Of a DNA stretch of 35,231 nucleotides, positions 1 to 35,231 are shown piece after piece. Under the pieces are notes generated by a model. It saw nothing but the letters and a program-made list of their open reading frames with translations. It made no database searches and was not told the origin of the DNA. The DNA is taken from positions 1 through 35,231 of IMG/VR virus record IMGVR_UViG_3300027798_002719. One strand, given 5' to 3'. How positions within the stretch are numbered: the first letter of the stretch is position 1; each line of letters starts with the position of its first letter. Both the position numbers and the translations under genes were made by a program. The DNA is from a virus (taxonomy: Duplodnaviria; Caudoviricetes).

Positions 1-67
1 TAGGTAGCATTGACAAAACCTAGCTTTACCTCCGTGTCAATTTTAAATGGCCGGTGAGTATGCTTTA

Positions 68-135
68 TGGTGGACCTGGCGGGAGTCGAACCCGCGTCCA
101 GAATGCCTTCACTTTGAAGGGATTACAACAATTCC
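68..135 (-). ncRNA. ssrA: tmRNA 3' (acceptor) piece, probably from a circularly permuted two-piece ssrA gene continuing past the window start
   Basis: Minus strand 99..68 reads GGACGCGGGTTCGACTCCCGCCAGGTCCACCA: T-arm plus acceptor 3' strand with encoded CCA, typical of tmRNA. The matching 5' strand (GGGCCTG) is absent upstream, where small ORFs and cspA lie. The 5' boundary is approximate. Confidence 0.75.
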
Positions 136-204
136 TTACATGAAAACGTGTATCAAAACAAATATAACAATTAAAACTGTTACAATGAGTTGATGCGCTT
201 TCAT
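136..204 (-). CDS. small hydrophobic peptide, 22 aa (MKAHQLIVTVLIVIFVLIHVFM)
   Basis: Hand-translated; starts 1 nt after the upstream stop; single TM-like stretch. Confidence 0.4.
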   Translation of the reverse strand: MKAHQLIVTVLIVIFVLIHVFM

Positions 205-205
205 A

Positions 206-280
206 TTACTTACGTTTCTTAAGTACCCTACGAGCAGTAGCCTTAACTGAACGAGGATGATGTGCCTTAAATTTAGCCAT
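206..280 (-). CDS. small very basic peptide, 24 aa (MAKFKAHHPRSVKATARRVLKKRK)
   Basis: Hand-translated; strong RBS AGGAG upstream of the ATG; directly downstream of cspA. Confidence 0.6.
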   Translation of the reverse strand: MAKFKAHHPRSVKATARRVLKKRK

Positions 281-293
281 CTTTGTCTCCTAA

Positions 294-497
294 TTATGCA
301 GGCTGAATGTTGCTAGCCTGCTGTCCTTTTTGACCCATAGTTACTTCAAATCTTACACTCTGACCTTCTTGTAGCGTTTTAAAGCCATTTGATTGAATCT
401 GTGAAAAATGCGCAAATAAGTCTGCGCCGCCATCGTCCGGAGTAATAAAGCCAAAACCCTTGGCGTCGTTAAACCATTTTACTTTTCCTGTTACCAT
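294..497 (-). CDS. cspA: cold-shock protein
   Basis: [15 protein letters not shown] (RNP1) and LFAHFS (RNP2) motifs, 67 aa. Confidence 0.97.
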
Positions 498-523
498 TGT
501 TACTTTCTTCCTATTAAAACACT

Positions 524-552
524 ATTATAGTGTCATGTATTTAGTAGAGCAA
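524..552 (-). promoter_or_regulatory. sigma70-like promoter for cspA
   Basis: TTGCTC-17 nt-TATAAT on the minus strand; a TAAATA motif (538..543) lies in the spacer. Confidence 0.55.
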
Positions 553-608
553 TCAATTTGACAAAAAGAAACTAAATATTAGTGTATTAAAAAGCCGGGA
601 GCGAATCG

Positions 609-1172
609 ATGGCATTATTAGACTCAGTATTAAACTTGGTTACTAAACAACCAAAAGACACAGACGCACCCAAGCCGCCAGCTGGTTCACGTAGCGAACG
701 TGAAGCACGAATCAAAGACAAAGCAGGCATGGTTATCAGTATCTTTGCGCTATTGTTAGCGGTTAATGCATGGTATGGTGGCAAGTTGTCCAGCACAGTG
801 TTAAACAATACCCTAGGTGCCAACAATGCTTGGGCACAATACCAAGCTAAAGTTAGTCGAGGTGTCAGCTATGAACTTGCTGCCAAGACCACTACTGATA
901 CAAAACTCAAAGCAGAATTCATGTCTGAGAAAGTACGTATGGACCTAGACAAGAAAACTATAGCCGACCAAGCTCGAGTAATGGAACACGAGCGTGATGA
1001 AGCCAAAAAGTCCAGCCCATGGATTGGTTATGCATCAACTGCGTATCAGTTGGCCATTGTTGTGTTATCAGCAAGTATTTTAGCAGTTAGCATGGGCATG
1101 TTCTGGGGTAGCTTTGTGGTAGCAGGCGTTGGTATAATATTGAGCCTGAACGGATTGTTCCTCTGGTTCTAA
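609..1172 (+). CDS. DUF4337-like membrane protein
   Basis: TM helix, then NNAWAQYQAK motif, coiled region and two C-terminal TM helices; TAAATA at 573..578. Confidence 0.7.
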   Translation: MALLDSVLNLVTKQPKDTDAPKPPAGSRSEREARIKDKAGMVISIFALLLAVNAWYGGKLSSTVLNNTLGANNAWAQYQAKVSRGVSYELAAKTTTDTKLKAEFMSEKVRMDLDKKTIADQARVMEHERDEAKKSSPWIGYASTAYQLAIVVLSASILAVSMGMFWGSFVVAGVGIILSLNGLFLWF

Positions 1173-1185
1173 AGGAGCTAGCGGT

Positions 1186-1800
1186 GTGGACCCAATTACA
1201 ATCGGACTTGCATTTTCAGCCGCTCAGTCTGCTGTAAGTTATATTAAACAAGCTGTTGCACTAGGCAAAGACATCAACAGTCTTGCAGGGCAATTCAGTA
1301 AGTTTTTTGAATCCTCAGATTCTATCCATCGTGAACGAACAAAGTTAAAAGCCAAAGCTAATCTACTGGGCAAAACAGATGCAGAGCTAGGTCACGAAGC
1401 ACTTCAAATTGCCATGCACAGTGATGCTCTACGTCAAGCAGAGCGCGAACTCAAAGACATGATTCTTTGGCAACTAGGCAAGCCACAAATCTGGGAACAA
1501 ATGATTGCCGAGCGTACTAGACTGTTCAAGGCACGTGCCGACGCCCAACGTGCAGAAGAAGAACGTGAATTAGCGCACAAGAAGAAAATGGCAGATCAAT
1601 TTATGTTTGGAATGTATTTTATAGCAGGGTCTGCTGTTGTGTTTGCAATTGCAATGGGAGGCGTTGGTATATACGGTGCAATGGAAGAAAAACGAATATA
1701 TGAAGAAAAGGTTGCCAAGAGACTCCTAGTTATACGTCAGCAACAAAAAGAACGTGATGCTCGAGAACAGAAAGAGCGTGAAGATTACGCTAAAAACTAA
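1186..1800 (+). CDS. phage coiled-coil membrane protein (MDP-start family)
   Basis: GTG start with AAGGAG RBS; N-terminal amphipathic helix, coiled coil, TM helix near the C-terminus. Confidence 0.75.
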   Translation: MDPITIGLAFSAAQSAVSYIKQAVALGKDINSLAGQFSKFFESSDSIHRERTKLKAKANLLGKTDAELGHEALQIAMHSDALRQAERELKDMILWQLGKPQIWEQMIAERTRLFKARADAQRAEEERELAHKKKMADQFMFGMYFIAGSAVVFAIAMGGVGIYGAMEEKRIYEEKVAKRLLVIRQQQKERDAREQKEREDYAKN

Positions 1801-1810
1801 AGGATAAGTC

Positions 1811-1930
1811 ATGTACTTTAACATTGTCATCACAACAAACGATCTAATATTCTTTTTATGCATGATACCGTTCCTAATGGTGTTTGGTGTTATGTTCAAA
1901 GACTGGTACAATGACAAAGATAGGTATTGA
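1811..1930 (+). CDS. small membrane protein, 39 aa (MYFNIVITTNDLIFFLCMIPFLMVFGVMFKDWYNDKDRY)
   Basis: Hand-translated; AAGGA RBS; fills an operon gap. Confidence 0.6.
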   Translation: MYFNIVITTNDLIFFLCMIPFLMVFGVMFKDWYNDKDRY

Positions 1931-1936
1931 CTCACT

Positions 1937-2095
1937 ATGTTTGAATGGATCTTAATACTTGCACTAGCCAAGGAACCAGATATTAAAAAATGGCCTGAGT
2001 GGGAGTGTGTGCGATGGACTTGGTCAGGTGATGTGTATAATCGCAGAGTAGTTTGCTTGGAATGGAGAAAGCGGGAGAACCGATGGATCCCTTGA
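1937..2095 (+). CDS. small Trp-rich protein, 52 aa, with a Cys pair (WECVRWTWSGDVYNRRVVCLEW)
   Basis: Hand-translated; fills an operon gap; hydrophobic N-terminus. Confidence 0.6.
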   Translation: MFEWILILALAKEPDIKKWPEWECVRWTWSGDVYNRRVVCLEWRKRENRWIP

Positions 2096-2865
2096 CCCTT
2101 TTTGCATTGGCTAATGGAGCAGTCTCTGCTGTCAAGGCCGGCTGTAAACTTTACAAAGATATCAAAGGCGCGGCTGGCGATGTAAAGGATGTGATTAAAG
2201 ATCTCGATGCACAATTTCAAAAATTACATCCTCCAGAAAAACCGCCTACAGTAGCACAGAAAAATGCCTACATAGAAGAAAAAAATCGTGTAATTACGTT
2301 GAACAAACGAGCCAACGCAGATGACCATACTAGCATCTACACAGAGATCGGCAATCATCTTGGCACATACTATGATAATTTTTACAAATGCATGGCTGTG
2401 TTCGAAGTAGAGGAACGAAGGGCAAAGACTGAAGTTTACACAGGCGATGACAGTCTAGGCAAACGTGCTTTACAACGTGTGCTGATGCGTAAACAATTAC
2501 AACAAATGGAAGTTGAATTACGTGAACTAATGGTCTATCAAAGTCCTAAAGAACTGGGCGCATTGTACACTGAAGTAGAAGAAATGATGGCACAAATGGG
2601 TAAGGAACAAAAAGTCCTTATTACTCAACAAATGCAACGGCAAGCCATAGAAAACAAACGCAAGGCCGCAAAAAGAAAACAACTCAACATCCAGTTTGCT
2701 TGGGGGATAGGAGTATTGATTATAATCTTTTTTTTCTTTTTTATAATGATGTTGGTAGCACAGAGTCGACAGCAAATGTACCCACAATATGGTAATGGGT
2801 TCTTTCCAACATCTGAGGAAGAACGTCGCCGAGAAGCTCAGCCGCATGTTTATATAGGAAGGTAA
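2083..2865 (+). CDS. phage coiled-coil membrane protein, probable paralog of 1186..1800
   Basis: Start moved to ATG 2083 (MDPLTLFALANGAVSAVK, GGAG RBS); same architecture; LQQMEVELRELMVYQ resembles LRQAERELKDMILWQ. Confidence 0.75.
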   Translation: MDPLTLFALANGAVSAVKAGCKLYKDIKGAAGDVKDVIKDLDAQFQKLHPPEKPPTVAQKNAYIEEKNRVITLNKRANADDHTSIYTEIGNHLGTYYDNFYKCMAVFEVEERRAKTEVYTGDDSLGKRALQRVLMRKQLQQMEVELRELMVYQSPKELGALYTEVEEMMAQMGKEQKVLITQQMQRQAIENKRKAAKRKQLNIQFAWGIGVLIIIFFFFFIMMLVAQSRQQMYPQYGNGFFPTSEEERRREAQPHVYIGR

Positions 2866-2878
2866 ATACTCTATTAAA

Positions 2879-2974
2879 GAACACACCTTAGGACCCGTTA
2901 TTCGTAACGGAGTGTGCGCCGGCTGCTGGCGCGAGAGGCTAGGCCGGGAATCCTAGGCTTTCGAAAGTGAGCAC
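2879..2974 (+). ncRNA. unnamed structured RNA between convergent genes
   Basis: GC-rich island with three stem-loops (including CCGTTA-TTCG-TAACGG) and its own TAAATA at 2863..2868. Confidence 0.6.
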
Positions 2975-2976
2975 TT

Positions 2977-3057
2977 TTATTTTAATTGCCATTCAAGCCA
3001 CATTAAGAACGCGGTAATTAACAATGTCAATATTAGAACAATTTGTGGTAATCTCAT
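2977..3057 (-). CDS. small membrane peptide, 26 aa (MRLPQIVLILTLLITAFLMWLEWQLK)
   Basis: Hand-translated; ATGA overlap with the upstream stop. Confidence 0.5.
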   Translation of the reverse strand: MRLPQIVLILTLLITAFLMWLEWQLK

Positions 3058-3485
3058 ATTTTGTATAGTTTAAAAAAGTAAGTAACTAACGTGCCAGCCA
3101 CAAAACACCAGCACAACACATCAATCTGTTTTTGTCGGTCATGATCCATAGCAGACAATTCAGCTTTGTATTCTTTTTCTATAACAGCTTTTTCAGCTTC
3201 TACTTTAGTCCATGCATCCTTGCCGTATTTTTGAATGGTTTCTGCTTTTAGTCTGGCCACATCACGTTCATACTTCATTTTAGATTCAAACTTTTCAAGA
3301 GCCCTGTATTCAAGAGTTGATTTTCGATGTTGCTCTGCTAGTTTAGATTTTATACGGGATTCATGCTCGCGCCGAACGGTAGCCTCCATATCAGCCTGCT
3401 GGCTTGATACAACTGCTCCTAATTCCTTGCCTGCACTTTGGGCTGTTTTAAGTGCCGTTGTTGCGGATTTGACTCCGTCAAGCAT
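3054..3485 (-). CDS. coiled-coil protein with C-terminal membrane anchor
   Basis: Start moved to ATG 3485 (AGGAG RBS); TAAATA at 3509..3514. Confidence 0.7.
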   Translation of the reverse strand: MLDGVKSATTALKTAQSAGKELGAVVSSQQADMEATVRREHESRIKSKLAEQHRKSTLEYRALEKFESKMKYERDVARLKAETIQKYGKDAWTKVEAEKAVIEKEYKAELSAMDHDRQKQIDVLCWCFVAGTLVTYFFKLYKI

Positions 3486-3632
3486 GTTGTTGCTCCTGTT
3501 ATTAAAAGTATTTACTTGCAATAGCAATAATATTAAACTCTACTGTTATTATTACAACATGTTAATTTTCCAACATGTTAAAAAAACAACACCTTAATTT
3601 TTTAGATAAATATTTGTCAGGAGGACACAACC

Positions 3633-3791
3633 ATGAAACAGAAAAAACTACTAGTTAAACTGTACAGGGCTTGCGTCGACCATGATACAGAAACGGTTTT
3701 TGAACTCAAGAAGAAAGAGTTCGCTAAGATACTGAAACACAAGGCCGAAGGCAAACCATTTACAGCAAAATGGGTTTTGGTACAAGTTTAA
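3633..3791 (+). CDS. small basic hypothetical protein, 52 aa (MKQKKLLVKLYRACVDHD...)
   Basis: Hand-translated; AGGAGG RBS; TAAATA at 3607..3612. Confidence 0.7.
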   Translation: MKQKKLLVKLYRACVDHDTETVFELKKKEFAKILKHKAEGKPFTAKWVLVQV

Positions 3792-3835
3792 CACAAATGT
3801 AATCTTTCAAACACGATACTACGATAAATATTGCT

Positions 3836-4609
3836 ATGCAAAAAACTTATCGTAGTATTTTTGTGAGTGATGTCCACTTAGGTACAAAAGACTGTAAGGC
3901 GGAACAACTCAATAATTTTCTCAAGCACAACACCTGCGATACTCTCTACCTCGTTGGTGATATCATTGATGCGTGGAAGATACAACAAAACAAATGGCGA
4001 TGGAAACAGAGCCACACTAACGTAGTACGCAGAGTACTTGGCCATGCCAAACGCGGTACCCGTGTGGTATTCATAGCAGGCAATCATGATGAATTCTTAA
4101 GGCCCATGATACCTTATGGTTTCAATTTTGGCCTTATAGAGATACACAATCAAACGGAACACATTGGTGCAGACGGTAAACACTATCTTGTTACACATGG
4201 TGACTTATTTGATGGCATCACTAGACTGGCACCATGGATTGCGTTCTTAGGAGACAAGGCCTATGACATTATTCTTACACTCAACAATAAATTTAATTGG
4301 ATTCGGCGCCGTATGGGTTTTGGGTACTTTAGCCTTAGCAAGTATCTTAAGTACAAGGTTAAAAAAGCAGTAGACTTTATATTCAAGTTTGAAGAAAACT
4401 TGGCTAACTATTGTAAGAAGCGTGGCTTTGACGGTGTCATATGTGGACACATACACCACGCAGAGATCAAAGAAATCAACGGTGTCACATACATGAATGA
4501 CGGAGACTGGGTTGAAAGTTGTACAGCACTTGTAGAACATCACGATGGCCGTTGGGAAATTGTAACATGGACCAAACAGAATGACAAAGACGATACTGAT
4601 AATAACTGA
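3836..4609 (+). CDS. UDP-2,3-diacylglucosamine pyrophosphatase-like metallophosphoesterase (LpxH-like, COG2908)
   Basis: SDVHLG, GDIID, GNHD, HGD, GHIH and GDWVES motifs. Confidence 0.88.
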   Translation: MQKTYRSIFVSDVHLGTKDCKAEQLNNFLKHNTCDTLYLVGDIIDAWKIQQNKWRWKQSHTNVVRRVLGHAKRGTRVVFIAGNHDEFLRPMIPYGFNFGLIEIHNQTEHIGADGKHYLVTHGDLFDGITRLAPWIAFLGDKAYDIILTLNNKFNWIRRRMGFGYFSLSKYLKYKVKKAVDFIFKFEENLANYCKKRGFDGVICGHIHHAEIKEINGVTYMNDGDWVESCTALVEHHDGRWEIVTWTKQNDKDDTDNN

Positions 4610-5588
4610 TAACTTACCGGAGCAGATCAATGGCGTTGTCACAACTTACAAAAACATCGAGGCTTGTGCGGTTCTGGATGGTTATTGCGTTGTTTACATT
4701 ACTCCCAGGGACTTCCGCCACTTTGATTGTCCTGGCTACAACGAAGTCAAGATTGCCATTACCTGGCAGATGGGCAAGAAGATTGAGGCGATCAGTGCGG
4801 ATTATATCCATATCGCCACAGAGGGTCCTGTTGGTCTGTCTGCTAGAAAATATCTTTCAAAACATCGTCTTAGGTACAATACTGCTTATCATACTAAGTT
4901 TCCTGAAGGACTCCGTGCTTTATTTGGAATACCTGAAGCCATTACTTGGCCTTTAGTACGTTGGTTCCACAAACACGCAGGCAAGGTGTTGACTACTACA
5001 GACACAATGGTAGCAGAGTTGCGGGCACATGGATTTGATGGTGATGTTATTCCTTGGACACGCGGTGTTGACCGTAGTATATTCAATCCAAGTCAACGTA
5101 CTGGTACTGTGGTAAATGGTCCTATACTAGTATGTGTTAGCAGAGTCAGTAAAGAAAAGAATTTAGAAGCTTTCTTTGAAATGCCCTATGCGGGTGTTAA
5201 GTTTATGGTGGGTGATGGTCCCATGTTGGAAGAGTACAAGGAAAGCTATCCTGATGTAAAATTTGTAGGTGCCAAGCGTGGTCAAGAACTAGCCAAGTAT
5301 TTTGCCATGGCGGATGTGTTTGTGTTTCCTAGTCGTTGGGAAACATTTGGACTGGTAATGATTGAAGCAATGGCTTGTGGCACTCCCGTAGCAGCCTATC
5401 CTTGCCAGGGTCCTTTAGATGTCATAGATGAAGGCGTCACCGGGTGTATGCGTGAGGACTTGGCACAAGCAGTCACTGATGCGTTACTATTAGATAGATC
5501 CAAAGTTTTAGCAGGTAGTCAGCGTTGGACATGGGAACGTGCCTGGACTATCTTTAGAGACAATTTAGTATCTGTAAAATCATTGTAA
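4581..5588 (+). CDS. GT4 family glycosyltransferase
   Basis: NGVV, HIATEGPVG, VSRVSKEKN and ETFGLVMIEAMACGTPV motifs. Confidence 0.92.
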   Translation: MTKTILIITDNLPEQINGVVTTYKNIEACAVLDGYCVVYITPRDFRHFDCPGYNEVKIAITWQMGKKIEAISADYIHIATEGPVGLSARKYLSKHRLRYNTAYHTKFPEGLRALFGIPEAITWPLVRWFHKHAGKVLTTTDTMVAELRAHGFDGDVIPWTRGVDRSIFNPSQRTGTVVNGPILVCVSRVSKEKNLEAFFEMPYAGVKFMVGDGPMLEEYKESYPDVKFVGAKRGQELAKYFAMADVFVFPSRWETFGLVMIEAMACGTPVAAYPCQGPLDVIDEGVTGCMREDLAQAVTDALLLDRSKVLAGSQRWTWERAWTIFRDNLVSVKSL

Positions 5589-5645
5589 TCAATTATCCGT
5601 TAAATAATTATGTGCCACAAGCACACTAACCACAAGGGGCTCAAA

Positions 5646-5963
5646 ATGAAACTTGAAATGACAGTACACGGGTTAAATGTTAATTTAGAATTAGACGATG
5701 ATGCATACAACGGTTTAGAAGTTTTACAGCACGTAAAAGACCTAGTTGATGAACTATCATCATACGACAAAGTTATGTTTTCAGTAGTATCAGTATCTGA
5801 TGACGAAGACTTTGAACAAGCTGAAGAAGAAAACGAATATTACGAAGATATGACAGCAGAAGAACATGTTGCACAATCAACATGGCCATTTCCAGAAGGC
5901 GGGTTGGACGACCAAGGTACAGAAGTAGTTGCTTTTGTTGAATCAGAACAAAAAGCAGATTAA
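5646..5963 (+). CDS. highly acidic hypothetical protein
   Basis: Start moved to ATG 5646 (AAGGGG RBS); D/E-rich; TAAATA at 5601..5606. Confidence 0.7.
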   Translation: MKLEMTVHGLNVNLELDDDAYNGLEVLQHVKDLVDELSSYDKVMFSVVSVSDDEDFEQAEEENEYYEDMTAEEHVAQSTWPFPEGGLDDQGTEVVAFVESEQKAD

Positions 5964-5979
5964 TAGTCAGTTTAAATCG

Positions 5980-6019
5980 GCCACAAAGATTGAGTGGTGC
6001 CGGAACTCGTAACCAGCAC
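5980..6019 (+). ncRNA. candidate compact pseudoknotted RNA element
   Basis: TGAGT/ACTCG and GTGCCGG/CCAGCAC pairings interleave as an H-type pseudoknot. Confidence 0.35.
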
Positions 6020-6020
6020 T

Positions 6021-6042
6021 AAAGAGCCTAGGCTCTTTTTTT
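6021..6042 (+). terminator. intrinsic terminator
   Basis: AAGAGC-CTAG-GCTCTT hairpin followed by a T tract. Confidence 0.7.
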
Positions 6043-6057
6043 ACGGATAAATACTAG

Positions 6058-6771
6058 ATGGATAAAATAATAGCAACGTTAGTGATGACGCACATTACAA
6101 TAGTATGTGTTACCCTATACCTACATAGATGTCAAGCACATAGAGGGCTTGAATTCCACCCTGTAATAAGCCATTTTATGCGACTTTGGTTATGGCTAAC
6201 TACTGGCATGACTACTAAACAGTGGGTAGCAGTACACCGCAAGCATCATCAAAACACAGACGTAGAAGGTGATCCGCACTCGCCGCACGTATTTGGCATA
6301 TGGAACTTAATATTCGGCGGAGTTAAGTATTATAATCAAGCAGGCAGTGATGCTCATATGGTTATGAAGTACGGGATGGGAACTCCCAAAGATTGGATCG
6401 AACGAAAACTGTATACACCCCACCATCGCCTTGGCATTCTTGTAATGCTGATCATAGATCTATTGTTATTTGGGCCATGGGGATTCTTAGTGTGGGGTGT
6501 TCAGATGATATGGATCCCGTTTTGGGCCGCTGGCTTTATCAACGGTATTGGACACTGGTGGGGATATCGTAATGGTGAAACTAAAGATCATTCACACAAT
6601 GTAAGTCCCTGGGGTATCTTGATTGGTGGGGAAGAACTACACAACAATCATCACTTGGATCCTGCTAATCCTAAACTAAGCCGTCGTTGGTTTGAGTTTG
6701 ACATTGGCTGGATGTGGTTTAAATTATTTGAGTTGCTAGGGCTTGCTCATCAACGTGTCAACAAAGTCTAA
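6058..6771 (+). CDS. membrane fatty acid (delta-9 type) desaturase
   Basis: His boxes HRCQAH, HRKHH and HNNHH; DPHSP; GEELH. Confidence 0.93.
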   Translation: MDKIIATLVMTHITIVCVTLYLHRCQAHRGLEFHPVISHFMRLWLWLTTGMTTKQWVAVHRKHHQNTDVEGDPHSPHVFGIWNLIFGGVKYYNQAGSDAHMVMKYGMGTPKDWIERKLYTPHHRLGILVMLIIDLLLFGPWGFLVWGVQMIWIPFWAAGFINGIGHWWGYRNGETKDHSHNVSPWGILIGGEELHNNHHLDPANPKLSRRWFEFDIGWMWFKLFELLGLAHQRVNKV

Positions 6772-7380
6772 TAACAACTGATGTTGTTGTCCGTTGTGAT
6801 ATTTGCCACGCATCCAACTATAGTTTTCATACCAATGACGTTCGCTTTCAGGATGGCATCCTATTAAGCCAAGTCGTCCTTGTATTATTGCCATAGCGTC
6901 ACCGTTGGCGTAAGTTGCTATGGCATCGTACTTACCGTTACCGACCAAAGCACACCCATCGTAAAAAAACATTTCTGTATCAGTGCCATTCCAGTTGATT
7001 TTAATATTTTTAGCATGAGGTCTCCTTGTATCTGTTCTAGGTCTAGTTATGTACTGAACAGCATCTACATCTTCTAGCATATTTAGATAATGTTTACCAG
7101 CCCAATATGCACCCATACATATTCCAAGATATTTGCCACCTTGGTGGACAAATTGTTTTATTCTGGGGCCGTTGTTTCCTAACAGATAATCAAAGCTAGA
7201 CGCATCCCCTATCCCCCCAGGAACAGCAATACAATCTACACCGTCAAAAAAATCCGCCTCTAACTCATGGCGGGTAAAAATTTTAAAATTGTAATGACTA
7301 CTTAGTGATTTAATAATCCCATTGCCTGACTGTACAGAACATTTGGGTTGATGCAAAAATAATGCAATTGTAGGTTTCAT
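6736..7380 (-). CDS. BPL_N-like class I glutamine amidotransferase-fold protein
   Basis: VPGG, YLGICMGAY nucleophile elbow, CHPE. Confidence 0.8.
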   Translation of the reverse strand: MKPTIALFLHQPKCSVQSGNGIIKSLSSHYNFKIFTRHELEADFFDGVDCIAVPGGIGDASSFDYLLGNNGPRIKQFVHQGGKYLGICMGAYWAGKHYLNMLEDVDAVQYITRPRTDTRRPHAKNIKINWNGTDTEMFFYDGCALVGNGKYDAIATYANGDAMAIIQGRLGLIGCHPESERHWYENYSWMRGKYHNGQQHQLLLDFVDTLMSKP

Positions 7381-7417
7381 TTCATAGTCTTAATAATGTT
7401 GAGCTATAAATTCAGCT

Positions 7418-9115
7418 TTAAACGGCTATACCTGCGTTCTTCTTTACTTGTGCTAGTTCGTCAGTTGGTTCTTGTTCGACGGGCTGTGGTTGTGTGGCAA
7501 CTACTGGAGCCGGAGCAACTGGTTTTTCTTTTGCAGGTACAGGATTAGCAACTGGCTTCACCGGTGCAGTTATGGTTGGCTCAGGTAATTCAGTACTTGC
7601 GGTATTTTCTAACTTAGAAACATCGGTTAAGTTCTTTAACAAACCGCCAATCTCAACAACATTGCGGGCCGCAGTATCTTGTACATATGAACGTAATTGT
7701 ACAAACAGCGATTTATCATTTTTTACACGTTTTGCTTTTTCAGTTTTTGGATATCCATAAACTAGTAATTTGTAATTAGCGCCTTCCATGTTTAACACTG
7801 GAACTAGATCATAATTTTGCAATGCTTCATATAGAGCAGGCCCAAACTCTAATTCAGTATAGGCTTTCTTGGCACTAGGACTAATAATAACTAGTCGAAT
7901 TTCTTCTCCTAGTGTAGCATGGTGAACTACGCCCTTGGTAACTGTAGTGACAAAATCATATTCTTCAGAGTCATCTGACCCGGCAAGTTTACGCTTAATT
8001 TCTTTATAGATATAGTTATATGCTTTCTTAGTACCATGTAAGTAGTTATATGCTCTAACCTGTGATATTTTAGCACTACGTTCAACTTGGCTCATTGGTT
8101 TATAGTTAGCTGGTATAGGTTCGCCTTTCTTTGGAGCAGGAGGCGGCGGCGCTTTAAAGAATTTACGTATCTCTTCCGGGATACCAAAACCAACTGTACT
8201 TGTAAAGAAATTATTAATATGATCAAATTCATAACCACTTACAGCACCAATATGTTTAACTGTAGCTGTCTTGATGCTTAACAATCTTTCCTTCTTTCCG
8301 TTAACTGCAATCCATAAATCTGCCTTTGTACTATGCTGTGCTTCGGAAGTTGCGCCGTCTGCTGTGACTTCAATCATATCTCCGTTGGCAGCATTTTGTA
8401 TTTTTTCCAATGCCGTCTTTACATTGCTAGATTCGTTTACATAAGTAGCACAGTCCATATACAGTCTATAAATCTCTTTAGCCTTGTCGTATTGTAAAAA
8501 TTCTTGTGGCTGCTGTGCGCTCATTTGTAGAGCTTTAAAATCATTACCGCTGAGTATAATTTTTAATTGTAATTCTTTATCGTAGGCCTTTGTCTTAATT
8601 ATAGTACTAGTTAAATTTTGTACATTGTGGAAAATATCCGGCCCGGTAATAACATCGCCATGCCGTTCAAATTTTGTAACAACAGCAACAGCCATAATAC
8701 CTTCTGCTACGTTACCCTTGTTCCACCATTTACTATTAGTGGCTTCGCCGGTGCCACTAACTTTTTGTTTGATATCTTTGGTTTTTTCTATTTGATTAAG
8801 TCTATATGAATTACCGTCTTCTGCAGGCAATGGTAATGTTTTTAGTATTGTTACTTGTTCTAGACTTGCTACTTCTTTTTTATCTGTACCAGTTGGATTC
8901 CATACTTTTTCAAGCATGTCAGCTACTTGTGGTTTAAATGTAACTGTTTTAACAGTTTTAGGAGTTGTCGTAGTTTTATCAATTGTAACTTGGATTTCTG
9001 ATCTGTTTCTAATTAGATCAACTATATTACGATAGTAATTACTGTTTCTCGCCGCAAGAGTATTAGGGTCGATGGTTTCTTCGGAAATAAGGTGTTTAAA
9101 GTCAGCAAATCGCAT
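7418..9115 (-). CDS. large late protein with putative PD-(D/E)XK nuclease motif; probable internal virion protein
   Basis: GNVAEG...KADLWI...LLSIK pattern; N-terminus MRFADFKHLISEE; Pro/Ala-rich linker; C-terminus LAQVKKNAGI; TATAAATA at 9123..9130. Confidence 0.55.
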   Translation of the reverse strand: MRFADFKHLISEETIDPNTLAARNSNYYRNIVDLIRNRSEIQVTIDKTTTTPKTVKTVTFKPQVADMLEKVWNPTGTDKKEVASLEQVTILKTLPLPAEDGNSYRLNQIEKTKDIKQKVSGTGEATNSKWWNKGNVAEGIMAVAVVTKFERHGDVITGPDIFHNVQNLTSTIIKTKAYDKELQLKIILSGNDFKALQMSAQQPQEFLQYDKAKEIYRLYMDCATYVNESSNVKTALEKIQNAANGDMIEVTADGATSEAQHSTKADLWIAVNGKKERLLSIKTATVKHIGAVSGYEFDHINNFFTSTVGFGIPEEIRKFFKAPPPPAPKKGEPIPANYKPMSQVERSAKISQVRAYNYLHGTKKAYNYIYKEIKRKLAGSDDSEEYDFVTTVTKGVVHHATLGEEIRLVIISPSAKKAYTELEFGPALYEALQNYDLVPVLNMEGANYKLLVYGYPKTEKAKRVKNDKSLFVQLRSYVQDTAARNVVEIGGLLKNLTDVSKLENTASTELPEPTITAPVKPVANPVPAKEKPVAPAPVVATQPQPVEQEPTDELAQVKKNAGIAV

Positions 9116-9125
9116 AGTACAATAT

Positions 9126-9806
9126 TTATACTATTTCCGGGAACAGACATTCCTGGATAAAGTGTTGTACATCTTCCTCACTTAGCCCTAAACTGACCAT
9201 TACCCGCGGTGTATGGGGGTTGCATTTCTGATTTTGTGCGTAGTAGTTCTGCGCTAGTGTAGTATCTATTGCGGTGTTGTTTGTTTCAGAGACTGTGCTT
9301 AAATAGTGTGCAACAGTAGTTCTTGCTAGATTTGTAATTTGTTCTAGTTCTTCTGGATCTTGTACGTTGCCAGCGGCTACCATGCTTCCACTGAATATGT
9401 TAGTGGCCCACTCAGGTAAAGCACGTTCTTTGCGCCATTCTAGTTTGGCAACTTCATCGTGGAACCACTGCATCATAGGATGGTCAGCATCGCCTGCTTT
9501 TGAGTAATCGTGAAAACAGCCTGTGATCTTGTTCTTACCAGCAATAACATCAAAACCGTAAATCGGTGCTGGATTGTGAATGTGTGGAAAGATACAACAG
9601 TGCATCATCCATAGTCCTTTGCTTTCCCTAGCGTCCACTACATCAACGTGTGCCCTTCGATATGATTCGCTAGTCCATACACGATTGACCCAACCTGGTT
9701 GATTAAAGCGATCCATACCTGGCTCAAATATTTCCATGCCGGTTGCATCAAAACTTTCTTCTAACAGGGTTTGTATTTCAATCAATGTATCCCAGACTTT
9801 ACTCAT
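9126..9806 (-). CDS. ferredoxin-dependent bilin reductase (PcyX/PcyA-like)
   Basis: YRRAH, MMHCCIFP, PIYGFDVI, LPEWATNIFS and QKCNPHT motifs; adjacent to heme oxygenase. Confidence 0.88.
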   Translation of the reverse strand: MSKVWDTLIEIQTLLEESFDATGMEIFEPGMDRFNQPGWVNRVWTSESYRRAHVDVVDARESKGLWMMHCCIFPHIHNPAPIYGFDVIAGKNKITGCFHDYSKAGDADHPMMQWFHDEVAKLEWRKERALPEWATNIFSGSMVAAGNVQDPEELEQITNLARTTVAHYLSTVSETNNTAIDTTLAQNYYAQNQKCNPHTPRVMVSLGLSEEDVQHFIQECLFPEIV

Positions 9807-10347
9807 TGGGTACCAACGTCATCATTTCTTCAAATAATTTACCAGCATACCCGAAGCATACAATTGCTTCATCGGCTAAACTGTCATCTAATTTAGCACG
9901 TAGAATATTTTTAATAGTATCCGGTTCGTCGCCGAACTGATACATACGACCAGCACCTGGAACACGTTTAGCGATCATTTGTCCTCCAGATAAATCACCG
10001 AAGTGCCTAACATATAAATGTGCTAGTAACTTTTTAGGATCATCTTTAATGCTAAGAATGTATTCAATATATTCTTTAACTACTGGACATATATATGGTT
10101 GGTCGTTATCGTTGCCCCATAATTCTATAAAGTCTTCTAATATAGCAGGAGCTCTTCGAATAGCAGGGTAGTCACTCATCAAACCGTGTGGCATAGCACA
10201 TACTTCAAGTATTTCATAACACGGGTGCTGATTCTTAAGGAATGTTGCGTATAATTTAGGATCAATTTTGCCCGAAAATAAAACTTTTACAAACGGTTTA
10301 GTCTCTGCAGATTTGTGTGCTTCGTGCGTTAGATCTTTTAGGCTCAT
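9799..10347 (-). CDS. heme oxygenase (biliverdin-producing)
   Basis: LKDLTHEAHKSAE proximal His; AHLYVRHFGDLSGGQMI distal motif. Confidence 0.93.
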   Translation of the reverse strand: MSLKDLTHEAHKSAETKPFVKVLFSGKIDPKLYATFLKNQHPCYEILEVCAMPHGLMSDYPAIRRAPAILEDFIELWGNDNDQPYICPVVKEYIEYILSIKDDPKKLLAHLYVRHFGDLSGGQMIAKRVPGAGRMYQFGDEPDTIKNILRAKLDDSLADEAIVCFGYAGKLFEEMMTLVPNE

Positions 10348-10646
10348 TCTTCTTCCAATTTAATTTGTAATGGATATCCGTTAGTGCGGGATTGTGTAGT
10401 TGCCTCAACTGCTTTAGCTTCAGCAATTTCAAAACTATATATACCGGCAACACCGCTTCCAGTTTCATGTACAGTCAGCATGATGTCATGTGCTGTTTCA
10501 TGTGTATGTTTAAAGATCTCAATTAGTAAAGAAATTACAAACTCCATCGGAGTTGATTCGTCGTTTAGCAAAATAACTTTCCAGCGTTTTGGCTCGGATA
10601 CTGTTACTTTAATTTTTTCATCTAATTGGATATCAGTCGTTGACAT
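10344..10646 (-). CDS. clpS: ATP-dependent Clp protease adaptor
   Basis: WKVILLNDESTPMEFV, IMLTVHETG, YSFEIAEAK and YPLQ motifs; start moved to ATG 10646. Confidence 0.93.
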   Translation of the reverse strand: MSTTDIQLDEKIKVTVSEPKRWKVILLNDESTPMEFVISLLIEIFKHTHETAHDIMLTVHETGSGVAGIYSFEIAEAKAVEATTQSRTNGYPLQIKLEEE

Positions 10647-10664
10647 TATGTTCTCTTTCAAAGT

Positions 10665-10682
10665 GGGGGAGTTTCCTCCCCC
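10665..10682 (-). terminator. GC hairpin between hsp20 and clpS (terminator or 5' UTR stem)
   Basis: GGGGGAG-GAAA-CTCCCCC, followed only by ACTTT. Confidence 0.45.
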
Positions 10683-10688
10683 GGTTTA

Positions 10689-11114
10689 TTATTTAATCTC
10701 GATTTGACGAGGCTTCAATGCTTCTGGCACAAGACGCCGAATGTCAATTTGTAACATTCCGTTTTCTACCTTTGCACCTCGAACTTCCATGTACTCAGCA
10801 AGAGTAAATGTCTGTTCAAAATCGCGAGCTGCCAATCCACGATGCAAATACTCGATCCCAACATCTACGTTAGGACGATTCTTAATACCACGGATCGTCA
10901 GTTGGTCTTGATCCACTTCTACAGTGACTTCTTCTTTGGAGAAGCCTGCCACAGCAACTTCAATACCATAACTGTCATCACTATATTTTACAATATTATG
11001 TGGAGGATAGTTACCATTTTGGTGATGTGGCGCAGTAAAGTAGCGATCAAACCCTACTAGTGCTTTGCTCAGTTGTGCTAGAGCGGCTGTGTCAATTGTT
11101 CTTAATTGTGTCAT
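10689..11114 (-). CDS. small heat-shock protein Hsp20 (IbpA-like)
   Basis: NYPPHNI, EVAVAGF, YLHRGLAARDF and ENGML motifs. Confidence 0.95.
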   Translation of the reverse strand: MTQLRTIDTAALAQLSKALVGFDRYFTAPHHQNGNYPPHNIVKYSDDSYGIEVAVAGFSKEEVTVEVDQDQLTIRGIKNRPNVDVGIEYLHRGLAARDFEQTFTLAEYMEVRGAKVENGMLQIDIRRLVPEALKPRQIEIK

Positions 11115-11165
11115 TTTAGATCTCCTTATAGCAAGAACAGTTGTAGGACCCCGAAGGCATCCTAC
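11115..11165 (-). promoter_or_regulatory. ROSE-like RNA thermometer, hsp20 5' UTR
   Basis: Upstream hairpin, then UUCUUGCU pairing with the SD AGGAGA. Confidence 0.7.
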
Positions 11166-11179
11166 TTGTTTACATTATA

Positions 11180-13081
11180 TTACTTCTTTTCTGTAGGGTC
11201 AACTTCTTTGAAGCTAGCGTCTACAGTTTGTTCGCCTGAAGCATCGGCGTTTGATTTTGCTTGTTCAGCGGCTTGCTTTTTGGCAAACACTGAACTTGCG
11301 CTCTCAAATAGTTTTGAAACAGCTTCGTTAATCTTTTCTACATCTTCACCAGATACTGCTTCGGTTAGACTTGATTTAGCTGTTTCGTATGCTGTCTTTT
11401 CTTCTTCAGTTAATTGATCTTTAAATTCTTCAAAATCTTTATTAACTGAGTGTGCAGTACCTTCAGCTTGGTTACGTGCATTGATTAATTCTGCGGCTTT
11501 CTTATCTGACTCTGCATTTTCTTCAGCTTCTTGTACCATGCGTTGGATTTCAGCTTCAGTCAATCCACTATCAGATTTGATAGTAATCTTATTTTCTTTG
11601 CCAGTGTTTTTATCCTTGGCACTTACGTTAAGAATACCGTTGGCATCAATATCTAAGGTAACTTCAATTTGTGGTGTGCCACGCATTGCCGGAGCGATAC
11701 CTTCAAGATTGAATTCGCCTAGTAGTTTGTTGTACTTAAACAGTTCACGTTCACCTTGTGCAACTTTGATAGTTACAGCTGGTTGATTGTCTTCTGCTGT
11801 CGAGAACGTCTGTGAGTGTTTTGTTGGGATAGTCGTGTTCTTACCAATCAACTTGGTAAACACACCGCCCATTGTTTCAATGCCCAGTGTTAATGGAGTA
11901 ACGTCAAGTAACAACACGTCTGTCTTATCGCCTGATAATACAGCGCCTTGTATAGCGGCACCAGCGGCAACTGCTTCGTCTGGGTTTACATCTTTACGTG
12001 GAGCCTTGCCAAACAGTTTCTCAACTGCTTCTTGCACTTTGGGCATACGTGTTTGTCCACCAACTAAGATAACTTCGTCAATGTCTGCGGCAGTTACTTT
12101 AGCATCCTTCATGGCAATCTTACATGGCTCGATTGAACGCTCGATTAGTTTGTCAACCATTTGTTCAAACTTAGCACGAGTAATAGTTACATTCAAATGC
12201 TTAGGACCACTTGCATCTGCTGTGATATATGGCAAGTTGACTGCTGTTTGTTGTGTGCTCGACAGTTCAATCTTGGCCTTTTCAGCAGAGTCTTTCAAGC
12301 GTTGCAATGCTAACATATCTTGTTTAAGATCGATGCCGCTTTCCTTCTTGAACTCTTCAACTAGGTGATCCATGATAACTTGGTCAAAGTCTTCACCGCC
12401 TAGGAATGTGTCACCGTTTGTTGATAAAACTTCAATTTGCTTGTCGCCATCAATGTTGGCAATTTCAATAATAGAGATATCAAATGTACCACCGCCCAAG
12501 TCGTATACCGCAATCTTGCGATCACGCTTGTCTTGTTTGTCTACACCGTAGGCCAGTGCGGCGGCGGTTGGCTCGTTAATAATACGTAGCACTTCTAAGC
12601 CAGCGATACGCCCTGCATCTTTAGTTGCTTGACGCTGGCTATCATTAAAGTAGGCAGGAACTGTAATTACAGCCTGTGTTACTTCTTTACCTAGATAGTC
12701 TTCAGCAGTCTTTTTCATTTTGCGAAGTACTTCAGCTGACACTTGTTGTGGCGCTAGTTTTTCTCCATTTGCCTCAATCCATGCATCACCATTGTCTGCT
12801 CGGACAATACCGTAAGGCATCAAGTCAATGTCTTTTTGCACTTCCTTCTCGTCAAACTTACGTCCAATAAGGCGCTTGCTTGCGTAGATAGTATTCTTTG
12901 GATTTGTGACTGCTTGTCGTTTTGCTGTTGCACCTACTAAGATTTCGTCTTTAGTATATGCAATGATTGATGGTGTTGTTCTAGCACCTTCGCTGTTTTC
13001 AATTACTTTAGCAATTCCATTTTCTAAGATTGCTACACAGCTATTTGTTGTACCTAAATCGATACCGATGATTTTGCTCAT
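11180..13081 (-). CDS. dnaK: chaperone DnaK (Hsp70)
   Basis: [17 protein letters not shown] and [11 protein letters not shown] signatures; full length, 633 aa. Confidence 0.98.
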
Positions 13082-13135
13082 ATTGTTCTCCTTTAATTAA
13101 GCAAGAATATTGTAAACCCTTTACGGCGTCTACAA
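13082..13135 (-). promoter_or_regulatory. ROSE-like RNA thermometer, dnaK 5' UTR
   Basis: Upstream hairpin, then UUCUUGCUU pairing with AAGGAGAA; TAAATA at 13139..13144. Confidence 0.65.
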
Positions 13136-13141
13136 TTTTAT

Positions 13142-13432
13142 TTATCCCGAGATAATCTCTTCGTTAAAAATATTTGACCATTTTTTAAGTTTTTCTATTT
13201 TGGCTAGTTTTGCGGATTCTAACGTTTCTTCGTTTATAACCCCCATGTTTAGCAGTATGTCTACCATAGCTAACAAGTCTCCTAGTTCTTCTTCTAGGTG
13301 TTCACAGTTAGTTTTGGGCTTGCCCGGCTTTAAATTATCTAGTCCAAACCTATGACATTTACTAACTGCTTGTATTACTTCTGCACATTCTTCACTTAGA
13401 ATGTTCATTACTTCTCTTTCTCGATTATTCAT
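13142..13432 (-). CDS. MazG-like NTP pyrophosphohydrolase
   Basis: EECAE...EELGD metal-binding motif. Confidence 0.8.
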   Translation of the reverse strand: MNNREREVMNILSEECAEVIQAVSKCHRFGLDNLKPGKPKTNCEHLEEELGDLLAMVDILLNMGVINEETLESAKLAKIEKLKKWSNIFNEEIISG

Positions 13433-13435
13433 ATA

Positions 13436-14020
13436 TTACCTTTGATTTGCAAATGGTGCGATATAATCGCCTGCGCTTGTTGTGCTAGTTCGTAATGTGT
13501 TATAAACATTTTGAATGCCCACTGCTTGATTCCAAGCATCTTGCAATGCGTGGTGAGCTGTTACTGGCGGACGTTGTGGATTAATACCTAAGTCGAATGC
13601 TGTACGCACATCACGCACTTCCCAGAATTTCCAAGGAACTGCACGATTAACTTTTTTAAATACATGTTCACAAATTACAATATCGAAACAACTGCCGTTG
13701 GACCAAACTCTTTTAGCACCCCAACAAAATTTATACAGTTGTTCAAACGCATCTCGAATATGTATTCTATCGTCCGTATTAAACGCTTCTTCTTGGGCTT
13801 CTTTACTTTGATTGGCCCACCAAGCAATCGTATCGTCATTGGTAACTAATCCAATTTCGTCACAACTATCAAGATCAACTCGTACATAAAACGGAGTCAT
13901 TGATGGCTCTTGAGCTTCTCTACCAAACGGATCAAATTTTACAGCGCCTATGGTAAGAATGGCGGCATCCGTAGATGTCGCCAATGTTTCTAAGTCAATC
14001 ATAATATCTGTATTTGCCAT
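13436..14020 (-). CDS. DEDDh 3'-5' exonuclease (Rv2179c-like)
   Basis: DIMIDLET, WSNGSCFD, RDVRT and HHALQDA motifs. Confidence 0.88.
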   Translation of the reverse strand: MANTDIMIDLETLATSTDAAILTIGAVKFDPFGREAQEPSMTPFYVRVDLDSCDEIGLVTNDDTIAWWANQSKEAQEEAFNTDDRIHIRDAFEQLYKFCWGAKRVWSNGSCFDIVICEHVFKKVNRAVPWKFWEVRDVRTAFDLGINPQRPPVTAHHALQDAWNQAVGIQNVYNTLRTSTTSAGDYIAPFANQR

Positions 14021-14048
14021 GTAAGCTCTTTCTTTATTGTGAACTTAC

Positions 14049-14077
14049 ATTGTAACAGATTTATAATTCTATGTCAA
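14049..14077 (-). promoter_or_regulatory. sigma70-like promoter
   Basis: TTGACA-17 nt-TACAAT. Confidence 0.7.
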
Positions 14078-14307
14078 TACATTTTCTTAGGTAAACTTTC
14101 TTTTTCGAGCTTCTTGCGCCAACGAGCTCGGGCCGCACCTTTTTTACGTTTGCGTTCTGTCGTTGGTTTTTCGTAAAATTCTTTGGCACGTAATATGTCC
14201 AACGTTCCAGCTTCCTCGATTTTCTTTTTAAATCGTCGTAACGCTGAATTTATATTTTCACCGTCTTTAACAGTAACACCTGTTCCGACTTTCTTATTCT
14301 GAATCAT
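14074..14307 (-). CDS. rpsU: ribosomal protein bS21 homolog
   Basis: VKDGENINSALRRFKKK...KEFYEKPTTERKRKK; start placed at the ATG 8 nt after GAGGA. Confidence 0.92.
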   Translation of the reverse strand: MIQNKKVGTGVTVKDGENINSALRRFKKKIEEAGTLDILRAKEFYEKPTTERKRKKGAARARWRKKLEKESLPKKMY

Positions 14308-14710
14308 CTGCATCATCCTCTTCTTCGTCTTGGTTTTGAATTTGTTCTACAATGAAATCTAAATCCCAAATTCTATTTTTAGATATCAAATTGTATGGCG
14401 TAATTTCATCGTTAGTTATATAGTGTGCATTAGGTTGCGATATCATAAATGTAATAAACTGTTTAGTAACCGGATCACAATTGTCAACGTCAATTATAAC
14501 TACATCAGTTTGGTGACAAATACTCAGTAACCAACTAGTATCGTTATCGTTTTGATCATATATGAACACATTCAAATCATCTATGCTTTTGCTTAGAATT
14601 GCTTGAAACTGCTGTTTAACATGATTAGACGGTTTAACTAACAAGTAACTTAGTGTTAGGTTAAAAAGTTTATCAGGCGGCGTTATTACTGTTATTTTTC
14701 CTAAGTTCAT
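14294..14710 (-). CDS. hypothetical protein
   Basis: 138-aa ORF in the operon, acidic tail. Confidence 0.7.
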   Translation of the reverse strand: MNLGKITVITPPDKLFNLTLSYLLVKPSNHVKQQFQAILSKSIDDLNVFIYDQNDNDTSWLLSICHQTDVVIIDVDNCDPVTKQFITFMISQPNAHYITNDEITPYNLISKNRIWDLDFIVEQIQNQDEEEDDADDSE

Positions 14711-14945
14711 AAATCCTACTTACAAAGTATTCTATTTTGTCTGTTGTATAGTTACTAAACTTAGGACCTTTATTCTTTGTTTCATCAACAAACTTAGCCA
14801 ATTCTGGATCAGTTGTTGCATCTACTTCTAAAGTATCAAAAACTTTCGCTCCATACAACTTATATAATTCATCTCTTGGTCGAGCATTTGATCTACTAAT
14901 TATCTTAGACCAAATTGTTTCTTCACCTTGCTCGGCGTTTTGCAC
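14673..14945 (-). CDS. probable -1 frameshift extension of 14951..16174
   Basis: Weak GTG start; frame is open back to the A9G run at 15005..15014. Confidence 0.6.
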   Translation of the reverse strand: MQNAEQGEETIWSKIISRSNARPRDELYKLYGAKVFDTLEVDATTDPELAKFVDETKNKGPKFSNYTTDKIEYFVSRIYELRKNNSNNAA

Positions 14946-14950
14946 ATATC

Positions 14951-16174
14951 CTACGATCGGTTCTTGACTTGAATGTGTCTCGTCTCGTCCTTCGTCATAT
15001 AAGTCTTTTTTTTTGAATCTTCTGGTTCAATTACTTCTGTAAAGTCTGGCTTAATTCTATCGCCTGTTACTGCTGAATAGTTTTCAGGGATATATTTTTG
15101 GGCCTCTGCTTCTATAATTTCTTGTTTTTCTTGTTGTATTGCCTGTTCAGCCTCTTCAATCATCTTGTTCCATTGTTCAAGCGGTATGTCTTCTACCGTT
15201 TCTACTGGCTTTTCCTCCGTTGCTGTTATATCACCTCCTAGTGCAGTCAACGGTGTTTCGCTTGGAACTTCTTCTGTGTGTGTTTGTTTGATTTCTTCTT
15301 CAGGAATATATTCTTGTGGTTGGGGCACAAAATCATTGATGCTTACAGGTACTGGTTCTGTTACGGGAGTTTCAGTATGTGGTACTGTATTATGTAAAAG
15401 ATGTTTGTCATCCTCTTCCCTTTTCCAACCAAATGTCATTTGTGCGGCCAACAGCATAATAACTGCTAATGGATCAAATACAATAACAATAAGGATAATA
15501 ATCCATGTTACTGCTCGTTCCAGCATGTTTTCATCTGCGCCATGGTCGCCGTAGATAAACTTGGCAATGTATTTTATTGGCCCAACTTCGGCCTCGACCT
15601 TGCGTACTTCTGCCGCGATTGGAGCACGCTCTTGGCTAACTGCGGCAATAGTTTTCTGTTCGGCTGTGATCTCAGACTGAAGCCTTGCACGTTCCTTTTG
15701 CTGACTACGTCTAATTTGAACTGCTTTCTCGGCACCTTTTTCATCACTGCTTCGGCCCATGACCTGGTCCACAGCTTCATCCATCTGTTTAAGAGCTTTA
15801 CGGTTTGCATCTATATTGTCTTTGCTTGTTTTAATCTTTTCGTCATAGATAGCAATCTTACTTTGAACATCGCCACTTACTAGATTTTGGTCGTTGTGTG
15901 CTTTTGAAAGGAATCCAAAAATACCCATCGAGGTAATAATCATTAACACAACTACTGAAATGATCATGTAGTATTTTATAAAACGTGGAGCACGTTCCCA
16001 GTTAGCTTTGAGCCAGCTAGCACATACTAGTTTGCCAATCTCTAGGGCTGATCCCATAATAATAATTGGAATTACTGCCGCAGAGAATATTGCGGTCAAA
16101 CCTACTACTGAATAGTAGATTGCGACCGCAGATATTATTAATCCAGTAAGAAGTAGTAACCAGGCTAAAATCAT
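14951..16174 (-). CDS. multi-TM coiled-coil membrane protein with acidic tail
   Basis: Three N-terminal TM helices, TSMGIFGFLSKAH, coiled coil, EVGPIKYIA, IVFDPLA. Confidence 0.8.
   Translation of the reverse strand: MILAWLLLLTGLIISAVAIYYSVVGLTAIFSAAVIPIIIMGSALEIGKLVCASWLKANWERAPRFIKYYMIISVVVLMIITSMGIFGFLSKAHNDQNLVSGDVQSKIAIYDEKIKTSKDNIDANRKALKQMDEAVDQVMGRSSDEKGAEKAVQIRRSQQKERARLQSEITAEQKTIAAVSQERAPIAAEVRKVEAEVGPIKYIAKFIYGDHGADENMLERAVTWIIILIVIVFDPLAVIMLLAAQMTFGWKREEDDKHLLHNTVPHTETPVTEPVPVSINDFVPQPQEYIPEEEIKQTHTEEVPSETPLTALGGDITATEEKPVETVEDIPLEQWNKMIEEAEQAIQQEKQEIIEAEAQKYIPENYSAVTGDRIKPDFTEVIEPEDSKKKTYMTKDETRHIQVKNRS
15005..15018 (-). other. slippery site ATTCAAAAAAAAAG (contains A_AAA_AAG)
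   Basis: In-frame TCA AAA AAA AAG; the -1 frame reads through to 14673. Confidence 0.7.
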
Positions 16175-16186
16175 CAGTGCCTTATA

Positions 16187-16825
16187 TTATTCTGCGTCGG
16201 CCGCAGAGTCAAGGGTTACAAGTTCAGTACCGTCAATTTGAACAACAGTGATGTCTGCTAAAATGTCTGCGGCAGTGTCTGGCGCGGTAACTGTGATTGA
16301 TAGTTGGTTGTTATTTGGAACGCTTGACACTATGCGTGTTGATGATGTTGTACTATCACGGAAGCCACGCACAACTGCATCTTCAATAGCAAGTGCTAGT
16401 GTAGTGATTGCTACAGTAGCTACGTTTGTAGCCAACCCAGTTTCTTGTACGTTAAGTGCTTTCTGAGCATCAATAATGCCTGCTGTACGATCGTACTTAA
16501 CTGTGAATGCTAAACTTGTAGCAACATCGTCGCCAACTGTTTCTGCACCACCGGCTGCGATACCAGTTTCAATATCTAAAATTTGGCAATCTGCTAAACC
16601 TGTTAAACGATTAATAACATTTCGGAAACGAATGTTACCACGTGCTCGTGCTTTTGCTTTAACTAGGGTAGTTGGCAATGTTGCAAAACTATCTCCTGAG
16701 TTTGGTGTAATTCCACCGTTATCGTTACCGTCTGCGGTAGGATATGTGCCGGTGTTTGCTACCCAAACTACACGAAATAGTCCTGGGTTTAATTGGTTAA
16801 TGTCTTGTTGGAATCCTGATGGCAT
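16187..16825 (-). CDS. probable virion structural protein
   Basis: A/T/G/V-rich composition; AAGGAG RBS; TAAATA at 16849..16854. Confidence 0.55.
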   Translation of the reverse strand: MPSGFQQDINQLNPGLFRVVWVANTGTYPTADGNDNGGITPNSGDSFATLPTTLVKAKARARGNIRFRNVINRLTGLADCQILDIETGIAAGGAETVGDDVATSLAFTVKYDRTAGIIDAQKALNVQETGLATNVATVAITTLALAIEDAVVRGFRDSTTSSTRIVSSVPNNNQLSITVTAPDTAADILADITVVQIDGTELVTLDSAADAE

Positions 16826-16862
16826 CTTTGTGCTCCTTAATTATCTAATATTTATGCTTATT

Positions 16863-17171
16863 TCACTTAAAGAAAATTAATGCCATTAGAACTGCTTGGA
16901 TAATAAAGCCAAATCCAATAGTAACAATGTTTAGCATGTCTTTTTGTACTGTAGCCTTAAGAAACAGCAAAGTTAAGCCTGTCCAAACTAACAATACTAG
17001 ATCAACTCCGGGTAATCGATCAGTTAGCCCGCTCATCATTGCCAATAAACTAGGAATCGTAGCGGCATGTAATACAATAGCCGCCATCCAACCTAGTGTC
17101 TCAGCTGAAATATGTGAGAACTTGTTTGCTACAAAATCTTTAAATTCAGTAATGCTTACGAACTGGTTCAT
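16863..17171 (-). CDS. small 3-TM membrane protein
   Basis: Three hydrophobic segments; ATGA overlap with the hydrolase gene. Confidence 0.7.
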   Translation of the reverse strand: MNQFVSITEFKDFVANKFSHISAETLGWMAAIVLHAATIPSLLAMMSGLTDRLPGVDLVLLVWTGLTLLFLKATVQKDMLNIVTIGFGFIIQAVLMALIFFK

Positions 17172-17722
17172 TTGTCTTCCTTCTTTGCTGTGTAAAAAAT
17201 ATGGTTACCAATACTGCCTATCTTCTCTAGTTGCCAGCGTGGGTTTACATAGTTAGCATGATAATACAGTGCGTCTTTCAGAATGTCAAGTTTAAAACCT
17301 TCCAAAAGTACTTTCTTGGCTACTCTGTAGCTTTCATCGTATGCGGCTTGATTAACAGGGCGTGATTTAGCGGCGCTGTCACATGCCCATGAAAATTGGC
17401 ACACGACTCGCTCCATTATAACATTTTTCTGATAAACCACACCGCAAACATCTTTGCCAAACTGTCCCTTGGCTACTCTATTCATAGTTACTTGTGCCAC
17501 AGCAACTTTACCTTCAAACGGCTCATGACCCGCTTCACGATAGATATTAATTGCTAGACAATCCAATTGCTTTTCACGAGTTTGAATCGTAACAACATCT
17601 GGTGCGTTATAGATAGTCGATTCTTTCAGCCTCGACATTTTGTTTTGTGTTATTGATGTAACAAAGATAGTTACAGCAATTAGTCCTGCCAGTAGGGCAG
17701 ACAATCTCATTACTTTTTCCAT
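17168..17722 (-). CDS. SleB/CwlJ-like cell wall hydrolase (Hydrolase_2)
   Basis: CLAINIYREAGHE, AVAQVTMNRV, CQFSW, YYHANYVNPRW and IGNHIFY motifs; N-terminal TM; start at ATG 17722 after AAGGAG. Confidence 0.93.
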   Translation of the reverse strand: MEKVMRLSALLAGLIAVTIFVTSITQNKMSRLKESTIYNAPDVVTIQTREKQLDCLAINIYREAGHEPFEGKVAVAQVTMNRVAKGQFGKDVCGVVYQKNVIMERVVCQFSWACDSAAKSRPVNQAAYDESYRVAKKVLLEGFKLDILKDALYYHANYVNPRWQLEKIGSIGNHIFYTAKKEDK

Positions 17723-17744
17723 AGTGTTTTCTCCTTTCACTTGG

Positions 17745-17975
17745 TGTGATCAAAACAATCACATTACATTAAGGGAGTTAACTTCACGAGGCTCTGATGA
17801 TGAACCCTGGGTTCGTGTAGTTGTCTCCATTAGCCTCCGACTTCTCATAAAAGTCAGTACCTTTGGCGAGCATGGCTTCCCGAATCTCACGGGTTTCTCA
17901 TTGGCCAAGACTCGCGGGTCTAATCAAAATAGTACTACTTTTAACTAGACCTACTATCTTGTTTCTTTGCGAAAC
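17745..17975 (-). ncRNA. long structured leader RNA upstream of the cell wall hydrolase
   Basis: About 230 nt of non-coding sequence with at least seven stems and an internally repeated motif. Confidence 0.6.
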
Positions 17976-18022
17976 GTATAATATATAGTTCATATGTCCA
18001 AAATATCCCATATAATGTGGGG

Positions 18023-18418
18023 TTATCGTCTCATTTTGGCAATATCAACTGCTTCTTCATTACTGAAGACTGGTACAGCATTACTCTTGTGCATAGTAGC
18101 AATGCCTTTAACCATAGTACCTGTGTAAACTTTTGGGGCCTTGAGCGTTGCATTACCACCAGTATCAACACTTTTAAGATGTGCAGTGGTGTTTCGGCCT
18201 TCTGGTATAGTCAACTTATAAGTAGAGCTTAACGGAGCCGCAGTCATAGCACGATTGCGTTTTCGATCTTCAGCTTCTACATTATGCTTCTTGAGAAGTT
18301 CTTTCCAACTTGCGTCCAAATCTCTAGACTTTCTTGCTTGTTCTGCACTAGCAAATTTCTTTTTACCTTTTTGCTTGCCAGTGGTACTGAGCCACGGACC
18401 TTCTAAATGCATACTCAA
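18023..18418 (-). CDS. T4-like phage hypothetical protein
   Basis: C-terminal YTG...GIATMHKSNAVPV motif, recalled from T4-like phage proteins; basic; start is TTG 18418 or ATG 18412. Confidence 0.75.
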   Translation of the reverse strand: MSMHLEGPWLSTTGKQKGKKKFASAEQARKSRDLDASWKELLKKHNVEAEDRKRNRAMTAAPLSSTYKLTIPEGRNTTAHLKSVDTGGNATLKAPKVYTGTMVKGIATMHKSNAVPVFSNEEAVDIAKMRR

Positions 18419-18449
18419 AATAATCTCCAAAAGTTATAACAATACAGTT

Positions 18450-18478
18450 ATTATACTGTCTAACTTTAGATAAGTCAA
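18450..18478 (-). promoter_or_regulatory. sigma70-like promoter
   Basis: TTGACT-17 nt-TATAAT. Confidence 0.7.
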
Positions 18479-18484
18479 TGATTG

Positions 18485-18811
18485 TTATACTCGAAAACTT
18501 TCCCCGCAACCGCAACGGTCACGTTCGTTTGGATTGATGAAATCAAAACCTTCATTTAGTCCGTTGCGGACCCAATCCATTGTTAAGCCATTTAGATAGG
18601 CTAGACTTTTGGCATCTACTAGCACTACAAAATCTTTTTGGGCAAAATTAGTAACGCCGGCTTCTGCGGTGTACTCATCTACATATTCTATAGTGTATGC
18701 TAGTCCACTACATCCTGTAGTTCTTACACCTAGTCGAATGCCTGCGCCTTTACCACGACGCTCTAAATTCTGCTTGATTTTTTTATAAGCTGTGTCGGTT
18801 ACGGTAATCAT
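18485..18811 (-). CDS. iscA: Fe-S cluster A-type carrier
   Basis: TTGCSGLAY and CGCGESF motifs. Confidence 0.95.
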   Translation of the reverse strand: MITVTDTAYKKIKQNLERRGKGAGIRLGVRTTGCSGLAYTIEYVDEYTAEAGVTNFAQKDFVVLVDAKSLAYLNGLTMDWVRNGLNEGFDFINPNERDRCGCGESFRV

Positions 18812-19166
18812 TTACGGCCGCTTTGATAGCATCTTCTGCCAATATACTGCAATGTATCTTTACAGGAGGTAAGGCTAGCTCTTCGGCAATTTGACTATTT
18901 TTAAGATTAACAGCATCATCAATATGCATGCCTTTAACCCATTCTGTAACAAGACTTGAACTGGCAATTGCTGAACCGCAGCCATAAGTTTTAAATTTGG
19001 CATCTGTAATAACACCATCTTCGCCTACTTTTATTTGCAATTTCATCACATCGCCGCAAGCAGGGGCACCAACCATACCAGTACCAATACTAGGATCACT
19101 CTTATCAAAAGATCCAACGTTCCTGGGATTTTCATAGTGGTCGATGACCTTGTCGCTGTATGCCAT
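18783..19166 (-). CDS. iscU: Fe-S cluster scaffold
   Basis: DHYENPRNVG, APACGD, GCGSAIASS and LPPVKIHCS motifs. Confidence 0.97.
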   Translation of the reverse strand: MAYSDKVIDHYENPRNVGSFDKSDPSIGTGMVGAPACGDVMKLQIKVGEDGVITDAKFKTYGCGSAIASSSLVTEWVKGMHIDDAVNLKNSQIAEELALPPVKIHCSILAEDAIKAAVNDYRNRHSL

Positions 19167-19181
19167 ACTGTATTTATATTA

Positions 19182-19376
19182 TTATTTTACTTCTTTACGA
19201 GCGTTTTTAACTGCGGTAACATCGTTACGAGTTTCTTTGCACAACTTGGCCAAATCTTGACAATGTTTACGAACACGGGTGCCGGCGGCGCCAACTTCCT
19301 TGTCATAAAACTTTTCAAAGTCTGCTTCCATTGCTTCTACGATTGCTGTGAATTCTGCGTGTTTGTTTGTAGCCAT
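19182..19376 (-). CDS. histone H1-like (Hc1-type) small protein
   Basis: DFEKFYDK...AAGTRVRK...LAKLCKETR pattern. Confidence 0.7.
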   Translation of the reverse strand: MATNKHAEFTAIVEAMEADFEKFYDKEVGAAGTRVRKHCQDLAKLCKETRNDVTAVKNARKEVK

Positions 19377-19416
19377 TTTATTAATCCTTTATATGAAGTA
19401 CAGAGTACTTATACCT

Positions 19417-19445
19417 AGTGTACAGGGGTTAAAAATAAATGTCAA
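19417..19445 (-). promoter_or_regulatory. sigma70-like promoter
   Basis: TTGACA-17 nt-TACACT. Confidence 0.65.
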
Positions 19446-19693
19446 CCAACATTGGCGAATACAGTTGTGCTACTCGAACTGATACTTTGGCCGTCTGCGA
19501 TAATGTCGGCCTCTCTTGCCATTGGCTTATCGTTTACAAAAACGGTTGTAGATCCTTGAGCAACAACAAGACCTGTAGCAGTAATTGAGCCTTCATGGGC
19601 TACTTTTTTATTTTCGATATAAGTGTCAATTGATCCAGAAATGATCATGTGTTGACTCGCCGAATCGATATCACAACGTGCTACGCCTGGCAT
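19442..19693 (-). CDS. PAAR-like spike-tip protein
   Basis: MPGVAR start; repeated GS.TVFVN.KP.AR..D units; ends SSTTVFAN. Confidence 0.8.
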   Translation of the reverse strand: MPGVARCDIDSASQHMIISGSIDTYIENKKVAHEGSITATGLVVAQGSTTVFVNDKPMAREADIIADGQSISSSSTTVFANVG

Positions 19694-20436
19694 TATCCAG
19701 GTCCTAATATTGTTTTAGAAGCAAGTGCCGATGCTTCGGCAGCCGCCTTCTTGACTGTTTCTGCTGGTTTAGTTATTCCAATCCAACCTTTAACTGTGGT
19801 AAACGCATTTGCAGCCGCAGTACCAATAAAACTTTCTGATATCATATTTCCAACCGACGTTGTGGTCCACGAAACAGCCGATCCAATACTTTGTTCAACT
19901 AGATTAGCGGCGGCCATTGCCGCTTTGATTGGACCAACATTTGTTACAGTGTCTTGAATTGTTGTAACAAGACCAGCTGGTTCAACGACTGTTGGTTCTA
20001 TCCCAGATCTTACTAGCGCCGCATTAGTTGTTTGTTGTTGGAATTTATTATTTTTAATAGTCTCAGCTAACTGCACTTGACCGGTAGTTACACCTGCGGC
20101 AACCTGTGATGATACTTGTGCTAGTCCGACTTGCATGCCAGATAATTTTGCGGCAATTTCAGATTGTGTTTCCATCATACTTGCCATCATTGCTGACATG
20201 TTATTAAGAGCTTTTCCCTGAGCGGCTAGTACAGCGATTGGAGCACCTGGAGTGCCAAGTCCGGCCGCACTCCATTGAGCAATGTTAAATGAATTCATTG
20301 TGGTCATCTGTGTAGTTACAGCAAGCGTTAATTTATCAACCGCGGCCGCGATAGCAACAAGTTCAATGGTTTGATCAATAGTCGTAACTTGACCATTTGT
20401 CTGACCACTAAACGTACCAATTATTTGAACACCCAT
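19693..20436 (-). CDS. probable tail/baseplate-associated protein
   Basis: A/T/S/Q-rich helical protein translationally coupled to the PAAR gene; TAAATA at 20460..20465. Confidence 0.5.
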   Translation of the reverse strand: MGVQIIGTFSGQTNGQVTTIDQTIELVAIAAAVDKLTLAVTTQMTTMNSFNIAQWSAAGLGTPGAPIAVLAAQGKALNNMSAMMASMMETQSEIAAKLSGMQVGLAQVSSQVAAGVTTGQVQLAETIKNNKFQQQTTNAALVRSGIEPTVVEPAGLVTTIQDTVTNVGPIKAAMAAANLVEQSIGSAVSWTTTSVGNMISESFIGTAAANAFTTVKGWIGITKPAETVKKAAAEASALASKTILGPG

Positions 20437-20462
20437 AGCTTTATCCTAATATATGCTAGTAT

Positions 20463-20753
20463 TTATGCTAGAGCAATTCCGGTGGTGCTTTCAATAAATT
20501 GCTTGGCAAACGATGCATCTGTTGCTTCCGCTACTGTAACTGTGGATTTTTGTAGTTTGATTTCTTTATCTGGACTCACTGTAAACAAGTAAGGCATTAG
20601 TCCTGGACCTTTTGGGCCCATACCAATTACTTGCGGATTTTTTAATGTGTAATGTAATGGCCCGTCTTCTACTAATTTGGCGACAATTTCTTCGCCGCTT
20701 GTTAGTTTAAGTGTAACTACTTCACCTTCCGAGAAACCCTTTGAAATAAACAT
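20463..20753 (-). CDS. small beta-barrel (Sm/SH3-like) phage protein
   Basis: VVTLKLTSGEEIVAK...TTGI pattern, recalled from T4-like phage proteins. Confidence 0.65.
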   Translation of the reverse strand: MFISKGFSEGEVVTLKLTSGEEIVAKLVEDGPLHYTLKNPQVIGMGPKGPGLMPYLFTVSPDKEIKLQKSTVTVAEATDASFAKQFIESTTGIALA

Positions 20754-20754
20754 G

Positions 20755-20997
20755 TTATACCTTTAGTGTGTTGAAAAATTCTTCGTCTTTGTCAGCTAAG
20801 CCTTGAAAGCCGCCGGGTAAGAGAACCCCATTCTTGAAAATTTGTGGAACTGAACGAAGCCCTTGTTCCATGAGAAACTCTCTTGCGCCAGAGTTTTCCT
20901 CCATCTTAATTATCTTAAATGGAATATCTTTACTTTCTAATAGTGCTTTTGCTCTGTCACAAAACGGACAGTTGTTTTTTGAATATACTGTGATCAT
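20755..20997 (-). CDS. glutaredoxin
   Basis: CPFC, SVPQIF and GGF motifs; downstream of nrdB. Confidence 0.95.
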   Translation of the reverse strand: MITVYSKNNCPFCDRAKALLESKDIPFKIIKMEENSGAREFLMEQGLRSVPQIFKNGVLLPGGFQGLADKDEEFFNTLKV

Positions 20998-21008
20998 CTT
21001 TTCTCTTT

Positions 21009-22109
21009 TTATAGTGCGGGTAATTCGTCATACTCGATTGCATCACTCATTATGCCAATTACATAATTTGTGCTTTCATTTTCTTGTAATGCTGTTTGTT
21101 TCTTACTCGTATCTACGTGTTTATTAAACCACGGGATAGGGGTAGATTTAGGTGCTGGGTTGTTATACTTAATGCCAATATCTTTAAGTGCTCCAACTGC
21201 GGTGTAGTCCACGAAGTCTTTTAGAATGTTGGCATTTAATCCGATCACTGGCCCTTTATTAAACAAATAGTTTGCCCAGTCCTTCTCTTCACGGATAACA
21301 TCCATGTATAAATTATACACTTCTTGTTCGCATTCTGCTTTCACTTCGGCAAACCTGTTATCTTCTTTAACCACTTGATTAATCAAATAAGCGGTCCAAC
21401 CTTTGTGCAATAATTCGTCTTGTAAAATTAAACTGATGATATTGCCATTACCCATAAAAATACGATTCTCTACCATTGCAAGACTTGTAGCAAAGCTAAC
21501 CATAAAACGGAAAGCTTCTAATGCATAACTTGCATGTAATGCCATCCATATTGCTCGAATGTATTCTTTTTCCGGAATAGTTTCGCCTAACTGCTTACGA
21601 CAGTTAACCATGTGCAATGCTTCGTAGTAGTCGCCAACGCTTGAAGCCATGTCCACAATTTCTTTAGTGTCATGGATAGTATTGAACACATCCTTGGGCA
21701 CATTATAGATATTTCGGATAATATGGCTGTAGCTCTTTGAGTGAATGTTAGTTTCAAAGAATGTCCAGTTGTACACCAATGCTTCTAGTTCTGGCAGGCT
21801 GATTACTGGCATAAAGATTTGGCTTGGGCCACGACCCTGTAAACTGTCCAATGCTGTCTGACGTAACAAGTTGCTGGTAAAGATATGCTTGACAGCATCA
21901 CTGGCATCTTTAAAGTCATTGCTGTCTTTCGTTAGGCTAATCTCTTCAGGTTGCCAAAAGAAGCCACGTGCTGTTGCTTCAAAGTCTGCAATTTTTTTGT
22001 ATTTTACTTCTTCAAATCGTTGTATGGTCACAGGACCAGCTGGGTCCAGAAACATCTTGCGATTGAGATAGTCTGTCTTGGTGTTTAAATTATATTGTTG
22101 TTTTGACAT
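21009..22109 (-). CDS. nrdB: class Ia ribonucleotide reductase beta subunit
   Basis: FFWQPEE, LDSLQGR, ETNIHSKSY, LEAFRF and DELLH motifs; start moved to ATG 22109. Confidence 0.96.
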   Translation of the reverse strand: MSKQQYNLNTKTDYLNRKMFLDPAGPVTIQRFEEVKYKKIADFEATARGFFWQPEEISLTKDSNDFKDASDAVKHIFTSNLLRQTALDSLQGRGPSQIFMPVISLPELEALVYNWTFFETNIHSKSYSHIIRNIYNVPKDVFNTIHDTKEIVDMASSVGDYYEALHMVNCRKQLGETIPEKEYIRAIWMALHASYALEAFRFMVSFATSLAMVENRIFMGNGNIISLILQDELLHKGWTAYLINQVVKEDNRFAEVKAECEQEVYNLYMDVIREEKDWANYLFNKGPVIGLNANILKDFVDYTAVGALKDIGIKYNNPAPKSTPIPWFNKHVDTSKKQTALQENESTNYVIGIMSDAIEYDELPAL

Positions 22110-22110
22110 T

Positions 22111-22767
22111 TTAATATTTTCCTGAAGCAAGTACTATCTTGCAAATGTGTTCTAATCTTTCTATGTGTTCATAGGCACGCCATGGGGTGTTGCCAATGGC
22201 TACCACGCCGTGTCCTTTGATTCCCACTATGTCAAACTTGATGTTGCCTTCACGGTCAAGTCCCAAGTTGTGATGACATGCTTCGCCTAATTCTTCACTG
22301 ATAGGAGCAACATCTCCCACATTGTGTGCTACCTTGGTATAACGATTGAGTTCTGGAAATGCATCACTAACAGTACCTAAGTCAATACCGGCGTGCATGG
22401 CCGCAATACAGTAAGTAGGATGAACATGCACTACCACACGCACATCGTCTTTGTGCTGTCCCAATTCTTTCTGTAGTCCAAAATGCAAAGGCATCTCACC
22501 ACTAGGTTCCAAGTTGCCTGACAAGTCTGTTTGTTCAATGACTTCCCAATTATAGTTAAAAGCACCACTGCCAACACCACTGTTAATTGTTCTCCAGATT
22601 TTAATCTTCTTGAACATCTCTGGTTGCATGTTCTGTTTACGCACACCGCTGGGTGTTACATAAAAATGATCACGATCATGATGTCGTATAGAAATGTTGC
22701 CATCTCTGCTGGTTATCCAATTACGCTTGTAAGCGTCTACTAATATATCACAACAAGTTTCTAACAT
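22111..22767 (-). CDS. class II aldolase/adducin family protein
   Basis: DGNIS, TPSG, PSGEMPLH, HVHP and GHGVV motifs. Confidence 0.9.
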   Translation of the reverse strand: MLETCCDILVDAYKRNWITSRDGNISIRHHDRDHFYVTPSGVRKQNMQPEMFKKIKIWRTINSGVGSGAFNYNWEVIEQTDLSGNLEPSGEMPLHFGLQKELGQHKDDVRVVVHVHPTYCIAAMHAGIDLGTVSDAFPELNRYTKVAHNVGDVAPISEELGEACHHNLGLDREGNIKFDIVGIKGHGVVAIGNTPWRAYEHIERLEHICKIVLASGKY

Positions 22768-25115
22768 TATAGTTTACATGCCTCGCAGTCATCTTCCATT
22801 AAGTCTACTTCTACACGATGGAAACCATTATATCCATTCTGTGCTTGTTCTATTGGTGTCGGTTCAGCGGCCATCTTGCTACCTGCTTTGTTGATCAGAC
22901 TATAGTAGAATGTCTTTAATCCCCAATAGTGAGCAAGCATTAAGTTTTTAGCAATTAGTGTAGTTGGTACTTTACGATCCGCAAAGTGCGCTGGATTGTA
23001 GAATGTATTTGTACTAATACTTTGATCTACGTAGGCGGCAATAACTGCGGCAGTTTTAATATAACCGTCACAGTCTTTCTGTTCCCACATCATTTGATAC
23101 TTGTTCTTAAGTTTTGCATATTCAGGAACAACTTGTGTAAATGATCCAGCTTTACTTTCTTTAGTACTAATCAAACTCATAGGCATTTCAATACCGTTAG
23201 TGCTGTTAATAACAACACTTGAGCTTTCTACAGGTGCTACGGCCATTAGCGTAGCATTGCGTACACCATACTGCTTCATGTTACCACGTAATGTTTCCCA
23301 ATCAAGTTCGGGGGTAAAGTCTGCTAGATCATTTGCACCAGTGGCCCTTAACTCCCAAGGAAATACACCTTGACCATAACGTGTCTTGTCGCTGTGTGTA
23401 CAAGGACCGCGCTCTTTAGCTAGTTCAACGGTTGCTTCTGTTAGATAAAATGCTTGGTGTTCCATCCAGCTCTTAACTTCTTGTAGTGCATCCTTATCGC
23501 CGTAACGTAGTCCACGCTTGGCATGCCAGTAGGCCAAGTTAGTGATGCCGATGCCTAATGGTTGTATTTCATCGTTACTTAATTTACTTTGAATACTCAG
23601 GAAGTCTTGGTAATCAAGTATGTTGCACAGACTGCGTTGCAAAATGCGACAAGCCCGACGCATGTCTTCTGGGTTACGGAAGGCTCCCCAGTTAATAGAA
23701 CCAAGAGTGCATAAAGCGATGCGACCATCAGCATCATCGAGACGCTTAAAAGACTTAGTAGGTAATAATATTTCACAGCAAAGGTTGCTCTGGTAAATTG
23801 TATGATATTCAGGGTCAAATGGGCCTTGGTTCATTACATTGTCAATAAACACTAGATAGATACGTCCTGTGTCAGTACGCTCTTTCAGTATGCCCGATTT
23901 GAATACTTCTTCGGCGCTCATCGTTTTCTTACGGAGCCCTTTTTGTTTTTCGTATTTCACATATAGTTCTTCAAAGCGTTCTGTGTTTTGATAAAACGCT
24001 TCGTACAAGTCAGGAACTTCGTTGGGATCAAAGAATGTTATGTCTTCTTTGTTTTTAAATCTTCTCCAGAAGAAGGCACTAAGCACAACCCCATAATCCA
24101 TATGACGGACTCGGGTTTCTTCTGTTCCCTGGTTGTTCTTAAGCACAATAAGGTCATCAAACTGATGATGCCAAATAGGATAGAATACAGTAGCACTAGC
24201 ATTGCGGATACCTCCTTGTGAACATGATCGCAAATCACCAAACCATTTTTTCAGGAATGGAATCATACCTGTGTGCATAATCTCACCACCACGGATGGGA
24301 CTGCCTAGGGGACGTAGTCGTCCAATTTCTAAACCAATGCCAGCACGTTTACTGGCATACTTGGCCATCATTTCGCCACTAGCAAAAATGGAGTCAAGAT
24401 CATCATCACTGCGAATGAGTACACAACTACTGAACTGCTTAGTGGGAGTGCCAAGGCCAGCAAGAACAGGAGTAGCGAGAGTAAATAAACCGTCTGAAGC
24501 CGCATTGTAATATTCCTTTATGTAACGCATCCTTGCGCTGTTGGGTTCTTCTTTGTGAAACACCGTTGCAGCCGCTATCATATATCTAATCTGCGGAGTT
24601 TCATATGTTTGTTTTGTTGCACGGTTTTTAACAAGATATTTTTCAATCAACTGCTCAATAGCCGCATAGCTATACTGCTCATCTTTTTCATGATCCAGCA
24701 TGTCGTTCATCCGATTCCAATCGTCTTCTGTATACCATTCTAATAGTTCGGGGGTATACAAACCAACTTCAATATTTCGTTGCACAATAGAAAAAAGGCT
24801 TGGAGGTATATATGTTCCGTATACATCTTTTCGTAGCATACTTAAACGTTGTTTACCTGCTACGTATTGATAATTAGTATGCCCGAGATCTGGATTTGCT
24901 TCGACATCAATTAGATCTACAATAGCACGTAAAGTTATTTCATCAATTTCTTGAGTTGTAATACCATCATAAAAGTGTGGTTGGCTTTTAATCTCGATCA
25001 TACTCTGACTTACATCAGCTATGCCTGCACAAATCTTTGTTATCTGGGCCTGCCATTTTTCTACTGCTAGTGGTTCTTTATTGCCACTTCTTTTAATTAC
25101 TGTTATCTTTGTCAT
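22767..25115 (-). CDS. nrdA: class Ia ribonucleotide reductase alpha subunit
   Basis: N-terminal ATP cone (VIKRSG); QFSSC; SNLCCEI; KTFYY; C-terminal CEAC. Confidence 0.97.
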   Translation of the reverse strand: MTKITVIKRSGNKEPLAVEKWQAQITKICAGIADVSQSMIEIKSQPHFYDGITTQEIDEITLRAIVDLIDVEANPDLGHTNYQYVAGKQRLSMLRKDVYGTYIPPSLFSIVQRNIEVGLYTPELLEWYTEDDWNRMNDMLDHEKDEQYSYAAIEQLIEKYLVKNRATKQTYETPQIRYMIAAATVFHKEEPNSARMRYIKEYYNAASDGLFTLATPVLAGLGTPTKQFSSCVLIRSDDDLDSIFASGEMMAKYASKRAGIGLEIGRLRPLGSPIRGGEIMHTGMIPFLKKWFGDLRSCSQGGIRNASATVFYPIWHHQFDDLIVLKNNQGTEETRVRHMDYGVVLSAFFWRRFKNKEDITFFDPNEVPDLYEAFYQNTERFEELYVKYEKQKGLRKKTMSAEEVFKSGILKERTDTGRIYLVFIDNVMNQGPFDPEYHTIYQSNLCCEILLPTKSFKRLDDADGRIALCTLGSINWGAFRNPEDMRRACRILQRSLCNILDYQDFLSIQSKLSNDEIQPLGIGITNLAYWHAKRGLRYGDKDALQEVKSWMEHQAFYLTEATVELAKERGPCTHSDKTRYGQGVFPWELRATGANDLADFTPELDWETLRGNMKQYGVRNATLMAVAPVESSSVVINSTNGIEMPMSLISTKESKAGSFTQVVPEYAKLKNKYQMMWEQKDCDGYIKTAAVIAAYVDQSISTNTFYNPAHFADRKVPTTLIAKNLMLAHYWGLKTFYYSLINKAGSKMAAEPTPIEQAQNGYNGFHRVEVDLMEDDCEACKL

Positions 25116-25331
25116 GTATTCTCGCTCTGTAAGTTGTACGATAAATTTATATATGTTTAGGAAGTATTTAGTGATGACATGTTATTGCCTAAATCATATT
25201 GGTAATCACCTCTTAAGGCATAATTTTGAAAGAGATTCTTAGTCAAATAAAGTTTATCAAACCTTATCACAGAAATAAAATTAATTATATACGTAGATTT
25301 AGATAAAAGCAAGAGCTATGCTTACCGATCT

Positions 25332-27122
25332 TTAGAATATTGAAGAATATGTGTAAGTTATTTCGCCACTATCCAATTGATTAATATATTGGACTTCAAT
25401 AGTCGACGGTGTGCCAGTACCGTTATACTCGTTGCAGTTTTCATCTAAAAAGATAACTTTAAACTGTAATGCTTGAGATATTGGTTTATAGTTTCCGGTA
25501 CTGTACTCAATATATGTTGTACCTTCTGGGCCAGCATAGTCATATTCGTCTGTATATTGTATACCGCTAGTTCCTAAATCTGGATAGGCTGTAATGCTAA
25601 GGGTACCTCTTCGGGTAAAGCCGTCATTACTACGGAAAGTATAATCGATAACGTAAGAAATATTGCCGTCAGTGACTCCGTAGATATCTGTGGCAATTGG
25701 TAATCTAAATGCAGTATCATAGTTTGTTCGGCCACCAGCTATGCCGCCTGGAATGATTTTAGGAGCAAACAACTGATAACTGCCAACTCCTGTTACTTCC
25801 GGAAAGTATGGAACGTCAACATTATCAATTCCTGGGTTGGCCAGATCACCGCCACTATCTTCGTTACCAAAACTTCTATCGGATAATATGTTCTTTGTTG
25901 AGTTTCCTGGACTGCCAATGTAAATTTGTGGATAGGTAGCCTGACTATGACCGTTAGTACCTTCATTTCCAACATTGTTTAGTTGCACATCAGTTATTGA
26001 ATTACCAGTACCGTAGTATAGTAATACTGCGTATTGTTTCACACCATCGAATTGTACATTGGTAATTGTTGTTTGTCTTGGGCCATATTGTTCCCCGACT
26101 GCTGAACCGTTTGCAATATCTGGAATAGTAATATCGCCGCCAAGTACAAATCCCATTTTAACACTAGTGATATATAAATTATCAAATTGATTATTCAAAA
26201 TATCTTGTTTAGTATAAACTGCATACGAAAAGCCACTAATGGTTATGTTTCTAAATATATTTCTTTCGCATGTTACAATGTCAGAAACTGCACGTAACCA
26301 AATACCTCGACTGGTAGTACTCAATGCGCCGACCCAACCACCTTCGATGTTTATATTATCGAATACACTATCTTTAACAGCATCCATTTGAAACGCTGTA
26401 GCAGTTGCTGACGTAGTTTTAATAGTCATGCCAGTCATAATAATGTTGCGTGGCTGTGTAACACCTAATGTGTTTCCTAATGTGTCAATAACGGTAGGGG
26501 TTGAGCTATCATTGATAAACTGTATAACTGGGCCTGTTCCGCTATGCAAAATCTTAGTCTTGTCTGCCCCAGCACCTGCTAGTGTAGCATAACTCGGGAT
26601 ATACAATGTACCAGTAATCTTGTATTCTCCGGGCGGAAGTATTAATACAACTCGATTCTTAGTTGCTTGAAATGCACCGATATCAGATGCTTTGGTAATG
26701 TTGGCGTTTAGATATAACTGAAATATAGCACGTTGGATATCAGCAGTAACATCAGTTGTACCATTGCCTAACTGTTGTGGATCAATAAAGTTGGCGAGAG
26801 TAACTTGATCGTCAAGCCGCTCTTGAATGTAACGTGTAATAGGTGTGTTTGAGTTTGGACCTGTTTGTATTCCTGTATCGGAAATTTTGTAGATATACTC
26901 TAGCAAGTTAAGAATGTTACCGTTGACACCTAGGTCAAGTTCTGTAATAATCTTAGTATTACCTACAGCCGGCGCTCCTTCAGCAACTGAACCATTACCT
27001 ATGTAAAGTTCCTGTGAGTCGACAGCCCACGCCAATTCGCCAGATGCTAGTTGTGGAAATCCAGTTCCGCTTTGCGATTTACCGCGTCTAATTTGTATTC
27101 TTGAGATCTGTACGACAGCCAT
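25332..27122 (-). CDS. virion protein with pectate-lyase-like beta-helix (spike/depolymerase-like)
   Basis: N-terminal QIRRG...LASGELAW...LYIGNG domain; DVTADIQRAI and LPPGEYKI beta-helix cap; N/I/T/G-rich repeats; TAAATA at 27144..27149. Confidence 0.7.
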   Translation of the reverse strand: MAVVQISRIQIRRGKSQSGTGFPQLASGELAWAVDSQELYIGNGSVAEGAPAVGNTKIITELDLGVNGNILNLLEYIYKISDTGIQTGPNSNTPITRYIQERLDDQVTLANFIDPQQLGNGTTDVTADIQRAIFQLYLNANITKASDIGAFQATKNRVVLILPPGEYKITGTLYIPSYATLAGAGADKTKILHSGTGPVIQFINDSSTPTVIDTLGNTLGVTQPRNIIMTGMTIKTTSATATAFQMDAVKDSVFDNINIEGGWVGALSTTSRGIWLRAVSDIVTCERNIFRNITISGFSYAVYTKQDILNNQFDNLYITSVKMGFVLGGDITIPDIANGSAVGEQYGPRQTTITNVQFDGVKQYAVLLYYGTGNSITDVQLNNVGNEGTNGHSQATYPQIYIGSPGNSTKNILSDRSFGNEDSGGDLANPGIDNVDVPYFPEVTGVGSYQLFAPKIIPGGIAGGRTNYDTAFRLPIATDIYGVTDGNISYVIDYTFRSNDGFTRRGTLSITAYPDLGTSGIQYTDEYDYAGPEGTTYIEYSTGNYKPISQALQFKVIFLDENCNEYNGTGTPSTIEVQYINQLDSGEITYTYSSIF

Positions 27123-27149
27123 GTAAATATCCTCTATATGGAATATTTA

Positions 27150-27866
27150 TCAGTTTTCGCGGTAGTATTGTTCCACTCTGTTCCACCACTGTTTTTCCCA
27201 GTGATCAAAGATGTCAGGAGTTAATATAAACTCTTGATAAGCAGGATCTCCCCAAACTAACGGTTTTATCTCTGGGGGTTTTACACACATAAACACAACA
27301 CCCTTGCGTATGTTTGTGTTATGCACTTTATTGTGGGCTAGGGCGTATGCTACCATTTGTAGGTAGTAGTCCTCAATCCACTCTTCCTTCTTGGGCTTGT
27401 TAGTCTGTTTATGGTCCATGATTGCTGGATCATTTAAGTGCAGGCCTACACAGTCAGTAGTGCCTGCATACAATCCCGGATAGTACAAAGGTACTTCAAC
27501 GCCCCATACTTCATTAACGTTTTTAAGTCCGTTTTCGATTATGTGCTGGGCCATCTTATGGCTTTGTACTGAGTAGGGATTAGTGCCAGGTTCGTTAACT
27601 GTACCTTGCACAATGTAGTCCTCAAGGAACTTGTGCATTCGTGTACCACGACCTGCGGCTTCTGTAACAATCTCTTGCGCCTTGACTTCACCCACACGCT
27701 TTTTCCAATTAAGGAGAGCTTGTACTTTTTCCCAAGGTTTAGTCTTGTCTAGGATTGTTGTTACTGATGGAACTTTGTTCCCATCGGGCGTAGCGTATAA
27801 ACGCTTGCCTTCTACGCTTGCCCGGTCTAAGGGAGTGTAGTCATATCGTTCAGTTAATAGAGTCAT
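27150..27866 (-). CDS. PD-(D/E)XK exonuclease (Cas4/MGME1-like)
   Basis: PSVTTIL, RGTRMH, E...YAGTTD...MDHK and YYLQMVAY motifs; start moved to ATG 27866. Confidence 0.88.
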   Translation of the reverse strand: MTLLTERYDYTPLDRASVEGKRLYATPDGNKVPSVTTILDKTKPWEKVQALLNWKKRVGEVKAQEIVTEAAGRGTRMHKFLEDYIVQGTVNEPGTNPYSVQSHKMAQHIIENGLKNVNEVWGVEVPLYYPGLYAGTTDCVGLHLNDPAIMDHKQTNKPKKEEWIEDYYLQMVAYALAHNKVHNTNIRKGVVFMCVKPPEIKPLVWGDPAYQEFILTPDIFDHWEKQWWNRVEQYYREN

Positions 27867-27874
27867 ATAGCGCA

Positions 27875-27903
27875 AGTATACACTAACTTACGCTAACTGT
27901 CAA
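27875..27903 (-). promoter_or_regulatory. sigma70-like promoter
   Basis: TTGACA-17 nt-TATACT; the ATG lies only 8 nt downstream. Confidence 0.75.
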
Positions 27904-27906
27904 CAA

Positions 27907-28200
27907 TTATTTGCCTAATTTAGTTGCACGTTTAGCCATTTTTTCCATTTCGTTTGGCTGTGGAGTACCTTTTTCAACTTGTTTTGCTTTATTGGCTGTT
28001 TTGATAACTAGGCCGTGGCTATCATAACGATCCACAATGGATTTTAACACAGGGTCACTATCCCAACGTGCGGCAAATCTGTCATAGTCTATTGCTGGAG
28101 CACCCATCTTAGCACTAGCGGCAGCTAGTGCTCGCCACGTCATTGTGGCTTCTGAACCTTTACGGTTGGCTGCTGATTGAAGAGCCCTTAGTGTTGCCAC
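27907..28200 (-). CDS. probable -1 frameshift extension of 28221..29207
   Basis: GTG start without an RBS; frame is open back to the A9G run at 28224..28233. Confidence 0.6.
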   Translation of the reverse strand: MATLRALQSAANRKGSEATMTWRALAAASAKMGAPAIDYDRFAARWDSDPVLKSIVDRYDSHGLVIKTANKAKQVEKGTPQPNEMEKMAKRATKLGK

Positions 28201-28220
28201 TAAGGGATCGATTGATTCAT

Positions 28221-29207
28221 TTACTTTTTTTTTGAATTTAACAACATGCCTAGACGTCTGCTGTAATCTACTGATTCGCGTTTTTCTCTGCCTGTCTCTG
28301 CCGCTGGAGGCATAGCTGTTTCTTCTTCGCCTTCTGCGCCTGGCATTGGAGGTGCCATTGAATCTAATTCTGCGCCCATGTCTTCTGCTCCTGCATCCAT
28401 TCCGCCTAGTGGTGCGCCCATTGTTGGAGCCTGTTCACCTGAGACAATTGCTAGTGCGCCTGACAAGCCTTGACGACTTGTTTCTAATGCTGTATAAATT
28501 GCTTCCAATGCTGGCTTAACGGCACTATTGTACTGTTGGGCTACATCGCTGCCTTGTTGTTTTCCTATGGAATCTACTAGTTCTAGCAACTGTTCTGCCT
28601 TCATAGCGGCTACATCTTCTAACCAGCCTGTAATACGATCAACCATATCCTTGGTTGCCATGATAATCTCAGCCTTGTCTTCTTCGCCTTCTAATAACAT
28701 CCAGCTAGCTTGTGATTCATTTAAGTCATAACGTAATTGTAGTTCTGCCTTAAGTTCTTCGCGATCGCTTTCGCCTAATTGGATTCTATTGATAGCTGAT
28801 TCAATCCAGCTGTCAGGTACTGCAAATCTGCTTGCACGATTACGGATGAATGATGCGTATACTGTGCTTTCTGTTTTCATTGTTTCTTCGTCCTTTTCAT
28901 CACATTCGCATGGATCTTTATGGCAATCAGAGCAAGTATCATCATCTGTACTTTCTTCGCGTTCCATGATCTCTTGATTGATACAGTCTAAGAACATGCG
29001 TGTCTTTTGATAGTCTGGGCTTTCTAGCACAGAATCAAAACTTTCGCTTAATTCAAACTGGCTAATCTTCGTACGAAGTTTGTTACGTGCATCTTCAAGC
29101 TGTTCTGTAGTGAACTGCTCTAGGTTAATTTTGTAACCAAACTTCTTTGCTAGGCTCTCGTTGAGTGCTTTAGCTGTAACGGGTTGTGATAACTCTCTAA
29201 TTTGCAT
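28221..29207 (-). CDS. acidic helical late protein, probable prohead core/internal protein
   Basis: MQIREL start; repeated LxES motifs; M/P/A/G/E-rich linker; TATAAATA at 29234..29241. Confidence 0.6.
   Translation of the reverse strand: MQIRELSQPVTAKALNESLAKKFGYKINLEQFTTEQLEDARNKLRTKISQFELSESFDSVLESPDYQKTRMFLDCINQEIMEREESTDDDTCSDCHKDPCECDEKDEETMKTESTVYASFIRNRASRFAVPDSWIESAINRIQLGESDREELKAELQLRYDLNESQASWMLLEGEEDKAEIIMATKDMVDRITGWLEDVAAMKAEQLLELVDSIGKQQGSDVAQQYNSAVKPALEAIYTALETSRQGLSGALAIVSGEQAPTMGAPLGGMDAGAEDMGAELDSMAPPMPGAEGEEETAMPPAAETGREKRESVDYSRRLGMLLNSKKK
28224..28237 (-). other. slippery site ATTCAAAAAAAAAG (contains A_AAA_AAG)
   Basis: TCA AAA AAA AAG TAA; the -1 frame reads through to 27907. 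Confidence 0.75.
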
Positions 29208-29236
29208 GATCTATTCCTAGAATTCTTATTATGTAT

Positions 29237-29692
29237 TTATACGAAACTCCACTTAAACATTCTGGAAATCTGCTCCTTGAAATGTTGTGTTTTGTATTCT
29301 GTATCTTCTAACTTATTTAACAAAATTATATACCTATCGAGATCTTTAGCTGTTTTAATATTCTTTTTGTAAACTTGTAAATCTGAATGATTAGCCCAGT
29401 ATCGATTATCTAATTGTTTAATCTCAAAGAACTTTGTCAGCTGTAGACTATTATACGATTTTGCTGCCATTAATGCACAGGTTTTGAGATAGTATTCTTC
29501 AATTAGATGTTTGCTACCGTGATTGTAAAGTCCCCAGTTGCCTGTTTTAAGCTGTCTAACAAGATACTTTTTATATACTATACCGCCGTCGGGTAAAACT
29601 GTAACGGGTAGTTGCTTGTTAAATTCGTTAGCAAATTGCTCTGCTAAATCCTTAACTGCTATCTTCTTATGTTTTTTATTTGTATTTTTCAT
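29237..29692 (-). CDS. basic hypothetical protein
   Basis: 151-aa ORF in the operon. Confidence 0.7.
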   Translation of the reverse strand: MKNTNKKHKKIAVKDLAEQFANEFNKQLPVTVLPDGGIVYKKYLVRQLKTGNWGLYNHGSKHLIEEYYLKTCALMAAKSYNSLQLTKFFEIKQLDNRYWANHSDLQVYKKNIKTAKDLDRYIILLNKLEDTEYKTQHFKEQISRMFKWSFV

Positions 29693-29882
29693 TTGCTACT
29701 ATGCTAGGATCTGTTTGTCCTATCTTAGTTACCAAACTTTTACGGATCATGGCCTGAACTCTGAACTGTTCTGTCTCAGTAAGTGATGCTAGTTTAACTG
29801 GACTACCTAGCTTCTTCAAAAGATCAGCTTCCTCATTAGTAGTCCATATTTTAAAATCATCAATTAGTTCGCTGATTTTCAT
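29676..29882 (-). CDS. small hypothetical protein
   Basis: ATGA overlap; MKISEL start. Confidence 0.7.
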   Translation of the reverse strand: MKISELIDDFKIWTTNEEADLLKKLGSPVKLASLTETEQFRVQAMIRKSLVTKIGQTDPSIVANEKYK

Positions 29883-30625
29883 CTAAGACCTGCAATAGTT
29901 AGCATACTCGTTAACAATTGATCATCTGCTGATTCTTTAGTCGGCAAACGCATTGGAGGAGCACCGATACCTGTTTTCTCAGCACTTTGTACACCCATTG
30001 GTCTTCTTGCAGTCCCAGCAGTGCCAGTTCTTGTCATGTTTTCAAAGTCGCTAGGAGCAACAATAATTTTACTACCTAATCTCTGATCACCGCCTTCTAA
30101 TCCCGGAACCATTTGTCCGTTAACCTTAAGCATGACCTTACGGAAACCTTGGTCTTCGGCTTTTGCTTCAACTTCAGGAGTAATTGCTGTCCATAATTTG
30201 CTTGCCACGATTGGCGTTGGACCGCGTCCGCCTGCATTTGCTGTGGGTTGTGGACCATGGTTGACCGGATAACCAACACCTGGCTGTTCTTCTTGAACCT
30301 TAGCGGCATCAACTTCCATACCAGGTTGCACATTAGGTATTTGCATGGATAAACTATTAGGTTTATCTCCTGGAGTAATCTGAGTTGCATCCACTGTGGT
30401 AGTCTGGCCTGTTGGGCTTTGTACATCAACTTTACCAGTTGCTGGATCTACCTTTGATACTTTGCCAATCATCTGACCTGGAATAGCTGTTTCTTCTACT
30501 GGCCCAACTGGCTGTAGCTTTTCTTTAGCTTTAGCGTGAGCTACACTAGGATTAACTGTTTTCTTAGTATACTTCTTGGCCTTTACACCTTTTTTGTGTT
30601 CACCTACGATTTGAATTATTTTCAT
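29879..30625 (-). CDS. probable internal head protein
   Basis: MKIIQIVGE start; low-complexity linkers; C-terminus KES...LTSMLTIAGLR. Confidence 0.55.
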   Translation of the reverse strand: MKIIQIVGEHKKGVKAKKYTKKTVNPSVAHAKAKEKLQPVGPVEETAIPGQMIGKVSKVDPATGKVDVQSPTGQTTTVDATQITPGDKPNSLSMQIPNVQPGMEVDAAKVQEEQPGVGYPVNHGPQPTANAGGRGPTPIVASKLWTAITPEVEAKAEDQGFRKVMLKVNGQMVPGLEGGDQRLGSKIIVAPSDFENMTRTGTAGTARRPMGVQSAEKTGIGAPPMRLPTKESADDQLLTSMLTIAGLR

Positions 30626-31329
30626 TGTTGTTCCCCGAGGCTTAATTCAGCACTTTGTAATTTATTAATATGGCGTCTAAATTTGTCAATTTTACCCCTA
30701 GCACGTAATAGTTTAAATGCTAGATTTTCTACTGAATACTCACCATTTGTTTCTAATCCGGCTTGGCGCAATTTGCGTATCTCTGCCATTGTTTCTCTAG
30801 CAGTATTTAAGTCATTTGTTCTCATTGCTTGATTGATTCTGCTGGCATAGTTTCTAGCTTTTTTAGTAACATCTGCATCTCTAATCGTAGGAGGTTGATG
30901 TTTAGGCTTGCTAGTCCATCGATCGTTTAGTACACTGTATATTCCTGCTGATCGATGTGGCTGTTGTATATCTTGTACATATAGTTCTACATCAATGTCT
31001 TTAATCTTAATGTTGTGTGTAAAGTTATACTCATTCTTTTTAGCTGTGTATAATTCTGAAAGCTCTGGATGCTCCTTGGGCATGTCTACAACTAGGTGTA
31101 GATCCAAGTCACTACTATCGCTATAACCGTATGCGGCATTAGATCCACTTATGGTAATGTCTCGTAGGTTAAGTTTAGGCACGTTAAGGAACTTGGCAAA
31201 ATGCATGGCAATTGCTAGTAGCTTGTAACGTACTTCTGTGATTAGGGTATTGTTATCCCAAACTTTGGGATTGAGTGTGTCGTGATAAGTGACGGGTTTG
31301 ATTGATTCTTCGAATTCTATAATCTGCAT
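30622..31329 (-). CDS. Pol-beta-superfamily nucleotidyltransferase
   Basis: ISGSNA...SDLDLH...VELY; C-terminal GEYSVENLAFKLLR. Confidence 0.8.
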   Translation of the reverse strand: MQIIEFEESIKPVTYHDTLNPKVWDNNTLITEVRYKLLAIAMHFAKFLNVPKLNLRDITISGSNAAYGYSDSSDLDLHLVVDMPKEHPELSELYTAKKNEYNFTHNIKIKDIDVELYVQDIQQPHRSAGIYSVLNDRWTSKPKHQPPTIRDADVTKKARNYASRINQAMRTNDLNTARETMAEIRKLRQAGLETNGEYSVENLAFKLLRARGKIDKFRRHINKLQSAELSLGEQQ

Positions 31330-31347
31330 AGCACATATTTAACACAA

Positions 31348-31770
31348 TTACAGACCAAGGAATTTTAATATATGAGGGAAACTTACTGAGTTTAGCCAAC
31401 CTGTACCAGCGGCAAAGGCCAATGCGGCCATGACGTACATGGTCCACTTGTTTTTGAGTTTTTCTAACTTGTTGAGTCTTTCATCCATGACATCATGGAT
31501 TACCCCATCTGCGGCATGTAGCTTTTCAGCGTGTTCAAAATACTTTACACTGTTAGCACGATATTCATCCTGCATTTTTTCCAGTTTGTCTGCCAGCAAT
31601 TCGCGGGTGTTATCCAAGCAGTCATGCATGTCTTTGACATCGCTTCGAATGTCTTTTTGAGAGTCTTTGATTGATTCGATACAGACAATCATGGCATTTA
31701 TTTTAGTTTCTACTATCGCTACCCGCTCGGGTAATGCCGCTATTTGTGATTGCGCTTCTTTTGTGGCCAT
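31348..31770 (-). CDS. coiled-coil protein with C-terminal TM (XhlA/holin-like architecture)
   Basis: Heptad repeats, then WTMYVMAALAFAAGTGW; GGAG RBS; TAAATA at 31875..31880. Confidence 0.6.
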   Translation of the reverse strand: MATKEAQSQIAALPERVAIVETKINAMIVCIESIKDSQKDIRSDVKDMHDCLDNTRELLADKLEKMQDEYRANSVKYFEHAEKLHAADGVIHDVMDERLNKLEKLKNKWTMYVMAALAFAAGTGWLNSVSFPHILKFLGL

Positions 31771-31880
31771 TCTGGGCTCTCCAATGTTTTAAGTCAGGGA
31801 CTCGCTCCGAGTCATGTGCCTAATGTATGATTGAATGCCTATGTGCCTTTGTAGTACTTTGATTATACTAGAAGTATTTA

Positions 31881-32285
31881 TCACTTCTTATGAAAAACAA
31901 TATTGGAGCCAGGATCGGCTGTGTTGAAAACTGCATACTGTTGTTCCATCAACTCATCTAGGCCTGCTATGTAAGGAACCAAATGGAAATCTTGTATCAA
32001 GTGTCCCACAGGATTATTGTCAATTTCAAATAGTAAATCTTCACGCTCTGTATTAAAATCAAATCTCCATACCCGTAATATCTCATCGGTATCAAACCCA
32101 ATCAGTTTGCCGTTTACTTCTGTCATGACTGGTTTGTTTTGAAAACTAATGTTAGCTCTAATGCCAAGTATTTGTAGCACAGTTTGAAAGTTTTGTTCCT
32201 TCCAACGTGCGTGTTCTTTGCCCGCTTCCGATCTGTATTGTCCAGTATGCGTAATATCTACAAGGGTGTAAAGTTTATATTCCAT
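31881..32285 (-). CDS. hypothetical late protein
   Basis: 134-aa ORF; TAAATA 5 nt upstream of the ATG. Confidence 0.75.
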   Translation of the reverse strand: MEYKLYTLVDITHTGQYRSEAGKEHARWKEQNFQTVLQILGIRANISFQNKPVMTEVNGKLIGFDTDEILRVWRFDFNTEREDLLFEIDNNPVGHLIQDFHLVPYIAGLDELMEQQYAVFNTADPGSNIVFHKK

Positions 32286-32304
32286 GATAGTATTTAACAG
32301 TCGT

Positions 32305-32333
32305 AAAAAAGCCCCGCTTTAAAAGCGAGGCTT
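32305..32333 (-). terminator. intrinsic terminator
   Basis: AAGCCTCGCTTTTAAAGCGGGGCTTTTTT on the minus strand. Confidence 0.85.
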
Positions 32334-32363
32334 AGTCTTCCCATCCCTGAGAATTATTTGCTA

Positions 32364-32738
32364 TTAGGCAAATGTTGCGGCTGCTACAGTTGATGTACCA
32401 GCTGTTGAAGCATTGATTGCGGCTTCTAGAATGCCGAAACCTGTACCTGTGTCAATACCACCACCAGCTGGCTTTGTGTCACCTGCTGTTTGTGTATTAG
32501 AAACAATACCAACGATCAATACATCGGCTGATTGTGCGTGTGCGAAATAAATTTCTGCTGTGGCTGCAACTCCACGTAGTGCCTTTTGATATAGGCTGTC
32601 AGCGGCAGTTGCGCCTGTACCAACGCCTGTTAGGCCTGTTATTTTCAAGAATATTAAATCTGGTGTACCAAAACGTGAAAATGGGTTTTCTGCTTTTAAG
32701 TAGTTTGCGGCTACTGTTGTTCCGACTAATGATGGCAT
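32364..32738 (-). CDS. probable small virion structural protein
   Basis: A/G/T-rich; own TAAATA (32797..32802), GAGGAG RBS and terminator. Confidence 0.6.
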   Translation of the reverse strand: MPSLVGTTVAANYLKAENPFSRFGTPDLIFLKITGLTGVGTGATAADSLYQKALRGVAATAEIYFAHAQSADVLIVGIVSNTQTAGDTKPAGGGIDTGTGFGILEAAINASTAGTSTVAAATFA

Positions 32739-32824
32739 AATAATCTCCTCTGAATATGCTTAATCAAATACTCACACTCTGTGAGCTTTGTATATGTATT
32801 TAGTATTTGAGTTTAAAAACTAGG

Positions 32825-33676
32825 TCAAACTGTTAATTTTTGGCGAATATTTTTGAACCAATCTATACTGCCTTCTTTAAGATGCGGATACTTTTTAGCC
32901 ATGTCATCGCGGAATTGTGCTAGTCTTGGGCTGTTGATACCGCCTACTTTAGCGATCATGCTTTCAACGTTGCCTAGATCGTCAGCTGTTGCTCCCTTGC
33001 CCAGAACAATTTCTGCTACCTTATCTATATCACGGGTAATAACTTCGCCTGTAGCACGATTCTGTAAGGCGCCGCCAAATCCATTGTATTGGAAGGTACG
33101 GTCTGGTTGTCCGGGGATTGAGTTAACCAAACTAGCCAATGCAAACTGTTGATCCTGACCACCATATGGACTGTCTTTAACACTATAGTCATGCTCATGA
33201 TGCCGCCCAATTTCGTGGGCATGTTGCATGGTCATTAAGTCTACTTGAAAATAAGCTGGCATGCCTTGTATTTCAGCACCCATAGGATAACCTATGTGTA
33301 CATTCTTACCTATTTGTAATGTGGGGAAATGCTCGCTCATGTGCTTGGCTAGTGCGGCACGGACTACTTTGTCGTCTGCGCCTTTCATAAGTCCTAGACT
33401 GTCTTTGATAGCATCTGTGTCAATAAACACATCTACATCACCCGAGTCTATTTTACTAGTGCCCTTGTGTGCAAAACGGTGTTCTGGATCAAAAGATCCA
33501 GCTCCACCACTGCGCCAAAATCCTGGATCACCTAGCGCATCTAGTATAGGCTGTAATCCTTGTTTAACTTCAAGAAACTGTTTAGGGCTTAGGCGTACAA
33601 GTACACCCTTAGTTGGCGGGCTATCTTGATCATCTAGTGTGCTAATGCCTAATTTACGTAATGCTGATCCACTCAT
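32825..33676 (-). CDS. putative nucleotidyltransferase-fold protein
   Basis: AGS...SGDVDVFI...FQVDLM acidic triad. Confidence 0.6.
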   Translation of the reverse strand: MSGSALRKLGISTLDDQDSPPTKGVLVRLSPKQFLEVKQGLQPILDALGDPGFWRSGGAGSFDPEHRFAHKGTSKIDSGDVDVFIDTDAIKDSLGLMKGADDKVVRAALAKHMSEHFPTLQIGKNVHIGYPMGAEIQGMPAYFQVDLMTMQHAHEIGRHHEHDYSVKDSPYGGQDQQFALASLVNSIPGQPDRTFQYNGFGGALQNRATGEVITRDIDKVAEIVLGKGATADDLGNVESMIAKVGGINSPRLAQFRDDMAKKYPHLKEGSIDWFKNIRQKLTV

Positions 33677-33924
33677 TCTTTTGATTCCTGTATGCGTTTG
33701 ATACCACGCTTAAATTTATTTGCGTCAGCACTTTTAATACTGTTGATAAAGCGGCGCTCTAGCTCAGCGGCCGTTTCAATATCGTAATTCTCGCGAATTA
33801 GATTAATTAAATTGACAGCACTTTGTATTAGATTAGTACCCCTGTTCTCGATAACCAAATCGGTATCGCGGCTGAGGCCTATATCACTAAGTTCCTGCAA
33901 AATTGATCGAGTACTTTTACGCAT
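33673..33924 (-). CDS. hypothetical protein
   Basis: 83 aa; TAAATA at 33943..33948; ATGA overlap with the next gene. Confidence 0.75.
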   Translation of the reverse strand: MRKSTRSILQELSDIGLSRDTDLVIENRGTNLIQSAVNLINLIRENYDIETAAELERRFINSIKSADANKFKRGIKRIQESKE

Positions 33925-34070
33925 AGAGTTATTGTCTTTTAGTATTTATCGTATTGTAACATATTGATTTGGCAATATCAAGTGAGTTGGATTTAATCTT
34001 GTTGTAACATTAACAGGACTAAATACTCAGTAGAAACCATGAGTGACTACACATACACAGAGGAAACAAA

Positions 34071-34247
34071 ATGAAATATCTATCAGAAAAGATGCAGTCT
34101 ATACTAGAACGTTTGAGTGAAATGTTTCCGGGTAGCAGTTATCAATCAAGTCTAGATGCTTATCTAGCAGACAAAGGCATTACCGATGCCGCACAGTTGG
34201 AAAACTATATCCGTCAGTTTAACTATCAAAAGGAACAATATCTATGA
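34071..34247 (+). CDS. small protein, DUF3563-like, 58 aa
   Basis: Hand-translated MKYLSEKMQSILERLSEMF...LDAYLADKGITDAAQLENYIRQF; GAGGA RBS; TAAATA at 34020..34025. Confidence 0.65.
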   Translation: MKYLSEKMQSILERLSEMFPGSSYQSSLDAYLADKGITDAAQLENYIRQFNYQKEQYL

Positions 34248-34363
34248 AAAACTTTTTAAACACCATGTACAACATTTGTCTATCAATTGGCCAAACCAGA
34301 GCGGCATGTGCATTGGCTCGTGTAGGCCGATATGAAGAAGCAAAAGCCTTGATGACCAAGTAA
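34244..34363 (+). CDS. small protein, 39 aa (MKNFLNTMYNICLSIGQTRAACALARVGRYEEAKALMTK)
   Basis: Hand-translated; AAGGA RBS; ATGA overlap. Confidence 0.6.
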   Translation: MKNFLNTMYNICLSIGQTRAACALARVGRYEEAKALMTK

Positions 34364-34392
34364 GTTGTTGCGCCGCAAGAGATATATACACT

Positions 34393-34968
34393 ATGAATTT
34401 AGTTTATATACACGGGGCTAATGCCACAAGCGAGAGCTTTAATTATATTAAGAGTAAACTGGGCAATGGCTTAGATCTTAACTATGACAGTCGAAATGGG
34501 TTTGAAAATAACCTAAAAGACATGCTGTCTACATTGCAGGATCATAAGGATCTAGTGTTTGTTGCTCACAGTCTAGGCGGGATTTATAGTTTACATTTAG
34601 CTAACTCAATGCCCGAAAGTGTTAAAGGTGCTGTGACACTGAGCACTCCATATGGTGGTGCTGAAGTAGCGGACTATGCCCAATACTTCTTACCATTCAG
34701 TAGGCTCATGCGTGACATTGGTCCTAGTAGTTGGGTAATGAAGCAGGCTAAACGTATTAAGATACAGCATCCTTGGACTAACATAGTAACAGTCAAAGGT
34801 CAAAGTCCTTTTATGCATGAGGCTAATGACGGTGTAGTAACCATTGCTAGTCAGAAACATCATGAGGACATGGAATTAGTAGAAGTAGATTGTAACCACT
34901 ATGAGGTTGTGCTCAGTGACGTAGTGGTTAAACTTATCGAGGAACGAGTAAACAAGTTCAAGAAATAA
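34393..34968 (+). CDS. alpha/beta hydrolase (esterase/lipase-like)
   Basis: YIHGA oxyanion loop, AHSLGG nucleophile, NDGVV, NHYEV. Confidence 0.88.
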   Translation: MNLVYIHGANATSESFNYIKSKLGNGLDLNYDSRNGFENNLKDMLSTLQDHKDLVFVAHSLGGIYSLHLANSMPESVKGAVTLSTPYGGAEVADYAQYFLPFSRLMRDIGPSSWVMKQAKRIKIQHPWTNIVTVKGQSPFMHEANDGVVTIASQKHHEDMELVEVDCNHYEVVLSDVVVKLIEERVNKFKK

Positions 34969-34969
34969 G

Positions 34970-34998
34970 TTGCTTTTTTATCACAGAGCATATATAAT
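34970..34998 (+). promoter_or_regulatory. sigma70-like promoter
   Basis: TTGCTT-17 nt-TATAAT. Confidence 0.6.
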
Positions 34999-35055
34999 AG
35001 TACATAGAGAAACACAAGTATCTATGTAAACAGACATTACACACAGGAGATTATT

Positions 35056-35231
35056 ATGTCACAATTCGAAACACCAAAACTACCAGAAGTTAAATTCAGC
35101 AAGAACGGTTACGAGATCCGCACAGACGTGCTGTCCATGGCTAAAGACGCTGTTATGGAAGAATACCACTCAAAGTTCCGCGGTTGGGAAATGTCAGTGG
35201 CCAAAGATGAAAAGACTGGTCAAGTTGTTAC
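35056..35231 (+). CDS. hypothetical protein, truncated by the window end (MSQFETPKLPEVKFSKNGYEIRTDVLSMAKD...)
   Basis: AGGAG RBS; open to the end of the window. Confidence 0.75.
   Translation, partial: MSQFETPKLPEVKFSKNGYEIRTDVLSMAKDAVMEEYHSKFRGWEMSVAKDEKTGQVV

Follow-up and report, generated by a model that had tools for sequence, protein, structure and literature searches.

The question raised by this locus is what is encoded by a GC-rich island (60% GC, against 40% for the window) lying between two convergent genes of a large T4-like phage. The window is the whole stretch of DNA analysed, a virus record of 35 kb (35,231 nucleotides). A sequence-only reading had proposed that positions 2863-2974 carry a stand-alone structured small RNA with its own late promoter, either a trans-acting sRNA or an unrecognised ribozyme, and every motif that it had listed was present at these positions. 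The element is a conserved structured one outside the catalogued families, and most likely it is a phage RNA that pairs with host rRNA, in this class with both subunits.

The predicted folded RNA of about 92 bases (2881-2972, + strand) follows an open reading frame (ORF) of 270 aa (2053-2865, + strand), for which no Pfam or PHROG family was matched and whose stop codon TAA (2863-2865) is located 16 nt before the first stem. The T4-type late-promoter-like hexamer TAAATA (2863-2868, + strand) overlaps this stop codon, as had been described, and no gene follows directly on the same strand, the next one (3054-3527) being on the minus strand and convergent with the element. Judging from the ORF sequences, the window also probably encodes nrdA/nrdB, dnaK, clpS, a small heat-shock protein, iscU/iscA and cspA, and neighbouring ORFs at 9126-10347 (minus strand) resemble a ferredoxin-dependent bilin reductase and a heme oxygenase. 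Records of relatives with the element reach 300-355 kb. By eye, the ORFs at 1186-1800 (+), 2053-2865 (+) and 3054-3527 (-) share similar Ala-rich starts, long charged helical middles and a hydrophobic C-terminal stretch, and they are possibly a paralogous membrane-anchored family. A small ORF, a metallophosphoesterase gene (COG2908/PlcP-like) and a family-4 glycosyltransferase gene are arranged in tandem at 3633-5588 (+ strand).

Fold and family of the element

The 5' domain (2881-2916) consists of stem P1 (2881/2882-2886 with 2912-2916; CACAC/GTGTG at 2882-2886/2912-2916), which encloses an antisense segment, module A (2885-2901), and hairpin P1a (2895-2910). P1a has a UUCG loop and is a degenerate reverse-complement copy of 23S helix 69; it is optional, being missing from minimal members such as L120. 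Stem-loop P2 (2916-2932; stem 2916-2920/2928-2932) presents a loop (2921/2922-2927) that pairs with the 3' tail as a pseudoknot, and G2916 is assigned to both P1 and P2, a clash of 1 nt. Hairpin P3 (2933-2962) has the stem 2933-2943/2952-2962 and the loop 2944-2951, and the tail (2964-2972) consists of an A-rich linker and the pseudoknot strand, which masks the 16S-complementary module described below with one bulged base. All of these features are on the + strand. Neither tRNA nor tmRNA was called in the window by ARAGORN. Single-sequence folding gave z values of -1.5 to -1.7 on both strands, and 14-17 of 200 shuffles folded equally well; by itself, the sequence of this copy does not fold clearly better than chance, whereas the family does.

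The family was assembled from IMG/VR with two patterns. A 15-nt pattern returned 119 loci (estimated total, approximately 360), and a loop-plus-tail pattern returned 119 further loci (approximately 2200, chance matches counted in), about one fifth of which were judged by eye to be chance matches without the 5' motif and were removed at parsing. Parsing yielded 205 elements, 162 of them distinct, and 72 of the distinct copies were hand-picked for diversity and aligned. Over 21 named pairs, 89.5% of the cells of this alignment pair, compared with 32-46% in slid registers, and two-sided changes occur in 16 of the 21 pairs. P1 shows two-sided changes in all four pairs with 75% of cells paired, and P2 in four of five pairs with 99% of cells paired; P2 and P3 were also recovered independently by RNAalifold. 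The structured RNA read from the single sequence was thus borne out by covariation in the family. Since part of the alignment set had been chosen on the pseudoknot, the pseudoknot was recounted in three sets that had not been, and 191 of 310 distinct sequences (a number that includes chance matches and simple forms) fitted the pseudoknot rule. These counts rest on a strict tally, because a looser automatic caller gave spurious calls on chance matches. The main loop/tail pair was present in 163 of the 191 parsed pseudoknots and the remaining 28 deviate; in L049, L675, L517, L580, L656 and L685, both strands are altered together. The 3' pseudoknot suggested earlier therefore covaries as well.

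A model built from the alignment scored 91 of 100 tested metagenome loci (120 fetched) at E ≤ 0.001 and found one copy in the window. One copy was likewise found in four of five large virus records and two in the fifth, where the second copy (L244:1500-1582; G002:C1:76937-77019) has a decayed 5' domain but retains P2, the loop of P3 and the tail strand of the pseudoknot; judging from this copy, the 3' domain alone may function. When one of the 64 parts of GTDB was searched with an over-loose pattern, none of 100 tested loci (of 120) scored with the model. The pattern CCTTAGG..TACGCCA returned mostly chance matches, 7 of 120 passing the filter, one of them doubtful. Two loci picked up by pattern, L625 and L712, are true 23S genes.

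A simple two-hairpin form was also returned by a scan independent of the pseudoknot. It consists of an anti-helix-69 leader and a hairpin with a loop antisense to 23S 1930-1937, mostly followed by a U-run, and it has neither the pseudoknot nor P2. Simple forms were observed at L503, L509, L525, L530, L533, L535, L537, L550, L557, L558, L566, L581, L583, L591, L603, L659 and L703.

Strand assignment was based on the stems, in which G-U pairs outnumber A-C combinations by 56 to 15, which supports the + strand as the RNA. The earlier argument for this strand from G-U pairs thus held, while its other ground, the UUCG loop, is weak evidence on its own because the loop is closed by A-U in the window copy.

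Scanning of the whole window with the Rfam 15 covariance models at the gathering threshold gave no hit, and scanning of 2780-3060 at E ≤ 10 gave one chance match of 18 nt; with 20 complex and 20 simple relatives, only sub-threshold matches to other families were obtained. The view that the RNA belongs to no recognised riboswitch or ribozyme family was upheld by these scans, and the suggested COG2908 motif was not, there being no Rfam match and the neighbours being variable. Searches with blastn of the window copy, L005 and L603 against annotated phages gave nothing useful. In the literature searched, largely outside subscription journals, no description was found of this RNA, of any phage RNA that pairs with host rRNA, or of a 16S 530-loop module. 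No description was found in the searched parts of PMC5737381 and PMC10690425, although the fold may be among the 8495 unnamed candidates of the latter.

Complementarity to host rRNA

The window copy was compared with the rRNAs of E. coli rrnH. Positions 2885-2895 of module A are exactly antisense (11/11) to 23S 1921-1931, and with one bulged base the pairing reaches 23S 1916, giving 16 bp. A second module (2920-2933, + strand) is exactly antisense over 2920-2930 (11/11) to 16S 517-527 in the 530 loop and, including one G-U, forms 14 bp with 16S 514-527. The least variable bases of the element are those of these two exact blocks. Two antisense blocks of at least 11 nt occurred in 13 of 5000 shuffles and in 1 of 1463 other tiles of the window, and no sense block of at least 10 nt to rRNA was found in the window copy. 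The coordinates matched here and below lie in H69-H70 and H42-44 of 23S rRNA and in h18 (the 530 loop) and h28 of 16S rRNA. Neither target stretch differs between E. coli and the two other taxa compared (named GTDB loci), and such invariant targets leave no host-phage co-variation to compare.

An exposed, conserved seed complementary to a trans target was thus found in silico with rRNA as the sequence searched, as were antisense elements of at least 10 nt such as an rRNA guide would carry. The loop antisense to 23S 1921-1931 lies in the covarying fold, and the second loop, to 23S 1929-1937, is missing here: the usual P3 loop of the family (antisense to 23S 1929/1930-1937) is replaced in the window copy and in L149. 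The new P3 loop pairs fully with 16S 1379-1386 (7 Watson-Crick pairs and one G-U), a match that was found post hoc and has a chance probability of approximately 3% for a 7-mer; its pairing with 23S 1938-1945 had a net energy of 0 kcal/mol and was rejected. Tail positions 2966-2972 are antisense over 7 nt to 23S 1099-1105, which is weak by itself, and neither this match nor one to 23S 1070-1076 (7 nt each, weak net energy) was relied on. The net pairing energy was about -8 to -9 kcal/mol per module, calculated for naked local RNA without the pseudoknot and proteins; the 16S module is largely locked inside P2 and the pseudoknot. Dimerisation of the RNA through loop A, which is nearly palindromic, and a further pseudoknot within the RNA were set aside because complementarity to rRNA explains the same bases.

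Across the family, 92 distinct copies chosen on the 5' motif alone were examined. Antisense stretches of at least 8 nt to 23S 1928-1980 were found further downstream in 75 of the 92 copies (15 of 460 shuffles), and stretches of at least 10 nt to 16S 515-532 in 69 (1 of 460 shuffles); the copies are related by kinship, so these counts show conservation and not independent origins. The remaining 23 copies lack 10 nt of 530-loop complementarity. In L012, L024, L068 and L078, which have no 530 module, P2 carries a Shine-Dalgarno-like complement of the 16S 3' tail, and most of the 28 deviant pseudoknots have one or two mismatches to 16S with no obvious replacement. When the variant P2 loops were compared with other conserved rRNA sites, only scattered matches of 7-9 nt (23S 2421-2429 and 2442-2450, and 16S 1379-1386) and many blanks were obtained, which was not significant. 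The simple form L659 matched 23S rRNA records antisense over 20 of 20 nt in blastn, with no other hits.

Other classes carry alternative loops antisense to the neighbouring 23S sites 1825-1836, 1961-1969, 1968-1979 and 1929-1937, and this exchange of loops, together with the 16S-tail complement found in P2 of some members, is the clearest indication that complementarity is under selection. In the class of L513, L636, L702, L724, L589 and L704, a single RNA has as many as four or five antisense modules (up to four in L513), each of them directed at 23S domain IV (sites 1921-1930, 1971-1979, 1828-1836, 1961-1969 and 1929-1937). In the classes of L001, L027, L028 and L142, another strand of the same RNA is complementary to the anti-23S loop A and masks it, in parallel with the 16S module masked by the tail. 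The main loop/tail pair is imperfect and is kept in spite of perfect alternatives, as would be expected if an outside partner fixes the sequence.

These observations point to a late trans-acting RNA that would pair with free or unfinished host subunits and block the formation of 70S ribosomes, possibly feeding rRNA salvage; this reading is judged to have about an even chance of being right. The earlier proposal of a trans-acting sRNA accordingly stands as plausible and as the best reading, but its grounds are now the antisense matches to rRNA, which it had missed. A more specific version is offered tentatively and may well prove wrong: a modular jumbo-phage RNA that would pair simultaneously with the intersubunit bridge of 23S rRNA and the decoding loop of 16S rRNA, with exchangeable loops aimed at other universal rRNA sites, and would hold the host subunits apart and route them into rRNA salvage. 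In the main reading, the RNA would be synthesized late, here from the TAAATA promoter, whereas most relatives would make it as the 3' end of a transcript that begins upstream. The exposed loop A would then dock on 23S 1925-1931 and zip into helix 69, while the P3 loop would take a neighbouring site, which is 23S 1929-1937 for the majority of the family and 16S 1379-1386 for the window copy. The tail of the pseudoknot would pass the weakly masked P2 loop on to the 530 loop of 16S rRNA. Subunits bound in this way would be unable to join or mature, so that host translation or assembly would be throttled, and interfaces exposed to RNase E would free nucleotides and phosphate for a genome of approximately 300 kb, as large as the related records.

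According to PMC9638911, H68, H69, H71 and H42-44 are unfolded or disordered in late 50S intermediates, and the target sites would therefore be reachable there. Decay of rRNA of the starvation type acts on free subunits, and 23S rRNA is cut after 1942 (PMC4931109); free subunits being substrates of decay, salvage of nucleotides and phosphate is a reasonable purpose, though a guess. Against the trans-acting reading, a lytic phage needs ribosomes, and any benefit of blocking them is likewise a guess. The window copy has also lost the usual 23S loop, a quarter of the copies examined (23/92) are without the 530 module, and the simple forms are without P2.

Transcript origin and rival roles

TAAATA occurs 31 times in the window, and at 20 of these sites the start codon (ATG) of an ORF follows within 45 nt, at 8 of them within 12 nt; for permuted hexamers, only 1-7 of approximately 40 were as close to an ORF start. 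TAAATA is thus a plausible late promoter in this phage and may drive the window copy. Among 153 relatives, it was found 8-45 nt upstream in only 14, and a same-strand stop codon was located within 30 nt in 123, mostly 3-13 nt before the core or inside it. An own promoter is therefore not a family trait, and the description of the RNA as standing alone with its own late promoter can be retained at most for the window copy. Upstream TAAATA was more common where no ORF abuts (6/30 vs 8/123; Fisher p 0.033). No intrinsic terminator was called behind the window copy. In 116 copies with enough flank, a same-strand ORF was found upstream in 108 and downstream in 97; the first 60 nt downstream contain TAAATA in 43 copies, and the 80 nt upstream contain it in 17.

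RNA-library contigs, which are assembled sequences that carry presence and not strand, ends or level and may be of DNA origin, cover the 3' part of a variant resembling L149 (X1, X2, X3 and X5); these L149-like contigs begin at P1 in two studies and extend upstream in two others. Contigs of the same kind include X1, which also spans a close relative over 2875-2979, and X7, which has an identical piece of 2920-3083.

The genes next to the relatives are unrelated accessory genes. The only recurrent neighbour encodes an 86-aa DNA-binding protein resembling T4 DsbA and is found no more than two genes downstream of the element at 22 of 57 loci (L124, L142, L150, L182 and 18 more); this gene marks the edge of a variable island and had no tblastn match in the window. 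In L033, L056 and L060, the RNA element is immediately 5' of a leader resembling that of the small ORF at 3633-5588. The element and the COG2908 gene are connected by position. It is unlikely that the element is a riboswitch, as the gene following it in the window is convergent and the downstream genes of relatives are unrelated, many having their own TAAATA.

The position beside a stop codon also fits a role in cis, and this counts against the trans-acting reading. In such a role, the element would lie on the mRNA behind the stop codon, be opened by the terminating ribosome, and hold or split the subunits by the rRNA pairings described above, to aid recycling or re-initiation. The frequent same-strand downstream genes agree with this, as do the proximity of the 530 loop to the path of the mRNA and the central part that helix 69 plays in ribosome recycling. 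Such a cis tether is nevertheless considered unlikely: there is typically one copy per genome, behind unrelated genes, a separate TAAATA is present within 60 nt for 43 of the 116 genes downstream, the window copy is followed by a convergent gene, some copies that have a promoter do not abut an ORF, and the simple forms end in a hairpin and U-run. The single copy in four of five large records, the unrelated neighbours and the enrichment of TAAATA where no ORF abuts speak for a trans-acting RNA.

Also improbable is a guide or chaperone function, by which the RNA would recruit a nuclease or modifying enzyme, of the phage or of the host, to the 1930/1931 junction or would shield its sites from host defence nucleases. 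The 23S targets of loops A and B, the latter being the usual P3 loop, share positions 1929-1930, as would the two parts of a guide directed at a single site, and the classes together cover both strands of the 1825-1836/1968-1979 region, suggesting an unfolded target. Neither modifying enzymes nor core proteins were found among 55 scanned neighbour proteins, however, no nuclease or modifying gene being consistently adjacent and only the DsbA-like gene recurring. The window copy is without loop B, and shielding of the decoding site by pairing would itself inactivate it.

A self-cleaving ribozyme or ligand aptamer of a new class, with the rRNA complementarity due partly to coincidence or ancestry, would account for the compact fold, the conserved unpaired bases, the H-type pseudoknot with an inserted hairpin and the optional peripheral stems, but it appears very unlikely. 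Neither the window nor the 40 relatives matched Rfam, there is no coherent set of downstream genes, the simple forms drop the pseudoknot and retain the antisense loops, and alternative loops that match neighbouring rRNA sites would not be explained by a catalytic core. The earlier suggestion of a ribozyme thus found no support in the Rfam scans or in the variable neighbours.

Least probable of all is activity of the minus strand, as an RNA that would imitate helix 69 and the 530 loop in the sense orientation and so decoy rRNA-cutting toxins or ribosome factors, or as a DNA decoy for an rDNA homing endonuclease: this strand carries sense copies of the rRNA pieces, folds about equally well (z -1.5), could be read through from the convergent gene and includes a 23S stretch that is the insertion region of I-CeuI and group I introns, but the excess of G-U pairs, the upstream genes on the + side in 108 of 116 copies, the U-runs after the last hairpin of simple forms, and the splitting and permutation of the 23S site, which destroy a contiguous mimic or DNA site, all argue against it.

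Known systems and implications

The trans-acting RNA proposed here resembles several known systems in part. CopA/CopT of plasmid R1 and RNA I/RNA II of ColE1 are loop-presenting antisense RNAs, and they likewise use a folded RNA with complementary loop bases for first contact followed by strand invasion; they are encoded opposite their own target and control replication, whereas the phage RNA matches universally conserved host rRNA with several separate short modules and in both subunits. A short trans seed and an origin from an mRNA 3' end or an own promoter are shared with sRNAs of the RybB and CpxQ type, but their targets are mRNAs, whereas the phage RNA matches rRNA and no intrinsic terminator was called behind the window copy. 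With the H/ACA, C/D and U3 snoRNAs, which guide or chaperone rRNA, it shares short stretches antisense to conserved rRNA, a possible action on immature particles and a two-part guide; the snoRNAs belong to RNPs of eukaryotes or archaea and have box motifs and core proteins, in contrast to a bacteriophage-encoded RNA with no linked partner enzyme. The outcome predicted here, in which the subunits stay separate or mRNA-rRNA pairing retains a subunit after termination, is also that of the anti-association factors IF3 and RsfS and of calicivirus TURBS, although IF3 and RsfS are proteins and TURBS pairs with eukaryotic 18S rRNA upstream of a stop codon.

The target sequences are unchanged in E. coli, and the subunits of this species are therefore suitable for direct testing of the prediction. 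If it is true, a viral RNA would act directly on bacterial rRNA of both subunits, and an RNA of less than 100 nt aimed at invariant sites would provide a new route of host take-over that is potentially independent of the host species. It would also reveal which functional rRNA sites admit natural strand invasion in vivo, and it could link ribosome turnover to the supply of nucleotides and phosphate for large phage genomes.

Follow-up and report, generated by a model that had tools for sequence, protein, structure and literature searches.

At −1 frameshift sites of the dnaX and insertion-sequence type, an SD-like stimulator lies upstream of the slippery sequence and a stem-loop or pseudoknot lies 3′ of it. 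The motif A_AAA_AAG, used in phase by E. coli dnaX and the IS3 family, ranks among the top three for −1 shifting in E. coli (PMC4066793). Thermus thermophilus dnaX, which encodes tau and gamma, and IS1447 orfAB carry nine sense-strand A's late in the gene and yield products with a common N-terminus (PMC5009743, PMC1088944, PMC6211511); IS1447 slips both ways, A10 having been found in 8 and A8 in 9 of 52 cDNA clones (PMC6211511). Runs of nine A or T are reported to slip efficiently in vivo, a length that matches the 9–10 bp hybrid (PMC5009743), and selection against runs has been described from about nine onward (PMC1088944). With the E. coli polymerase, the A runs examined reportedly induced little slippage, and poly(A) gave no deletions (PMC6260861). 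In Citrobacter rodentium, transcriptional frameshifting at an A11 run lets the single gene tssM1 specify an inner-membrane protein of two lengths, and it matters that both are made and in which proportion (PMC4256274). In paramyxovirus P/V/W editing, a shared N-terminus is followed by exclusive C-termini in three frames, the default has switched several times, and editing has been lost in some lineages (PMC8204654). The lambda gene pair gpG/gpGT is a phage example of a minor, C-terminally extended product (PMC5009743, PMC10885494). Recoding known from phages is nearly always ribosomal and found in genes for structural proteins or tail-assembly chaperones (2397 of 2476 annotated cases; PMC10885494), and transcriptional slippage has been suggested for one Campylobacter phage gene (PMC2853527). 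In the literature searched, which had subscription papers, bioRxiv supplements and the genome-scale frameshift tables GeneTack and PRFect outside its scope, a demonstrated case of programmed slippage by the polymerase in a gene of a dsDNA phage did not come up, only that one suggestion, nor did any paper on the membrane-protein family or the site described here.

The locus analyzed here would work like Thermus dnaX, IS1447 and tssM1, and its evolution resembles paramyxovirus P/V/W editing. The window, i.e., the whole stretch of DNA under study (35,231 nucleotides), is a 35-kb virus record of a large freshwater phage, and its source runs are lake metagenomes. On the minus strand, a gene that as encoded specifies a 407-aa protein (14951..16174, read from 16174 to 14951) ends close after the sequence GAT TCA AAA AAA AAG ACT. 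The codons TCA AAA AAA AAG (S387–K390) contain slip site 1 (15005..15014), nine A's at 15014..15006 followed by a G at 15005. A TGA 12 nt upstream of the run (15027..15029) closes the −1 frame; past this TGA, the −1 frame is open across the run and into a 90-aa ORF, up to a stop at 14675..14673, 113 codons from 15014. One extra A (A10) or a −1 shift results in a product of 500 aa, and one A fewer (A8) in a product of 392 aa that is closed by a TGA in the third frame (14995..14997). The sequence-only reading had reported the A9G and the open −1 frame, which we find again in the sequence and in contigs, and its estimate of about 500 aa for the long product agrees with the computed length.

Only two A9 runs are present in the window, at 15014..15006 and at 28233..28225. 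At the former, contigs of five other runs bridge the nine A's without gaps, and the A9 is therefore not an assembly error; the A10 that had been named as the sign of such an error did not appear. Two of the five are the DNA runs X1 (depth 27.6) and X9 (depth 5.3), with 0 gaps and 0 other letters. The other three are the RNA-library runs X15, X16 and X20, whose contigs also span the run as A9 with no indel, but assembled contigs drop minor variants and the depth of X15 tracks that of DNA run X9, so that the RNA-library contigs neither show transcription nor exclude slippage. Among the assembled contigs of the seven runs examined, none had A8 or A10 at site 1. One X17 contig ends exactly at 15014 and one X18 contig at 15023, which is too weak to serve as evidence.

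To survey relatives, an unbiased set was composed of the best 80 IMG/VR loci and the window, picked by protein similarity only. It comprised 5 incomplete junctions, 67 with the run and a −1 ORF, 7 with the long-form motif (motif B, see below) in frame, and 2 with another tail. The A9G and the −1 ORF are thus both kept in 67 of the 76 complete junctions, as had been proposed for one membrane protein with two alternative C-termini made by programmed recoding, and homologs without the run in which the second ORF starts independently, the opposite outcome that had been considered, did not appear. We conclude that recoding at site 1 is real, conserved and programmed; judged from these sequences, it is very likely that both proteins are made, the short form ending in tail A and the long form in tail B.

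The set was then widened with further loci and five cultured phages to 428 loci, of which 385 had a core match and 35 were incomplete, leaving 212 unique junctions; one of the widening patterns required seven A's and motif B, which biases the set toward runs but not toward frame or phase. In 105 of these junctions tail A is in frame and tail B lies in the −1 frame (the −1 class). In 18 junctions the order is reversed, with tail B in frame and tail A in +1; five of these were assigned by eye rather than by pattern, and three further reversed junctions (L536, L548 and L551) stand outside the counts. The remainder consists of one three-way junction, 13 tandem junctions (A, then B, in the same frame, lacking a run of eight or more), 14 junctions that have B alone, 3 whose run is combined with other tails, and 58 with other ends. 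At the three-way junction (L428), known from a single contig, frame 0 stops right after an A8 run, with tail A in −1 and tail B in +1. Three −1 junctions (L272, L283 and L450) have an aberrant short tail of 3, 9 and 34 aa, respectively, and in L272 both motifs lie in the −1 frame. Five loci (L481, L491, L497, L561 and L563) combine the same core and an A9 or A10 run with a −1 ORF of 81–151 codons unrelated to tail B; here the slip is apparently reused with other tails.

Of the 120 best-matching database proteins, 117 have tail A as their C-terminus. Longer proteins searched with the alignment of tail B yielded 20 matches, 18 of them with motif B; in 17 of these 18, which are protein sequences only, the motif follows S-K-K-K, and one is tandem. 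The −1 frame is open in 68 of 68 dereplicated lineages versus a mean chance expectation of 16%, a consistency check, since the class is defined partly by the open frame. On a tree of 135 cores, from which two long cores were left out, at least 12 changes of arrangement are needed versus at least 14 (mean 17.2) for shuffled labels, which argues for an arrangement that is partly inherited yet often switched; recombination (module exchange) could inflate the 12 changes. The core itself is present in the cultured phages XacN1, RsoM2USA, RAS14, SCTP-2 and Mosig (the five examined of 15 records), and neither motif B nor a near-end run of eight or more occurs in any of these five. Cultured jumbo and T4-like phages have the core without the slip site. 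Core homologs in L504 and L505 lie beside ClpX-like genes on contigs binned in a Haliscomenobacter MAG, which are probably phage contigs.

The protein consists of a conserved core, a variable linker and one of the two tails. According to AlphaFold2, hydropathy and the alignment, the core (15416..16174) comprises predicted transmembrane (TM) helices at residues 2–29, 31–57 and 64–94, a helical hairpin at 101–208 and a further TM helix at 215–252; the AlphaFold2 model (pLDDT 73.6, pTM 0.43) accordingly displays three N-terminal TM helices, a hairpin of 100 residues and a fourth TM helix. If its N-terminus were inside, the hairpin would be periplasmic and both tails cytoplasmic. The linker (residues 250–386, 15017..15427) is acidic, with 35 D/E and 10 K/R. 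Tail A consists of 17 frame-0 residues and a TAG (14951..15004) and is under purifying selection: its third codon positions are the most variable (1.39 versus 0.80 and 0.85 bits over 50 junctions), and it is more conserved than the overlapping frame in the −1 and reversed classes alike. Indeed, in the reversed class, the out-of-frame tail A has an identity of 0.56 versus 0.39 for the annotated frame (13 sequences), again with the third positions most variable, and in pairs of sequences the tail A frame has an excess of synonymous changes (such as 6, with 4 non-synonymous, versus 0 and 8). These observations indicate that tail A is still used where it is not the default.

Tail B comprises 110 residues in the −1 frame (14673..15005), including the called 90-aa ORF. 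In its motif B, Y-x-Q-N-x-E-Q ... W (14910..14948), none of the residues Y, Q, N, E, Q and W varies over an alignment of 61 tails. A small helical domain (14688..14879, model pLDDT 70–90) is optional, being found in about two-thirds of the −1 class and missing where tail B has only about 40 aa. The two tails have different conserved motifs, and both motifs are real protein, since 13 relatives have one after the other in a single frame, without a run of eight or more. No ATG, GTG or TTG lies between the run and motif B in 93 of 105 −1 junctions, and the 90-aa ORF is therefore not a separate gene, in line with the earlier view that it has no independent start. The GTG at 14945 had been noted for its poorly spaced ribosome-binding site. 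Its AGGA is indeed only 3 nt away, but the AGGA before the ATG of the next gene, at 14710, has the same spacing, so that this spacing alone proves little. A start at this GTG would, moreover, remove the invariant Tyr of motif B, which lies upstream of it.

We inspected run length, phase and surroundings of site 1 for clues to the mechanism. Over 124 junctions, the run is A9 in 111, A10 in 5, A11 in 1 and A8 in 7, and never shorter; at least nine A's are thus found in 117 of 124 junctions, with all three codon phases represented and a G after the run regardless of phase. The conserved feature, as read from these junctions, is run length and not codon phase. Both classes have settled on A9 (98 of 105 in the −1 class, 13 of 18 in the reversed class), and it is the flanking bases that change instead. 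The A9 is also unlikely to arise by chance in these genomes: five large relatives (1.64 Mb) contain 415 exact A7 and 54 exact A8 runs, but stretches of at least nine A's occur in them only 12 times; slip sites 1 and 2 account for 9 of these, leaving 3 others in 1.64 Mb. No SD-like stimulator is enriched at site 1, the mean anti-SD duplex energy being −2.1 kcal/mol in the last 20 nt and −1.6 and −2.6 kcal/mol further upstream (68 junctions). Stem-loop structure 3′ of site 1 (pseudoknots aside) is likewise absent, with a mean z of +0.09 and 4% of values below −2, and a z of −0.17 in the window.

Slip site 2 (28221..28233, minus strand) lies at the end of a 328-aa gene (29207..28221), where TC-A9-G is followed by TAA; its A9 occupies 28233..28225, and the −1 frame runs to 27907, for a product of 433 aa. 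The run of site 2 has 9 or 10 A's in 81 of 81 loci, its last codon being AAG, AAC or AAA, and a −1 ORF more than 100 codons long is present in all of them. A conserved hairpin 3′ of site 2 (28185..28206, z −3.1) has no counterpart at site 1. Its mean z is −3.55 over 42 junctions, 36 of them below −2, with varied stems and a variable distance, the longest stem beginning 1–32 nt after the run. No cultured phage matched the site 2 protein. Locus L526 (G003:C1, ORF ending at 13877) has a reversed site 1 together with a site 2 homolog without an A run at its end, and site 2 is therefore not universal.

Taken together, the retention of run length rather than phase, the reversed defaults, and the lack of an SD or 3′ stimulator at site 1 favor transcriptional slippage. 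The sequence-only reading had named this as an alternative, and it is now the better-supported one. We regard such slippage on the A9 run, in either direction, as the probable mechanism, with appreciable room for doubt. The enzyme would probably be that of the host, because the RNA polymerase beta subunit (PF00562) has no match in 5 large relatives, 3 of which are at least 90% complete, although a divergent phage polymerase is possible; Sigma70 r2 is also absent in 5 relatives. By adding or dropping an A on the run, which separates the common membrane core from the two overlapping tails, the polymerase would give rise to the 407-aa protein with tail A and the 500-aa protein with tail B, and as a by-product to a 392-aa protein with neither tail. 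Several observations point the other way: A_AAA_AAG is in phase in 97 of 105 −1 junctions, the run is no longer than A8 in 7 junctions, and a hairpin follows site 2. In addition, the reversed class, whose junctions are known from assemblies only, would require deletions of A's, which counts against the polymerase given the lack of poly(A) deletions reported in PMC6260861.

The alternative that survives best is programmed ribosomal frameshifting, by a −1 tandem slip at A_AAA_AAG or A_AAA_AAA and, for the reversed class, by a +1 or −2 shift on the A's, possibly alongside polymerase slippage. The heptamer is in the zero frame in the window as well as in those 97 junctions, it is strong in E. coli (PMC4066793), A8G variants retain it, and since A_AAA_AAA lies within every phase of A9, −1 ribosomal shifting is possible across the whole −1 class. 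The hairpin 3′ of site 2 fits as well, but the start of its longest stem is not at a fixed spacing from the run. Six A's suffice for the heptamer, yet no junction has only 6–7; a G follows the run in any phase; and the heptamer, which needs six A's and one phase, cannot serve the 18 reversed junctions or the three-way one. That some relatives have swapped their default tail favors the polymerase over the ribosome. A −1 ribosomal frameshift at A_AAA_AAG had been the headline mechanism of the earlier proposal, and in view of the 8–11 A's kept in three phases, the reversed and three-way junctions, and the missing SD and 3′ structure at site 1, we consider it unlikely to be the explanation, albeit one to be taken seriously. 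Both routes may also operate side by side.

Much less probable is phase variation at the DNA level, in which the run mutates at replication and each genome makes one tail. Both defaults exist and alternate on the tree, and 17 database proteins, known as proteins only, carry an in-frame long tail after S-K-K-K. Locus L430, with an A10 run and a core 97% identical to that of an A9 relative, would be the kind of neighbor expected, but it could be a replication or assembly variant. The two classes, however, differ in their flanking bases and not as A9 versus A10, no A8 or A10 contig was seen at site 1 in the seven runs, and the out-of-frame tail is under selection across diverged reversed lineages. 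A shade less probable still is sliding of ribosomes on iterated lysine codons, by which all frames would be entered without a classical slippery site. Such sliding is independent of direction and phase, as are the data, and has been described in E. coli on AAA repeats; it yields little product at A9 or A10, however, and is robust only at A11 (PMC4363877), whereas all but one of the 124 runs are A8–A10. Finally, two separate genes, a decayed gene or an assembly error, for which one might cite the 90-aa ORF listed by gene callers and its GTG with an AGGA spaced as in the next gene, are refuted in the main by the missing start codons, the loss of the invariant Tyr, the relatives with tandem one-frame tails and the A9 in five other runs, and hardly come into consideration.

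Relative to the described systems, site 1, as a candidate for transcriptional slippage, shares with Thermus dnaX and IS1447 the position of nine A's late in a gene with a common N-terminus, but here each outcome has its own conserved tail, amounting to a swap rather than a truncation or plain extension; it is, moreover, a phage gene whose default varies by lineage and whose slippage is predicted from sequence. Like tssM1, the gene would encode an inner-membrane protein in two lengths, yet the short form of TssM merely loses a domain and that case has a narrow distribution, whereas site 1 is kept across a large group of phages. In its exclusive C-termini and switched defaults, the gene also resembles paramyxovirus P/V/W editing, by analogy only, for there an RNA virus polymerase inserts G's at its own signal, and here a dsDNA phage apparently relies on the host enzyme and an A run. 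With E. coli dnaX and the IS3 family it has the in-phase A_AAA_AAG in common; of the features of dnaX-type sites this one is present, and three others (SD, 3′ structure, and a fixed direction and phase) are not, while surplus A's are kept and variants of opposite direction exist. In contrast to the lambda tail-assembly chaperones gpG/gpGT, soluble proteins whose genes lie between those for tail tube and tape measure, the gene encodes a four-TM membrane protein among host-takeover genes (DnaK, bS21 and IscU) and does not lie beside tail tube or tape-measure genes. The four hydrophobic helices, the non-tail neighbors and the lack of a PHROG match agree with the earlier remark that it is not a tail-assembly chaperone.

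Searches for a family or fold gave little. For the window protein, Pfam returned no match over the cut-off (a weak Tetraspanin match below it) and PHROGs no match, with weak spanin or other coiled-coil matches for a few relatives; NCBIfam gave a weak SMC-like match only, PDB sequences coiled coils only, and the ESM Atlas unnamed viral clusters only. A fold search with the core found no PDB match at E 0.001 or better, and in BFVD only uncharacterized phage proteins; with tail B the best Z was 5.6 (rmsd 3.6, 79 aligned), below a meaningful level, along with one uncharacterized phage protein. A supposed resemblance of tail B to a CD1375/XkdX-like domain had no Pfam support. DUF4407 (PF14362), which likewise has TM helices around a coiled coil, does not match the window protein itself; 42 of the 62 cores in the alignment do match it, with E values of at most 0.01 (the best being 2.9e-5), but such scores are common for proteins that combine TM helices and a coiled coil, and it is a weak lead for the family.

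Downstream of the gene lies a minus-strand gene for a 138-aa protein (14294..14710); its first 38 nt, ATG included, are shared with the end of tail B, and bS21 (14074..14316) comes next. In relatives, the tail B stop falls within −45 to +15 nt of the next ATG in 100 of the 112 junctions (of 123) for which that gene was found, and the tail A stop lies 37–310 nt upstream of it. Since the tail B stop abuts the ATG of the next gene, ribosomes on tail B might couple translation to that gene; such coupling is plausible, but tight packing is usual in phage genomes. Of 36 diverse loci, 12 have the small gene together with bS21 as downstream neighbors and 11 a ClpX-like ATPase; in Salicola phage SCTP-2 (L164), ClpX and ClpS adjoin the homolog. 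The neighbors in the window are a cell-wall hydrolase, bS21, an exonuclease, MazG and DnaK. A host-like block on the minus strand (7418..25115) contains ferredoxin-dependent bilin reductase, heme oxygenase, ClpS, Hsp20, DnaK, MazG, bS21, IscA/IscU, Hc1-like, PAAR, glutaredoxin and ribonucleotide reductase genes, with a class II aldolase-like gene between the ribonucleotide reductase subunits. None of the 47 window proteins has a head-gene Pfam match, Rfam finds nothing in the window, and promoter and terminator counts in the window are at chance level. Among plasmid-borne DnaKs, those of Burkholderiales are closest to the DnaK of the window (67–68%), a weak hint at the host. In the bS21 phages of Chen et al. 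2022, as described there, bS21 sits within a terminase/capsid/portal cluster and the host is a Bacteroidetes (PMC9723584), whereas here it lies among chaperone and nucleotide genes, and the phage is not clearly one of those bS21 clades.

What the two forms do can be sketched conditionally. The two would cooperate, in a fixed proportion, within an inner-membrane complex whose tails face the cytoplasm. Our best guess, which we hold to be possible but rather doubtful, is that the protein serves as an anchor in the membrane, each tail having a cytoplasmic partner of its own. For the large group of aquatic phages as a whole (260–380 kb; close relatives of 266–383 kb), a wider picture, to which we give slightly less than even chances, would be that programmed slippage of the host polymerase, on one A9 signal shared by two unrelated genes, produces a membrane protein with mutually exclusive tails, tandem motifs having been split into isoforms and the default flipped about a dozen times. 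This would be a dsDNA-phage counterpart of paramyxovirus P/V/W, with the slip rate also setting translation of the bS21 unit. It follows that the annotation of a very large uncharacterized protein family (at least 8000 candidates scored), as a gene with an orphan ORF beside it, is mistaken. The family's natural series of A9 in three phases, reversed defaults, a three-way junction and run-less tandems is a ready set for separating polymerase from ribosome slippage, and the same series lets one ask why the protein keeps its two motifs mutually exclusive.

Follow-up and report, generated by a model that had tools for sequence, protein, structure and literature searches.

Conserved A9 runs as probable frame switches in two genes of an uncultured giant lake phage and its relatives

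A run of nine A's at the end of a phage gene for a 328-residue protein almost certainly marks a real and selected switch into the -1 frame, which would add a start-less domain and give a long product; a second, independent A9 run would do the same in an unrelated membrane protein. We infer that the fusion is made and that it arises from slippage by the polymerase, not by the ribosome; polymerase slippage as the main route of the switch is the reading to which we lean, with modest confidence. The recoding is of a known kind, in a gene family for which our searches found none described. The window, as we call the whole stretch of DNA analyzed (35,231 nt), comes from an uncultured giant lake phage, and the site-1 gene is a late gene. 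Its relevant features are the following.

29234..29241, minus strand: late promoter motif TATAAATA, presumably T4-type, 34 nt before the ATG of the 328-aa gene
28221..29207, minus strand: 328-aa helical protein, the short isoform, of the phrog_14154 virion structural protein family
28224..28235, minus strand: putative slip site 1, TC + A9 (28233..28225) + G (28224), read TCA AAA AAA AAG
28216..28224, minus strand: V-N-E at the extension start, predicted T4-type prohead protease site
28185..28206, minus strand: conserved RNA hairpin 3' of the stop, with a 9-bp core and a GCAA loop, at 14-17 nt from the AAG
27907..28224, minus strand: start-less -1 frame extension, 105 aa, with a winged-helix-like domain (predicted, ~80 aa) and a flexible tail ending MAKRAT
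14951..16174, minus strand: 407-aa membrane/coiled-coil protein, the site-2 gene
15005..15016, minus strand: putative slip site 2, TC + A9 (15014..15006) + G, at 17 codons from the stop of the 0 frame, upstream of it
14673..15005, minus strand: -1 arm of site 2, 110 aa, motif YVQNxEQ..LW.[KR]I, giving a long isoform of 500 aa

The two sites and their conservation

The site-1 gene ends AAT TCA AAA AAA AAG TAA, as the initial annotation had read it (A9G at 28233..28224), and the TAA stop (28223..28221) directly adjoins the slip site. The -1 frame runs as KKKVNESIDPLVATLRALQSAANRK... through to the stop at 27907, and the computed product of 433 aa agrees with the length of about 433 proposed earlier; the fusion peptide across the junction, SKKKV, is the same for a polymerase or a ribosomal route. 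The start of the extension was missed by gene callers. The 97-aa ORF had been described as SD-less, and indeed no SD-like 4-mer precedes start codons in its first 40 codons in any of 53 loci, the window included; in nine of these, ATG, GTG and TTG are all missing from the first 40 extension codons. The peptides VNESIDPLVATLR and SIDPLVATLR lie upstream of the first possible start in the extension. A search for an intrinsic terminator near the junction found none.

The 14-mer ATTCAAAAAAAAAG occurs exactly twice in the window (28237..28224 and 15018..15005), on the minus strand and in identical phase, with 0.0015 exact copies expected from base composition, and A9 runs are present at these two sites only. 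Thus the sameness of 14-mer and phase claimed in the initial annotation holds. The sameness of outcome is only partly true, since at site 1 the stop comes right after the run whereas at site 2 both frames code a conserved arm, a 17-aa tail (407 aa) or the 110-aa arm (500 aa). Moreover, homologues of both genes differ in the first two bases of the 14-mer, so its identity overstates what is shared. The same 15-mer also stands at the ends of unrelated phage genes, tail-assembly-chaperone-like ones among them. A single reused recoding cassette is not supported: only TC-A9-G is common to the sites, their flanks and 3' structures differ, and they were gained or lost independently, one relative (G010) having the site-2 run with a stand-alone site-1 extension. 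A shared cassette with common flanks or structure was rejected on this comparison of site 1 with site 2.

Conservation of site 1 is deep. The junction is retained in 60/60 close and 56/62 distant unique loci, and a run of at least 8 A's with a -1 arm is found in 44/52 unique untruncated site-2 loci, figures that speak against both a homopolymer error at the two sites and a lack of conservation, the dangers named in the initial annotation. The register is kept in 98/98 family matches from metagenome contigs. Where the junction depends on the run, the run has 8-10 A's without exception, in 116 unique loci at site 1 (60 close and 56 distant) and in 44 at site 2. The extension is open over 100-122 aa in 60/60 close loci, carries invariant residues, and its indels 3' of the stop are multiples of three; conservation begins at the junction itself, upstream of any start codon. 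Upstream of the stop, SKKK or SKKN forms the C-terminal end of 120/120 close proteins, and KKK is written AAA AAA AAN in every site-1 locus, a pattern that is rare elsewhere. The base after the run is C or T in 9/60 close and 12/56 distant loci, which therefore have no A_AAA_AAG; overall this heptamer is missing from about a fifth of site-1 loci, with A_AAA_AAA or A_AAA_AAC in its place, and the AAC and AAA endings recur across several lineages. The sole locus with A_AAA_AAG alone (L348, A6G) has its own ATG with AGGA upstream. By these comparisons the -1 frame is under selection, and the invariant feature is the length of the run, not the heptamer. An alignment-seeded viral scan returned nearly the same loci as the first scan, with three new junctions, all bearing the run. 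The preference for TC before the run is based on family counts and on 11 A9 runs in four records.

Separate-gene, overlapped-gene and in-frame-fused states exist in relatives. In relatives without the A run the extension is a gene of its own, and loci in which it has a start lack the run. These stand-alone forms begin M-[KR]-[IF]-x-[DE], as do other late genes in these phages. In 4/62 distant loci and in L306 the two frames meet in a TAATG overlap, again in the -1 register, and 2/53 close loci carry ATG at the overlap position. In-frame fusions are found in P0122 (whose source is RNA or DNA), a cluster of seven represented by P0155, and P0176; no DNA encoding the P0155 fusion was found in viral or metagenome contigs, and a site-1 pattern search for A10G fusions in genomic sequence returned three viral-contig matches, all unrelated.

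At site 2, the N-terminal 60% of the 407-aa protein has homologues in cultured large phages, and a Pfam search with it gave a sub-threshold match only. The base after the run is G in 44/44 loci. The arm motif stands in frame in L110, L113, L124, L151 and L154 (E 1e-10 to 4e-15) and in L638. In L151, L154 and L158, whose run is A10, the 0 frame leads into the long arm and the short tail is read in the +1 frame. This +1 tail scores above shuffles (0/500 and 6/500), 10 of the 17 differences between L151 and L154 fall at third positions of the +1 frame, and the tail profile matched L154 (E 0.001) and not L151.

The initial annotation saw no strong downstream hairpin at either site. For site 2 this is correct (z -0.3 and -0.8 in the window, structure in 3/44 loci). 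Site 1, in contrast, has a 9-bp stem of -17 kcal/mol (z -4.45, 0/200 shuffles). Across the close loci, z falls below -2 against synonymous shuffles in 44/53, as compared with 11, 0 and 3 of 53 in control windows. Counted directly, the named stem is 69% paired versus 32-46% when slid and shows 52 double changes versus 23.6, the structure having been derived from the same alignment, which biases these counts in its favour. RNAalifold on the 53 junctions gave no consensus structure, the probable reason being that the stem is a different one in several lineages. The spacer to the stem has a median of 13 nt (range 1-32, mostly 10-23), the loop varies in sequence, distant loci show a weaker structure (25/56), and the four TAATG-coupled loci have none after the stop. 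From the shuffles and pair counts, the site-1 hairpin is taken to be selected.

Carrier protein, extension and Rak2-like counterparts

The 328-aa protein matched phrog_14154 (head-and-packaging; E 2.7e-10, residues 169-317 only), the PHROG that also holds CBB_298 and RaK2 ORF135, and its profile match with CBB_298 has a probability of 90 (E 1.7e-6). AlphaFold models it as all-helical (pLDDT 71, pTM 0.31). Its gene is located before an exonuclease gene, and the Rak2-like pairs CBB_298/299, RaK2 ORF135/136, XbC2_294/295 and 121Q gp27/28 stand in the same order before the same exonuclease, their first gene being a homologue of the 328-aa protein over its C-terminal half. They differ in consisting of two genes with their own starts, with no A-run link in the RaK2 and XbC2 junctions read. 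These cultured counterparts were reached via the neighbouring exonuclease: tblastn with the 328-aa protein found no cultured phage, and a distant seed matched only an inserted segment in cyanophages.

The model of the extension (pLDDT 72) has a topology that fits a three-helix bundle with a beta wing. Its top structural matches are mostly winged helices, the best (Z 5.7, rmsd 3.1, 68 aligned) being of a strength that common arrangements also reach. At E<=0.001 Foldseek found nothing, the ESM Atlas gave only unnamed viral clusters, and PHROGs had no match. In sequence the likeness to CBB_299 (phrog_15050) is weak (hhalign probability 1.9, E 0.025), and the extension HMM reached the XbC2 and RaK2 counterparts with E 6e-4 and 3e-3 within a set of 13 proteins only. 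Homology of the extension to CBB_299 is tentative and rests partly on gene order.

Several observations bear on a possible place of the product in the head. TAAATA lies 29-39 nt upstream of the 328-aa gene in 52/52 loci examined, [VIL]-x-E occurs within the first eight residues after the junction in 53/53 loci, in agreement with the xNES-like motif noticed initially, and a protease S77 gene is present in 3/5 related records, including both near-complete ones. We take the T4-type late promoter consensus as our guide for naming TATAAATA and the T4-type prohead protease motif (xxE) for reading V-N-E; on what we assume to mark T4-type internal head or core proteins, all three elements are found here: a late promoter, xxE protease sites and a gp21-like protease in the genome. 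Both CBB_298 and CBB_299 were detected in purified CBB virions (PMC5259590, Table 4). The site-1 product is therefore probably late and virion-associated; that the 328-aa protein is a head core protein, as first supposed, is plausible, the CBB data bearing on virion association only. Together with the deep conservation, the 52/52 late promoter motifs and the CBB virion counterparts support the original proposal of a programmed switch into the -1 frame with would-be short and long isoforms at the two sites.

Polymerase or ribosome

Under polymerase slippage, the host RNA polymerase would sometimes add an extra A in the A9 run, and ordinary translation of the slipped transcripts would yield the 433-residue fusion beside the 328-residue protein. 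Through the fusion, a sub-stoichiometric number of winged-helix-like domains would enter the head as passengers, which the prohead protease might release at the V-N-E site, and the hairpin past the stop would block re-initiation by terminating ribosomes, so that the domain would be made as a fusion only. At site 2, the second, independent A9 run would pick between two C-terminal arms. In PMC6260861, slippage of E. coli RNA polymerase was absent below 8 A's, and PMC5009743 reports efficient slippage on 9 A/T, adding one or several bases. A phage RNA polymerase beta gene is absent from 5/5 related records (two near-complete). In a relative (G001), the rest of the coding sequence has fewer A8 and A9+ runs than expected (8 versus 26 and 3 versus 15), while in-frame A_AAA_AAG is present 13 times against 26 expected. 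A -1 ribosomal signal could not reach the +1 tail of the A10 site-2 loci, and this reversed polarity favours polymerase slippage. At the contig level, A9 was found in five RNA runs and one DNA run and A11 in one of six RNA runs (X18), where a 272-nt contig (depth 7.6) equals the window except for two extra bases in the run; no RNA contig with A10 was seen. The A11 contig is single and in an unproductive frame, and could stem from reverse-transcriptase or PCR slippage. Against slippage, the excess of G after the run is far above what codon use would give (AAG in 46/53 close, G in 44/56 distant and 44/44 site-2 loci; AAG makes up 37% of the window's Lys codons), and it recreates A_AAA_AAG, the best bacterial ribosomal shift site. 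The site-1 hairpin is transcribed after the run and so could not act on a slipping polymerase. Reversed polarity at site 2 would require the loss of one A, and one study reports no deletion slippage of E. coli polymerase on the poly(A) runs tested. Finally, A9 runs with no sign of recoding exist in other genes.

Ribosomal -1 frameshifting, in which two tRNA-Lys slip on A_AAA_AAG or A_AAA_AAA within the run, is a strong if less probable rival; at site 1 it could be aided by a pause at the adjoining stop and perhaps by the 3' hairpin, and it may act alongside polymerase slippage. The AAG ending of most loci fits it well, A_AAA_AAG being the most shift-prone heptamer in E. coli, and so do the selection on the hairpin and the depletion elsewhere of in-frame A_AAA_AAG, A_AAA_AAA and A_AAA_AAC with A_AAA_AAT spared. 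The identical motif occurs in tail-chaperone-like gene pairs, and ribosomal -1 shifting is the textbook route for tail assembly chaperones. However, the loci retain an additional AAA codon and the A of TCA, neither of which the heptamer needs, AAC and AAA endings recur in several lineages, and the +1 polarity at site 2 does not fit. The canonical stimulators are wanting too, a stem 5-9 nt from the heptamer occurring in 5/53 site-1 loci, site 2 having none, and an SD-like 4-mer lying upstream of the run in 1/53 site-1 and 6/44 site-2 loci; a stimulator is nevertheless dispensable for some phage shifts. Ribosome sliding, according to PMC4363877, was slight on runs of 9 or 10 A's and became robust at A11 and above. 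The relative G001 encodes tRNA-Lys(CUU), proposed in the literature to disfavour A_AAA_AAG shifting in Thermus, and G002 (72% complete) shows tRNA-Lys(UUU) only. A protein-stimulated -1 shift, in which a phage protein would bind the hairpin about 13 nt downstream and tune the ratio during infection in a cardiovirus-like manner, is improbable. The selection on the hairpin would suit it, as would the median spacer of 13 nt, with 17/53 loci at 11-14 nt, the range quoted for arterivirus and cardiovirus shifting; the breadth of the spacers, the unconserved loop, the weaker distant structures and the bare site 2 oppose it. Tuning in trans by bS21, suggested in the initial annotation, fares no better, bS21 being present in 6/6 records with the site-1 run and 4/4 without.

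Even less probable is that no fusion is made, the downstream ORF being reached by re-initiation (translational coupling) and the A run being a mere lysine tail. The TAATG overlaps and the two close loci with ATG at that position would suit it; the loci lacking any ATG, GTG or TTG, the missing SD, the conservation from the junction onward, the invariant AAA AAA AAN and the want of a run where the extension has its own start all oppose it. As for DNA-level phase variation or homopolymer sequencing error, homopolymers are error-prone and in-frame fused proteins exist in databases, yet 0/98 metagenome-contig family loci are off register, the A10G matches include no homologue, A9 is read across the run in independent DNA and RNA contigs and the close proteins uniformly end SKKK or SKKN, which leaves this the least probable account. 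Sequencing error or phase variation at site 1 was rejected on the 60/60 close loci, the A9 contigs and the register.

Known systems and biological meaning

Programmed transcriptional slippage on A/T runs of 9-11 is described for Thermus thermophilus dnaX, Shigella spa13 and mxiE, and Citrobacter tssM. Those genes share with ours a nine-A run, two products per gene, and the possibility of several extra bases and of either direction (PMC5009743, PMC6260861 and PMC3711429); here, however, late genes of a tailed phage are concerned, at site 1 the short form comes from the unslipped transcript, and slippage is putative, drawn from contig sequences. In T7/T3 gene 10, Lactobacillus phage A2 and the Listeria phages A118, A500 and PSA, a C-terminal domain is likewise added to a fraction of a virion protein near the gene end, and there too shift direction, and even in-frame fusion, vary among relatives. 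In our case the added domain is winged-helix-like and not Ig-like, is a separate gene in relatives and has a protease-like site after the junction, and its carrier belongs to neither the major capsid nor the tail proteins. The -1 shift adjoining the stop of the first ORF resembles the tail assembly chaperones G/GT of the lambda family, and in a motif-first sample TCA AAA AAA AAG TAA ends chaperone-like genes (L437, phrog_344; L502, tail protein). Such a chaperone, though, is a short ORF placed between the major tail gene and the tape measure gene, whereas the carrier has 328 aa, a head-and-packaging PHROG and a place before an exonuclease, outside a tail operon. As in E. coli dnaX and the IS3 family, A_AAA_AAG is in frame in most loci and a stem-loop follows site 1; unlike them, there is no upstream or internal Shine-Dalgarno, the spacer is mostly longer than 5-9 nt and site 2 has no structure. 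The stable, selected structure just past the stop, at the edge of the terminating ribosome, recalls the ribosome termination structure of PMC7518266; that work concerns a synthetic operon and genome statistics, whereas here the hairpin overlaps a coding frame and its role is conjectural. The open-access literature searched gave no description of the site-1 junction or its family, and the word "frameshift" is absent from the CBB and RaK2 papers. Both candidate mechanisms are already known, so that the first impression of an undescribed system is not supported.

Altogether, a tentative picture, to which we give somewhat less than even credence, is that a large clade of uncultured jumbo phages uses polymerase stuttering on A9 as a general and reversible gene-joining switch, that a once free-standing virion gene lost its start and now enters the head as a cleavable passenger on its upstream neighbour, and that the polarity of site 2 was flipped between lineages. 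If true, this would be natural programmed transcriptional slippage in a tailed phage, which we did not find described in our searches, with the separate, overlapped, slip-joined and fused stages all still extant. Phage frameshifts are usually ascribed to the ribosome; a conserved A9 with both polarities offers a direct test of polymerase slippage in tailed phages, and the identical motif in tail-chaperone-like genes suggests that some of these may need the same test. The family is abundant, with 50/113 unique matches in the motif-first sample of about 1,200 viral stretches. It shows a gene pair moving between separate, coupled, slip-joined and fused forms, and CBB, RaK2 and 121Q are cultured phages in which the roles of the two proteins could be tested.

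Conservation of the recoding junction at site 1

The window covers 35 kb of a large tailed-phage genome (relatives are up to 356-365 kb long) and carries nrdAB, DnaK, bS21 and T4-like late motifs. Site 1 is the A9 run that ends the first of these features:

28221..29207, minus strand: 328-aa ORF, 3' end AAT TCA AAA AAA AAG TAA
28206..28185, minus strand: 9-bp hairpin, z -4.45

The end of this gene and its continuation in the -1 frame, both described in the initial annotation, are read directly from the window sequence; the continuation (KKKVNESIDPLVATLR...) runs for 105 residues beyond the lysines, 433 aa in all. The 14-mer with the run occurs in exactly two copies (28237..28224 and 15018..15005), besides which the window has no A9 run.

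The close set for site 1 (80 viral loci plus the window) contained 60 loci unique over 600 nt. All 60 share the junction [TC]CA AAA AAA AA[GAC] TAA, with the -1 frame open for 100-122 aa and the +1 frame shut within 5 codons. The extension keeps its invariant residues, indels after the stop are multiples of three, and each of the 120 nearest database proteins ends in SKKK or SKKN. A further search that started from a distant protein yielded 62 unique junctions, of which 56 combine an A8-A10 run with a -1 frame fitting the extension profile, four are run-less with the extension gene joined by a TAATG overlap, and two place the extension in a separate gene that begins at an ATG of its own, in one case behind A6G only. 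When metagenomes were searched with a pattern of free run length, the 120 matches comprised the window itself, 21 unrelated sequences and 98 family loci, and the register was unchanged in all 98. The A9 run was also bridged by RNA contigs in five runs and by a DNA contig in one. Sequencing error and phase variation of the tract are both largely ruled out at site 1. We regard this recoding site as genuine and deeply conserved; its kind is known, and the phage gene family that carries it is undescribed.

Polymerase slippage and ribosomal frameshifting

Whether the polymerase adds one A or the ribosome shifts by -1, the peptide is the same, and therefore only indirect evidence separates the two routes. 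We lean towards slippage of the RNA polymerase, which would add one A on the A9 run so that normal translation would give the fusion. The slippage threshold of the E. coli polymerase, given as 8 A's in PMC6260861, agrees with the A8 floor at both sites, as does the nine-A rule for slippage in PMC5009743. Several observations count for the polymerase: A_AAA_AAG is lost in 9 of the 60 close and 12 of the 56 distant site 1 loci; the polarity is reversed in the A10 loci of site 2; an upstream SD is missing and a spacer of 5-9 nt is found in only 5/53 site 1 loci; tRNA-Lys(CUU) is encoded by a related phage record (G001); long A runs are depleted elsewhere in coding sequence; and ribosome sliding is described as weak below A11 in PMC4363877. 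On the same side stands one contig in one of six RNA runs (X18, depth 7.6) that has A11 and otherwise no difference, and that may be a library artefact.

Ribosomal -1 frameshifting is a lesser but substantial possibility, favored by how strongly G is preferred after the run, by the hairpin under selection at site 1, by the scarcity of shifty heptamers elsewhere and by the resemblance to G/GT sites; the A9 at G/GT-like sites raises in turn the question of polymerase slippage contributing there, and both processes can coexist. The structure after the site 1 run has z<-2 against synonymous shuffles in 44 of 53 loci (control windows 11, 0 and 3) and is absent at site 2 (3/44 loci, same shuffle test), so that the initial annotation's view that neither site has a strong hairpin holds for site 2 only. 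The site 1 hairpin lies about 10 nt past the stop, a placement like that of the ribosome termination structure described in PMC7518266, and is absent from the four TAATG-coupled loci; it would insulate against re-initiation. Re-initiation at the extension is itself very improbable: no SD-preceded start codon was found in its first 40 codons in 53/53 loci, nine of which lack any start codon there. A protein-stimulated shift is scarcely more probable, and the proposed tuning in trans by bS21 was not borne out, the gene being present in 6/6 records with the site 1 run and in 4/4 without it. An artefact is the least probable of the readings considered.

Site 2 and wider use of the motif

The second run lies near the end of an unrelated 407-aa membrane/coiled-coil gene (14951..16174, minus strand). 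The site 2 set comprised 81 loci, of which 5 were truncated and 52 unique. In 44 of these 52, an A8-A9 run about 20 codons ahead of the stop is followed in the 0 frame by a conserved tail and in the -1 frame by an arm carrying YVQNxEQ..LW.[KR]I. In three loci (L151, L154, L158) the run is A10; here the arm is read in frame, and it is the tail that lies in the +1 frame. This +1 tail resembles the usual one (0/500 and 6/500 shuffles as good), a tail profile search matched in L154 only, and 10 of its 17 changes fall at third positions of the +1 frame. Three run-less loci (L110, L113, L124) have both a tail-like segment and the arm, placed in tandem within a single frame, and 2/52 have a different C-terminus. 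In L638 (G016 333060-333070, minus strand), the A9 of the site 2 gene lies in another phase: the conserved arm is in frame, and the other two frames stay open for just 15 or 2 residues, possibly a third arrangement in which the short form is made by slipping. Elsewhere in the window, two related-looking membrane/coiled-coil proteins (1186..1800 and 2053..2865, plus strand) have similar N-termini (DP[IL]T..A) and no match in a Pfam search.

The two sites had been proposed to be one reused cassette, which the comparison does not support. TC precedes the run in 51/53 and 53/56 loci at site 1 and in 40/44 at site 2, in two unrelated genes. Against a single cassette, the two bases ahead of TC vary among homologues at both sites, the 3' structure is confined to site 1, and the related phage record G010 keeps the site 2 run while its site 1 extension stands alone. 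Four records were read from end to end (956 kb): nearly all of their genic A9+ runs fall at the two sites known from the window, and the one further run lacks an open -1 frame; the 11 A9 runs of four other records are site 1 (4), the site 2 gene (1) or without sign of recoding (6). There is therefore no wider system inside these genomes.

Across phages, the TCA9GTAA motif is reused. Of 113 unique matches, 50 belong to the site 1 family, 25 are ends of other ORFs (17 have at least 45 aa open in -1, some tail-chaperone-like) and 38-39 lie away from ORF ends. Ten short ORFs (L394, L401, L411, L417, L437, L439, L444, L451, L483, L502) end in TCA AAA AAA AAG TAA (motif near 601-615 or 301-335) and have a -1 frame that stays open for 52-117 aa; two of these loci match tail or tail-chaperone PHROGs. 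Four long ORFs with the same end (L409, L418, L429, L472; 83-149 aa in -1, V-x-E-like starts) had no match in a PHROGs search and are candidates for further families using the slip motif.

Carrier protein, extension and genomic setting

The 328-aa protein is all-helical by structure prediction, and over its C-terminal half it matches the virion structural protein family phrog_14154. TAAATA, a motif of the T4 late promoter type, lies upstream of the gene in 52/52 loci. The extension has a predicted winged-helix-like fold (best structural match weak, Z 5.7, rmsd 3.1 over 68 residues, no function implied), and [VIL]-x-E follows the junction in 53/53 loci. In cultured Rak2-like phages, the apparent counterparts are two genes preceding the same exonuclease: the main-protein profile matches XbC2_294 (E 7e-11) and RaK2 ORF135 (E 4e-8), and the extension profile matches XbC2_295 and ORF136 weakly (E 6e-4 and 3e-3; 13-protein set) and CBB_299 weakly (hhalign E 0.025). 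According to PMC5259590, purified CBB virions contain CBB_298 (10 peptides) and CBB_299 (2). The extension is its own gene in four further uncultured relatives, three with an intervening gene ahead, and is fused in frame via SKKK or PKKK in P0122, P0176 and the P0155 cluster (7 members, contigs up to 109 kb). In run-less L301-L303, a gene of 95-130 aa, rich in Ala, Gly and Gln and with a start of its own (M-R-L-x-[DE]), separates the main gene from the winged-helix-like one.

Just past the extension stop of the window, a near-perfect sigma-70 promoter (11/12; 27875..27903, minus strand) faces the exonuclease gene, so that a late gene adjoins an early-type unit. Also on the minus strand are a phage bilin-synthesis pair (9126..10347; heme oxygenase, PF01126, adjoining ferredoxin-dependent bilin reductase, PF05996), a host-like cluster (10344..14316) of ClpS, Hsp20, full-length DnaK, MazG-like protein, 3'-5' exoribonuclease and bS21 (the last in 10/10 related records tested), and a row (18485..19693) of IscA-like and IscU/NifU-like Fe-S proteins, a histone H1-like Hc1 domain and a PAAR protein, with a late-type promoter motif for IscU at 19178. 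Related-phage contigs in three RNA runs join the nrdA end straight to the IscA-like gene (22770 to 18486), a gene order differing from the window. The related records G001 and G002 have two-piece-type tmRNA calls (tmRNA*; L174 19507..19923 and L187 13270..13686) as well as roughly 30 tRNAs, among them a tRNA-Ile(UAU) call of unusual length.

Both polymerase slippage on A9 (Thermus dnaX and others) and the extension of virion proteins by frameshifting (T7, T3, A2, Listeria phages, G/GT) have been described before; what the initial annotation put forward as a candidate undescribed system is recoding of this kind, and it is the gene family that is undescribed. Searches of open-access papers found no description of the site 1 family, nor of polymerase slippage in any jumbo phage. 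Three of 5 related records have a gene for a prohead protease of the T4 type; the long form would carry the small domain into the head and then be cleaved there. New are the reversed polarity seen at site 2, the site 1 hairpin and the A11 RNA contig, together with a four-state series, separate, overlapped, slip-joined and fused, linked to proteins found in virions of cultured phages.
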